Of a stretch of DNA of 64,000 bases, positions 1 to 64,000 are shown piece after piece. The DNA is from Cyanophora paradoxa CCMP329. Its lineage: Eukaryota > Plantae > Glaucophyta. The stretch is taken from positions 186,001 through 250,000 of the forward strand of contig QPMI01000524.1 of the NCBI GenBank assembly GCA_004431415.1, written 5' to 3'. The notes under the pieces were generated by a model, which searched no databases, was not told the DNA's origin, and saw nothing but the letters and a program-made list of their open reading frames with translations. The translations under genes were made by a program, and so were the position numbers. The first letter of the stretch is position 1, and each line of letters starts with the position of its first letter.

Positions 1-3000
1 TCGCGTGAGGATGCGAGGGCGCGCGGAAAGTTGTGCAGGTCCGTCCAGGATCGAATTTTCGGGGTGGGCTGGGTCCTCGCGGCCCGGCGCACCTGCAAAG
101 CGTGCGGAAAGCTTCTTCTACATCTCAGATGGTTATGCTATTGTTCCGCGCATGCGCCGCGGCGTGGGCGCGCGGAAAGATGTCCGGGGCTGTGCAGGAT
201 CGAATTTTTGCCGTCGGGTACCTTCCTGCGCTGTTCGGCATCCGAAAAGCGGATTTCGGGGGTGCGCAGGCCCTGCTATGTCTATGCGCGCCGGTACGCA
301 TCGATTGCGCGCGTCGCGGGACCGGGCGGGACCGGCCGGATCAAATGTTCGGCCGATTCTTCGGACTGGAGAATCGAGGGCGCCCGAAATCGAGCTTGCG
401 GCGATGCGCTCGCCCTCGCCCGTCATTCTGTATCGTTCTGGGGCGTCCCTGGCGCGATTTCGTCGCGGGACCGGGCGGGACCGGGTCCCACGTCCTGACT
501 TGGACTGCATTTGTCGGAGGTTAAGTACCGGAATTGATTCAGAGGGAAATTCGATTTTCGCGGGACGCCTACGGGAGAGCGGTCGTCTTAGGGGAGCCAC
601 GACGCTAAAAATGGATCTAGAGAGGTTTGTGGGGGTTCGGGTGGGTGTGTTACCAGCAGCAATCGCGTCCGTGTCGAGGCAGAATTAATAATTCTGGCTC
701 GAGGGAGTGCGACACGGAAATTATTTGGCACGGGGGATCTCGAGTGGAAACAAGATCCGTGCTCCTGCGGAGCACTAAGTACGGCGAAGCCTCGCGGACG
801 CCCTCGCGGCTGTCACAGTAGGCCTATAGGGCACTGGCCAGCGGCCTGGCCGATCGCGAACAGCTTTCTGGCTGGATCCGGAAGCTGGCTGGCTGACGGC
901 CAGTACTTGTCCAGCGCTGGCCGGCTAGAGGAATATAACTAGAGGAATATTAATGTACTGAGGAAATAAAGGGATGCCGGAGCAAGTTGAGAGGAGATGA
1001 ATTATATAATATTGTTGAGAGGGAGGCCCGGGAGGGGCGAGATTCTCAAGGCCAGACGCATGCACAGAGCTTGCGAATCGCTTAAACAGAATCTTGAATG
1101 CATATAGCATCGATGTGCGGGGCTGCGGAGGCGAGGGCACGCGGAAAGCTTTGCAGGCCTGGCCAGGATCGAATTTTCGGGGTCGGCTGGATTCTCGCGC
1201 CCTGTCGCATCTTTATGCGCATCTTTAGAGTTCGCGATTCAGCTGGATTCATCTTTTATTTCGGGGTCGGCTGGATTCATGCGCATCTTTAGAGTTCGCG
1301 AAAAGCTTAAGAAAGATCTCAAATTACTAGTGTAGGGATGCGCACGCGTGAGGATGCGAGGGCGCGCGGAAAGCTGTGCAGGTCCGTCCAGGATCGAATT
1401 TTCGGCGTCGGCTGGGTCCTCGCGGCCCGGCACATCTGCAATGCGTGCGGAAGGCTTTGTCTACATCTGAAATGCTTATCATATTGTTCCGCGCATGCGC
1501 CGCGGCGTTGGCGCACGGAAAGATGTCCGGGTCTGTTCAGAATCGATTTTTTGCCGTCGGCTGGGTTCTCGTGCTCTTCCGCGTCTTCAAAGCTTGTGGA
1601 AGGCTTCAATAAAATGTGAAATGAATATTGTAGCGATGCGCATGCGCGAGGATGCGAGGGCGCAAGAACAGGTCTTCAGGTCTGTAGAGGATCGAATTTT
1701 CGGGGTCGGCTGGGTCCTCGTGGCCCGGCGCATTTAGAGACCGTGCAAAAGGCTTCTCCTACATCTCAAATGCTTATGCTATCGATCCGCGCATGCGCCG
1801 CGGCGTCGGCGCGCGGAAAGTTGCCCGGGACTGTGCAGGATCGATTTTTTGCCGTCGGGAGCCTTCCTGCGCTGCTCTGGCTCCGAAAAGCGGATTTCGG
1901 GGGTGCGCAGGCCCTGCTATGTCTATGCGCGCCGGTACGCATCGATTGCGCGCGTCGCGGGACCGGGCGGGACCGGCCGGATCAAATGTTCGGCCGATTC
2001 TTCGGACTGGAGAATCGAGGGCGCCCGAAATCGAGCTTGCGGCGATGCGCTCGCCCTCGCCCGTCATTCTGTATCGTTCTGGGGCGTCCCTGGCGCGATT
2101 TCGTCGCGGGACCGGGCGGGACCGGGTCCCACCTTCTGACTCGGACTGTGTTTGTCGGGGGTTAAGTACCGGAATTGATCCAGAGGGAAATTCGATTTTC
2201 GCGCGACGCCCACGGGGGAGCGGTCGTCTTAGGGGAGCCAGGACGCTAAAAATGGATCTAGAGGGGTCTGTGGGGGTTCGGGCAGCTGTGTAATGTCCAT
2301 CAATCGCGTCTGTGTCGAGGCAGAATTAATAATTCTGCCTCGAGGGAGTGTGACACGGAAATTATTTAGCAGGGGGGATCTTGAGTGGAAAAAAAGGTTA
2401 AAAAAGGAATTTCGGTCGGCGGTTTTTGGGTTTGAGACAAGCCCTGGGCCCCTGCGGGTCCCAAACATCGGGCGAAGCCTCTGCCGCCCACCTTGCGCCC
2501 CCCTTGTTCATCACGGCCCGTTGTGGCTGTTGCTGGGTCGGCGGGGGAGGGAGAGGGGAGGGGAGCCCTGCTGAGAGGGAATATTATTGGGCTTGAGAAT
2601 AATATAATGAGGGGAGGAGTAGTGCTGCCAATCAGCTAGTTGTAGTTGAGCTCGAGGCCCTGAGGAAAGTGAGGGGAGAGCGTTGAGGGGAGGGGCCGAG
2701 ATTCTCGCGGCCGGGCGCATGCGCACAGCCTATAAATCGCTTAAACAGATTCTCGGATGCATGCAGGATCGATGTGCAGGGCTGCAGAGACACGGGCGCG
2801 CGGAAATATGTGCAGGTCTGTCCAGGATCGCAATTTTGGCGTCGGCTGGGTTCTCGTGCTCCGTCGCCAACACAGAGCTTGCGGAAGGCTTCTTTTAGAT
2901 CTCAAATGAATACTGTAGCGATGGGCATGGGTGAGGATGCGAGGACGCGCGGAAAGATGCACAGGTCCGTCCGTAAGGCTTCTTCTACATCTTAAATGCA

Positions 3001-6000
3001 TATACTATTGATCCGCGCATGCGCCGCAGCCTGGGCGCGCGGAAAGTTGTCCGGGGCTGTGCAGGATCGAATTTTTGCCGTCGTGCACCTTCCTGCGCTG
3101 TTCCGGCTGCGAAAAGCGGATATCTGGAGTGCGCAGGCCCTGCTATGTCTATGCGCGCCAGTACGCATCGCATGCGCGCGTCGGGGGACCGGCCGGGACC
3201 GGCTGGATCAAAATTTCGACCGAGGTTTTGGACTGGAGCGTCGAGGGCGGCCGAAATCGAGCTTGCCGCGATGGGTCACCGGGTCCGTGGGGAGCTCGAG
3301 GGAGAGGGGAGGGGAGGACTGCTGAGAGGAAATATAATTATGGGAGGAGTTGTCCTGAGAGGAGCTGTCCTTAGAGAATATAATTATGAAAATAGGAGAA
3401 TTGGTGCAGCTGAGAGAGAATATAATGAGGGGAGGAGTGGTGCTGCCAATCAACTAGCAGTAGTTGAGGTCCAGGCCCTGAGGAAATTGACAGGAGATTG
3501 TTGAGGGGACGGGCGAGGTTCTCGCGGCCAGGCGCAGAGCTTATAAATCGCTTAAACAGATTCTCGGATGCATGCAGGGTCGATGTGCAGGGCTGCAGAG
3601 GCAAGGGCGCGCGGAAATATGCGCAGGTCTGTCCAGGATCGAAAATTTGGCGTTGGCTGGGTTCTCGTGCTCTGTCGCGCCCACAGAGCTTGCGGAGGCT
3701 TCGTTTAGATCTCAAATGAATACTGTAGCGATGGGCATGGGTGAGGACGCGAGGGCGCGCGGAAAGATGCACAGGTCTGTCCAGGATCGAATTTTCGGGG
3801 TCGGCTGGGTGCCCGTGGCCCGGCGCATTTAGAGACCGTGCGAAAGGCTTCTTCTACATCTCAAATGCTTATGCTATCGTTCCGCGCATGCGCCGCGGCG
3901 TCGGCGCGCGGAAAGATGCCCGGGGCTGTGGAGGATCGAATTTCTGCTGTCGGGTACCTTCCTGCGCTGTTCCGGCTCCGAAAAGCGGATATCTGGAGTG
4001 CGCAGGCCCTGCTATGTCTATGCGCGCCAGTACGCATCGCATGCTCGCGTCGGGGGACCGGTCGGGACCGGCAGGATCAAAATTTCGGCCGAGTCTCTGG
4101 ACTGGAGCGTCGGCGGCGGCCGAAATCGAGCTTGCAGCGGTGCGCGCGCTCTTGGCTGTCATTCTGAGCGCTGTGGCGCGTCTTCGGCACGCTTTCGTCG
4201 CGGGACCGGGTCCCACTTTTTGGGGTTTCGCGATCGAGCCGGGGGTATAAATACCGGAATTGATCCGTGAGGGAAATTCGATTTTCGCGATGCCCACGGG
4301 AGAGCGATCGAATCGTCTTGGGTAAATTCTAGGGGAGCCATGAGTGCGAAAATAGATCAATGGAGCCGTGTAACTCTGTGTCACTTCGGAGATCGTTCGC
4401 CTTCATTGCGGAGGTTGCGAATCTGGACGCTCGGACCAATCGGAGTCGAGTGGAAAAAAAATAAAATCGGGCGTTCACCATCGACTTACGGACAAGATCC
4501 GTGCTCCTGCGGAGCACTAAGTTCGGCGAAGCCTCGCGGACGCCCTCGCGGCTGTCACAGTACGTGGGCGGCCAGCTGCAGCCCCGCGCACGCGCCCAGC
4601 TGCATGGCCGGGTTTCGCCGGCTTGGCAATGGGCTGGCCCGCTATAGCGAGCTCGAGGGAGAGCTGGCTGGCCAGAGAGCAATGTAATGAGGAGAGGGAA
4701 TATATAATTAATCAGGGGAGGAGTTGGACCGGTAACGCTTGCTTTTAACTGGTGGAGCAGATTGAGAGGAGATTAATTTAATATTAATAAATTGTTGGGG
4801 GGGAGTCCCGGGAGGGGCGAGTTTCTCGCAGCCAGGCGCATGCGCAGATCTAGAGCTCGCGGATCGCTTAAACAGAACCTAGAATGCATATAGCATCAAT
4901 GTGGAGGGCTGCCAGGCTGCGGAGGCGAGGGCGCGCGGAAAGCTGTGCAGGCCCGTTCAGGATCGAATTTTTGCGTCGGCTGCGTTCTCGTGCCCTGTCG
5001 CGCCCACGGAGGTTGCGGAAAGCATTTAAAAGATGTCAAATTAATATAGTAACGATGCGCTCGTGTGAGGATGCGAGGGCGCGCGGAAAGATGTTCAGGT
5101 CCGTACAGGATCGAATTTTCGGGGTCGGCTGGGTCCTCGCGGCCTGGTGCGTTTAGAGACCGTGCGGAAGTCTTCTTCTACCTCTAAAATGCTTATGCTA
5201 TTGTTCCGCGCATGCGCCGCAGCGTGGGCGCGCGGAAAGATGGCCGGGTCCGTGCAGGATCGAATTTTTGCCGTCGGCTGGGTTCTCGTGCTCTTTCGCG
5301 TCTTCGAAGTCTGTGGAAGGCTTTGATAAAATCTCAACTGAATATTGTGGCGATGCGCATGCGCGAGGACGCGAGGGCGCGCGGAAAGATGTGCAGGTCC
5401 GTGAAGGATCGAAATTTCGGGGTCGGCTGGGTCCCCGCGGCCCGGCGCATCTGTAAAGCGTGCGGAATGCTTTGTCTACATCTCAAATGCTTATGCTATC
5501 GTTCCGCGCATGCGCCGCGGCGTGGGCGCGCGGAAAGATCTCCGGGCCTGTCTAGGATCGAATTTTTGCCGTCGGGTACCTTCCTGCGCTCTTCCGGCTC
5601 CGAAAAGCGGATTTCGGGGGTGCGCAGGCGCTGCTATGTTTATGCGCGCCCGTACGCATCGATTGCGCGCGTCGCGGGACCGGCCGGAACCGGCCGGATC
5701 AAATTTTCGGACGACTCTTCGCACTGGAGCGTCGACGGCGCGCGAAATCGGGTTTGCGGCGATGCGCTCGCCCTCGCGCGTCATTCTGTATCGTTCTGGG
5801 GCGTCCCTGGCGCGATTTTGTCGCGGGACCGGGCGGGACCGGGTCCCACCTTCTGACTCGGACTGCGTTTGTCGGAGGTTAAGTATCGGAATTGATCCGG
5901 AATATTCGCGCGACGCCCACGGGAGAGCGGTCGTCTTAGGGGAGCCAGGACGCTAAAAATGGCTGTGTGGGAGTTCGGGCAGCTGTGTAGTCTAGAGCAA

Positions 6001-6110
6001 TCGCCTCCGTGTCGAGGCAGAATTAATAATTCTGCCTCGAGGGAGTGCGACACGGATATTATTTAGCAGGGGGGATCTCGAGTGGAAAAAAAGGTTAAAA
6101 AAGGAATTTG
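1..6110. repeat. Higher-order satellite array: diverged ~150-bp monomers (core GGGCGCGCGGAAAG..CAGGATCGAATTTT..GTCGGCTGGG..GCGGAAGGCTT..ATCTCAAATG) grouped into larger repeated blocks
   Basis: The monomer core recurs at ~17, 167, 1360, 1510, 1660, 1808, 3033, 3753, 3903, 5078, 5226, 5375 and 5524 (~149-150 bp period, alternating A/B types). Block 1-~750 recurs at ~1645-2390 and ~5362-6085. Purine/AT-rich spacer segments lie at ~925-1020, 2570-2690, 3320-3500 and 4680-4800. The overlapping ORFs here are repeat artefacts. Confidence 0.9.
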
Positions 6111-6246
6111 GCTCGTTGGTTTTTGGGTTTGAGAAAGAGGCTTCGCCTGAAGAGGCTTCGCCCGAAAGAGGCTTCGCCTGAAAAAGGTAAAAAAAGGAAT
6201 ATGGGTCGGCGGTTTTTGGGTTTGAGAAAGAGGCTTCGCCTGAAGG
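6086..6246. repeat. Local tandem duplication (~95-bp period) with AAGAGGCTTCGCC triplication at the satellite edge
   Basis: AAAAAGGT.AAAAAAGGAAT..GG.TCG..GGTTTTTGGGTTTGAGAAAGAGGCTTCGCCTGAAG occurs twice; a related copy is at ~2390-2440. Confidence 0.8.
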
Positions 6247-7294
6247 TCTTCCCCCCTTGCTTCCCGTTCCCTCGCTTCAGCCAAAAGTTTTCTATGAGGC
6301 CGTTTTCGAGGTCCAGTATGCAACACCAGAAAAAAATGATGCTTTATTCGCGTTCCGATTGGCTCGTTGGACCGGTCAGCCTTCGACTTTCGAGCGTCAA
6401 AGTCGAGGGGGAAAAGTGGTTTTCGAGCTAGGGGAAAACGAACTTCGAAAATTCTCCTCACTCGATCCGGTCTTCGAATTTCTTGCGCGGTTATGCATGG
6501 AACCAGTTCTCCCTAGCTGTCTCCGGATCCTCTAGATTTCGGCTTCGTCGCAGTGCGCCGCGTACGCCTTGCTCTTACTTGCGCGGTTCTGCATGGAACC
6601 ACTTCGAATTCTCCCTAGCGCTGTCTCCTCTAGATTTCCACTTCCTCGCACTGCGCCGCGTACGCCGCACGGCACTGCGTGCTCTCTTGCTGCGCTCAGC
6701 ACGCGTACGTCTCCGAAATCGAGCTTATACCGCAGAACCGCGTGCGCCGCTGCCCGCAGCCGAGCACGCCGGCCGGGCCGGGCGCTCTTGTTGCGGTCGA
6801 CACTCCGCTGCTCGGCTTCTCGGTTTCGCCGCGGTGCTTGCTTCGGCAGATTGCCCCGCAGCCTTATATATGCCCGCTAGCAGCTTCGCCGAAATGAGAA
6901 AAGCTGTGCTCAAGCGAGGGACGGGAAAAAAGCACCGACAGCACACAAACTGATCCCGGTTCCCCCCTTGCACCCCCGGCGCGAAAATCGCGGCCGGCCC
7001 ACTAGTATGAGACAAAGTCGTTGTGTGCCACGAGGTGGGTTTTGAATATACATGATGCGCTAGTTTAAAAATTATCAAAATAAACAATTTAGACAGAGCC
7101 TTATTACTGCGAATTACATTCGAATGATTCATAGATTATTATAAACCACCTCCAAGAAGTGCTGAAAGCTTAAAGTAGCTTATCTGTACCCTTAAGCTTG
7201 CGGCACAATTTTGTACCCTTGCGGCACAATTCTGTACCCTGAGTGGACCCCCCCTGTTTCTTCTCCCCCCTCCCCCGTAACCGCGCGCGGTTGC

Positions 7295-7422
7295 CTAGTT
7301 GTATGAATTCGCACACACCGAGACAAATGGCTAGAGATATAACTGCGGTGTCCATCTGTGTCAAGTCGAGAGATGAACCTACGGGACTAGGCCTTTCGGA
7401 CATCGGACCGGGTGGAGCTCGG
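7295..7422. mobile_element. Short (128-bp) SINE/MITE-like insertion flanked by a 16-bp direct repeat
   Basis: AACCGCGCGCGGTTGC occurs at 7279-7294 and 7423-7438. Its internal 7349-7420 segment recurs in reverse orientation, with small indels, at ~37615-37699. Confidence 0.6.
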
Positions 7423-8027
7423 AACCGCGCGCGGTTGCGGGCCCCCGTTTAAAAACAAAGACCTGCCACCATCACGCCTTGAAGCCCCAAGGCCCAAGGC
7501 CACTCCTGCTCTGCAGGGACTCCCTTGTTAAATGTTAAGTTAAGGACATGAGCCCGATGGCCGGCAGCGGCGGGGCGCGCGGGGCCAGGCCTATAGCTAG
7601 GGGGACTGGGGTAGCTATAGGGGTTAGGGCGGGGGGCGTGGGGGGGGGGGGGGGGGGGGGCACTGGTAGCCACGAAGTGCTGTCACACCGGTGTGACAGC
7701 TTCGATTTCACACCTTTTGAGCCGATTTCACCCCCTTGTTGTCACCCCCTCTAGGACAACGTCGCCGCGGAGCGCTGTAAGCGCGTATATATGCTATGTT
7801 TTGCATATCTAGATAGAATCCGTTACGAGCCGATGGCCTGCTTGCGTCCCTAGCGAGATCCCGCTGTGTGATTTGCGCGCCCCTGAACGCGGCTCCCAGG
7901 CTGCGCGCGGGCTGCGGAGAGACACCCAAACGTCATCATAGATCATTACGACACAAAAGCTCACATAAGCTAGCGACGGTCGCTGCCCCCGGGGTGACGA
8001 CTTCGATTTCACACCTTTGAAGTCGAT

Positions 8028-8377
8028 TGCGGTGCGGGGCGAGCGCAGCGACGTCGCCGGGCCGGCTAAGTGGCTAAAGCCTTCTATCTAGCTGTGCGGT
8101 GCACGTAGATGTGCGGGTGAAGCGCTGGGAGTCGCTGGCCGATCGCTGACGCCAAGATAGGCGTGCCGTACCCCCCCCCCGCGTCGCCCCCCCAAGAGGA
8201 AACTCGGGGGTGTGACTTCGGGGGTGTGACTTCGGGGGAGTGACGTGGGCGCTCGCTCTCTAGCGTAGGACGCTCTAGATCTATAGCTAGAACTAGATCT
8301 CTAGCGTACCATGAGCGCTAGCATGTGCATACGCCAGCCGACCAGCCACAACGAGAGCCTGCAGCTGCGCCCCGGTC
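8028..8377 (+). repeat. Dispersed ~350-bp repeat R1, copy 1
   Basis: Near-identical to 10669-11017. Contains tandem GGGGGTGTGACTTC units and CTAG-rich palindromes. Confidence 0.95.
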
Positions 8378-9485
8378 CATCGGGGTCCGGCGGGAGCACG
8401 GCCACGTGCACGGTCGGCGCGCGTGCAGCGGGACATCGATATCGATATCATTGACTTGACCGGCGACAGCGACAGCGACAGCGACCGCTTCTTCTTTCCT
8501 CCGCCCGCCGCCGCATGCGCAGCTCATCAACGCGAACCTGACAAGCTCGAGATAAAGCAGCACCCGGCCGGCGGCCCCCGATCCTGATCCTCCGCCCGCT
8601 CAGATCACATGTCATAGCTATAGTACTCGTGTGGCGTAGCACCTCCATATGCACGTGGCACCTGTAACATGCTTCGCTTTGATTTCTGGCCGGTGTTTGA
8701 GCCCGAGGCGGGTCTGCGCATGCTGCTACCAAGGAATGGGTATGGCCGTACGGGGTGGGGGACGTCGACTCTGTTTGGGGGCATGTAGTAATGCTTCAAG
8801 TTTCCCCCGTGAAATGGCAGTTTTGTGCTTCCTCGGTGCCAGGCTGCTACATATCAGGGTCTAGCTGCTCATGATTAGGGCCTGCCTTTTAACGTTGTTG
8901 TGTGATATTGCCCAGTACTAGTGGGATCATACTACTGATAGCCCTAGCCTATATATATGTAGATAGCAGCAGCAGGGAACCAGCGCGGAACCAGCGGAAA
9001 CAGAACAGCTGCAGAAGATGAGTTGCCAGAGAGTGCCAGATTGTGGGATCATACTACTGATAGCCCTAGCCTCTATAGTTAGCAGCAGCAGGGAACCAGC
9101 GGAACCAGCGGAAACAGCACGGAAGATGGGCTGCCAGAGTGCCAGATTGCAGACAAACTTGAAAGGTGACAGATCACAGTTTACACGCTCTGATTTCTTT
9201 CTTTTATTCTTGTCAGTTTTGGATCTTTTTCTTGTCTTTCTTTGTGCTCTTGTCTTAGTTAATTTGCTTCTTTTGTCCTTGTGCCCCCTGGGCAGCCCCC
9301 TCTAAGGACAAGCTTCAGTGCAATATTCGACATATATATATTGCTTCAGTTGTCGCCTGAATTAGGCGAGCCTGGGCCCCGGAACGACCGCGAGGCGGCG
9401 CAGGCGGTCCATGCCGATGGTTATGCCAAGAGCAGCAGCCTCAAGTGGAGAGATGGCGCCGGGAATCGCCCGCAGCCATTCCAGC

Positions 9486-10403
9486 TCACGCTCGATGCCC
9501 GACTTCGCATTCCAGATTGTCTTGCCCACCGCACGTGCCATCGCGAGGCCTGCATCGGCAGTGCCGGCGTTCCACTGCCAGGAGAATCAGCCAAACCACC
9601 TGGCTTGTGGTTGAGCAGAAAAGGCCGGACGGCGTGCTCACGGTCCGGGGCGGGGTCGGGGTTGTCGTCCAGCGAAGTAACTGGGTCACCCGGTGAACGG
9701 CAATGACGTGCTCCTGCGGGAAGCGATCGATCCTGTCGATGATGGCGTCCAGTTCTGCGTCCACCATGGCCGCAATTGCGGCCGAATCGCCGCGCCTTAA
9801 AAGATGGACGGCGTCCTTGGCTTCCTTGCGAGCCTCTGCGAGCTTCTTGCCCAGCTCGCCGCACTCCGACAGGCAGAGAAGCACGTGCTCCTGCGTCAGC
9901 ATCATCACAGAGGGGGCGTGCGCGAGGCTCCCGAACCCGCTCTGCACCAAGAAGCCGCTTTCGAGGGCGCGGAGGGGGGTCGACGAGTCGAGGCGGCTCT
10001 CCTCACCGCACGCTGGGCAGACGCCGCGGGCGAGCTGCGCCAGGAGCGCAGCGTCGAGTACGCTTGGGCCGGTCGGCGGGTGCAGCACAGACGCGGGAAC
10101 CGGCGGACCCGGGCCTATTGCTGGGCGCGGCGGGGCGCCGGTGGCGACGCCCGTGCCCGCGCCGGGCGGCGGCGGTGAGGCCAACGGGGGAGACACGGAG
10201 GGGGCGGGCATGGGGGGGGAGCGGGAGCTGGCCGTGGCCGCGGGCCGGCCACTGCTGCCTGCTGCCACTGCGGCCGGCGGTGGTCCTTTCTTCTTAAGCC
10301 ATCGGCCACGTGCACCGCGCCCCGGCGTCCGCCACCCGCCACTCTCTTGATCCCGGTCGGCAGCCGTGCGTGCCTGCATGTACAGGTAGAGTGGAGTCCG
10401 CAT
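9486..10403 (-). CDS. Hypothetical protein (Pro-rich N-terminal part, CxxC, predicted helical/coiled-coil segment); exon structure uncertain
   Basis: 305-aa ORF with a protein-like segment VCPACGEE...LSECGELGKKLAEARKEAKDAVHLL...AIIDRIDRFPQEHVIAVHRV. No family recognised. Confidence 0.45.
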   Translation of the reverse strand: MRTPLYLYMQARTAADRDQESGGWRTPGRGARGRWLKKKGPPPAAVAAGSSGRPAATASSRSPPMPAPSVSPPLASPPPPGAGTGVATGAPPRPAIGPGPPVPASVLHPPTGPSVLDAALLAQLARGVCPACGEESRLDSSTPLRALESGFLVQSGFGSLAHAPSVMMLTQEHVLLCLSECGELGKKLAEARKEAKDAVHLLRRGDSAAIAAMVDAELDAIIDRIDRFPQEHVIAVHRVTQLLRWTTTPTPPRTVSTPSGLFCSTTSQVVWLILLAVERRHCRCRPRDGTCGGQDNLECEVGHRA

Positions 10404-10668
10404 ATGCAGGTCTGCGCATAGAGCACGCCGCCCCTAGGCGTTCAGCGCGCACCTCGGCCGGCGCCGCGGCGATAAGGAGCGCTTGCTCCTCGTTCCGCTT
10501 CACACCGTTCCAATACGTAAGCTCAAGCGACTGCCTCTGCGTCTGCCGGACTCGGGTAAGGTTCTGCTCATGCGGCTCGGGCGGAGAGCCGGTCCCACCA
10601 GTGCGAGATATGCCTCGTTGTACGACATCGATATCGGAGATTTGCGAGGAAGTCTATTCGGAAGCCGG

Positions 10669-11017
10669 TGCGGTGCGGGGCGAGCGCAGCGACGTCGCCG
10701 GGCCGGCTAAGTGGCTAAAGCGTTCTATCTAGCTGTGCGGTGCACGTAGATGTGCAGGTGAAGCGCTGGGAGTCGCTGGCCGATCGCTGACGCCAAGATA
10801 GGCGTGCCGTACCCCCCCCCGCGTCGCCCCCCCAAGAGGAAACTCGGGGGTGTGACTTCGGGGGTGTGACTTCGGGGGAGTGACGTGGGCGCTCGCTCTC
10901 TAGCGTAGGACGCTCTAGATCTATAGCTAGAACTAGATCTCTAGCGTACCATGAGCGCTAGCATGTGCATACGCCAGCCGACCAGCCACAACGAGAGCCT
11001 GCAGCTGCGCCCCGGTC
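10669..11017 (+). repeat. Repeat R1, copy 2
   Basis: Direct repeat of 8028-8377 with only a few differences. Confidence 0.95.
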
Positions 11018-11210
11018 ATGATCATGGTCTAGCTATAGTAACCAGCGGAACCAGCGGAACCAGCGGAACCAGCGGAACCAGCACGGTATTCGAAGATGTG
11101 GCTGCTTGTTGTTCAGAACAAAATTGAAAGATACCAAAAACAGTCACATGTACATGTACATATGCATGTCGACGTCATGATAGAACTATTATTATTAGAG
11201 CATGTCTGCT

Positions 11211-13574
11211 CTACAGCTGAGCTGGATCAGTATCTGGCGCCGGCTCGTCATCATATGCGTCGCAAAGGGGCGCTGCCCGCCACGGACAATTGTATAAGGG
11301 TTGCTCAGGGGGGGCTTCTATTTTCAAAGAGAGAGCATCTTCCGCCTCCTGCGCGAAGGACGTCGACTGAGGAGAATTCGAAGGAGGGATCGGAACATGT
11401 TCAAAGGGTCCGCGCACTGCCAGCTTTTGCTCCAATTGCCCACCTTCTCGGCACATAATGGGCGCGCGAAGGCGGCGAAGGCGCCTCTTGAAGGCTCCAG
11501 TGACAGCCTGATTTGCTGGGAGGGGCAGCTGCAGCCACATGTCGCCTCCCATAGCCAGGTCGTGCAGGTTGACCAAACTCTCTGCGATTCGCTGCATTCG
11601 AGTGTAAGTGAGCACAGGCACCTGCACGGTGGTGGGCGCAGGGGCTACACCTCAAGTAAGGGGTCAAGTGCATACAGAAACTCCGCGCGATAGAACTGGC
11701 CAGTAACGGGCAAACTGTCCCGAGTCCGCGTGTACAGGTACACACTGCGGACAGTGCCAGCAATGGGCAAACTGTCGTTATTTCGCGTGTACAGGTACAC
11801 ACTGCGGACAGTGTGCCAGTTGCCCCATGCATGCGCCTGGTTGTTGAGTACCTTCATGATGTCTAGATCAACCTTGAGCTGCAATATCTGCAGAAGATCT
11901 TGGAGATCAGCAGGGCTTGATCTCAAGCACTCTCGAGAGGAGAGAGGGCTTGCCTCGAGCCTTGTGAAACCAAGAAGCAATCTTACAAGACGGCGAGTCT
12001 TGGTCCTTGTGAGATCAGAAGCGACGAGGTGGAGGCAGCGAAGGCGGGCCTGAAGGCACAAGAGGTGCTCCTGTTTTGTCGTGTTCTCGATGTAAAGCTC
12101 CGCAGACTCAAGGTGAATGAGATTCTCCAGGAAGGCCAGGTTCGAGATTGCATCACAGTCGGCAAAGTCAACACTGACTGGTCCACTTGTCAGCGACAGA
12201 GCTGCACATCGTTGTGCATCAGCTGCAGAAGCTGAAAAGAGGGAGGGAGAGGGAAGGAGCCTGAGAGAGGCACACGGATACACGCACACTTGAGGCTCGT
12301 GATCTGGCCAATGGGGCTGAGATCGTTATAGTCACGGTGCTGAAGGGCGAGGTGCTGGAGCTGTGTGAGCCTGCTGGCAACAGATGCGAGGGAGTATGAC
12401 AAGGCATCCTTCATCCGGGAAGCCGACTCGATGAGGCCCAAGTCGAGGCGAAGAGCTATGTGCGACCAAGTGAGCATGAGAACAGGCTGCATAGCTGGGC
12501 AGGGACAACGAGGCTAACCCAGAAGTTGTAGTTTCGCGAGGGGTAGAAGAGCGTCTACGTCGGGACCGTTTTCAGTGAAATTTTCTATGTTGAACTTCGA
12601 CACGATGCGCAGGTTCAACCTTCTCAGTTGTGCAAACTGATCATGTGTTGCAAGGCAGAGCAGCACTTTGTTCACGAAGTCTTCATATTCGTATTCTTCG
12701 ACAGGGATTAAACGACGCTTCCCACTGCAAAAGACAGAACATGAGGATCTGGGAGGTTGGGATCCAGATAAATGCAGGTTGTACCGAGGTTCGTAGTCCT
12801 CGAAAATGGTCGCATTCAAGTCGGTAAGTCGGGGCCCCTTCGTTGCTAACTCTTCGAGAGCTTTGTATGAAAGAGAGAAAAGATCACTCTCTATGTTCTC
12901 GTACTTGACATTCATGTCAATGCAGGACAGCTGCACTGCTACCTCGGATCCGGAGGATCTTGGTGCAGATGTGAGAATCGACAGATGCTTTGAAGTGAGC
13001 ATGCACTCGCGACCGTACGCCTCCAATCGGATGGCACGCAAAGCTGGAGAGATGAATCTGCAGAGCGGCTCCAGGTTGAACGGCGGGACAGCTCCCCCGC
13101 CCTGCGCAGACGAAGGTGAGATATCAGCTGGAGTGCGCTCGCGCTATCTGATAGCTATAGCTAACGCACCTTGACAGCGAGAGCCACGCTGAGATCCGCG
13201 ATCTTGCGGGCGCGGCGGACCGCACGCGCCCCCATCTTGCACGCGACCTCCAGCGCTGCCGCGGTGTCCTGCGTTGTTGCGTGCGCTGCCTGTAAAGCAC
13301 GCGCGGCCTCGGCCGAGGGCTCGATATCTACGGCCAGCCGCGCCCGCTCGACATCGACCTCAAGGTATCTCCAGCGCGGGCACACCGCCCTCAAGACCAG
13401 CAGCTCTCGGAGGTCTGTCGTTCTCGGCTGCGGAGCGGGGCTGGAAGATAGTTCTTTGAGCATCGCCTCTGCGCGCCCGCAGCAGCCATCGTCCACAACG
13501 GCGCCGGCATGCCGTGTCGAGCACGACTGCAGGAGAATGCGGCTGAGCAGGTCGTCTGGCAGAGCTTCAATCAT
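11211..13574 (-). CDS. F-box/leucine-rich-repeat protein (multi-exon), paralogue A
   Basis: N-terminal F-box MIEALPDDLLSRIL...LLVLRAVCPRWR. LRR-like segments LTDLNATI, FAQLRRLNLR, LTQLQHLALQ, LSPIGQITSLK, LENLIHLESAEL. Short GT-AG introns join ORFs 13161-13574, 12514-13041, 12190-12492, 11645-12289 and 11211-11627. Confidence 0.8.
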
Positions 13575-13669
13575 GGTCTGCAGCGCGGTCAGTCATGTTC
13601 AAACCCGCGGCAAGCACTATCGCGAGGCTCGCTTACGTGTACTCCTTCGAGGCCGGAACGGGGCGGGGG

Positions 13670-13977
13670 GAGCGCAGCGACGTCGCCGGGTTGGCTAAAG
13701 CGTTCTATCTAGCTGTGCGGTGCACGTACATGTGCGGGAAAAGCGCTGGGAGTCGCTGGCCGATCGCTGACGCCAAGAAAGTCGTGCCGTACCCCCCCGG
13801 CGCGTCGCCCCCACAAGAGGAAACTCGGGGGTGTGACTTCGGGGGTGTGACTTCGGGGGAGTGACGTGGGCGCTCGCTCTCTAGCGTAGGACGCTCTAGA
13901 TCTATAGCTAGAACTAGATCTCTAGCGTACCATGAGCGCTAGCATGTGCATACGCCAGCCGACCAGCCACAACGAGA
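13670..13977 (+). repeat. Repeat R1, copy 3 (more diverged), lying between divergent genes
   Basis: Matches R1 from GAGCGCAGCGACGTCGCC to CACAACGAGA. Supplies the ATG (13932) of the rightward ORF and sits ~95 bp upstream of the F-box ATG (13574). Confidence 0.9.
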
Positions 13978-14685
13978 TTCTGCAGAAGGCTGAGGCGCGG
14001 GCTGCATCCTCCGAGAACGACGCGAGAGCGCTCGGCGACGACGAGGACGAGGAATTCGAAGGCGAAGGGCGGCCAAAGGAGATTCCGTGTCGTACCTGTT
14101 TCGAGGACCCTCATCCATTGTGCTTGTGCCCCATCATCCTGGCCATCGATGATGCCAGCACTTTGGAAGAACTCCCTGCGGACGTTCGGCCCTTCGCGAA
14201 TTTGGCGCTTCGGATCGCCAAGCTGCACCGGCAGTCGGGGGCCTTCGACATCCTCCCCCAATCGGGCGAGGACAGCGAAGGAGAAGGTGAGGACACCGCT
14301 TTCTGCAACACCCTCATTGAATCTCTGCCGTCGGAGGGGGAGGGGCATCTGGACCTGAACAGTGCGCATGGCTTCATGTTTTTAATTTACGAGCAATTAA
14401 GCTTAAAATATAGCTTTCACAGAGCCAGTGATCTTGAGCGCAGAGAGACTCTGGGAGCACATCTGTGAGGTCACCCTCGAATGCTTTCAAGTGGCGAGGA
14501 GCCCGCTGCGCATGTTTCAGATGTGTGATGGTGGTTTCCGTGTTCGCGATCCTCTTGATCCATCTGTGGATGAAGCGCTTCGTGACCTCTGCGGCCTCTG
14601 CCTCAGCAACAGCGACATCGAGTTCTTTAGGGACATTTCCAAGCGCCTGAAAGAGAAGCAGGCAAGGACATTTCCAAGCAGCTGA
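13932..14685 (+). CDS. Hypothetical acidic protein with a Cys/His cluster (CxxC..H..CxC), probably two exons
   Basis: ORFs 13932-14468 and 14428-14685 can be joined by a GTGCGC...TTTCACAG intron (~14362-14422). Confidence 0.5.
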
Positions 14686-14979
14686 ATGGGACATCTTGCA
14701 TGATCTCATGATCAAGCCCATGTGCACATGTGCAAGCCCATGCCTGGGGGGGCGGCGGAAGTGGGGTCATACTACTGATAGCCCTACTAGGCTATATGAT
14801 TAGAAACAGCAGGGAACGGGCGGAAACAGCACAGAAGATGGGCTGCACAGTTGAAGGGTGCCAGCTGCAGATCACGGTCACGTTATAATTACTAATATAA
14901 AGCATGTCTACCCTGAGCCGTTTACGATTGCTTCTCCAATGCTTCCGCAGTTCTTTTCCGCTGTAAAAAAAATCAAATT

Positions 14980-15920
14980 TGAACTGAAATTTTTTAAATG
15001 TCCCGCCCCTCGTTGCACGCACCTCGCTCAAAATTTCCGTTCTGTTCAACATATTCTTTATCCTGTACTCATCCTTCAGTAGGGCATGGTTCAGTTCCAG
15101 CAACCTCCTCCCGATGCACTCTGACTCCTTCAGGTCTTCCGCAAATTGTTCCGCGATTCGACCTAAGAGCGCAGGTTTTCCTTTTAACGTCAATGCCCAT
15201 TGATACACCTCCTCGACTTCCCAGTCAACCATTGGCTTGTTGTGCACCTGCATGTACGGTCATGCACCTCTATCGTATTCACATGACATCCACACTAACC
15301 ATGTTATTCTCGTAGTGTGTACCCTCTGCATTGGCCTTGGCCTTCTTTGAGGGACGATCGCTTTCTATTTCTTCATCACTTTGATCTGATGATCGTTTCT
15401 CGAGCTCCTCTTCCCCGCCCTCATCTTCAATCATCGCTTCAGCAGAATCCTCTGCCAGACGCCCCGATTCAGCACTCACACTCTGCACAATTGGCGCAAG
15501 GGATGTCAGCACTCGCACTCTGCACAATTGGCGCAAGACATGTCTCAGTCTTCTTAGTCTTGTGCATTCTTCCCTTGTGCGTTTTGAGGCCTTTTTCGTT
15601 CAGACATGTCTGTGGGCACAGATCGCATTTCACACGTGCGCATGCGCCTTCTTTCCCATCACTGGTACTAGACTCTGCATCAGCTGTAGCCCGCCCCCCT
15701 GCATGTTAGAGAAGTCTGATCACAGTATGCAGCTGAATAAAATTGCGAAGTATGCACCTGGACGCTTGGAGCATGACTTGCGATGCTTTCCAGGGCGTTT
15801 GAGAGACTTGCTGCACCACTTGCATTTGTCTTTAAGCTTGATGTTCTCATCATTGCTTGTCTTTAGCTGTGATGAGTGGCCATGGGATGGATGCGATGTT
15901 GAGGTCGACTTTCCTTGACC
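14980..15920 (-). CDS. Zinc-finger + SAM-domain protein (multi-exon; the 5' end probably extends into the 505-bp tandem repeats)
   Basis: Manual minus-strand translation gives CKWCSKSLKRPGKHRKSC (C2HC-like, ~15770-15825) and CDLCPQTCLNEKGLKTHKGRMH (C2H2, ~15562-15628). The SAM signature DWEVEEVYQWA...EQFAEDLKESECIGRRLLELNHALLKDEYRIKNMLNRTEILSEV is in ORF 14792-15253. Confidence 0.7.
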
Positions 15921-16089
15921 TGCTCAAATCACACATCGGTATCAATATATGTACACTGACTACTGCTCGAAAACATCATAGCACGTACATTGGAGTTTTG
16001 ATTTAGGAGGAGGAACGAAAATTCGAGGAGCTGGAGGGGCTTTCTTGCATAACATGTTAGGCCGCTGGCTAATCGCCTCGGTTGCTTGC

Positions 16090-17527
16090 ACTGCAAACCA
16101 GCTGCGTTCAGCCTCTGATCGACGAAGCGAACAAGCGCACGCACCCGCAGAGCTTGGCCTACCAGCTGCAGGGGAGCCACCCTTGTCCGCGTTGATCGCC
16201 ACCATCCCCGGCGTGTCTTGCGTACCGCACTCGCTCGGCGTATTAGCACACAGTTCCCCCTTCTCCAGCGTGCACGCGTACGCGTTCGACTGCAGCTGAT
16301 CATCACAGGTCGCCCCATCCAGTGTCTCTGGCCAGCTACAGTCAGCTTCCGGTCAAAGACATCGAGAAGCAACCGCACCCGGATTCTCATACTTTGCTCC
16401 AATGTGGCCTTCGTTCTCAACGTCCGGAGCCGGCAGCTGTGGCTCCGGGTCGACTGCTGTGGCGCGCGACCGGGTCAAGAATCAGACTCGTAGTTTGGAA
16501 ACGATGTAGAGAAGTGACCCCACCAGCATCCTCACTTGCTTCCATGAAGTCTTCCTCCTTAACGAACGCCGCCGGCTGCAGAGTGTCCGGGCCGACTGCA
16601 AACCAGCTGCGTTCAGCCTCTGATCGACGAAGCGAACAAGCGCACGCACCCGCAGAGCTTGGCCTACCAGCTGCAGGGGAGCCACCCTTGTCCGCGTTGA
16701 TCGCCACCATCCCCGGCGTGTCTTGCGTACCGCACTCGCTCGGCGTATTAGCACACAGTTCCCCCTTCTCCAGCGTGCACGCGTACGCGTTCGACTGCAG
16801 CTGATCATCACAGGTCGCCCCATCCAGTGTCTCTGGCCAGCTACAGTCAGCTTCCGGTCAAAGACATCGAGAAGCAACCGCACCCGGATTCTCATACTTT
16901 GCTCCAATGTGGCCTTCGTTCTCAACGTCCGGAGCCGGCAGCTGTGGCTCCGGGTCGACTGCTGTGGCGCGCGACCGGGTCAAGAATCAGACTCGTAGTT
17001 TGGAAACGATGTAGAGAAGTGACCCCACCAGCATCCTCACTTGCTTCCATGAAGTCTTCCTCCTTAACGAACGCCGCCGGCTGCAGAGTGTCCGGGCCGA
17101 CTGCAAACCAGCTGCGTTCAGCCTCTGATCGACGAAGCGAACAAGCGCACGCACCCGCAGAGCTTGGCCTACCAGCTGCAGGGGAGCCACCCTTGTCCGC
17201 GTTGATCGCCACCATCCCCGGCGTGTCTTGCGTACCGCACTCGCTCGGCGTATTAGCACACAGTTCCCCCTTCTCCAGCGTGCAAGCGTACGCGTTCGAC
17301 TGCAGCTGATCATCACAGGTCGCCCCATCCAGTGTCTCTGGCCAGCTACAGTCAGCTTCCGGTCAAAGACATCGAGAAGCAACCGCACCCGGATTCTCAT
17401 ACTTTGCTCCAATGTGGCCTTCGTTCTCGACGTCCGGCGCCGGCAGCTGTGGCTCCGGGTCGACTGCTGTGGCGCGCGACCGGGTCAAGAATCGGACTCG
17501 TAGCTTCGCAACGATGTAGAGAAGTGT
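16090..17527. repeat. Tandem repeat, 505-bp unit, ~2.85 near-identical copies
   Basis: CTGCAAACCAGCTGCGTTCAGCC at 16091, 16596 and 17101; identical ORFs recur in the ORF track. Confidence 0.95.
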
Positions 17528-17948
17528 AGCAACGATCGGACTCGTAGCTTCGCAACGATGTAGCTTCGCAAGAGGGGGGGGGGGGGGGGGGGGGGGCGGC
17601 GTCGGGGGGATATCGATCCGGACACATAGCACCAGTAGCGCAGCACTAGAGCGCTAGTGAGTTTATAATCAGCCAGCCCGGCGGCGTCGCAGCGCTCGCC
17701 TAGAACCCCAGCCAGCCCGGCGGCGTCGCAGCGCTCGCCTAGAACCCCACTGGTCGCGCTTCACTCGCCGCAGCTGCAGCAAATAAGTCGATATGCGGAA
17801 GGAAGCACCCGATACATATAAATTGACAGCGCATAGCAGCGCATGCATCTGGACGTTTCCGCCTCGTCGCTTCTGGGCAATCCGCGCTGAGCAAGCGAAA
17901 GCTCGACGAGATGCTCGAACGAGGCTGCGCGCATACAGTCCGCTGGCC

Positions 17949-18810
17949 ATGGAGCCTCTGCCTTCGAATTTGAAAGTTGTGGCATCTCCGGCTCCCCTGC
18001 CAAGGCACTTCTGCGCGCTGAAGCGGATGTTCTTCTGCCAGGAATTCAAAGTTCCGGAAGAGGAGATCAAGCGTGCCGTCGAGCGCTCGCAGAGGTACAC
18101 GCCGTTAGAGGCAACTGCGGTCAAGCTCGAGGTCAGTGCCCTTCGCGGCCTGATGTGATCATTTGCAATTTATGCCATCAAAACCAGATATTCAAGACAA
18201 ATGACGGCCGAGGCAACGGGGTGCGGACCTTGCGGCGTATCATGGCGGGCCAGGTGCTTGCAATTGATTCACATGTGGCTGATCCGTGCGCGCTGATCCC
18301 CGCTGGCACAGTTTGTTTGTGAGTACGCTGGCGAGAACATTTCTGAAATGGAGGGCAAGAAGCGGGAGAAGGAGTACATTGATAAAGACGCACAGGACTG
18401 GTACTTCTTCTACTACAATTTTGGCAGTCGGCGCATGTGGTGATCAACAGTGCTCTTCGTCTGCTCCGAGGCTTTTTTCTAACTGTGCTTGGCTTATGCA
18501 CGTGCCCGCAGCGTTGACGCGATGCGGGACACGTATGGAACCTTCGGTCTACCGGGCTTTGGGCGGGTCATCAACCACAGCCGGTTGAATCCCAACCTCT
18601 GCAAGCGGTGTGCTTTTTTGTCTCCTCCTGTAGTGTTACTGTTTCCGGCAAGACCAGAGCCGCAGGGTTCTCAAGGTTCCGGGCGTCACACCAGGCTTGC
18701 CGCGGCTCTTTCTATTTGCTGTCCGAGACATAGAAGAGGGCGAGGAGCTTCTCATCGACTATGGCGATCGGGACGGGAAGAGCGTGAAGAACAACCCATG
18801 GCTGCTCTAG
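17949..18810 (+). CDS. SET-domain lysine methyltransferase, SETD8/PR-Set7 (KMT5A, H4K20me1)-like; at least 5 exons; start codon uncertain
   Basis: Spliced translation: IFKTNDGRGNGVRT..GQ|FVCEYAGENISEMEGKKREKEY..WYFFYY..C|VDA..FGRVINHS..|LFLFAVRDIEEGEELLIDYGDRDGKSVKNNPWLL*. This matches the SETD8 hallmarks GRLINHS and ELLYDYGDR..PWL and lacks post-SET cysteines. Four clean GT-AG introns. Confidence 0.9.
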
Positions 18811-19473
18811 TAGGGCGATCCTGGGCTCTCTGTGACTCGAGTGACCATCTTTGATTTTTGTTTAGTGCAGATCTAGATGATCTAGCCCTACATTCCAACC
18901 TAGGGCAATGTTAGATCCACATCTTCTATCTGATGTGAGATTTGATGTGTGAGATATGTGAGAAAATTGTTTCTGCTCTTTAATTATGAAGGTGGTGCTC
19001 AATTGTACGAATATATGAAGAAATGCTCATTGAAGCCTTCCTTTCAGCGCGGAAACAGCGGAAACAGCAATTGCAGGCTGCAAGTAATGCAACTTCTATA
19101 GCTATATATGCGCTTAGCTAGTCGACCATGCCATGGCCAATTGTAATTGCAAGTTTTACATCTTGCAATTGATCGATATCGATATCTGTCCAATTTTCAA
19201 TTGCAATTGCAATTGATTGCAATTGCGCTTGGCTAATGTATTAAAAGCCCTGCAGCTGGCCCCCGCTCCGCTTGCCTGGCATCCCCCTGACCACTTGCGC
19301 ATGCAGAACAGGCATGGTCCTCTACTGGCAGTGTACTCACGAAGATAAGGGGGAGCATGGACACCCATCTGCAGAGTAATCTACTGCAGCTCATACTTGC
19401 AATCAGCATGAGAAAATGTCTGAGGGAATCACACCTGCGAGCCATATGCATCATGAGCATCATGAGCGCAAAA

Positions 19474-20424
19474 CTAAATGAGGGGCCCGGGGCGTTCAAG
19501 CTTACATCCTGAAACGTCCAGCGATGGAATCTTTTCCGATAGCTTGCTCTTGTCCAGCTGATTCTGCATTAGACGCACGAATTCCTTGCGCTTCCCCGAG
19601 ATGAACTTCTTGTTCTTTTTCGTGATCTTTAGCACTTCATCCAGTCTGAAGTCATCGAGGTTGTCGATAGCAAGAGGGATGAAATCAACAAGATTAGGCC
19701 GAAGGGTGCTGGAGACGCCAAGATGAAGCTCTTGCAGCATCTCTCCAAACCACACACAGATCCAATCCCCACAGTGTGTCGATCCGGGTTGCAGCTTGTG
19801 GCCACCTGGAATGACGGAATGGAACTTGTAGCCCTGGAATAGGCGTTCTAGCTCTCCCATGAGCACTTCATCCACAGCTTTGCCGATAGAATCAAACCAT
19901 TGAATCTCCTTCTGCTGCTTGTTTACGACGAGAAGGCTATAATGTTCACCAACCCCTCGCTGGTCCTCGTTGTGACCAGTATTCACCGGACAAGCAAAGC
20001 AGAGGCCAGAGTTCCCCTGCAGCATACGATCCGCGGCCGCCTCTGGTGTCGTGAATCTGCGAAGAGAAGGAAGGAGCTCCCTTTCGTGCATTGGATACGA
20101 AAGCGTCACATGTGGATGCAAGTTTGGATAGTCCTTAAGTAGCGAGCCTGTAATGCTTGCAACATGAACATCCTGCATCGAAATCAATATATTCACACAA
20201 CTATATAATGTCCACAGGCATTCACCGTTAACCAGGATGTTCCAGTTGGAAGAATTGGCTCCGTTCTTTTTTTTGCCAGATGCGGGCCGCTGCTGCCACG
20301 ACAAGGACAGAATCGGACTTCGATGCGTATGCTCCATAGAGGCGTTTGCGCAAGGCGGCTCGCACCTCCTGATCGGCATGCTCGTGCTGGGGCAGCACAT
20401 GCCCTTCAGCACTATGCGGCGCAC
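19474..20424 (-). CDS. Ulp1/SENP-type (clan CE) cysteine protease
   Basis: Catalytic order H-D-Q-C: PVN..GVGEHYSLLVV..IQWFDSIG..KLQPGSTHCGDWI. The 5' exon structure is uncertain. Confidence 0.8.
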   Translation of the reverse strand: MRRIVLKGMCCPSTSMPIRRCEPPCANASMEHTHRSPILSLSWQQRPASGKKKNGANSSNWNILVNGECLWTLYSCVNILISMQDVHVASITGSLLKDYPNLHPHVTLSYPMHERELLPSLRRFTTPEAAADRMLQGNSGLCFACPVNTGHNEDQRGVGEHYSLLVVNKQQKEIQWFDSIGKAVDEVLMGELERLFQGYKFHSVIPGGHKLQPGSTHCGDWICVWFGEMLQELHLGVSSTLRPNLVDFIPLAIDNLDDFRLDEVLKITKKNKKFISGKRKEFVRLMQNQLDKSKLSEKIPSLDVSGCKLERPGPLI

Positions 20425-20876
20425 CGGGCGGAACGCCTTTAGCCCCGTCTAGAGCTCCGGATCTGCGCTTCGGTCAGCACCAACTGGGGCCTAAGCTTAG
20501 CAAGCTCGCCGCGCGTGCGCACGTTCGAATTCGCTTGCATCCTCGAGCTCTAGATCTTGGCGGCATCGATATCACAACAGCTGGAAGAGCTGGCTAGCTA
20601 TGGCAAGTTGCCGCTCAATCAGCTATCGCGCGCGGCTTTGCTGGTACTTGCCACGCGCAGGCTCGCGCCGGCAAGCTCGCGCCGGGGGAGGGGGAAGGGG
20701 TGGACGGGTACTTTCCACTTCGTAACTGCCGCAGCACAAGCAAAGCGACAGCGGCACCATGGCGGGTGCCGACGAATGCAGCGAAAGCGCGGCAAAGAGA
20801 TCGCGGTTGGATGGCGATGATGTGCGTGCCATCGAGAGCCGACGGTAGCTAGAGAGAACTAGTACTGACCGTGCGC

Positions 20877-22997
20877 ATGCCGCAGACCCTCATCATGAGT
20901 CTCCCAGACGAGCTGTTGTCCAAGGTCATCACCTTGGTGTGCCGGCTTCCGGTCGGGACGGTGGCGCCCGGTGGTTGTTGCTCGTACGCGCAGTCCCTCT
21001 GTGATCAGCCGGAGCATCCCTTGCACTCGAAGCTTGTCGAACGCATCGACGTGCACCTGCTCGTCCCCCTCCGACAAGTTTGCCGTCGGTTCAGGGACCT
21101 GCTGCGGGCGCCGCGAGCCTTCTTCAACCTTCAGACCGAGGAGAGCCGCTCCATGAGGGGGGTGCATTGCCTGGATGACCTGAGCAATGCGTGCATTCGT
21201 GCGGCAGCGGCGGTACCGGGGATCGAGGATGTCTACATGGAGATTTTCCTCCGGGTGCGGCACCAGCTAGCGCTGCAAGCGGAAACCAACACGCCTTCGT
21301 TTCGCAGGAAAGATGCCCCAGAATTCGGCGGCCGTATCCACGGCCCACAGAAGTCGACCTAGAGAAGTCTATCCCAACCTGTGTCTTGTCTCCTCTCAGC
21401 CATTTCCCTTCTTTGTGCGCCATCCGGCTAGCCTTGCATGGGCTGGACAGCCTAGGCTACGTCTTCAGGCCAGAGCAAGTTGCGTGCCTCAGCGGTCCAA
21501 GCTTCGCTAAGCTCTCCTGTCTCGATCTGGATGCATGCGATGGTCTTGTGGGGGACCAGGTTTCGCTCAGCCAGTCAGCATTCGAGTACCTGGCGAGCCA
21601 GGGCCCTGCCCTTGTCGAACTACGGGCAAGCATCCTCTTGGATGCCAATGAGCCACCCATCGCCACCTACCAGGCATTTGACCTCCTGGCAAAAGGGCCG
21701 TTGAAACACCTCCAGCGGCTGCACCTTCAATTTCTCTTCGGCGAACTTTATCCTGCGGAAACTTTCGACGCGCCCGATGCTCTCTGCCCCCTCGCCAGCC
21801 TTCCTTTGAAGTGTGAGCCCCCTTCCCCCCCCCCCCCCCCCCCACACCTGGCACCGGCACCCTTCACACGTGCACGCACGGCCGCAGCTCTCTCTCTCGT
21901 TTTCGCTATTGGAGTCCCTCCGAAGGATCAAGTAGCCGATGGCGAGGAGGTTACTCTTCTGAAGGTCTCCCTAGAGCCGCTCACAGATATCCCCACGCTC
22001 GAGCACCTTGCCATGCGGGCCCGTAACGTTGCCGACTTCTCTCCACTTGCCCGGATGAGTGCCCTGAAGTGTGCGCATATTGGCATCCCCTGCCTCGCTC
22101 CCCCTTCCTGATGGCTTCTTCGAATCCACAGCGCTGCAGATTGACAATGGGGGCGGTTTCTTGGAGGCAGACAGTGTGATCGGAGCCCTCAAGTTCCTCC
22201 CAGCGCTCGCCCAGCTTCAATCACTCATGCTTGATCGAGTCAATGAGGACCCTTTGCCTCTTGTCTCCCTCGCGCCCCGCCTCCGTGCCCTCGACATCAG
22301 TCACATTGGAGACGATGATAAGAAACTGGAGAGCGTGATCGAGCGCTGTACGGAGTTGAGGGCGCGGCCGTGCCACTGCCGCTGCATTCGATCCCTTCTG
22401 AACTCGCGCCCCCCCCCCCCCCCCCCCCCCCCTTCCCATGCAGTTCCTGAGCATCGAGGCCCGCATCTGCAAAGCCTTTGAACCCCAGACCTGGCGCGCC
22501 TTGAGCAAGCTTCACACTCTTCGCTTGTTTGGGTGGGACGGCACTTCAAGTCATGATTGGGAAACACCTCCCTCCGACGTAGACGCGTTGATGAAGGTGC
22601 GGCAGTCAGCAGATCGTCCCCAACTAATCTACCCCAATCTACCCCAATCACTCGCCGGCAGCTTATCGCGGATAACTTGACCGGCCTGCGAGAACTTCAT
22701 TTACGCTGTATGAAGCTACCCCTGCCGTTGGAGCCCAATGTCCTTGCTGCCCTAGGCAGACGCCTTCTCCGCCTTCGAGCTGTGGTTTGCGTTCGAGCCG
22801 GGCACATTCAGCCCAAGCATGTGGTTCAGGAGGTGTGCTGCCCTCCCTCACTCTTTCCTTTGGGCTCAAGCTTGCATGATGAGGGCGAGAGTGCAGGAAA
22901 CGGAGAAAGATCTCGGCCTCTTGGAGAAACGGATCGCAGACCCCATCCTTTGAGACTTAAGCGTCTCTGGCAGAGCTTGTATTGCCCACAAGCGTGA
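20877..22997 (+). CDS. F-box/LRR protein (multi-exon), paralogue B of the 11.2-13.6 kb gene; 3' end uncertain
   Basis: F-box MSLPDELLSKVI...LVPLRQVCRRFRDL, followed by LRRs. Collinear with paralogue A (SAFEYLASQGPALVEL vs KALEELATKGPRLTDL; DALCPLASL vs DALLPLAKL; FSPLARMSALK vs LSPIGQITSLK), with matching intron positions. Confidence 0.8.
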
Positions 22998-23556
22998 ACT
23001 CATTCGCGGGCAATTTAAATTCGCCAGTCCGTGTCACGATCATGCCATGATCATGTGCACTGTGCATCAGGCGCATGCGTTTTGGCCCAGTGCACACCGG
23101 TATGGGCATTGAAATGTGCATGCATGTATACTATAGCGCTAGCGGAAACGGCGGAACCAATGCATAGCCACAGCTGCAGATGCATTTGCACTAGCTGCTG
23201 CAGCTGCAAGCTACAGCTGAGTGTGTGATCATGATCATCATTGCAAATTGAAATTGCATCTTGCAGTGACATTCGATTCAAGCCTGCATTCAAGTGCTAC
23301 GGTGGCCTGCACATGCTTTCAGGATATCGATATCGATAAGGCGCTTGAGCAAGTTATCCCGTATCTTCCGATTCGGCGAATTAAACATCTAGATCTTCAC
23401 ACCGGTACCCATGGCGAAGTCGATCTTGGAAGGAAGCGCGAGCCAGAGTCCGAGAAGTACCGTCATCCTCCGAAATCTGTACATTCGTAATAGTTAATCT
23501 GATGCAAAGCACTTTAAGTTTATTCAGAGAAATGAAGACAAATCACCGAAACGAGC
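22845..23556. repeat. Segmental duplicate of ~30251-31007 (3' end of the F-box gene, spacer, and a truncated copy of the convergent gene)
   Basis: Shared blocks AGCTTGCATGATGAGGG..AAACGGAGAAAGATCTCGGCCTCTTGGAGAAACGGAT and TTTCAGGATATCGATATCGAT..CGCGAGCCAGAGTCCGAGAAGTACCGTCATC..AATCACCGAAACGAGC. Confidence 0.85.
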
Positions 23557-23787
23557 GCCCCGGCTAGCTAGCGCCCCGGCCCGCCGCCATCGCGCCCTTG
23601 CGCCCCGTGCCCCCCGCTGCGGTCCTCCGGCGCCCAGCCCTCAGCACCCTGTGTGCCCAGCAGCCCTCGATATTAGCTAGCGCCCCGCCGCCATCGCGCC
23701 CCTGCGCCCCGTGCCCCCCGCTGCGGTCCTCCAGCGCCCAGCCTGGCAGCCCTCAGCACCCTGTGTGCCCAGCCGCCCTCTATTAGC

Positions 23788-24058
23788 TTTTTTTTTTGGA
23801 AAAGCCCCTGGGGGGCATATCAGTATATTAGTTAACGTTAGGCCAGCCCCGCGTATGTCCCCGCTGGGGGGCCAAAAAAGACGGACTGTGAACATGCTAA
23901 GGTTGCTGTGGAGCTGTGCGAGTACTACGGTGACTGCAGGTTAACGTTGGTGCGGGCCACGAAGGTGCAGATATCGATGCGGGTGGGTGGACTTGAAAGG
24001 GGGAGGTGGTAGCGGTAGTGAGGTAGCAGTATTGAGGGGGGGGCGAAGGGGGGGGGGT
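23788..24058 (-). mobile_element. Probable 5'-truncated non-LTR retroelement 3' end
   Basis: On the minus strand: C-rich tract, GC-rich stem-loop, then TTTTCC + A10. Same terminal architecture as the element ending at 27477. No clear TSD. Confidence 0.4.
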
Positions 24059-24199
24059 AGCTATAGGCCTCAGCTATATATAGGCCTCAGGCCGCGGCGG
24101 GCCGCTGCGAGCGCGGCCTGCCGGCAGGGGCCCGCAGCTATATATAGGCCTCAGGCCGCGGTGGGCCGCTGTGCGCGGGCGCGGCCTGCGGCCTGCCCG

Positions 24200-27100
24200 A
24201 CTTTCCGGTACCCGGAAAGTTCACGACCGCAAGGTCGTCGCGCCGCATAGGCGTCTCTGCTGCTCGTCAGAGCCTCTCCCGATGTCCACTGCATCTCTGG
24301 TGCGTGCCGGACCGCGGCGGTGCCCGCTGCGACGGTCGGCCGACACTTTCCCCAGATTCCCGGCATCGGCTCGCTAGGCGTCAAGCCAGGCGTGCCCGGA
24401 CAGACACCTCGCCCTGCTTCCTCATCGACGAACTCGCGCTCCTCGAGCTCGGACGACATGATGACCGATGGACCGGCCCCGCCGTCGGGACTACCAGCTC
24501 CGATCAACCCGGCGAACTCGTCGGCACAGGCCGGCTACACCGAAGTTGTCCCCTACGGCAAGACAGCCGAGTCCCGACTCCAGTCCTACAATGCGGCACT
24601 GTTCGCTTACAAGGAAGCGTGCAAGCCTTTCATTCCCGGCTGCAACTTCCAGAACCGCGACCCGTCCAAGCGGGAGATCATGCTTCACCTCGAGCAACAG
24701 CTCAAGCTACACGGCCTTGCCAGCAAGGTCGTTGTCACGGAGAACTACCCGGTGTCCAACAACTTCGCCTTCTGCGTGCGGCAGCTCGACGACAAGGCCG
24801 CCGTTTACAAGACGATAGAGGAGCTGCGAGAGCTCGACATTCGGGACCTCAACAATGACCGGTGCACGTGCTCGCACCCGTGCGCGCGCTCACCGCCTCT
24901 CACTCCACCCTTGCTCAGGATTCACTTCGAGTCCACCATTCTCATCGAGGACCGCGAGAACCCGACACTCGCGTTCCACGGCATGCCGCCTCTCTGTACG
25001 CCCTGCCGCGCTGCGGAGCCCTGCGCGCACGTGCCTTACCCTGCTGTCGCCCCTCTCTCGCAGACGGCCGCGGAGAGAAGAAAACGGACAAGCACACGCA
25101 CATCCGCCATGAGGAGTGCAAGGAAAAGGTGGCGGCGTTCATCGTCAACGCCTTCACCTCCGCGAAGCTCCCGCGTCCGGACCCGGTGGAGGTCCAGAAC
25201 GAGATCCTCGGCATCGGATATGAGGCCTCGACTTTCGCGCAAGACCGCCAGGAGCGGCTCAACGCCCGCCCGGTCCTCTTCGCTGCCATGCCTCGCAAGG
25301 TGCGCACCTGATGGCGCCCACACCCCGCGCCCGGTTTCTTAAGCTGACGAGAATCTGCTCGGGCAGTACGCGGACGTGCTCCTGGCAATGTCGAAGGACT
25401 ACGCGATCCTTGAAAGCGAGCACCCGGTCTGCATCCGCGACGTAACGGCGACCGGGGAACAACGGCTCCCGCTCAGCGAGTACCCCAAGGACGCCATCGT
25501 GCTGCTAATGACCGCCCCCAAGGGCCGCCGCCCGGACGGCTCGCTGGTGCGCGCACCGCCCCACGTGCCCGCGCATGCGTGCACCAACGCCGACGCCGGA
25601 CGGGCGCGCCCCCAGGTCGTTCACTTTCTCCGCCACTGCGGCGTGGAGAACATCCACCACTGGGAGATCTTCTACGTCGAATCGACCTCGCAGGCGCCCT
25701 TCGCCCTCCGCCTCGTCCTCCGCAACCCGGACTTCGAGCGCTACGTCAACTCTTCTTTCTTTGCTGCGCACCCGCTGGGCAACTCCCGGCCTCGCTGGCG
25801 CGTCGGCGGCCTCAACACGCTCGACATCCGCTTCCGCCTCATTCCGGCGCCCGCCGGCGAGCCTCTCGGCAACATCTGTACCTCGGTGCGCGCGACGCCC
25901 CGCCGCGTCTATGCGTCGCGAACTCGCGCACACACACTCCGTTACAGGCGTGCTGCATCATGGACGACCCGTACGGCCACCCCTGGGCGAACCGGTGGAA
26001 GTGCCCCAAGGCGCAAGACGACTTCATCAAGAAGACCGCCGACTACGCGGCCGCCAAGGCAGTGCGTGTCTGCGGCGCGCCCGCGGGCTCCGCGGTGGCG
26101 AAAGCGGCCGCCGAAGCGGCTCGGGCGGCCGCCGCGCGCTCCGCCACCGACACCTTCCGGACGGACCTCGCGCGCACGCGCGCCGCCGTCAACACCGACG
26201 CTGATGCCGACAGCGACAACGACGACCGCGCCTCCGTCGTGTCCGCCGCCTCCGTCAGCACCACGAGCAGCGCGGTCCGCCGCTTCAGCCTCCTCGACAT
26301 GCAACGCCCGGTCCACCGGCACCAGTCTCCGTCCGAGGCGAGCCCCGCGCGCCCGCCCATCGCTTTCGGAATGACCGACCCCGCTGCCCGCAGATGCGTC
26401 GCAACGAGCGCCGTGCGGCTGAGCGCGAAGCCGCCGCCGCCGCCGCTGCCGCCGGCACGATGCCGGCCCCGCCAGCCCCGCGCCAACAGACCGGCCGCGA
26501 GAGCAAGCGCCGACTCGCCCAGAAGGCCGCGGAGATCGCCGCCAACAAGGCGGCCAAACGCTACCTCAACCAGGCAGCGTAGCCCCGACGGCGGGAGGCT
26601 CCGGCTCACGGCCGCCCGGAGCTATCGAGCAGCTAGCTCCTTTCCTCTCCTGTGCAGGAGACCCTTTCTCTAGCTATCTTTCCTTTCCTTGGACAATCTT
26701 TTCTTTCAGTCGAATGAACCTTCACGTCTACAACAGTAGATTTCATGGGGCTGTGCCCCTAGCCTGGAACTGATGTTCTCCTCCCCGGGCTCAGCCCCTA
26801 ATGTGAACGCGAAGGCCTTTTTGGAAGTTTTTTGCCTTCGTCCCCTGCAATATAGATAGGCAGAGGGGGGGGGGGGGGGGGGGTTCGGAGTGGGGGGGGG
26901 CGGGGCTAGGACGAGGGTGCGCGCATAGGTAAGGACGCGCCCGCTCAGGACCCCACGGCGGCGACGGGAGCGGGAGGAGGCCAAGCTGGAGGAGACTCGA
27001 ACGCGGCGTCGGCAGGGCCCAGCCGGGCCCGTAAGGCCGAGGTTTAGGAGCTTCGGCTCCCCACGTTCGGCCAGCGACGACCTGCTCCCAACACCCGCCG

Positions 27101-27477
27101 CACCCGTGGACTTGGGCGGCGCGATTCAAGACCCAGCGCAACAATCCTGAACCTACCCTCCCATCTCCCCCTCCCCACCTCCTCTCTCAACTCCCCCCCT
27201 CACGAGCGACCCGCGGCCATGTTTTAGAACCAGCAAGAGGGCATCTAGGACCGTGTAGCTCAGCATGCCTACGCCTCCTACTTGAGGACCGGCGCATATT
27301 ATGTGTTGGGGGCGACCTGTCGGCTACAGCTTCAGCATCAGCTCGACTACGACAACAAGCTATAGAACCGAGCTCGCCCTTTTCCTCAGTGTAGCTTGGC
27401 TTTCCCAGTATCCGGTAGGCGTGGAGCGGGGGACTGCTGTCATGTGTGTACGAATGGAGCAGACTTTCCAAAAAAAA
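24200..27477 (+). mobile_element. 3.28-kb intron-containing, RT-less non-LTR-type insertion (ORF1-only, HAL1-like)
   Basis: Perfect 17-bp TSD GGCCTGCGGCCTGCCCG at 24183-24199 and 27478-27494. A8 tail at 27470-27477 preceded by a stem-loop (CTGCT..AGCAG) and ACTTTCC. 5' hairpin ACTTTCCGG-TAC-CCGGAAAGT. Confidence 0.8.
24282..26582 (+). CDS. Gag/ORF1-like protein of the insertion; at least 7 exons
   Basis: GT-AG introns at 24300-24355, 24862-24918, 24996-25063, 25300-25366, 25547-25615 and 25886-25947, plus a probable one ending at 26393. Several are needed to keep the frame or remove a stop. Knuckle-like CTSACCIMDDPYGHPWANRWKCP, then an Ala/Arg/Lys-rich tail. The ORF1 identity is inferred. 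Confidence 0.65.
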
Positions 27478-28213
27478 GGCCTGCGGCCTGCCCGGCCGCG
27501 CCGGCCGCGGCAGAGGATCATCGGATCATGAGCTAGCTATAGGCTAAGCGCTAGCGCTAGCTGCGCGCCGCGGCCAGCGCCTATATATAGCTACTAGGCT
27601 AGGCCTGCAGCTGCCGGCAGGCCCTAGGGGACCCTCGGAGGGGGTGGGCCTCCCAAATTCCCAATGCGCGCCGCCCTCTATATATAGCTAGCCCCGGCGC
27701 CCCGCGCCGCCGGGTGCCGCCCTACTAGGCTAGCCTATAGCGCTAGCCTATAGCTAGTATACGTAGCTAGCTATATAGCGCCAGCTGCATGCACTGCGGC
27801 ATTTACATGCCCCATATGCATGCGCACTGCGGCATATATATATGCATGCCGCCGGCACCGCCGCGCCGCGCCGCGCCCCCGGCCCTGCAGCCCGTGCCCC
27901 GGCCCGGCCCATCGATGTCATGATCATGATGGTAAGTATACGTATACCACCGCCGGCGGTTTGATTTGTGATTGCTTTGTTGTCCTTAATATCACTACCT
28001 ACGGGGGGTTCGCCCCACGTGCACGTGCGCGCACTGTAGTCTCTCAAAAAAAATCGTCGAGTCGGTTTGACGGTATACGTATACGGTACCCCCAGCGCTT
28101 GCTGAGGCAGCTGAGCAGCTGAGGCAGCTGAGCGACGCTTGATCGTGAGCGACAGCCGTCGCTCGCCGTGTTTTAGCGTTTAGCTAAGCCAGCTTTAGCG
28201 CTTGACCCTCATC

Positions 28214-30046
28214 ATGTTCGCGGGAAAGAAGCGGAAGGCGTCCCTCGACGCCGATAGAAAGCTGGCAGCGCTTCACAAGAGATACAGCAAGCTGGTCTTC
28301 TTCCCCTGGGACCTGGTGCGCACGACCGCCGCCGAGCGAACGCTGCTTACGCCACGGCACGCGCCGCTAGCTACCTGTCGAGGTGCTCTGCATGATTATG
28401 CAGCGGCTTGACGTCCTCAGCGCCTCCCGCTTCCGCCAGTCTTCTCCGGTCATCTGGCGCAGGGTGCGTGCACCTGGGAGCGGCGAGCTGCTGCGGCTCC
28501 TGTTCCTGCGCGGGTGCTCACTCGCCGCCAGCTGCCGCTCGGCGATGGCACCACCGCGGCTCCCTGGCTCCCGACCACGGCGACCATTTCAATTGGCGCC
28601 GACGTGCGCCCCCCGAGCCTGCCGGCCACCGGCACTGTGGTGGCGGACGCCTTCGTTGACTGCATGCACGCCGTGCGAGCGCCGCATCTAGATCTGCCCC
28701 GCCTGCACGCACGGGCGAGCTCATGCGCATCGGCAGGCCTGCGCGATCTTGCTGGAGAACCGGTACTTCGCCCGCGCGGACAGCCTGCGCATCGTCTGGT
28801 GCCGGCCGTCGGCGTCCAAGTGCCCCGAAAGCGGCGACTACCACTGCTCCGACCGGTTGTCCGCCCCGATGCTCGAGTCCCTCAAGCGGCGGCCCAACAA
28901 GATGGTCGACGTGCGATTCACGGCCGCTACGAACTCTCCCCACAAGAGCGGCGGGGCGCGCGTCGGCTACATCTCGGCCACGGTGCCGCTTGGCGGTGCC
29001 TACGTCGACTCCTGCCTACTGTCTTCCTGGCAGCCGGGCTGTGTGAAGAACGTGCGCGCCTGCTTGCCGCCCGCGCTCGGTCCGGCACCCGCAGACGCCG
29101 CGCGCTTAGCTCGACGCCATCGTCGGCTTCATGAACTTCAGCGCCGTCGAGGCCGCCGCCTCCGCATCCGCCGAGGACCCTGCGATTACGACGACGACCG
29201 TGCGGGCCCTCGCGATCGCGGGACAGGGCGCCGTGGCCGGCGAGGCCACGGGACCGTACCGCCAGTGCACGTGGCTCGCCCGCGCGTTCAAAGAACATGT
29301 CGCCGCCGCCGGCCGCCCCTGCCCCTTCCGGGCCCGCTCGTTCTTCTTCGGCGTCCACACTTGGCATCCGGACGACGGTGAAAAACCCCGGAAGGACGCG
29401 ATGCTGCAGCTGATCGAGGACCTCTCCGACGTCCTCGCCTCGCGCATCCTCGTAGCGCGCGGCGCTGACCGCGCCAAACCCGAGCTCCGCCTCTTCCAAC
29501 AACAGACCGACCGCACCCACGCGAAACCGGTCATCAAGGCCGATGCGCCCTTGTCCTTCCTGCGCTTCGGCGCGCGGCTCCTCCAGCGCACCGTGGAAAA
29601 GTTCGACCAGGCCTGCGACCTCAAGTTTGTCTTCGAGGGGTGCGCGCCCCCACCCTGCCCCGCCCCTCCCCACGCTCACAAAAGCACGTCGCGCGCGCAG
29701 TATCGATGTCGGGACGTTGACGGGGTGCAGCGGCCTCTACGATGCGCTCACAGCGCGCACCGGCTTCACGGAGCTCGTCTTCCTTAACTGCGCCATGCGG
29801 ACGGCGACGGCGACTGCGGTGTGGCCTGCCCACGCCAATGGCATGTTTTTGCTCGTGCGATCCGGCATCCTGCGGCCCGAGGCGAGGCTGTACGTCCGCG
29901 CCAAGTGGGATCCATGCTCGGCCGAGGTGCCGGAGTCCCAGACCCCCCTCCTCGTGCCCCTTACCGGCTGCCGGCTCTTGGCCCTGGAGAACATGAGCCC
30001 AAATCTCCTCGAGTTCCGTTGGCCGCGTTCCAAGCATCGCTTCTAA
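28214..30046 (+). CDS. F-box-like protein (multi-exon) with unrecognised C-terminal domains
   Basis: Spliced N-terminus MFAGKKRKA..FFPWDL|VLCMIMQRLDVLSASRFRQSSPVIWRRV (basic NLS-like stretch + F-box pattern). Short GT-AG introns join ORFs 28202, 28383, 28749, 29131 and 29543. Confidence 0.6.
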
Positions 30047-30109
30047 CTAGTAAACAGTATACGTAGGTCATCGATGTCATTGTGCTTTCCGGTCTTTTTT
30101 CGTGCTCTT

Positions 30110-30233
30110 GGCCGAGGTGCCGGAGTCCCAGGCCCCCCTCCTCGTGCCCCTTACCGGCTGCCGGCTCTTGGCCCTTGAGAACATGAGCCCAAATCTCCTC
30201 GAGTTCCCGTGGCCGCGTTCCAAGCATCGCTTC
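30110..30233 (+). repeat. Near-identical duplicate of the last ~124 bp of the upstream gene (29920-30043)
   Basis: GGCCGAGGTGCCGGAGTCCCAG...CAAGCATCGCTTC occurs twice. Confidence 0.9.
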
Positions 30234-30750
30234 AGGAAGTGTGCGGCCGTCCCTCACTCTTACCTTTGGGCTAGAGCTTGCATGATGAGGGCCGAGAGTG
30301 CAGAAAACGGAGAAAGATCTCGGCCTCTTGGAGAAACGGATTGCAGACCCCATCCTTTGATTGGGTATTGTTTAGATTCCACGCTTTGGCAGTGTTCACA
30401 CTTTGATTGCATGTTTGTTTTCTAGATGTACCTGTGAGGATTAGAGTTGAGAGTCAAGCGTTTCTGGCAGAGCTTACAATTGTACTGGCTATAACATTGA
30501 ACTCATTTGTGGACAATTTAGATTCGGTACGTTCCGGTTCCGGTCCAGATCCATGGGCATGCATGAACAATTATAGGGGAAACAGCGGAACCAATTGCAT
30601 GCAAGTATGCATGCATGCATGAATATTATAATTATAGGGGACACAGCGGAACCAATTGCAATGTATAGCAAGCATGTGCAAACAGTTGAAATTGCCATGA
30701 CATTCAATTGCAAGCGCTAGCTATATAGCCTCTAATAAGCTAGTCTGCAT

Positions 30751-31600
30751 TCAACTGCTGCGGTGGCCTGCTTTCAGGATATCGATATCGATGAGGCGCT
30801 TGCGCAAGTTATCCCATATCTTCGGATTCGGCGAATTAAACATCGCCATGCCCAAGGCGAAGTCTTTGAAGGAGGCGCGAGCCAGAGTCCGAGAAGTACC
30901 GTCATCCTTCGAAATCTGTACATTCGTTAGTTATATAATTAATCAAGATCTGATGCAAAGCACTTTAATTCTATTCAGAGGAATGAAGGCGAATCACCGA
31001 AACGAGCAACTCCGAAGGAATCTTGCGAAGGCTGAGCGGGGGATCGGCGTGCACGACGTCGAAATCAACGAGTTTGGTGGCAAAGTACTTCGTCTTCCCG
31101 TCCTGCGTGACTTCGACATCTGCGAGGTAGGCTGCAAGCTGGAACGGCTTATCGTTCATGTTCAGCGGGTCCATCTTGGTTGAAGCATCAAAAACGTCCA
31201 CTGAGATCGGGCAAAAGCTTGGGATATACGTATACTTCGAATTCCCGACCTCTGTGCCCAAGATGTACTTCTCTCCTTTCACAAGGAACAGCTCGCCCCG
31301 TGAGCCAGTGATGCAATATCACAGGTCGATGTGCAATATGCAAACGATGGTGGAGCTGGGGCTATGCGAGCATTGGCCTCCGGGCTGGCGAGACTCTCAA
31401 AGCTTGAACAGTGGAGCTTCGGTGTAGAAGGTTCTTTCCGTGAGGAACTGGACAGCTCCTGCCTGGTGACACTGATAAGCCACCCGGCCCTCAAAAAGCT
31501 CGACCTCAAGCGCCTTCTATATAGCAGACCCTTTGGAAACATCTTCCACGTGTGTAAAACGAAGTCAATATTATTATCCACAATATTAACTCTCCATCAC
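30751..31600 (-). CDS. Hypothetical multi-exon protein; 5' end uncertain; truncated paralogue at ~23290-23556
   Basis: ORF 30971-31282 can be spliced to a last exon ISKDDGTSRTLARASFKDFALGMAMFNSPNPKIWDNLRKRLIDIDILKAGHRSS* ending at 30751. Confidence 0.5.
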
Positions 31601-32589
31601 TGCAGGCAATCGCTCGGGCCAGATCTCTGTTTTATGTGCGTCTGCACATAAAGTTTCCACATACAACATGCATTGAGGACCTCGACGATATTTATGAGCT
31701 GCATGAATCACAGCTGACGTCGAAAAGCTTGCGCAATATTAATTGCAAGCCAGCGGTGAAATTAATCTTTCACATGCATGGAAGCCTGGAGCAGCAAGCA
31801 GCAAACTGCTTTCGTAATTGGTTTGAAATTGATTCTCCGTCGATGTCGCTTTCTGTGAACCTGAAAAGAGTGATTGGAACCTAGTGTACTCGAGCTGGCA
31901 TGCGCATGCATATGCATGCAGGAAGCTCGAGCTCGCGATCGAGCATCCAATAGGAGCGTACCCCCCGGAGCCTAGCCTGCCTAGAGCTGCTATAGCTAGT
32001 TAAAGGCTGGGCACCCTCCCGCCCACTGGGGCAGCCCCGGGGCAGGCACCCTCCCGCCCACTGGGGCAGCCCCCGGGCCCGCCCCAGAGCCTACCGCGCG
32101 GTTGCAGCCGCCCGGCCCCCCCCCCCCCCCTTCCCCCCTCCCCCTGAACTTGGAAGCAATTAACGGCTTGCGCCGAAAAAGAAGGCTGGGCGCGCGATTA
32201 GCATGCGCATGCATATGCAAACTTCCGCCACGTGCAAGCGGAGCGATGCGGAAGCCGGCGCGGAGCCGGCGAAGCGAGGCCGGCGAAGCGAGGTCTTCGG
32301 TCCAGAGCTTGCCGGTACGGGCCACATTCGTTTCGCGATCTTTGAGCTAATTTTGCTTGTAGGAGACGCTTCGAGCGCCCTCTCGAGGCTGCTGGACGTG
32401 ACGTTTACGGAGAGCGGCGACGAAGTGAGGTCCGTGCCGGTCTTGGAAGCGCAAGAGACCGCTACGGAGGCTATACGTGCGCTTTGAACTCTCTCTGACC
32501 GCCCCCGTGATCTGCATACGACGGGCGTTCGCGCAGCACTCCGGCTCGCCGCCGCCGCAGGAGAGAGCGCCCCCCGCGCCTCAGAGCCA

Positions 32590-34366
32590 GTGGAGAACCC
32601 CGCGGAAGATCTCGAGCTCGTGCCGATATCGATCAACTCCATCCCGAACGACTGCCTGCGGCACCTGTTTGAGATGATGGGTCAGCCCGTGAGTTGGCCG
32701 CTACGGAGTGTGTGCCGGTACGCATGCGCGGGCCGCAGCGCTTGGCTCAGCCGGCAAATCCAGATCCACTAACGTATAGGTATGAAGGCAGTGGAACGGC
32801 GTCATCGAAAGCGTACAGTGGAAGGAGGTCCACATACGCATCTCCGGCACAGCGCCTTCCGGATCTCTGGGCTCTTCGCTTGATGCTGAGGCTCAGTCGC
32901 AAGGATGGACGAGAGCGTGCGGAACTGCTGCTGCGCAAGCTGTGGCACGGCTGCTGGACAACAACACACTGAAGGTTTCAGATGCCGCATCCTTGGCGAT
33001 CAGCGCGGAGGCCGCAAGCTCAGCCTGGCTCGTGTCTCAGCGAGTAGCGGCAGCCTGTCACAGGCGTACAGTCGCGTCCATCTGCAAGGTTCTGCGAGCC
33101 AAGAGCCTGGCGAATAAGATGCAGAACCTGACAGTCGAGTTGCGCATGTGCCCAGAGCACCTAGAATGCAACGGAGAAAAAGCTGTCAATGTCTACTTCA
33201 TAGATGAATACGTGCTCAGCATTCTGGACGCTCTCTCAGCTGTCGTCACATTGAAAAGCCTTCATATCATCCTCACATGCACTCAGTTCGCCTCGGCCCA
33301 TCTTCAGCGCCCATGGCTTCCGTGGCCGAAGGCTATTGAACTCGACAGTCGACTGCGGCCATTCAAGGACCTTTCAGCTTTGAGCCTGGTGCTTGCTAAG
33401 ACGAATCCCATGCCGGTGGAGCTCCTCTCCGCTGTGCGGGGATGCTGCCCGCGTATTTGCAGCCTTGTGATTACACCGGATATGAGCAGTGAAGCGATTG
33501 GACCCGCCTTCGATTACATCGCAGCTCTGGAGTGCCTCGAAGACCTGGTCATCGTCATGCCCGATCAAGTGTGGGACGTGACCGACGCGCTAACCAGTCT
33601 CGGCCGGGCAGTGGGCAGGCTACGCCAGCTAACTTTTGCATATCGACCAACTGAAGCGCATGCGAGGTCATTCTTACCACAATGTGTCTGACCACCTTTG
33701 TCTGACCACTTCTAGTTCTGCTGCAGGAGTGGCAAGCTTCAGGCACGCCGTGTCGTACTGTGTGACACATATGGAGTTTATGCATGCAGTGAATACAATT
33801 GCGACTTGGACGGTCTCAAGGCAATCGCAAAGCTCACATCACTGAAGGTCATGAGAGGCATTCGGGTGCGCACACTCACGGTCATGGTGGACCTGTTTGA
33901 AACATATATCGATGTGTACAAACGTGCAGATCGGGCTTGGCATGTCGGATGGACAAGCTGCGATGGACGCTCTGCGGAGGTGCACGCACCTGGAGGCCCT
34001 CTCTCTGCATGTTGCAGGCATCCCCCTGACAGAGAGTTGGGATGAAGATGGAATCGTAGAAATGCTCGTCGAAGCACTGGCTGCACTCCAATCCCTCAAA
34101 TCCCTCAGCTTGCGCTTGTCTGGTGCGCTCGAGTTGTTTATTTATTCATTAGCTTTGCAAAAATGCTTCGCTCGGTCTCACATGCCTGTCTTGCATGCAC
34201 AGATATTGGGCCTCCAGAGAAGGTAGTACGAATTCTTACTTGCGGCCCTGTGCGGCTGGCGACGCGATCGTCGGAATTACTTTTAAAGCGGGACTTGGCC
34301 GACGAGGAGGCCTTAGCCATCAATGCTATCGCTGGTCTTGAATTGTTAAGCATTGAGCACGAGTAA
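32590..34366 (+). CDS. F-box/LRR protein (multi-exon), both ends uncertain
   Basis: F-box ISINSIPNDCLRHLFEMM..PLRSVCR. LRRs LKSLHII, LSALSLVL, CPRICSLVI, LECLEDLVI, LTSLKVM, CTHLEALSL, LQSLKSLSL. Confidence 0.75.
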
Positions 34367-34863
34367 GCCGTACCCGATGTGTCACCAGAGTCAGTTTAGT
34401 ACAATTGTTTAGTGCAATGTTGTGGTAAGAGTGACTCGAGAATTCGATTCGGGCCAGCTGCAGATGACAGCTGCAGTGAGGTTGTTCTTTATTTGTTTTT
34501 TGCAAAAAAGAGTTCCGCTGCGCTGAAAATCCAATTGCAAGTACGCTGCGCTGAAAACTGCATGCGCATGCGCAGCTGGATGTTCATGCGCTTGCTTAGC
34601 TGACATTCGGAGCACTTACGGTTGCGGCGGTACCGGCTGGATCACCGGTAGTTGCAGGCGGATATCGTTGCAGTAAAAATGCAGCCCGCGATGCAGCCCA
34701 AGGGCTGGATGGGTGCTTTGATGCGTATCAGTAGTATACCGCTGAAATTGTGGAACACTCTCCAGACTTCAAGTGCGCATCGCTTCCCGTGCTCCGTGAC
34801 AAATGTTAATGCCAGTGTACCTGTGCAGAGAGCGACGACGACTCACGAGATCCGCTCGAGCAA

Positions 34864-36945
34864 TTGTCTACAGCTTGCGCACCCCATGGCCAATCTCCCG
34901 CAGCTGGTGAGGCTTCCGCGACTCTTGTGCAAGCGGCCACTGAAAGCATCGCCCTTGTACATTTAGAGAACAGAGAATCGTCCGGACAGAAAGAAAGCCC
35001 TTCAGATCGTTCAGAAGCGAACGCAAAAACAGCAACACCGGTCCTCATGCCTCACTCCCAAACTTATTTCCAGCGCCCCAACGATGAGCAATCGTCTGGT
35101 AATGGTTTAATGAGATTCTTTTGCAGCTGTTGCAGATGGCTCAGCTATTACAGATGGTGATCAGCTCGATTCGATGACTACGCATGAGCAGGGCGAGATC
35201 GCAACACACACCTCAAGAAAGAGCGTTCCGTGTTTTTTGGAAAAAGGAAGCATGCAAATGCTCAGCAGCGCAGATCCGATTTCACTTCCTGGTGAGGCTT
35301 GCTGTAGATTGTTTCCAAATATGTTTGCTCAAGCATTGAACAGATGTTGTCACCACATCTTCACAAGTCGAGAGGTTTACTATATATGACTGTTTTGGTA
35401 TTTGCTCGTTCTGATCTCCATCTGCGGGGGGTCTCATTTGCCAGGCCAGGCAAAGAATTCGGGCCTAAAAGCAAGCGCAAGTGCTATCAAAGATCCAAGG
35501 CTGCATCCGCACCTAGTGACACCGACAGTGCACCTGCACAGAGCTCGTGCGAATCCTGTCCAGCTTTGCCTCGTCGCAAGAGGCAGAAGAGCTTGATGAG
35601 AAGTGAAGCCCCACCTGGAAAATGCGCACCTACACAGGGCAACACCGCTGCATGTGACGGTCCAGCTCTGCGTCGGCACAAGAGGCAGAGAAATTTTATG
35701 AGAAGTGGGCTTCCACTGGTAAGAGATGCACCTACGCATGGCAACACTGCTGCATGCGACGGTCCAGCTCTGTATCGACGCAAGAAGCACAAGAGCTTTA
35801 CAAAACGTGCACATGAGCATTGTGCCCAGTCTCAGCCAGGTGCTTACTCGTTTGCTTGATCAGAACGTGTCGAGCCTCCTGTTGTCAGGCCAGCCGAAGG
35901 TTCACTTCGTCATAAGGGCAACTTCATTCGGAGCTGGTACACGTTTCTTCAGAACTGCACGTATCGCAAGGCACGGCAATTGTCCTTGTATGACTGCTGG
36001 GATGAGGTAAAAAGTAAAAGACCTGGTGAGGACTGCATGTTCTTTTGGCCTGCATGTCTGCATGTGCATGCACTGAGAGCATTGCCCAGATGTGGATCTC
36101 CGTGGTGCTGTGCAGGGCATGGCTCGGCTTGCAGAGAGTGACACTGAGGCTGCCCCTGCACAGAGCGACACCGAGCTCGAGGCTGCACCCGCGCAGAGTG
36201 GCACCCAGACTGCATTCGCACGGAGCAAGGCCAATGCACACAAACGAAAGAGGCGCCTCACCTATTCAAAATGTGCATCGACTTTTGAGAATTCTAAGCC
36301 GATGCTGATTCGTTTGCTTGAGCAGGCGAGCCCCCTTCTGTCAGGCCAGAGCATGGTCCACTTAGTCATAAGGGCAACTTCATTCGGAGCTGGTACACGT
36401 TTCTTCTTGACTGCACCTACCGCAAAGCACGAGAAGTTCCCTTGAATGACTGCTGGGAGGCGGTGAAAAGAAGAAAACCTGGTGGGAGCTGCATTTTCTT
36501 TCTGCCTGCATGCACTGAAGGCATCAACCAGGTGTGGATCTCCGTGGAGATGTGCAGGGCATGACTATTATTGAGAACTACAGCTGCAGTGTGCTTGGCC
36601 CATTTCCGAACTATTCTTGGCCTCCTCTGGTCAGGCCAGCAAGAGGTCCACTTTCCGATAAGGAAGACTTCATTCGGGCGTGGTACACCTTCCTTCTCGA
36701 CTGTCCTCCTGAGGAAGCGAGATCTGTTCCGCTACAGCAATGCTCACACATCGTTTGCACAAGAAAACCTGGTGAGGACCACATGTGATTCCTTCTGTTG
36801 CCGCACGCTCTTAAAGAACCATTTGTTCAGATGTCGTACTCGAACCGCTGGAAGACCAGCACAGCGACCGCAGCAAGACTCCCTGTCTACATCTGAAGCT
36901 GCAGCCATCCATGGACGACGAATCCGAAGCTCCAGCCGTCCATGA
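34864..36945 (+). CDS. Probable multi-exon gene with basic repeats and three copies of a ~45-aa Cys/Trp module; boundaries uncertain
   Basis: EPPVVRPAEGSLRHKGNFIRSWYTFLQNCTYRKARQLSLYDCWDE (35872-36006), EPPSVRPEHGPLSHKGNFIRSWYTFLLDCTYRKAREVPLNDCWEA (36328-36462) and WPPLVRPARGPLSDKEDFIRAWYTFLLDCPPEEARSVPLQQC (~36618-36745). Confidence 0.45.
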
Positions 36946-37040
36946 CAGTGCTAGCCGCCTTTTTGTGTTCGCTTCGATAGCACTAAATCACTGACTCTAG
37001 CTAGGGCAGCGGGGCCGTGGGTGCACGGGACTATGGGTGG

Positions 37041-39223
37041 CAACTCGGCGACGGGCGGCGGGGCGCTAGATCTAGAGGCCTAGCTAGGGGTCGTCAGGAG
37101 GCTGGAAGCCCGGGGGGACGCGCCACTGGAACCTTCCTCCCCCCCCCCCCCTCCCCCCCCGCGACCGCGGCCGCCCGACCCGGCCCTCCCCCGCCCTCCC
37201 TCACCACCCCGGCCCACGCTCGCCCGTTCCGAACCCCTCCGCTCCCTCCCTTCCAGCCCAACGCCTTCCCAATCCTCTGAGCCTGGCGGCTCTACCAGGC
37301 CCGCTCCCAGACGAGCACGCCCCCATGCACCCCCGAGCCCGCCGCGCCGGCGACACGGCGGGCCGTACTTTAGCGTATAAAGAGTGGCTTAGGTTACAGA
37401 GCGCCTTCTCGGAGGCCATAGCTATAGCTTGCTAGGAATAGTCACAGTTAACGTTGCAGTCTTCTCGCCATCCGCTTGTACTTGTTAGACTTTGCTCTCC
37501 CTCTCGTTTGGGTAGTAACTCCCTCCTCGCGTCACGGCGTAGGACCTCCCTTGTACTGCAGCACTACTAGGCTAGACCTAGCCCCGGGGTAGCCTTTCCA
37601 GTTATTTCCACATCTGAGCTCCACCCGGTCCGATGTCCGAAAGGCTTATGCTTAGTCCCGTAGGTTCATCTCTCGACGTCGACTTGACACAGATGGACAT
37701 CCGGCTTGCGATAATCGGTTCGGGGGCTGCAGCTTGTTCCGGGCGAGCGCACGCGTCACATAGGAAGGAATGTATACATATACCGGGGCTCGCGCTCGAG
37801 CGCAGCACATTGCGGCCATACTGCAGCTATAGCTAGCGCTGGATCCGGAGCGCAGCCTATACGTGTACCTAACCGCAGTCTAGATATCGATGCTGACACA
37901 AAAAATGAAACAGGTCTAACATTTACCGCAGTGTAAATGCTGCCACAAATTAAAAAGTGAATGGAACACATAAAGGTAGCGTAAGCTAGCATGCGCAGCG
38001 ATTGCTACTTTAGGTGGAAAACTCTTTGAAACTTTGAAAGCTTTTTGACCCGATCATGAATTCGAAACTACAGCTAACACATGAAATATCATTGATATCG
38101 AATGATATCATGAATTCAAAGCTACATATGCATATCTTGCTGGGCGGGGCACATGCGCTTTAGGTGCGCCGCCCATCTCAAGAACAAAAAGAGATTAAAA
38201 CAGAAAGACATTCGAATATAGATAGATATAAGTACCGCAGTAGGACAGATAGACTGCGCTGCGCGCCCCTAACTCTGCACCACCAGATCAGGCTAGAGAG
38301 AGACCTGCAGCCTTCGCCGGAGTAGAGGCGTAGCTAGCTATAGCTAGTGCTGTTGTACTATTCTTGATTGCCAGCTCTGCCAGCTCTGCATCTGCAGCAC
38401 CTGCGCGTGATTCGACACCTCGTGCGTGATATGGACCCGTACTTGGCGGCCTGAAGCGCCATAATTGATATCATGATCATGGTCTAGCTAGCTATAGCCC
38501 CATGATCATAATGATCATGGTTTTGCTATAGTAACCAGCGGAACCAGCGGAACCAGCGGAAACACCACTGGGCCACAGAATTCGAAGATGTGGCTGCCTG
38601 TTGTTCCATCACCACGGCGACCGCGGCTATATCTTGCACCGGATCCGGACGTCGACGACGCAACTCGGCGACGGGCGGCGCCGGCTGGGCGCTAGAGGCC
38701 GCCGGGCCGGGCCTAGCTAGGGCGGCGCGCATTGGGAGGGCCGGCTCGCGATAATCGGATCGGGGGCTGCAGCTGGTTCCGGGCGAGCGCACGCGTCCGA
38801 CGGTCACATAGGAAGGAATGTATACATATACCGGGGCTCGCGCTCGAGCGCAGCACATTGCGGCCATACCGCAGCTTTAGCTAGCGCTGGAGCGCAGCCT
38901 ATACCTAACCGCAGTCTAGATATCGATGCTGACACAAAAAATGAAACAGGTCTAACATTTACCGCAGTCTAAATGCTGCCACAAAAAGTGAATGGAACAC
39001 ATAAAGGTAGCGTAAGCTAGCATGCGCAGCGATTGCTACTTTAGGTGGAAAACTCTTTGAAACTTTGAAAGCTTTTTGACCCGATCATGAATTCGAAACT
39101 ACAGCTAACACATGAACCATCACTGATATCGAATGCCGATATCATGAATTCAAAGCTACATATGCATATCTTGCTGGGCGGGGCACATGCGCTAAAGGTG
39201 CGCCGCCCATTTCAAAAACAAAA
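37041..39223 (+). repeat. Two copies of a ~550-bp non-coding element (37041-38190, interrupted by a nested ~610-bp insert at ~37090-37700; and 38660-39223)
   Basis: 37705-38190 and 38747-39223 are nearly identical. Both start GCAACTCGGCGACGGGCGGC and end in a GGGCGG.GCAC..GTGC.CCGCCC hairpin followed by an A-rich tail. Confidence 0.85.
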
Positions 39224-39296
39224 ATTATCAGATGGTAGTAATATAGCTAGCTAGCTGTAGGATTTCCGACTTGCTGCTAGGCTTGCTGCACGCACC

Positions 39297-41755
39297 CTAG
39301 GCCAACAAAGCAGAGGTCGAGCGTGCGTTGGCATCTGCAGCTGCTGTTTGGAGCATCTTGCGAGACTTGCAGCGGCGCCGAAGAAGCAGGGATTTCAGGA
39401 CAGGGTGGCTCTTTGCAAGAGTGCTGAGAGAGTCATTAACCATGCGGAGATCGATGTCCATAGAGCCGGGGGTCCTGTTGGCATCCTTGAGCAGATGGTC
39501 AACCTTCTCAATCATCGCCTTAATGCTCAACTCCAGGGACCTCGTGGAAGTGGCCGTGGAGGCCGTCGTGGAGGACGCTGATGCTGACGTCGATAATACA
39601 GTTGCAGCCGCAACATCCACATGCATGGACTGTGCATTGAATTTCTTTGCACTGGTGCACACACAGTCATAGAGGTCGTGCTTCTCAAGAGCCAGAAAGC
39701 TTGCATCCACGTCGCTGTGGCCGCTGAATGGATTGGCGAGAAAATTGTCCACAAGGTCGGCACATGGGTTGGCGATGTGCTCGATGAAGTCCTCCCAAAT
39801 GAGTCGGAATTCGTAGGTTGCCTACAAACACGGGTATATTTATCAGCGCGAGGAGCATCTAGAACAGGTATATACATATATCATGAAATGTGTGTACCCG
39901 CACAAGGATGTTGAATGTGTTAATAAAGGCCTCAGCTGCCTTCATCCAGGAGGCATCTTCCCATGACTGCGTACATGCTTCCCACTGCAGGCCAAGAAAC
40001 AAACAGAAACGATAAGCAAAAAGATAAGCAAACAGGCATAAGAGCAGACACACATTATGAATTGTCATTGCTGTTTCCTTGCAGCCTCCATCTTCTCTGG
40101 TCTTCTTTTTAAGGTATGTCATGGCATCCCAGATCTTGGCACCAACCTCAATCACGCCATGCTTAGGCCTGTTGTAGTAGCCTGTCAAGATATTCGCAGA
40201 ACGGGACAGATGTGCTTTGGCTGTCACCATACGAACATACAAATGCTGCGTATGCAAATAAAACAGCGTTCGAGGGGATTGGAACACAGAAGCCAAATTT
40301 TTGAAACCTCTGACCTTCAAGAAGCAGCGATCCTTAGGATCCAGATCAGTGAACAGCTGTGGACCACTAGACTTGTCCACCACGAAAGAACCAATGTTAC
40401 GTGCAGAATAGACGTCGACCTTGACTGGCTCCAGTATCCACTGAGGGAGAATTCCGGCAAACATGTCGAAAGAATTCGATTTCTGATGCACGCCTTTCTC
40501 GGACTTCAGGCAGCGCCTTGAGAAGAGATAGCGATGGGGATGCCCTGCCGGGAAGATGGGAGCCAGTCGCAGGTTTCCGAGAAACGGTCCTGTAGCCTTC
40601 GGGATCCAGCCGTCAACACAATTTGTGAGCTTGGACGGAGCCCAATTCGTTTCGCCCAGCGTGCAATCAGAATTGTTTGCGATGACATACACTTGATTCC
40701 GTGGTTGCACTTGCACGGAAGGAGGAGGCGGAAGGTCATATTGCCAGGACCGAGAGCAAAAGGAAATCTGACGGCGACAATGTGTCTCAAGAGCCAAGTC
40801 GTCGGGAGCGGGTGAGCCCAAGCTGAACTGGCGATACCGAGTCGAAAACAGAGGAAACTTGTCGCAAGCCTTGCAGAATTCCCAATTCTTCCCGGAGTAT
40901 ACGAATAGCCACTTGCAGTCACGCCCATGTGTCTAAAAGCTCAAGCATGATGTGGGAGTTTTAGCTGGATATTGTTTGTTGATAATTTCTTTCAGGGTCC
41001 GTTGAAAGTTGGAGCACAAGGGCGCCTCGCAAGCCTCAGTGGCTTGATCGCGTAAGAAGAGCTTCTTGCAGTGCAAACCATGGGTTTCGATTGATTTGCA
41101 GCCGCTGAACATGAACTCCTCGTCATTGACGGGAGATCTAATGAAACACATATTCAAACGAGTGGAAACAGTATGGAAACAGTGACATGTGTACGTACTC
41201 ATTTCCATACGAATCCGGATCAGTCACACTGGAAGGCTTAGCCAGAACTGGAGTTCTGACAAACATCATTCTTGGTTAGCGTTGCAGAAACGCACACAAC
41301 GGAATAGTTCTCGCGCACTGATCTAAACCCGGCTTTGCATTGTCTAAATCCTCCAAATCCACAGTTACAGGGCCTTTGGCCGGAGTTCTGTGAAAATCAC
41401 TCTCGAGATCAGTAAGCGTCGCTGACGAGCGCGCGCTTTAAATCTGCACGCACTGATTCGAATCCGAATGTGCATTTTCAAAAGCCTCTCGATCCGAGGC
41501 AGGCAGCGGTCCGGGTCCGGATCCACCAAGGCTGGCGAGCGCGGTCGCGATCTTGGCGGCCGCGGGCGAACTCGAGGCGCCGTTGACAGGCTCATCCTCA
41601 TCATACTCGCGTAGAAGGGCGCTGCTCGTGATCGCCGGGCGCCGGTCTCCATCGTTGTTTGGATCGCTGGATGGGCGAACAGTGCGGGTAGCGTAAGCGC
41701 ACGCGCAAGAAGAATATAATTTTATAATCAGCTGCAGTAAGCAGAGCGTGCGCAC
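39297..41755 (-). CDS. Hypothetical multi-exon protein; exon structure uncertain
   Basis: Collinear minus-strand ORFs 41438-41755, 40933-41208, 39859-40821 and 39297-39752 with protein-like composition, separated by intron-sized gaps. Confidence 0.45.
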
Positions 41756-42062
41756 CCGATCTCCGGCTCGGAGGGACCGCCGGCAGTTTCACAACTGACG
41801 CTGCCGATTTCGGGCAGCGCTGGGGAGAGCACGCTCTCTCCGATAGGCGAGAGCACGTCGAAACGATCCTCGCCAGCCGGATCGACCAAGCCGACTCTGC
41901 GGAAGAACCCCAAAACCGCTGATAGCGCCATTGCTTTTGGCGCCAACTGCTTGTGTGAGAGTACCCCGGGAGAACTCAACCGGTGAGCCCGGAGTCAGCC
42001 GGGAGAGACCAGGGCGCAGTGCGGCCGCAATGCGGCCGCAGTGCGACCTCGTACGTTGTCCA

Positions 42063-43864
42063 ATGGACGGCGGCGGGGACAGCGAGACAGAGCAAGTGGG
42101 ATCAGAGCACCGCGTGACCGCGCGTGCGGGACCCTCAGCCTTGCATGAGACGGCTAGCTTGTCCGGAGCGGCACCGGGCGGCGCTAGCTTGTCCGGAGCG
42201 GCACCGGGCGGGCCTTGGACCTCAGCGGCAGGTGCCTGACCGCGTTCAGTGACGTGGCGCTAGCTGCCCGCGTTCAGAGGATGATGCTAACTGCGCCCCT
42301 CAGCGACGTCGACGCTCGAGGTGGACGCCCTGGGCGGGGCTGGCGCTGGACAGGTGCATTGCTCCTGCAAGACTCATTCGCGGGCCTTATGTCTTCGCGC
42401 GTTCGTGCGGGCGCAGGGGGCCAGCCCTACGTCTGCTGGAGAGTCGGGCTCGGACAGCGAGGACAGCGAGGGCGGATCTCCGTTCAGAGATTACGTCAGC
42501 GGCTCTCCAAGCATAGATTACGTGAGCGGTAACATTCTCATGCTTGTCGAGGCCTTGCCAATGTACACTCGGTGCGAGAACCCCGCATCCCTCGTTGCTC
42601 TTTCTGACTGCGGCGGCGGCTCAAGCGAGGCGAAAGATAAGGGTCGGATATGGAAGGACCGCATAGACAGGCAAGAGGAGCGCTATCTGGACGATGGATT
42701 GGAGGAGTGGCTTTTGGAAGACACCAAATGCCTCGGGGCGCTTTACTCGAAGCTTCACGATCGAAAGCAAGACCACATGTCTTCAATACAATCGTTGTGG
42801 TTCTACTGTCCGCAGTTAGATCGGAAACCTTTCAGCAGATATCTGTACGCAATCTTGGATCGTCTATACACGTGCGTTTCGTACAAAGGCGTCCTTGAAG
42901 GAGTGAGCAACTCTTTTAGCATGCTTTCGAAGTGGATGCTGGACGACCTGAAAATATGCATTGATGGTGGCTCTGAAGAGGTGCGGGCCTTGTTCGACGG
43001 TTGATCCGGGAGGAGCTCTTGGTTTGAAACATCCTTACGGAGCGCACAGAAGGCACAGACACAGAGCTCCTCTTGTACAGATGAAAGCATGATTGTGCAT
43101 CGCCTTATTGCAGCTATATCAGTTCCGGGTTATGAGTTCAACTGGGGTTGGTTCAACTCTATTCGCCCCACTGCCCTGGTTCAAAAGCTGATGCTGGTCT
43201 GTCCAGACTGTCCTAAACTCCATGAGCCCCGCCCTGTGTTCTTCGTCACTGGAGACATTCTCTCCGGTGAAGAACATGAGTGCCTCTCTAAGGAGGGCGA
43301 CACGCATCGAGTGATATGCGTCCGCAACTTTTCTCAGGTGCTCTGTGAGCGATCCTGCAGCTATCTCTGTTTACGATTGCCCCACTCTCGCAGCTCTTTG
43401 GAGCTCTGCAGCAGTCCCGCATGTTCTGCTCAATCCAGAAACTGGATGTGATGGCCGCTGTTGCTGATGAAGTGCTGCTCTTCTCCCGTGGCGTTCAGGC
43501 TGCTCGTGCATCCCGCATTGAGGGCTACATGCATATGAGTGGAAGGGACTGGATCTCCCCCGCGGTTCTTCTTGGTCTCTGGTCGTGGTTTTCAGATGAG
43601 ACCATGCTCGTGTGCAAGCTCGCTCGTGTTCAGGGGCGTGTTTGTCGAGCGACAGCCTTCTTCCCCATGCCTGCAGCCAATCCAGCCCGTGCTGCTCCAC
43701 CAGTACCACCAGAGCAACCCCCGTCCTCCCTGACCTTCTCTGGTCCTCCTGCCGAGCCCCCCGGACAACCCCCAGTTCCCTCTTTGACCAATCCTGCTGC
43801 CCGCGCCACACGCCCATACCGGCCTCCCGGGGGGCCAGTCTACTGCGCCCCGTCGCGCCCTTGA
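42063..43864 (+). CDS. Hypothetical multi-exon protein with a Pro-rich C-terminus
   Basis: ORFs 42321-43004, 43089-43451 and 43421-43864 can be joined by GTGC...AG introns. No family recognised. Confidence 0.5.
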
Positions 43865-44645
43865 TTTCTTGGGGCGGGTCACATCGTGGTTTGCTATGTG
43901 CCATGCCCTTTGCCAGCTTTTTCATGGTGGACAGCAGATTCTTCGGTTGTCTTGGTGATTTGTGGCTTCCCTGGATCTTTTGATCTCAGCGTTCTGTTGG
44001 TCTTCTCTTCTAGGTCGTCTTTATATCCAGCTGCAGGGCCTTTTCTAGTCTTCACTACGTACCTTCACTCTCAAAAAATAAAGTAACTTCACTCTTTGTC
44101 TCTGCGGAAAAGTAGCACTAGTACTTGTAAATAGGCTGCCTTCTAGTTCGGTCGCCGGCATCTTAGCATACATGTGTAATTCCGTGTGCAAGGTCTTACT
44201 AGCTGCCCGGCGGTCGGGTAAGGGTGCTGGACACCAATTAAATCCGACATTATCCTATCTTATTCAGTCTCGCCACTTCCCTCAATCTTGAATTCTCAGT
44301 CTCCTCAGTGCCAATATGCATAAATCTTTCATAGTTTTTATAACTTTATGCATATCTTTGCACTAACTTTATCCCAATCCTCAGTATCCCCTTGCATAAA
44401 TCTTTAACTTTCCCCCAAAGTTTCCCCCAAACTATGCATAACTTATCATAACTCTATGCATTCCTTTCATAGTAGTATAGCTAGCTCGTTTTCCCGCAAT
44501 GTACCCTCATTTAGTCCTATTTTTTGCATCGGGAACTTGCTCAATAGCATCGGGAACCTCTCGATAGCATCGGGAGCTTCACGATGCCATCGGGGATCGA
44601 TAGAAAAATAAGGTAGTGGACGCAATCGACCCCTCGCAAAATTTG

Positions 44646-45239
44646 ATGTCAACTTTTTATAAACACTGTCATCCTACGAAAATGCCTTTCACTGTTCAAT
44701 GCATCCCGTTGGCTGAAATGCCACCACTGATTCCCTATCCCATTGTGGGGCAACTTCCCGAACCTGAGACAAAGCAATGCAACCGCTGCAAGGAAACGAA
44801 GCCGGCTTGTGAGTTTGGAGAGAGGAAGCTGAAATCGGGGAACATTACTCTGCAAGCATATTGTGCCCCATGCTACAAAGTCGTTCAAGCCGAACACGTT
44901 TCTAAACGCACCTCAAAGCCAAAGCCTGAAATCGAATCTAAGACGTGCACCAATTGTGAAGAAACTAAGCCAATCTCAGAATTCCACACCAATGCTCATA
45001 CCGCGGATGGGTTCAACTCAGCATGCAAAGAGTGCAAGAATGATTATGCGAAAATGCATGCCGAATCAATGAAGATGTGCCCAAAGATTAACGTCGAATC
45101 TAAGGTCTGTTCAGCCTGCAAGATCGAAAAGCCTGCAAGTGATTATAATAAAAGAAGTACTGCCAAAGATGGTCTATATTCAAAATGTCGCAAGTGTTTC
45201 AATGAGACTCGCAAAAAGCACCCCAAGAACCAATACTAA
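44646..45239 (+). CDS. Triple zinc-ribbon protein (CxxCxxxKPxxEF..CxxC x3), nuclease-associated repeat type, with no catalytic domain seen
   Basis: CNRCKETKPACEF..YCAPC; CTNCEETKPISEF..ACKEC; CSACKIEKPASDY..KCRKC. First ATG at 44646. Confidence 0.8.
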   Translation: MSTFYKHCHPTKMPFTVQCIPLAEMPPLIPYPIVGQLPEPETKQCNRCKETKPACEFGERKLKSGNITLQAYCAPCYKVVQAEHVSKRTSKPKPEIESKTCTNCEETKPISEFHTNAHTADGFNSACKECKNDYAKMHAESMKMCPKINVESKVCSACKIEKPASDYNKRSTAKDGLYSKCRKCFNETRKKHPKNQY

Positions 45240-45433
45240 TTTTCGAGGCTGATGTTCCCTATTTTTTGTGCATCGTGATCGGCGATGCCATCGAGAAAAG
45301 TACATATGTACATATTCGAAAAATAAGGTGGTGGACACCGATACACCCATTGGAGAGAAAAGCCCCGCCCACTATGCAAGATACATGCAAACAACATGCG
45401 TCACAGCAAAATAAAGAACCCTTCTCCTCCAAT

Positions 45434-46279
45434 TTATGGTAGGGGATCGCTACCACCGATCGGATTGTATAAATTTGTTGTCAGGTATTGACCATATCTG
45501 TTAGCCGTTGCAATTGCATCGTTTCTTTCGGCATACATAATGACTGTGAATGTTCCTTGTTGTGTAGCCCGAATTATGTACTCATTATCTTGCGTATCCA
45601 AGAGAGGCAAGGAATGGAAAGCAAGACCGAAATTATCAACTGGGACTATTTGAACAGTAATACGTGGTCTTGATCCATCGGTTCTTCTACATAATGCGTA
45701 AATATCGGCAGGGAGCGTTTCAGTGTACCTATAATGATTTCCCAAAGGTTCTAATACATCCATAACAGCAGTTTGAAGGTTTATAATAATTGTATTAATT
45801 TTAATGATGTAAGGTTCATTCATACCTGGGCAATATGTCCTAATACGTGTGTTCTCATCATCGGGATTTGGTTGATCATTAACCAATAGAGGCGCTCCAA
45901 TGATACCACCCACTCTTAGACCATCACCAATGTAAGCGCCTCCCGATCTACATTTAATCGCTCCGTTTCTCGATTCATAAGCAAAGTTAGTAACCTTGTT
46001 ATCATCGTTATAACTGTCGGGATCTCCATAAAAAGCGTTAAAGTTTGCATTTGTAACAAGAAGTTTCGTAGTTTTCACGATTCCGTTATTTTTGTCACAT
46101 CTTAACTCTTTCAGTCGCAATTTATGCGTATCACCAAAAGTATTAAGAGTAGGTGCAAGTTCGGTAGATTCGAGACCATCGACATTATCGATAACAGCGT
46201 GTTGTAACACGTGATTAGCCGGCGCGGCTAATGAAAGTTGCGCTGTTAAGATACGCTCAGGTGGAGCGGGTGCCGCCAT
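45434..46279 (-). CDS. Putative virion fibre/spike protein, paralogue 4 (shared N-module + beta-rich head)
   Basis: LRLKELRCDKNNGIVKTTKLLVTN..SGGAYIGDG is shared with three neighbours. C-terminal ETLP..ITVQIVPV..GTFTVIMYAERND. Confidence 0.65.
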   Translation of the reverse strand: MAAPAPPERILTAQLSLAAPANHVLQHAVIDNVDGLESTELAPTLNTFGDTHKLRLKELRCDKNNGIVKTTKLLVTNANFNAFYGDPDSYNDDNKVTNFAYESRNGAIKCRSGGAYIGDGLRVGGIIGAPLLVNDQPNPDDENTRIRTYCPGMNEPYIIKINTIIINLQTAVMDVLEPLGNHYRYTETLPADIYALCRRTDGSRPRITVQIVPVDNFGLAFHSLPLLDTQDNEYIIRATQQGTFTVIMYAERNDAIATANRYGQYLTTNLYNPIGGSDPLP

Positions 46280-46298
46280 TTAATATATTAAAACATAA

Positions 46299-47141
46299 TT
46301 ATGGTGTGGGATCACCTGGGAACGGATCATCGTAGAAGTTATTTAGGTTGTTATCGGGATTGAGACCACGTGTAGCCGCCACAGCCGCTGGATCTGTTCG
46401 CATTCCGAAAATGAGAATATCATAACCTCCTACTTCTGTCGTCCAAACATTAAACGTAGCGGGGTTCTGGTTGTCGAATTCCACCCAACCTCTACCGCGT
46501 CCGATTCCCTGAACAAAGAAAGTATAAGCTGGTCCGATAATACCATTTTGTGAGCGACATATGGAAGCAATAGATTTAGGAATAGCAATATTTGGTAATA
46601 ACCAATTTCCCATAATTCCATCGGGTTGTGTTGCATTTACGTTATCTACCCCAACTCTGACCATTCCAAACACGTAAGGATAGTCTCCACATGGAGTGTA
46701 CATACGGATACGTTGCGGATTGTCCGCATTCTCAGGTAGAGTATCGGGAATATCGGTGACAGCAACGGAGGATGCAAGCATACCCGACACACGACAACCG
46801 CCACCAATAACAGCGCCTCCCGATCGGACAACAGCGGCGGCACGTTCTCCGTCAAAATCTAACGTTCTAATATCCACACCCCATGCGTCAGGTTGCCCAA
46901 TACCCGCGTTAAAATTCGCATTTGTTACAAGAAGCTGAGTAGTTTTAACCACTCCTGAATTCTTGTCGGCGCGTAGTTCTTTCACACGTATCATACTGTT
47001 TTTATCGAATGCATTCGTGGAATTAGCGCGTTCCGTAGATTCCACACCTCGGATTTCGTCGGCTACCTCATGTTGTCGAAAGTGAACCGCGGGTGATCCC
47101 AAAGCATAAACAGGTAATTGCACACGATTGTATTCGCCCAT
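46299..47141 (-). CDS. Putative virion fibre/spike protein, paralogue 3
   Basis: IRVKELRADKNSGVVKTTQLLVTN..SGGAVIGGG. C-terminal IAIP..YTFFVQGIG..FNV..GGYDILIFGMRTD is similar to paralogue 4. Likely ATG at 47141. Confidence 0.65.
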   Translation of the reverse strand: MGEYNRVQLPVYALGSPAVHFRQHEVADEIRGVESTERANSTNAFDKNSMIRVKELRADKNSGVVKTTQLLVTNANFNAGIGQPDAWGVDIRTLDFDGERAAAVVRSGGAVIGGGCRVSGMLASSVAVTDIPDTLPENADNPQRIRMYTPCGDYPYVFGMVRVGVDNVNATQPDGIMGNWLLPNIAIPKSIASICRSQNGIIGPAYTFFVQGIGRGRGWVEFDNQNPATFNVWTTEVGGYDILIFGMRTDPAAVAATRGLNPDNNLNNFYDDPFPGDPTP

Positions 47142-47176
47142 TGCTTCTTTTACTAAGAAGGAAAGAAAAATAATGT

Positions 47177-47443
47177 TCATTGCTCTTCTGTGACATTGTT
47201 ATACTCGATGCCTTTCTTTACAGTTCCCCTTTGGAATGCCTGTAATACAATGGCTTCCTTCGAGGTTGGTATCTGAACTCCTGCTGAAATACAAGAGTGG
47301 ATCTCTTTCTGAACAATCTCATCAATTGCAATTCTTGCTCTGTTGTGGGCAGCATTATCAATCCAATCCTGAACAGAAGCAGCACAGTATTCCATTCCCA
47401 ACTTCTCAATATCAGATAGAACTACTTGGTATATATTTGACAT
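47177..47443 (-). CDS. Small phage-type protein, possible fibre assembly chaperone
   Basis: The motif QDWIDNAAHNRARIAIDEIV..GVQIPTSKEAIVLQAF resembles small proteins I recall next to C1q-type tail fibres in marine bacteriophages (not verified). It lies directly downstream of the C1q fibres. Confidence 0.55.
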   Translation of the reverse strand: MSNIYQVVLSDIEKLGMEYCAASVQDWIDNAAHNRARIAIDEIVQKEIHSCISAGVQIPTSKEAIVLQAFQRGTVKKGIEYNNVTEEQ

Positions 47444-47464
47444 CTCTACTTAATAGAGAGAAAA

Positions 47465-48484
47465 TTATGTTATACTTAGAAGTTCACCTGTGAAAAGTGT
47501 TCTACTTGAATAACTACCTGTGGAACCTGTGACAAGTGTTACATACTCACCAGCAGGAACATTGATAATTGCACTGAGAGTAAGAGGTTTGGTTGTGATA
47601 GTGGAATTAGCTTCTACTGAAATGTTAACTCCATTGGGTAAAAGATTATTTTTCAGAAAACTTAGACTTATTGCAGCACTTGTTGTTGAATTGGTATATG
47701 CTGTAAATCTATAATCACCTGCAACAGGAGCTGTAAACCTTCCATTAGTAACATCGAATGACCCTGTATTATTTATCAAAACGGTTGTCCAATTGATCAG
47801 AGCGGCTGCACTTGTAGCAACATGAGTATATCCAAGTTGAACAGAAAATCGTGGCTGAGAAACATATTTTAAATAGCTTGAATTCAGAGTCAAACGATTG
47901 GCTTCCAGTGTTGCAAAAAGATCACTGTTACGTTTTAACAGCAGATTAACATCTGCTCCTGTATCTATTTCAGGAGTGACCACCTTGGTTGATGCTGTTA
48001 TTATTGATTCTGTGGAATTGGGAATACTAATTCCAGCATTTGCTGTTACCAATCCTGTAAATGTGCTTGTTCCTGTTATGCTTACTTGATTGGCTGTAAG
48101 GGTTCCATCAATCCTTGCCCCATCTCCAATATAAGCGCCTCCACTTCTTACTACAAGAGCTGAGTTATTGATGGTGTTGTCAAAGGTAACAATCTTTGGT
48201 GTGGTGAACCCTCCCACATCATCATAAATTGCTGAATCTGATACAATCTGACCTGATTGAACTTGGTTCTTGTTTGAGACTATTAGACCTGTGGTTCTCA
48301 CCTTGCCTGCATTTCGATCACATCGAATTTCTTTGCATCTGATCACAGAATGTTGAGAGAATGAATCGGCTCCTGTGGTCTCTGTGCAAATGAAACCTGG
48401 GGTAGCATCTGTTACTGTATGGTTGAGTTGATGCAATTTCGGCGCTGCATAACAGAAAACAGGAACAGCTATTTGTGTAGACAT
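47465..48484 (-). CDS. Fibre protein with a C-terminal C1q/TNF-like head, paralogue 2
   Basis: Shared N-module. C1q signature PRFSV..INWTTVLINNTGSFDVTNGRFTAPVAGDYRF..LSAIINVPAGEYVTL..FTGELL. Confidence 0.85.
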   Translation of the reverse strand: MSTQIAVPVFCYAAPKLHQLNHTVTDATPGFICTETTGADSFSQHSVIRCKEIRCDRNAGKVRTTGLIVSNKNQVQSGQIVSDSAIYDDVGGFTTPKIVTFDNTINNSALVVRSGGAYIGDGARIDGTLTANQVSITGTSTFTGLVTANAGISIPNSTESIITASTKVVTPEIDTGADVNLLLKRNSDLFATLEANRLTLNSSYLKYVSQPRFSVQLGYTHVATSAAALINWTTVLINNTGSFDVTNGRFTAPVAGDYRFTAYTNSTTSAAISLSFLKNNLLPNGVNISVEANSTITTKPLTLSAIINVPAGEYVTLVTGSTGSYSSRTLFTGELLSIT

Positions 48485-48506
48485 TCTTTATATTATACAA
48501 ACAATA

Positions 48507-49571
48507 TTATGTAGCACTTACCAGGTAAACCAACAAGATGTGATTGCTTGGAAAGTCAATACTACCTAACATACAGTAAATTTGAAGACTGTCTCCCATG
48601 GTGAGGGTAATAAGAGCTTCGTAGCACATCTGATTCCTGCTTGATTGACTTGCATATGAAAGAATCTGATTTGTATTGTTTCCGTTTATTCTTAGTCCAA
48701 TCTGGGTCAAGGAGGCAGTTGCAGTATTGTCTTCCGTAATTGTAAAATAGACCCTATAAACTCCTGAAACAGGGGCTGTAAATGTTGCTGGATACAGTTT
48801 GTCAAAATGACCCTCATTATTCACAAGATATGTTCCAACTGGAAAAGGAAGTGTTGGGGTGCCGGAACTAACACTTGTTCCAAAAATCTGAGCGTTTGCT
48901 TGTTGTCCTGAAATACACATTCTTGGGCAATAGCTGCGTTTAAGACCACTGTTTGTTGGAAATGTGATTGCTTTCAGATCTGTTATTGTCTTTTCGAGAG
49001 TGAAAATGATATCTCCGTTTCGTTTATAATTCACATTTGCATCTGTCCCATTATCCATCTCAGGTGCATTAACTCTTGTAGTAGCTATTCGAGTAACATA
49101 GTTAACATCTCCTGAGAGACCACCATTAAAGGTCATCAATCCTGTGAATACACTTGTCCCACTCACATTTAATTGGTTTGCTGTAACAGTTCCTGCTACA
49201 TTTGCTCCATCTCCAATGTAGGCTCCTCCACTCTTGACTACAAGAGCAGAATTATTACTTGTGTTACCAAAAGTAACTATCTGAGCTGTGGTAAATCCAC
49301 CCACATTATCATATATTGCTGAATCGGGGATTACTTGACCTGCTTGAACCTGATTTTTATTGGAGATAATAATACCTGTGGTTCTTATCTTGCCTCCATT
49401 TCGATCACATCGAATTTCTTTCACTCTCAGTATATTGCCTTCTGTGAAAGAGGTATTGCTTGATGTCTCAGTGCAAATATTTCCGGGTGTAGAGTCTATT
49501 ACCTCATGAGAGGTGCTATGAAGTGATTTTGCTGCAAGTTCATAGTTTGGGATTTCTAATAGAGAGGTCAT
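48507..49571 (-). CDS. Fibre protein with a C-terminal C1q/TNF-like head, paralogue 1
   Basis: Shared N-module, closely similar to paralogue 2. VNNEGHFD..TFTAPVSGVYRVYF..LITLTMGDSLQIY. Confidence 0.8.
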   Translation of the reverse strand: MTSLLEIPNYELAAKSLHSTSHEVIDSTPGNICTETSSNTSFTEGNILRVKEIRCDRNGGKIRTTGIIISNKNQVQAGQVIPDSAIYDNVGGFTTAQIVTFGNTSNNSALVVKSGGAYIGDGANVAGTVTANQLNVSGTSVFTGLMTFNGGLSGDVNYVTRIATTRVNAPEMDNGTDANVNYKRNGDIIFTLEKTITDLKAITFPTNSGLKRSYCPRMCISGQQANAQIFGTSVSSGTPTLPFPVGTYLVNNEGHFDKLYPATFTAPVSGVYRVYFTITEDNTATASLTQIGLRINGNNTNQILSYASQSSRNQMCYEALITLTMGDSLQIYCMLGSIDFPSNHILLVYLVSAT

Positions 49572-49596
49572 CTTTGTAATAGTGTGAGAATCTTTA

Positions 49597-52500
49597 TTAT
49601 GCTGATGCTATCCAATGGATTGCAATTTGAAGCCACTGTGGTTGAATGGTTACCCATCCTGCTGCCCAAATAACAAGATTGATTGTGGTAGAGGTTGTTG
49701 AGTTGCTTGATATTCCTATTTTATAATCGATTTCCACATTTGTTGCAGGTAGTCCCTGCAATGTTACAACAACAGATGGAGCAGATGCAAAGGCAGGACT
49801 CCAATTTAATGTAATGCTATGGTTTTGCCTTGCTGAACTGCCCCCAATTTGAGGATTCGCAATTGTCATTTCATGTCTCCCTTTTCTAATCAGGTTATCA
49901 AGCATGTATTGAGGAGCCAGCTTAGTAACCTTTGAATTGTCCCGAGGATCCATGACCCACATTTCTCTTGCATATGCATTTCCACGAACAAGTAGGGTTT
50001 TATCCTGATAGTAAGATATAGAGTTAGTAGAAAGGGTTGAATTGTGGAAATTCCAAATAACAGGAGGATCAGGCATAATATATGGGTCATAATCGAGAAA
50101 GTAACCTGATCCAATGAGAAGGTTTGCATTTGCAGTGATATTATTTGCTGTAAAGGGATCGAGGGTGGGTTTATTGGTCAGGTCATTGTAGTTGCCCGAA
50201 AATAAAGCGGGTTTGTTATAGATATCTGTATTCCAATCATGCGTATGTGCAAAATCTGTAATATCTGCTTTGACATGAGTGTGTGCAAAATCTGTAATCT
50301 CACTCTTGACATGAGTGTGTGCAAAATCTGTAATCTCACTCTTGACATGAGTGTGTGCAAAATCTGTAATCTGTGACTTTGTGTGAGTGTGTGCGAAATC
50401 TGTGATTTCAGATTTAAAATGAGTGTGAGCGAAATTCGTAATATCTGCTCTTGTGTGGGTGTGTGCAAAATCTGTTATCTGGGATTTTGTGTGAGTGTGT
50501 GCGAAATCTGTGATCTCTGCTCTTGTGTGGGTGTGTGATCTATTATTCAGATCAAGGAAGCTACCTGAATATGCAACAGGGTGTAGATTAGATGGGGTGG
50601 GTTTATTAATTAGATCATTATAATCTCCTGTGAAAGATATGATTTTCAGTTCACCTCTTCCTACATAATCAGAGGGAAGATCAATCTTAATGGGCATAAT
50701 AGCTGGATCATCTGGGATCTCATACTCACCTCCTGGATGAACAACGGGAAAGGTTTGATTACATTCAGTATGGACAAAAAAGTTGCATGCCGTTACTGTT
50801 CCATCAATAATCCCACCTGTTAGCGGAAGGTAATCCCCTGTCACACCAATATTTAAGCCTCCTATGATTACATTCAGCTCTGTTTCATCTATGTAGTTTT
50901 GGGCTTGTAGGTAATCTTCTGTTACAACTCTTGAAATATTCTCATTGTGAATGTTTTTCGCTGAGGCTCTCTGATTGATTTCTAAGACCCCCTCACCGAC
51001 TCCACCATTATAATTTGTTTTTATCCATGCGACCTCGCATTGTTTATAATCGTCCCGGTTCCCTAAAAGTGCATCTGGTAACAGTCTCTCTCTGCTGAAT
51101 ATTAATTTTGGTCTTGATCCATCCAAATCGCTCACATCAGTAACATTAATTTGGATTGCTGCGTTTTTATCATCATAGTTTGCCGGATCTGATGGTAAAG
51201 ATAATAAACCTCCTGTCATTGGGACATCATCGGCGTAGTAGTTGGTTAAGTAAATTCCCGGTTTTGTATCTTTAATTTCAATACCACCACCAAGTGGTAA
51301 TATTACATTTCTTGTGGGTGGGCGAATGTATAATTCGCCTTCCATTGTGGTTCCTGCATCTATTCCCCTGCGATTTACGTAATAATCATTTAATTGTAAT
51401 CTTTCTTCTATGTTAATATTTCTATAAAGACTTACACCATGTTTAAAATCTGTTAATACATTTCCTGCTGATGCAAACGTAGGCTGTTCGTCAATTTCGT
51501 CCCAATTATGCCTATGATCTGCTGGTGGAAATTCAGGAGGGAAGTTATCGAGATCTCCCCAATCGTGCCTATGCTCTGTGGGTGGGAATCTTTCCGGTTT
51601 GTTTAGAATGTCTTCCCATTCGTGTTCGTGGGGATCTGGTGGGAATGTGTCAGGTTTATTAATAATATCCCTCCAATCTACGGTAAAATCGAAAAATCCC
51701 GGTTGTAATCCGTCTGGTAATAACTCTTCATCTGGTATATGTGGCTGTTCGTAATCTATGTTTGGCGGGTCTAATCCATGTGGTAATAGTTGTTCATCGA
51801 AAGGTTCGTAACGATCATACAATATATGGTTAGGATCAAATCCAACCGGCAATTCTTCCACGTTCTCACATTCTTTATGTTCAAGAGGTATAACATTAAT
51901 ATCTGGTGCTAAGAGTTCCTCAGCGGGCGGAATGTACTCTGTAAATACCGGTTTGTTTCTTACTTTTTCCCAACTCACAATGTGTTGACCAAAAGCAAGG
52001 TTCTCATCTGCTGTGTATTCTCTACCGGGTTGTTTCTTTGGTGTCAGATCTGGCGGATCCCATGGGAGAGGAAATGGAACCGGAGTAGGTCCGTAATGCT
52101 CTATGATCTCTCTTATGGTCTTTTCACTAACAAGCCGTTCCCCATTTGCATAAACATTACTACCATGAATATTTCGCCATTGTCGTGTTCTAATACCAAG
52201 GTCTTTCGTATTGGTTACCAAAGGTAAAAGGTGGCGATCCATTTCGACAAGATCGGGGTGTAAATGAATAGCTACTGGTTGACTGGGGCTACTGTCGACT
52301 GTGATCGAATCTTTTTCTTTGGAAGTATCTGGTGGAAGACTGAAACCAAACAGTGCATTAGTGTTTGAATTGGTGACAATGTCCTGCGGGTAAACATTGT
52401 TGGTGTGGCGAATCTGATTCTCTTCACCATGCGGGGCTACCTGTAATATCTTGGGAATTTGTGCTATCGAATTTGATCCTTCATTATAGATTCTCAAACC

Positions 52501-52872
52501 GCTACGATGTACTCCCTTTTCATCCTGGACATTGAAAACCAAACGTCCGCTATCATAACGTGTGGGAATATCGGGATGCGTGCTGCTCGCTTTCAGTTTT
52601 CGGGGTTTACTCCGGGTTGCTTTGATTTCAGCGACTTGATTGGCTTTCACATTGCCCAAACTGAATGCAATGCTCACATCTTCCTTCTCGGGATCCGTTT
52701 GATTCAATGATAAAGCATGTGATCTCGATTGAGTTTTCAAGAGCTTATCTGAGCTGTGGTCAATTGCAATCGATCCACTCACTTTCATGTTATCAAAATT
52801 CACGTGCTTGGAATCTCCACCTCCTCCATTACCTTGTATGGTTTGAAGGTCGTTTGGGTAAAAGAAGCTCAT
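49597..52872 (-). CDS. Large (1091 aa) phage-tail-fibre-like protein with HxH repeats and a lectin-like C-terminus
   Basis: 8 x HTH.(K/R)..IT.FA; 3 x FPP..H.H.W..; YLPLTGG; SGNYNDLTNKP; LLP..TNTKDLG..QWRNI; C-terminal ITLNWSPAFASAPSVVVT (H-type-lectin-like). Confidence 0.8.
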   Translation of the reverse strand: MSFFYPNDLQTIQGNGGGGDSKHVNFDNMKVSGSIAIDHSSDKLLKTQSRSHALSLNQTDPEKEDVSIAFSLGNVKANQVAEIKATRSKPRKLKASSTHPDIPTRYDSGRLVFNVQDEKGVHRSGLRIYNEGSNSIAQIPKILQVAPHGEENQIRHTNNVYPQDIVTNSNTNALFGFSLPPDTSKEKDSITVDSSPSQPVAIHLHPDLVEMDRHLLPLVTNTKDLGIRTRQWRNIHGSNVYANGERLVSEKTIREIIEHYGPTPVPFPLPWDPPDLTPKKQPGREYTADENLAFGQHIVSWEKVRNKPVFTEYIPPAEELLAPDINVIPLEHKECENVEELPVGFDPNHILYDRYEPFDEQLLPHGLDPPNIDYEQPHIPDEELLPDGLQPGFFDFTVDWRDIINKPDTFPPDPHEHEWEDILNKPERFPPTEHRHDWGDLDNFPPEFPPADHRHNWDEIDEQPTFASAGNVLTDFKHGVSLYRNINIEERLQLNDYYVNRRGIDAGTTMEGELYIRPPTRNVILPLGGGIEIKDTKPGIYLTNYYADDVPMTGGLLSLPSDPANYDDKNAAIQINVTDVSDLDGSRPKLIFSRERLLPDALLGNRDDYKQCEVAWIKTNYNGGVGEGVLEINQRASAKNIHNENISRVVTEDYLQAQNYIDETELNVIIGGLNIGVTGDYLPLTGGIIDGTVTACNFFVHTECNQTFPVVHPGGEYEIPDDPAIMPIKIDLPSDYVGRGELKIISFTGDYNDLINKPTPSNLHPVAYSGSFLDLNNRSHTHTRAEITDFAHTHTKSQITDFAHTHTRADITNFAHTHFKSEITDFAHTHTKSQITDFAHTHVKSEITDFAHTHVKSEITDFAHTHVKADITDFAHTHDWNTDIYNKPALFSGNYNDLTNKPTLDPFTANNITANANLLIGSGYFLDYDPYIMPDPPVIWNFHNSTLSTNSISYYQDKTLLVRGNAYAREMWVMDPRDNSKVTKLAPQYMLDNLIRKGRHEMTIANPQIGGSSARQNHSITLNWSPAFASAPSVVVTLQGLPATNVEIDYKIGISSNSTTSTTINLVIWAAGWVTIQPQWLQIAIHWIASA
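50239..50535 (-). repeat. 36-bp coding tandem repeat (8 full units of HTHxxxxITxFA)
   Basis: Directly visible periodicity, e.g. GTGTGCAAAATCTGTAATCT.. Confidence 0.95.
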
Positions 52873-52920
52873 CCCTGTTCATCTACCTATACTGATTTAT
52901 AAAATTCCTGATAGGTAAAG

Positions 52921-54456
52921 ATGCCCTTAAAAGTAGTACTTAGCCTGTCAGGAGGAGGGGCTCGTGGCATCATCATCACAAGGCTGCTAAAAGAAATAGA
53001 ACAAAGAACAGGCAAGCGGGTAATTGACCTTGTGGATCTTGTAAGTGGAACCTCGACAGGAGGTATTATTGCAATCGGTCTCAATGTGAAACATCCTGAG
53101 TTTCCCAATGAACCCAAGCTAACAGCCTCTGACCTTCACTCTACCTACTTGCTTCAGCTTCCTCTGATCTTCTCAAACCCTCGCAATATAATTGAGAACG
53201 CCCTCTTTAACACAAAGTATGATGTGACTCCCTTAGAATCAGCTATACTCTCAGTAACTGGTGAGGCGACAATCGAGGACTCCATAAAGAACGTTGTCAT
53301 CACGAGCTTTGACACAGTGGCGATGAAGCCCATCTTTGTTACCAATGATAATGCATACAAAACTATGCCAAGCAAGATAGCGGCTCGATCTACTTCGGCT
53401 GCTCCAACCTACTTCTCCCCTGTTAATTACAATGGCATGTGTTTGATCGATGGGGCAATATCAGGAAACAACAATCCGAGTGTCTGTGGATACAGTCATG
53501 CTAAGCAAATCTTTACTGACGATGATGACATCATAGTAATCAGCATATCCTGTGGTGAGGTGAATGAAACCGATGCCCCTAATGTGGGGTACTCCTACTC
53601 AACAGTAAACGAGTGGGGTATACTCTCTTGGATTGCTTCTACCTCAGGAAGCCCCCTAATTAATATGCTTATGGCTGCAAGCGAGCTATCAGCCCTCGAT
53701 AAAATGCGAGAGTTCCTGCCTCGCTATGATGATCAAGGCTACGAGCGATACTATCGCCTTTCAGTTCCGCTCCCTAAGGACATTGTGAACTCACTTGATG
53801 ATACGAGCAAAATACCTGAGATGATCACAGCAACTGAAACATATATCGAAGCCAATAGCACGATGATCCAACAGCTTTGTGACTTGCTGGTAGCAAACTA
53901 CGAAATAAGGAACCCTGCGAAATCGTACATATCCTCTACTTTATCTACTGCACCTCCTCTTGATGCGAACTGGTATCTACTCAGTGATGATGCATTTACA
54001 GCCTCATCATCTCTGATGGGAAAGGAGCCCTCCATGTCGAGACCCTCTTCAACAGGCTGGGAAGCCGGTGCTTCTGCGCCGGAACAGATATGGGATAGCC
54101 CCACAGAGTACTTACAGGTCGCTTTCCCTTATAACTTTGAGTTAGCCTCGATTATAGCTTACGGTTCAGGGGATGGCAACGCTTTCACCAAGACTTTCAA
54201 TGTCGCTACATCGACTGATGGCGTCACCTGGTCTTTCATTCGCTATAAAGGTCAGAATCGCCTATTTGTCTGCGATAACATTAATAACGCAAATAATTCA
54301 GGCGACGTAGCATTAGCCTTAGGGTACCCTCTAAGCATCAAAGACGTGTTCTACATAGGCTTCCCTCTGCGAGTGAGATATATCAGGATTTATCCTTTGG
54401 TGTATGTTAATGCGCCTACCCTCCGGGTCGACTTTACAGGTGCCTTCACTCGGTAA
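52921..54456 (+). CDS. Patatin-like phospholipase fused to a discoidin (F5/8 type C) domain
   Basis: Oxyanion GGGARG, nucleophile GTSTG, SAAPTYF, catalytic DGA. C-terminal ASS..W..EYLQV..FNVATSTDGVTW..RYIRIYP..LRVDFTG. Confidence 0.9.
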   Translation: MPLKVVLSLSGGGARGIIITRLLKEIEQRTGKRVIDLVDLVSGTSTGGIIAIGLNVKHPEFPNEPKLTASDLHSTYLLQLPLIFSNPRNIIENALFNTKYDVTPLESAILSVTGEATIEDSIKNVVITSFDTVAMKPIFVTNDNAYKTMPSKIAARSTSAAPTYFSPVNYNGMCLIDGAISGNNNPSVCGYSHAKQIFTDDDDIIVISISCGEVNETDAPNVGYSYSTVNEWGILSWIASTSGSPLINMLMAASELSALDKMREFLPRYDDQGYERYYRLSVPLPKDIVNSLDDTSKIPEMITATETYIEANSTMIQQLCDLLVANYEIRNPAKSYISSTLSTAPPLDANWYLLSDDAFTASSSLMGKEPSMSRPSSTGWEAGASAPEQIWDSPTEYLQVAFPYNFELASIIAYGSGDGNAFTKTFNVATSTDGVTWSFIRYKGQNRLFVCDNINNANNSGDVALALGYPLSIKDVFYIGFPLRVRYIRIYPLVYVNAPTLRVDFTGAFTR

Positions 54457-55377
54457 TTATATGAACTCTATCTGGAATGAATTATCGATACCGTTCATAT
54501 CCACAAGCTCGCCAAAATAGTCTCTGTATTCTATGGTGAGCTCTCTCAGCACAAGGTTTCGGTCGTCGATTCTCACATACTCACCATGCTCACCATTATA
54601 ATAAATGTATCCTCCAATGTCCTTGCTCAGCTGGAAGCGAAGTATAGCCCCTTGATTTTGCGGCTGTGACATCGGAATCACATTGCGGTTGCTTGCAAAA
54701 GGTGAAAGCTCTTTGATGTGCATATACAGATACTGCTCAGCATTCATGTCAGCCATCTTAACTGCATAAGCCTTGTAGAAAAAAGGCGTTGCTTTCAGTC
54801 TTGGAGCTTCAAGTGTGGTTCCCCAATTCGGATGTTTTAAATTCACAGGAGCCCCATTGTAAGTCAAGTAGTTCTCTGGTGAGTAGAGTGACAGTCCGGT
54901 AGCACCAACTATCTGCATAGACTGGATGCTTTGATCTGCACTAAGACCCAACAGCTTAGCCAAACGCTTTGTTGATGCCCTGACTTCAAAATGCCAATTG
55001 GAATAGAACTCCAACATGTAGGTTGTCGGGTTGAAGTAAATCTTGAATGGGAATTCCACCTTTGCACCATTGATCATCTCATAAAAAATGTAATTGAGAC
55101 CATAATTAAATGGTCTTGTTACTCCAAAGTGACCTTCATTGATGTAGCCACTTGGAAGCGGATAGTACTCTTTATTTATAATCCAACCACTTGAATGAGT
55201 GAACCTCACATACAAAGCGTCAGTGCCAATGTTGTTGTAGATGCTATTTGGAATTTCAGCATAGAGGATTCTGCATTCTCTCGGTCTTTCAATGGGTGTG
55301 GTAAGGGTGACCTTGTATGAGTTCTCATTTTCCGCTGGGCTTCTGTCTCGACTATCGATGTTCACAAGTTTCAGCAT
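54457..55377 (-). CDS. Minor capsid (penton-like single jelly-roll) protein 1
   Basis: N-terminal LVNIDSRDR..YKVTL..ILYAEIPNSIYN and C-terminal YLYMHIKEL..LRELTIEYRDYFGELVDMNGIDNSFQIEF, typical of PLV/NCLDV-type pentons. Likely ATG at 55377. Confidence 0.85.
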   Translation of the reverse strand: MLKLVNIDSRDRSPAENENSYKVTLTTPIERPRECRILYAEIPNSIYNNIGTDALYVRFTHSSGWIINKEYYPLPSGYINEGHFGVTRPFNYGLNYIFYEMINGAKVEFPFKIYFNPTTYMLEFYSNWHFEVRASTKRLAKLLGLSADQSIQSMQIVGATGLSLYSPENYLTYNGAPVNLKHPNWGTTLEAPRLKATPFFYKAYAVKMADMNAEQYLYMHIKELSPFASNRNVIPMSQPQNQGAILRFQLSKDIGGYIYYNGEHGEYVRIDDRNLVLRELTIEYRDYFGELVDMNGIDNSFQIEFI

Positions 55378-55406
55378 TTTATTATATGGGCATATATAAA
55401 CAAAAG

Positions 55407-56396
55407 ATGCCTGTCGAATACTTTGAAGTTTCTTCATTCCGGTACGACCCTGTTGATGACACACCAACATCAAAGTTTGTGGCAAACCTCCCCAAAACTT
55501 ATGAGAATGTTCGTGCTGTCCGCCTCGTTTCAGCCGAATTCTACAACTCCATCCCTCTCATCAGCGGTGAGACAGCTCCGGGAGATGTTACTATTGAAGA
55601 TGAATTCATTATTAACTACGCGGAGTTTGATAGTTTAACCGGTGATTACGATGCTTGGAACCACATTCGCCCTGGTGTAGGTTTAGGGAAGAAGAGACCA
55701 ATTAACACACACGAAGATTTGGCTGTAAGAATTGCTGAGAGATTGGATGCTGCCAACACAGCCATTGGTTGCAAGTGGAATGCCACTTCTAAAAAGATGA
55801 TATTCTACTGCAATGTGCCATTCCGGTTGGCTTTTTCGGTTGGCACAAGACCAACCTCAGATGTCATTGAGAAATCTATCAAACACGGTCGCATACTGGG
55901 GCTCGATGCGGGTCGATATGGAAACAGTGTAATAGAGTCCTCGATCTTCAACACATTAACTGATCCTATATTCACTGGTGCCTTTGTTCATGGGATAGTT
56001 TCTACTTTCCCCACAGCGACATGCAAAGATAATGTCTTGTTTGTCCGAGTTAAAGAGCTGGGCGACATAGTCGAGTGTGCGGACGGTCTGCTAAGTGGCT
56101 ACTTTCACAAAATCGTTGTTCCAAACAGCACTGGATTCGCTGAGCATGTCGTTTATAATTCCACAGAAGCGACCCCCCTGTACAAGTACTACAACAAGCA
56201 AGTAGCCCTGTCTTCATTATCTGTTCAAATAGTCAATGCACAAAATGAGCTGATTGACTTCGAGGGTCAGCCTATCCATCTGACATTTGAGGTTCGCTAT
56301 GGTAATGAACCTGCGGGGGATCCTGTTTACGAATACTTCAAAATGCGAATGGCTGAGACGCACCCCTTTTATCCTATAATTTCTTCTTTTGGGTAG
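55407..56396 (+). CDS. Minor capsid (penton-like) protein 2
   Basis: FEVSSFRY..FVANLPKTYENVRAVRLVSAEFYNS..LFVRVKEL..FHKI..LSSLSVQIVNAQNELIDFEGQPIHLTFEV. Likely ATG at 55407. Confidence 0.8.
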   Translation: MPVEYFEVSSFRYDPVDDTPTSKFVANLPKTYENVRAVRLVSAEFYNSIPLISGETAPGDVTIEDEFIINYAEFDSLTGDYDAWNHIRPGVGLGKKRPINTHEDLAVRIAERLDAANTAIGCKWNATSKKMIFYCNVPFRLAFSVGTRPTSDVIEKSIKHGRILGLDAGRYGNSVIESSIFNTLTDPIFTGAFVHGIVSTFPTATCKDNVLFVRVKELGDIVECADGLLSGYFHKIVVPNSTGFAEHVVYNSTEATPLYKYYNKQVALSSLSVQIVNAQNELIDFEGQPIHLTFEVRYGNEPAGDPVYEYFKMRMAETHPFYPIISSFG

Positions 56397-56450
56397 AATC
56401 AAGGATCCTCGGACAATTTTTTTATTGTGTTATAGTAAAAAGCTAAAATC

Positions 56451-57842
56451 ATGGATGTCACTTCAACCCTTCAACGACTTTCCCTGAAAGAGGCGCTAAC
56501 GACGCCCGAGGAAGCCAAGGCGTTCTTCCTTGATAACTCTCTCATGCTCGGTCTTGAATCCAAGAGCAAGCCTGTTCTTGTTAACGTTAGCCCATCGACA
56601 ACCTACCCCAACAATGTTGGTCAGCGCGTTTCTTTCAAGCTCCCTCGCTACAACTTTGTCGGTAAAATCGAGCTCGCTTTTGACCTTCAAGAGATTCTGA
56701 GTTTCACCGGTGATACTGACCTTGTTCGCAACGGCTACACTCGCCCTGTCGGTTCTCTTGTTGAACGCCTTGAAATCACTTATGGATCGTTCACCTATCA
56801 TGTGCCTTCTGATTTCCTGGCGATTTTCCCGCTGGTTTACTACTCGGAGGATCAACTCGCTAAGAAGAAGCGCTCAATGGGTATGCTTCACGGAATTCCT
56901 GCTCACGGCACCAACCGTACAGGTGGGTCTTTCTTCACTGAAATACCGGTGCCCTGGTTGAACCATTACCTTCCACTCGGCGCGCTTTCCGGTGAGATGG
57001 TAGTTACAGTTTGGTTTAAGGGCACCAACAAAGGATATGTTGAGACCTCATATGGTGGTCGTACCCTGAAAGTTGCGACTGCGACTCCTGCTGATTATAC
57101 TGCCGATGATGGTCTCGGAACTGCGGCGAGTTCCACGCTTGCGTATGTTGGTCAGAACATTACTGCTGGATTAATCTCCGGCTTCACTGTTCCTGATACA
57201 GTCGCTCCGGCACCTGAAACTCTGTCGATTAAATCACCACGTCTATACATGCACGCCATCAATGTTTCCGATGAACTCTTTGCGACTGTCATTGAGAAGG
57301 TCAAGACCACCGGTATGGCAATTCCTGCTCTCGATATTGGGTTCGTTGATGCCGCGAACTTTGCAGCGAAAGGAAACACTCAACCAAACAAGATTAACCT
57401 CAGCCAAATTTCTGGTCTTGTGTATGCTCTGCTTGTATCAGTTCGCGATGCTGCTGGTATCGACACTGCTGATGGTTCTCACAGCGTCTTAAAAACTCAC
57501 GCCAATGCCAAAGACATTACTATGACCTGTGAAATTAACGGTCAGCGTCTTTATTCAACGGAGCCAATCCCACTTCTCAAAGGTGCGGAACTCATTGCTG
57601 ATGTGTTCAAATGCTCGAACATGGACAAGGAAGCCAATCGTTACGTCCTTTCCGGATTTCCATTCTGCGTTGATGGTGAGAAGGCGATTCGCAACATTGC
57701 CCAATCTGGATACGTCGACCTTACGAACTCGTCCTCTTCGTACCTCACCCTCTACCTTCCTTCTGATCGCACTATTACAGTTAATGTTCGTGCTCTCATG
57801 CACTCGTTTATCATTGTCAATCTATGGCGAATCAATCTATGA
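56451..57842 (+). CDS. Major capsid protein (double jelly-roll)
   Basis: 463 aa. The pattern GQRVSFKLPR..LVERLEITYG..DFLAI..MG..TEIPVPW..YLPLGALSGEMVVTVWF follows the NCLDV/PLV DJR MCP N-terminal jelly-roll. Flanked by the pentons and the ATPase. Confidence 0.88.
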   Translation: MDVTSTLQRLSLKEALTTPEEAKAFFLDNSLMLGLESKSKPVLVNVSPSTTYPNNVGQRVSFKLPRYNFVGKIELAFDLQEILSFTGDTDLVRNGYTRPVGSLVERLEITYGSFTYHVPSDFLAIFPLVYYSEDQLAKKKRSMGMLHGIPAHGTNRTGGSFFTEIPVPWLNHYLPLGALSGEMVVTVWFKGTNKGYVETSYGGRTLKVATATPADYTADDGLGTAASSTLAYVGQNITAGLISGFTVPDTVAPAPETLSIKSPRLYMHAINVSDELFATVIEKVKTTGMAIPALDIGFVDAANFAAKGNTQPNKINLSQISGLVYALLVSVRDAAGIDTADGSHSVLKTHANAKDITMTCEINGQRLYSTEPIPLLKGAELIADVFKCSNMDKEANRYVLSGFPFCVDGEKAIRNIAQSGYVDLTNSSSSYLTLYLPSDRTITVNVRALMHSFIIVNLWRINL

Positions 57843-57940
57843 TCATAAATGTATGTTTTTATTACCTAAATCTGCAAAAAATGATTCCTTTTTTATCATC
57901 GATTTCTATTTAAAGGTAAGGTGTATAGGGTTAAATAACA

Positions 57941-58891
57941 ATGAGACCCCTTACCATTGAACAGTTCATTGCGAAGAGTCAAACCGCCCATGGTGACAAA
58001 TTCGGATATGACAAAGCAATTTACAAATCTTATAATGATAAAATAACACTCTTCTGTAAGACTTGTAATGAGTATTTCGACATAAACGCTGGAAGTCATC
58101 TATGTATGGCTAAAAAAGTAAATAACGGTGGCTGTCCTTCTTGTAGAAACAAGAAACTGCATGATGAGCGAAAGAAACCACAAGATCTTTTCATAGAGCA
58201 AGCCAAAGCAAAGCATGGAAACAAATATGATTATTCCCATGTGACCTACACAAATGCAACAACCAAAATTACGATTAAGTGCAACACCTGTAACGAAACT
58301 TTCCAACAGGCGGGTTACGCACATTTGAGGGGACAAGGTTGTAAAACCTGCTTTCTTAATCAGAGCGGACACCGCCGCCGCGATGACACCGAAACTTTCG
58401 TAATGAAAGCCAAAGAAGTGCATGGTGACCGCTACGACTATTCAAAAGTGAATTATTTCAACAAAAGAACAAAAGTGACCATAATTTGTCTGAAATGCTC
58501 TAATGAATTTGATCAGAACCCCTCAAATCACCTTAGAAAAGAGGGTTGTCCCCGTTGCAAAAACTCAAAAGGAGAACTTGCGATTGAAAAGATATTGGAC
58601 GAAATCGGATTTGAGTATAAGCGACAGTTTACGTTTGAAGATTGTCGTAAAACGAAGGCTCTACCGTTTGATTTCTATATACCTGCGCTGAAAATTGCTA
58701 TTGAATATGACGGACAGCAACATTTCCGCCCTGTCGATGTGTTCGGTGGAGAAGAAGCATTTGAGCAACTTAAAATTCGTGATCAAATCAAAACTCGCTA
58801 TTGCGAAGCAAACAATATAAAACTCTTACGCATCCCATACACAGAAACTGATATTGAGCGGTGCATTAAGAATTTCCTAATATCTCTGTAA
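57941..58891 (+). CDS. Free-standing putative homing endonuclease: three Zn-binding repeats + C-terminal PD-(D/E)xK (Vsr/DUF559-like) domain
   Basis: Repeats FI.KA...HG.KYDYS.V.Y......I.C..C...F.Q....HL...GC. Nuclease SKGE..LPFDFYIP..IAIEYDGQQH..RDQIK..CEANNIKLLRIPY. Confidence 0.88.
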   Translation: MRPLTIEQFIAKSQTAHGDKFGYDKAIYKSYNDKITLFCKTCNEYFDINAGSHLCMAKKVNNGGCPSCRNKKLHDERKKPQDLFIEQAKAKHGNKYDYSHVTYTNATTKITIKCNTCNETFQQAGYAHLRGQGCKTCFLNQSGHRRRDDTETFVMKAKEVHGDRYDYSKVNYFNKRTKVTIICLKCSNEFDQNPSNHLRKEGCPRCKNSKGELAIEKILDEIGFEYKRQFTFEDCRKTKALPFDFYIPALKIAIEYDGQQHFRPVDVFGGEEAFEQLKIRDQIKTRYCEANNIKLLRIPYTETDIERCIKNFLISL

Positions 58892-58960
58892 TCTCTAAAA
58901 CCATTGTCAGTCACATTTCGTTATTTTTATCTGTCTTTATTAAGAAAGATATACAATACC

Positions 58961-59743
58961 ATGGATGACATTCCCGAATTTAATGCTGGCGAAATGATTA
59001 AACCACCGTTCCGTGTCCTCGCAATCGGAAAAAGCGCGACGGGCAAGTCAGAAGCGGTAAAGTATTGGCTAAAACAGTTACATGATGCTAAAAAAATCGA
59101 TGTTGTTCTTGTTGTAAGTGGGACTAGCTTCAATCATTTTTGGGATAAGGTAGCGACATTACAACTGGGTAAATGGGATGCACCTTACATCGCCAAATTG
59201 CTGGATGAAAGGCAAGAGAAAATAGAGAAAGGAGAACCTGTAAACCAACTATGTGTTGTCCTCGACGATTTAATTGATAATGAGATTGTCGACCTGACCC
59301 GGGACAAGATTATAGGGAGCCTTTACAGTAGAGGGCGTCACTCCAAAATATCGATTATCTGTATCACACAGAAACTGCGTAAGGTGTCTTCAACCATTCG
59401 CGTTAATTCAGATTATGCAATGTTCCTCAGTGCCGCCAATCGCAAAGAACTGGAAGCCATTGAAGAAGAATACAATATTATGCGGGATAAAGACGCTTTC
59501 TATAAGATGTTTGAGGAATACGTACATTCCTATCAGTTTCTCATTTGGTCATCCGCGGATTATTCGGTAAAGTATTATGTAGATAAAGCGGATCTCGTTA
59601 AAGACTTTGGGTTTCCTCGGTTCCACAGGAAGCCAAAAAAGAAAGAAGACGAATTAAAACCGCCCGAGAAGGAGGAAGCACCAAAAGAGATTAAAAGCGC
59701 TGTTCACACGAATAAATTGATGCGATATAAGAGAGGGCTTTAA
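58961..59743 (+). CDS. A32-like (FtsK/HerA) genome packaging ATPase
   Basis: Walker A GKSATGKS, Walker B CVVLDD, then RGRH..ISIICITQ and IRVNSDY. Confidence 0.93.
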   Translation: MDDIPEFNAGEMIKPPFRVLAIGKSATGKSEAVKYWLKQLHDAKKIDVVLVVSGTSFNHFWDKVATLQLGKWDAPYIAKLLDERQEKIEKGEPVNQLCVVLDDLIDNEIVDLTRDKIIGSLYSRGRHSKISIICITQKLRKVSSTIRVNSDYAMFLSAANRKELEAIEEEYNIMRDKDAFYKMFEEYVHSYQFLIWSSADYSVKYYVDKADLVKDFGFPRFHRKPKKKEDELKPPEKEEAPKEIKSAVHTNKLMRYKRGL

Positions 59744-59771
59744 AAATATCTTCCATATAAATAAAGATACA

Positions 59772-60503
59772 ATGCCGCCAAAACGTAGAGGTGTTCCCGC
59801 TGGTGCTATGTCATATTCCGGCGGTGAAAGCCATGGCTCTATCAACACTACACCTATGCAATTTAATGGAATGAATGAAATCAAACCATCGCAACAGGAA
59901 GAAGACCCTCTTAATGCTGCCTATGAAGAATCCCCTGATGACAAGGCACCCCAAGCTTCTACAAGCGATCAGCTCAATATATCGCCGGATGCCTCTAAAA
60001 TGAAGGCGGTCGGTGAGGGTGCCCGTCGTATTATTGGTGCTGCGGATGATCGTGGATTAGGTCTTAAAGATCTTGCACTTGCTCGCAAGGGTGAAGGTGT
60101 TTCGAAAGAATCGGACAAGGTCATTCAATCTATGGCTGGTGAGGTGGCTTACAAGGCTGCACCAACTCAGAACATCCACCGAATCCCGAAGGCTCAATGG
60201 GATGAGATGACCGCTAAATTGAAGGATCTCGAAGCGAAATCAAGCGCGCTTGAACAGTATGTTACAGAGAAGAAAGAACGCGCTAAAATCAAGGAAATGC
60301 TGCGTAAAGAAGTATTCCGAATGGGAATTACTGGACTGCCCGATAAACAGTTCATCGGCAAGAAAGAGACACAAATAGATGAACAAGCGGTGGATGAGTT
60401 GAAGACAAAGACCCAAAAGGGAACCATTGAGCCTGGGGCTACCAAAGCGGAAGTCAGCAAAGGCGTTGCTCCCACAGCATACAAGCGGAGAGTTTGGCTT
60501 TAA
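59772..60503 (+). CDS. Hypothetical viral protein (charged, coiled-coil; possible core protein)
   Basis: 243-aa intact ORF following the ATPase. Confidence 0.7.
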   Translation: MPPKRRGVPAGAMSYSGGESHGSINTTPMQFNGMNEIKPSQQEEDPLNAAYEESPDDKAPQASTSDQLNISPDASKMKAVGEGARRIIGAADDRGLGLKDLALARKGEGVSKESDKVIQSMAGEVAYKAAPTQNIHRIPKAQWDEMTAKLKDLEAKSSALEQYVTEKKERAKIKEMLRKEVFRMGITGLPDKQFIGKKETQIDEQAVDELKTKTQKGTIEPGATKAEVSKGVAPTAYKRRVWL

Positions 60504-60539
60504 AGTCGTTCAAAAATGTTTTTTCCATGGCTAATATAA

Positions 60540-60788
60540 ATGGACGATACTATTAGTGTAATCGAATTTACCGGTGATGAACCTATTGCTGACAGATACA
60601 TAAGAAGCGTTTTAGCGAAGCAAAAACGATACAGGGAAGACCCGGTATATAGAGAGCGTGCGAAACAGCAAGCCTTAGCATCATATTACCGACGAAGAGA
60701 ACAGAAAGATGTGGTGAGGAATAGAGGGAGACCGATTAAATATGGCTGTGAATATCTGCAAGACAAAGATGAACCCGACCATATTTAG
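60540..60788 (+). CDS. Small basic protein with an AT-hook-like RGRP motif
   Basis: QKRYREDPVYRERAKQQALASYYRRR..RNRGRPIKY. Confidence 0.65.
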   Translation: MDDTISVIEFTGDEPIADRYIRSVLAKQKRYREDPVYRERAKQQALASYYRRREQKDVVRNRGRPIKYGCEYLQDKDEPDHI

Positions 60789-60946
60789 AGCGGGTCTTAA
60801 TATGAATTCCCTTGCAATAGGGACAGGTCGGCTCCATAAACGCCATTATAAGGTCAACTAATTCGTATGGGAACACGCGAGCAAGCAACAGCCTCATTCC
60901 CTTTTATTTTCTCCAATATTTAATACGTTGCTTTCTTGTAGGATCG

Positions 60947-61360
60947 ATGAATTTCATCACACAATGCATTGAGATGTTTCACTTACATTTTACGAGCACG
61001 TGCCACAACTCCTGCTGCGACACAACCGTAGAGGTTGATATTTCGGATGAGGATAACGGAGGTAGGCGATTATCTGTGTATTCTAACCACAGCGATAATC
61101 ATGATCGCCATCGATCACGATCACCCTCACCTGTGCCCGCTGCCATGAGCTCTAATATAGAAGCCACTCAGATAGAGGATGTACAAATAGAGTATGTTAG
61201 AAGGCGCTCATGTCCCGAATTTGCAGAAGGGCATTTCCGCGCTGATTCACCTTATCCGATGTATAGATTGGATCAAATGGCATTGAGCGACGATGAAAAC
61301 TTGACAAACCCTTATGTATATCCTCAGCAGCAAGAAAGACCTGTATGGAACGGGTATTGA
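60947..61360 (+). CDS. Hypothetical viral protein
   Basis: 137-aa ORF within the packed viral gene run. Confidence 0.55.
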   Translation: MNFITQCIEMFHLHFTSTCHNSCCDTTVEVDISDEDNGGRRLSVYSNHSDNHDRHRSRSPSPVPAAMSSNIEATQIEDVQIEYVRRRSCPEFAEGHFRADSPYPMYRLDQMALSDDENLTNPYVYPQQQERPVWNGY

Positions 61361-61484
61361 GCGGTGAATTTCGGTGGCGCTTTTATCGATTCGAGGGCAA
61401 AAAATGAAGGTTTCGGTAAAAGGTATATAAAGGCAAGGGAAATAATACAGAGTGACAAAAAAATATTTTCTCCTGTTAGAGTAA

Positions 61485-61898
61485 ATGGCGGAACCCAAGA
61501 TTTCTAACAAAGAGGCGATGGCAACACAGCAGGAAAAGCACAGACCCGGGCGACCAAGGAAGGTGCTCACAGAGGAGGAGAAAGCGGAGAGATTGAGATT
61601 AAAACGCGAGAAAGATGCCGAACGGCAGCGAAACAAGCACCAAAGGCAAAAGGAGGAGCGAATAGCCGCAGGAGAAGCGACTGTATTTACCCCGGAGCAG
61701 CTACATAAGATTGCACTCCGTAAACAGCAGCGATACCAAGACGATGAAGAGTATCGGGAGAAAATCCGGGAGAAGGCACGGGAATACCAACGCAGAAAAA
61801 GAGCGGAACGAAAGCTGAATCCGCCCGCAAAAACGCAGCCGCAAAAGCCCGCTGGAAGACCCCGAAAGCATGTCGTCGAGAATGTGGAAAATCCGTAG
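61485..61898 (+). CDS. Basic coiled-coil DNA-binding protein with two AT-hooks
   Basis: RPGRPRK and PAGRPRK flank an Arg/Lys/Glu-rich helix. Confidence 0.75.
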   Translation: MAEPKISNKEAMATQQEKHRPGRPRKVLTEEEKAERLRLKREKDAERQRNKHQRQKEERIAAGEATVFTPEQLHKIALRKQQRYQDDEEYREKIREKAREYQRRKRAERKLNPPAKTQPQKPAGRPRKHVVENVENP

Positions 61899-62070
61899 TG
61901 AAAAGTATCCAAACGATGCAAAAAATGACTAATTTTTTACCTCCCCTTTTATTCGTCTAACCGGTCAAAAAAGCACTTAAAGAATTGACAACAAGGGTAT
62001 GAAAGGAAGGATTTGGTAGATTGCGCTATAATTATTTTCTCCACTTATTTTAGGAGAACTAATAGACAAG

Positions 62071-64000
62071 ATGCCTCGGGCAACGAATAGAATCGCTAAC
62101 AAAGTTCGGGAGGAGATTATTGGGTACATCATGATGGGATTGAGTCAGGATTTACTGACAGAAGAGCAGGCGCATTGGGCGATGCACAGCACAATGAACA
62201 GGAAGCCCAAGCTCCAAACATTGATCGACGTTCGGGATACTCTGAGTGGTATCATTACTCCCGCTCCGGTGCCTGTAAACAGAGAGAGGGAGTATCGAAA
62301 TCGCATTCTCGATCAGTTGGATGGTTTCGATGCGGGAACCACAGCCACTGTTCAGTTCCAAATTTGGGGGGATGGATCAGGAAAGCGCTCGAATGAGCAG
62401 TTCTTTTTTCGTGGGAGAAAACTCGTTCCCTATCGCCGGCATCAAGAAACAGCGACAGTTGATGTCCTGAGGCGGTGGGCAAGAATGACAAACGGAGACT
62501 TGGGGGTCGCAACCTCCGCAGATGAGAGTATATTTTGGGAAGAAGAGGGTAAACTGCTGCTCGGAAAGGCTCAGTTCGAGGAATCGCTGCGGCAGGTGTT
62601 CTTTGGCGATACCCTTACCGCATCACAGGAACAAATGTTGAAAATCATGAATCTTTGGGACAGCTTTGATTTTCTTGTAGAAATAACCGGCATCACAGTT
62701 CACGGGGCAGGTGAAGAGCCGGTGGACTTTCTTGATCAACCCCTCAGAGAGAGCATGAGATGCACCGCGGCTGTCAGCAAGTATCTTGACTACAAGCTGA
62801 ACCCGAACGCTGCAACCATCGAGGAACTGATAGAGCTACCTCAGTCCTCAGAATCGAACGCCTGTGGCTACGATTTAATTATTTCTCAGTGGGGCAGATG
62901 CATAGAACGATGCCAAAAGGAGTCCAAACCGCGCTACACAGGTATTAAAATGACCAAAGAGGGTCTATTCAAGTTCTTTCACGGTAGGGAATATCAGCCC
63001 GGGGATTCTCTTGCGCTCACGTTGCGACAGCTCGAAAAGTTCTGCAAGAAGATCAACACGGGATTCAGGGTGTTTGATGTCAATGGACAGCTCAAATACA
63101 AGTTTGAGTCGAGCACAGTCTCTCGGATCCGACCGCAAATAATCCATTTCATGGTTCACAATCGCCACATCTACATTTTCAACGACAACATCAAGTCCCT
63201 CGAAATGCGGGTCGCGAAAATGAGCCTCGAAGAGGTGGAGGGCGAAAAGCCGCCGCCGAAATCAGCGCTTGCATCCTATAAAATCCCGACGGGAATGACC
63301 TACGATATATTCGCGTTCACCTCCAAGGATCTGTTGAAAATCACGGAAATGCAGCTGAACCCCGATGAGTCCGCATATGTAAGAATTCTATATACCGGAG
63401 GGCTTCCGGAGCTACTCCTAACGTTCCTAAAAATGAAATACGAGCCTTCTGTGTCGCTGACTGTCTCAAAGCAGATCAGGAAAATTTCGTTCAAGGCAAA
63501 CGGCTCTATGTTCACTATCACAGATCCACGCATGACTGATCACATGATAGAGCAGGAATTCGAGACCGAAGACTATTATAAGAGGGTCGCAGAATATGAG
63601 AAGGGGTTTAGGGAAGCTCTCATTCACGCAGGGAACATTTCGTTTTACAGCCCCACAATTCGCCAAGTGTTTACAAGCTACAAACGATCGGCTTTGAGTG
63701 GCTATTTCGTCATGCCCGACCCTAACAAAGTATACACAGCCGTAGATATGGCAAAGTGCTATCCTGCCATGCTGAAATCAATGGAGTTCCTTCCAAGGTT
63801 TAATGTGTTTGACGATTTCGTTCCTTTCAGAAAGGGCAGCGAAATTCTCGAATATGCTATTTACTTTGTGAGGGTCTTCGGGTTCGAGAGGACGGATCCC
63901 GATGATGAGGATATAGACTTTGATATGGCACGTGCACGCAAGATAGAAGGCATTGAGATTGTACTCGATCGCGCTTTCGCTTCCAATGGTCAGTGCTACA
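62071..64000 (+). CDS. Divergent family-B DNA polymerase-like replication protein (5' part; runs off the window; absent from the ORF track)
   Basis: Manual translation from ATG 62071 (MPRATNRIANK..) is open for 643 codons to the window end. It contains FMVHNRHIYIFNDNIKSL and a PolB motif-A-like YTAVDMAKCYPAML..LPRFNVFDDF (Asp codon at 63745). Confidence 0.75.
   Translation, partial: MPRATNRIANKVREEIIGYIMMGLSQDLLTEEQAHWAMHSTMNRKPKLQTLIDVRDTLSGIITPAPVPVNREREYRNRILDQLDGFDAGTTATVQFQIWGDGSGKRSNEQFFFRGRKLVPYRRHQETATVDVLRRWARMTNGDLGVATSADESIFWEEEGKLLLGKAQFEESLRQVFFGDTLTASQEQMLKIMNLWDSFDFLVEITGITVHGAGEEPVDFLDQPLRESMRCTAAVSKYLDYKLNPNAATIEELIELPQSSESNACGYDLIISQWGRCIERCQKESKPRYTGIKMTKEGLFKFFHGREYQPGDSLALTLRQLEKFCKKINTGFRVFDVNGQLKYKFESSTVSRIRPQIIHFMVHNRHIYIFNDNIKSLEMRVAKMSLEEVEGEKPPPKSALASYKIPTGMTYDIFAFTSKDLLKITEMQLNPDESAYVRILYTGGLPELLLTFLKMKYEPSVSLTVSKQIRKISFKANGSMFTITDPRMTDHMIEQEFETEDYYKRVAEYEKGFREALIHAGNISFYSPTIRQVFTSYKRSALSGYFVMPDPNKVYTAVDMAKCYPAMLKSMEFLPRFNVFDDFVPFRKGSEILEYAIYFVRVFGFERTDPDDEDIDFDMARARKIEGIEIVLDRAFASNGQCY

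Follow-up and report, generated by a model that had tools for sequence, protein, structure and literature searches.

A unit of 3,278 bp on the forward strand of the Cyanophora paradoxa sequence, within the 64-kb stretch of DNA that we analyzed as a whole (hereafter the window), is probably a low-copy, non-autonomous, LINE-dependent composite retroposon that was copied from unspliced RNA, a reading to which we assign a probability of about 0.6.

Boundaries and organization of the unit

The window contains two exact copies of the 17-mer GGCCTGCGGCCTGCCCG and no others, one at 24183-24199 and one at 27478-27494, the second of which directly follows a run of eight A residues. This confirmed the target-site duplication and A8 tail recognized in the initial annotation, and the unit between them thus bears the footprint of target-primed reverse transcription that had been proposed for it. 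In the assembly of DNA run X7, contigs from the flanks extend exactly 29-30 nt into the unit, a contig with about 3x the depth of the flanks begins at 24199, and the assembly graph breaks at 24199/24200 and at 27477. The exact coincidence of the X7 contig breaks with the inner edges of the duplication marks these edges as the limits of a repeated unit, the copies of which differ in their flanks. Sequence similarity also ends at both termini of the unit. Sharp shared boundaries would likewise be produced by a source gene and a single retrocopy.

The features of the unit, with their positions in the window, are:

24183-24199, no strand: left copy of the target-site duplication, 17 bp, identical to the right copy, with no third occurrence in the window
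24200-27477, + strand: entire unit, probably retroposed, 3,278 bp, enclosed by the duplication and in agreement with the X7 contig breaks
24200-24254, + strand: structured 5' end with three hairpins (MFE -29.3 kcal/mol, z = -4.4, 0 of 200 shuffles as stable)
24282-26582, + strand: gene of 8 exons and 7 introns, 612 aa, exon translations matching the model P0001 in order
24282-24299, 24356-24861, 24919-24995, 25064-25299, 25367-25546, 25616-25885, 25948-26310 and 26394-26582, + strand: exons, matching P0001
24300-24355, + strand: intron 1, GT-AG, 56 nt
24862-24918, + strand: intron 2, GT-AG, 57 nt
24996-25063, + strand: intron 3, GT-AG, 68 nt
25300-25366, + strand: intron 4, GT-AG, 67 nt
25547-25615, + strand: intron 5, GT-AG, 69 nt
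25886-25947, + strand: intron 6, GT-AG, 62 nt
26311-26393, + strand: intron 7, GT-AG, 83 nt
26589-26839, + strand: the gene's own 3' UTR, with a terminal conserved hairpin at 26811-26839; matched at 100% identity by contigs from three probable RNA runs
26865-26905, + strand: poly-G tract separating the gene's 3' UTR from the 3' part, read from the sequence; assemblies break there
26906-27223, + strand: low-copy spacer, assigned to the unit by X7 depth and an X16 contig
27224-27469, + strand: multi-copy LINE-type 3' tail ending in GACTTTCC, identified by X7 depth and as the terminal part of long contigs in X15 and X16
27470-27477, + strand: A8 tail, read from the sequence, directly adjoined by the right duplication copy
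27478-27494, no strand: right copy of the target-site duplication, 17 bp, identical to the left copy

The termini of the unit, ACTTTCCGG... and ...GACTTTCC(A)8, form a direct rather than an inverted repeat of 7 nt, and no terminal inverted repeats are present at its ends. It contains no long internal or terminal repeat and no tandem structure, and within the window no part of it other than the poly-G has a further copy. Both flanks are GC-rich and internally repetitive. We found no empty-site allele, by which the initial annotation had proposed checking the insertion; an X7 joint from 24058 to 27547 was rejected as an empty site, as its sides measure 20 nt and lie within the AGCTATAGG repeat of both flanks.

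An intron-bearing gene and its relatives

The exons are equal to a public 612-aa model, EukProt Cyanophora paradoxa tig00020996_g16954 (P0001). The initial annotation had described a single intron-split gene on one strand, which stands, with six introns, which we correct to seven (all GT-AG, 56-83 nt). In five of these the length is not divisible by three, and of the remaining two one is stop-free. Every DNA contig examined in run X7 keeps the introns and none skips one, in line with the universal retention against which the proposal was to be checked; variant contigs differ inside introns 4-7. Ten of the 13 exonic variants are synonymous, 12 variants fall within 462 nt of intron, and dN/dS is about 0.1; the protein is under purifying selection. 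The gene body is not represented among the contigs from the three probable RNA runs, so that the earlier claim of a protein made from spliced RNA was not demonstrated by them; the gene is presumably spliced and translated. In these runs the 3' UTR is joined at 26589 to unrelated sequence upstream.

The first 5' hairpin (ACTTTCCGG-TAC-CCGGAAAGT) sits at the extreme 5' terminus of the unit, and the third (GCGCC...GGCG) recurs 5' of the ATG in the homologue L002. The 3' UTR hairpin, which occurs once in the window, is conserved together with a TAGATAG motif in the homologue L001, and the gene's own 3' UTR ends near 26840-26860, 5' of the poly-G and the tail. A stem-loop previously noted at the 3' end of the unit was rejected as not significant (z = 0.39), and it is the 5' end that is structured instead.

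A second full-length copy, P0002, lies on another contig of the 2019 assembly and shares 583 of 632 aligned positions with P0001; its gene model runs on through intron 6, which places this intron in its DNA. P0004 appears to be a 5'-truncated copy that begins 6 codons upstream of the exon 6 end. Both P0002 and P0003 are paralogues of the gene, and a 61%-identical paralogue exists. In all, at least four to five loci bear the sequence (P0001, P0002, P0004, the 26589 junction and P0003), and two of them, P0004 and the junction, look 5'-truncated, providing the evidence for truncated copies that had been anticipated. The X7 breaks and depth, along with the location of P0002 and P0004 on other contigs, imply that copies probably occupy different sites. 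The family proposed in the initial annotation has further copies but is not abundant, with about 2-3 full-length copies, a small number for a mobile family. In more distant homologues from other runs (31-45% identity), intron positions and phases agree with those of the gene; L002 and L003 share positions 2-6, and L001 is without intron 5. Within 1.84 billion representatives the family is restricted to five clusters, and its divergence is fast. A word search with P0005 returned only P0005 itself, exact look-ups with P0001, P0002 and two ORFs of the window gave no match, and a protein-based metagenome scan recovered no relative.

As previously stated, the unit lacks a reverse transcriptase (RT) and an endonuclease: no such domain, nor any Pfam family, was detected in the exons or the remaining ORFs of the unit. 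The "Gag/ORF1-like" label given to the protein is not upheld, since no relative among RRM, CCHC, Gag or ORF1 proteins was recovered with Pfam (exons and whole protein), PDB phmmer, two PDB profile searches or a full HMMER search, and the leads to CCHC/RRM clusters from two Atlas language-model feature searches are weak, with scores of 0.75-0.77 that lie below a meaningful level. AlphaFold models with a pLDDT of 36.8 (single sequence) and 40.4 (9-row alignment) are too poor for fold comparison. Rfam scans with gathering and E-value thresholds detected no hammerhead or other ribozyme in the unit. The 52-aa N-terminus of P0004 may resemble the thumb of a non-LTR RT; word, PDB and Pfam searches with it gave no match.

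A shared 3' tail and the origin of the unit

Beyond the poly-G tract, the X7 contig spanning 26925-27144 has a depth of 37.6, comparable to that of the 5' end, and the spacer segment 27056-27215 is covered by a 94%-identical contig of the probable RNA run X16. The tail reaches depths of 380-650 in X7 versus 15-18 in the flanks, that is about 20-40x, though contig depth is not equivalent to copy number. In the probable RNA run X15, 27204-27476 forms the terminal ~273 nt of a 5.6-kb contig, and in X16, 27222-27476 forms the terminal ~255 nt of a 5.5-kb contig. After 27476 the tail contigs pass into differing sequences, and other tail copies switch to their own flanks after ~7 A. A metagenome scan with the end of the tail gave no match. 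The mobilization by a partner RT that had been suggested earlier fits this shared multi-copy tail of ~250 nt; the partner itself, acting in trans, we infer, and the tail-bearing 5.5-kb contig is a likely candidate for it.

Taken as a composite retroposon, the unit would consist of an orphan gene with introns and its own 5' and 3' UTRs, fused via the poly-G and a ~320-nt spacer to a LINE-type tail of ~250 nt. A full-length transcript, presumably unspliced, would start at the 5' hairpin and end at the tail and a short A run, a LINE reverse transcriptase would recognize this tail, and target-primed reverse transcription into a staggered nick would yield the 17-bp duplication; such copying would have occurred more than once. 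More tentatively, and in our estimate with odds well below even, the unit could belong to a long-lived Cyanophora retroelement lineage whose sole gene is not an RT and has conserved introns, with spliced RNA giving rise to the protein and unspliced RNA, marked by its conserved UTR hairpins and borrowed LINE tail, serving as the template for transposition. If so, it would represent a retrovirus-like division of labor within a LINE parasite, and the intron-5-less L001 would be a copy from partly spliced RNA.

An unlikely but serious alternative is that an ordinary host gene restricted to this lineage underwent one or two accidental retro-duplications, without any self-sustaining element: a truncated LINE 3' of the source gene would have led to a read-through pre-mRNA with a LINE tail, which was copied unspliced in the manner of a 5' transduction. 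The shared intron positions and phases and similar UTR hairpins of the 31-45%-identical homologues are what an old cellular gene would display, and a 3' UTR that ends before the poly-G and tail, the low copy number and the low dN/dS point the same way. However, the presence of the sequence at at least four to five loci, two of them apparently 5'-truncated, exceeds one accident, and a family of five fast-diverging clusters resembles element-borne genes.

Two further origins are less probable than accidental duplication of a host gene. That the unit is an ORF1/Gag-only LINE derivative (HAL1-like) or a Penelope-like element, its protein being the nucleic-acid chaperone of the element, appears improbable: intron retention is a Penelope trait and the sub-threshold CCHC/RRM leads would fit a chaperone, but the Pfam, PDB and HMMER searches offer no ORF1, Gag, RRM or CCHC link, ribozymes and terminal-repeat or tandem structure are absent, and the protein models (pLDDT 37 and 40) are too poor to compare. 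We consider it very improbable that a DNA-level duplication or DNA transposon is involved and that the 17-bp repeat arose by chance, despite the GC-rich and repetitive flanks in which it lies. The 17-mer is exact, confined to two places and adjoined to an A run and a multi-copy retroposon tail, its inner edges coincide with the assembly-graph breaks, and terminal inverted repeats are lacking. Furthermore, no DNA transposon is known to make a duplication as long as 17 bp.

Significance and comparison with known systems

Retroposed copies are usually intronless because the LINE machinery meets mature cytoplasmic RNA, and retroposition with all introns is rare. The apparently repeated copying of seven introns would mean either that unspliced RNA in the nucleus is accessible to the LINE enzyme of Cyanophora, or that this particular RNA evades splicing and is exported in unspliced form. 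Either option bears on template choice by reverse transcriptases and would inform which RNAs the enzyme of this alga can access, with consequences for RNA-mediated duplication of intron-containing genes and for the absence of introns as a criterion for retrocopies. A protein-coding passenger on a LINE tail in a deep-branching alga also offers a tractable case.

Genomic copies of Penelope-like elements retain introns, and the unit resembles them in this and in the variable type of its target duplication. However, it has no RT/GIY-YIG gene, pseudo-LTR or hammerhead ribozyme, and its intron-bearing gene is not an RT. Like HAL1, the ORF1-only derivative of LINE-1, it is protein-coding, devoid of an RT and apparently LINE-dependent, but its protein shows no similarity to any ORF1; the Penelope or HAL1 affinity raised by the initial annotation is thus not supported. 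The hallmarks of DNA transposons, terminal inverted repeats and a short fixed duplication, are not seen in the unit. The unit recalls L1-type 5' transductions and chimeric retrocopies in that a single duplication encloses both non-LINE sequence upstream and the 3' part of a LINE. It departs from them in that LINE sequence contributes no more than about 250-570 nt, that the portion transduced is an entire gene in unspliced form, and that the composite was seemingly copied again. Intron-containing, partially processed retrogenes such as rodent preproinsulin I are cited as rare (PMC5470649). With these the unit shares a gene copy between direct repeats, an A tail and intron content, but it keeps all seven introns rather than a subset, ends in a LINE tail rather than an mRNA poly(A), and is present in more than one copy. 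We compared it finally with the LINE-dependent non-autonomous retroposons that carry the 3' tail of their partner, as in the 'stringent' 3'-end recognition of SINE-LINE pairs and in SVA-type composites (reviewed in PMC3747384). Like them it has no RT, a long target duplication of variable type, a short A run, a 3' tail probably in common with a longer element, a composite build and apparent 5' truncation of copies. Unlike them, it begins at the apparent transcription start of the gene itself and carries that gene complete and under selection, encoding 612 aa and retaining all seven of its spliceosomal introns.

Boundaries and copy structure of the unit

The window holds two exact copies of the 17-mer GGCCTGCGGCCTGCCCG and no others, at 24183-24199 and 27478-27494, and an A8 run lies immediately 5' of the right copy. 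This bears out the exact target-site duplication and A8 tail proposed in the initial annotation. The two copies enclose 3,278 bp (24200-27477), and flank-to-flank similarity is confined to the 17 bases of the duplication. At its 5' terminus this unit opens with a perfect hairpin (ACTTTCCGG-TAC-CCGGAAAGT), and two further hairpins come after it, the three being jointly far more stable than shuffled sequence (z = -4.4). The 3' end reads ...GACTTTCC followed by A8 and is not significantly structured (z = 0.39), contrary to the stem-loop earlier placed there. The 7-mer ACTTTCC is common to both ends (24200-24206 and 27463-27469), and both copies are possible pairing partners of GGAAAGT, which forms the second arm of the 5' hairpin. 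No empty site was found for the insertion 24200-27477. The insertion site (24040-24199 and 27495-27800) is odd intergenic DNA with GC-rich palindromic pieces and CTAGCTATAG/TATATAGG motifs, and a ~64-bp tandem duplication lies directly left of the unit.

Contigs assembled from one DNA run (X7) and three probable RNA runs (X15, X16 and X19, their RNA status being an automated guess) were compared with window positions 24000-27700. The X7 left-flank contig stops 29 nt into the unit, a contig about three times as deep as the flanks begins at 24199, and the right-flank contig begins 30 nt before 27478. Such breaks are expected in 31-mer graphs if copies share 24199/24200-27477 and differ outside. 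Depth, which is only a rough guide, was ~15-18 for flanking DNA, against 53 at the unit's 5' end, ~28 across the gene body and 380-650 over 27224-27471. Past 27476 the contigs continue into several unrelated sequences. The high depth and the varied sequence that follows mark the last ~250 nt as a multi-copy retroposon tail, which always finishes in about 7-8 A. Two of the three probable RNA runs hold long contigs (5,581 and 5,450 nt) whose last ~255-273 nt correspond to 27204-27476 and 27222-27476, each with 2 mismatches; these contigs are the best candidate for the autonomous LINE partner.

Elsewhere in the window, positions 1-6000 are an array built of ~149-bp units with larger repeats in between, each unit family having 8-16 copies that are 60-90% alike, and 16090-17399 is a tandem direct repeat with 505-bp spacing, whose three scored 300-nt copies are 100% identical. 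Positions 44000-64000 have a GC content of 39-48% and long intronless ORFs on both strands, and adjoin host DNA of 50-68% GC; this block resembles a large DNA virus or polinton-like element that has integrated.

The gene, its introns and its product

Gene carried by the unit
24282-26582, plus strand: gene of 8 exons with 7 GT-AG introns

The introns measure, in order, 56, 57, 68, 67, 69, 62 and 83 nt, five of the seven having frame-shifting lengths, and GTGCG is the donor in most. Hence the GT-AG introns described initially stand, while their number and size (six of 56-69 nt) become seven of 56-83 nt. A word search based on the exon 2-3 open frame retrieved two EukProt Cyanophora paradoxa proteins. 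All window exon translations are found in order within the public model P0001 (tig00020996_g16954, 612 aa), and thus the independent BRAKER/Augustus annotation (PMC6704402) arrived at the same model. All seven introns are covered by X7 DNA contigs, including variants that differ from the window within introns 4-7, and no X7 contig over 24000-27700 skips an intron, which supports the predicted retention of introns for the DNA contigs seen.

Searches were run per exon or used the public P0001 sequence, rather than newly joined exons. Sequence, structure-prediction and language-model searches with these assigned no family, solved structure or fold. The protein contains a conserved C-x7-H-P-x4-8-C-P motif, and the language-model leads to RRM/CCHC domains were weak, leaving the former Gag/ORF1-like label unsupported. 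The gene body was not found in the assembled contigs of the three probable RNA runs, which cannot prove its absence. Codon positions of variants were assigned from the exon coordinates. The X7 variants listed, which may mix copies, include at least 13 exonic changes, 10 of them synonymous, and at least 12 within 462 nt of introns. The three replacements (T407P, N425I and N520D) are all common to P0002, a related gene model. For these possibly mixed variants, dN/dS is roughly 0.1 and our own binomial estimate gives a neutral probability of ~2 in 10,000 for so few replacements.

Related copies and distant homologues

P0002 (tig00001182_g7484) is a second full-length copy and shares 583 residues with P0001 over 632 aligned positions. 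In its model, intron 6 is translated rather than spliced out (residues about 429-466), indicating that this intron is present in its DNA, and the frame is regained at KCPK, which, judged from the protein only, suggests a 2-nt deletion in exon 7; this copy is probably decaying. P0004 (tig00001340_g8290) matches the gene only over its 3' part, starting six codons ahead of the exon 6 end (95% identity), and is fused to 52 unrelated residues, as a 5'-truncated copy inserted into other sequence would be. We took residues 1-52 to resemble a non-LTR RT thumb, for which searches with this N-terminus gave no support. In contigs of all three probable RNA runs one identical unrelated 30-mer is joined to 26589, followed by a perfect match over 26589-26839, suggesting another, transcribed locus holding only this 3' part. 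The anticipated 5'-truncated copies are probably represented by both P0004 and this junction, each carrying 3' portions only. The paralogue P0003 (tig00000451_g964) is 61% identical and is missing about 95 residues of the N-terminal domain.

Run in full against 1.84 billion representatives, HMMER recovered five clusters only, comprising four gene models from Cyanophora and three Logan ORFs on contigs L001-L003 (SRR31724264-66; GC 65-67%). L002 encodes a whole homologue of about 31% identity, whose introns match window introns 2-6 in codon position and phase, with exon 3 likewise of 77 nt; two of its introns are additional, and intron 7 is missing. L001 and L003, from different runs, are 99.3% identical and both keep introns 4 and 6, yet the 63-nt GT..AG stretch homologous to intron 5 is precisely missing from L001.

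Intron-5 homologue difference, from contig comparison
L001:301-302 versus L003:614-677

This exact absence indicates that the intron 5 homologue is a real intron, removed in RNA or in a genomic copy. The homologues also conserve a 5' UTR hairpin and a 3' UTR hairpin (26811-26839) with TAGATAG; the latter indicates that the gene's own 3' UTR ends near 26860, the poly-G, spacer and LINE tail downstream being, on this comparison, additions to the gene. Long poly-G runs occur at 7629-7660, 17573-17600 and 26865-26888, each directly downstream of a TAGCTATAG-like motif, and L001 stops at such a motif where the window continues into poly-G.

Origin of the unit

A full-length unspliced RNA was probably copied by LINE-type target-primed reverse transcription to make the unit, and in more than one event, judging by its footprint, its exact edges as a repeat unit, the multi-copy tail it shares and the existence of truncated derivatives. 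The gene may be a host passenger that gained its LINE tail by read-through, or it may be the resident gene of an old element lineage; the conserved introns fit both. We lean towards the resident gene, given that the family is narrow and fast-diverging, that decayed and truncated copies exist and that the UTR hairpins are conserved. In C. paradoxa, genes carry 9.2 introns on average (mean length 86 bp) and LINEs account for 2.47% of the genome (PMC6704402), so that introns and LINE machinery are both ordinary for this organism.
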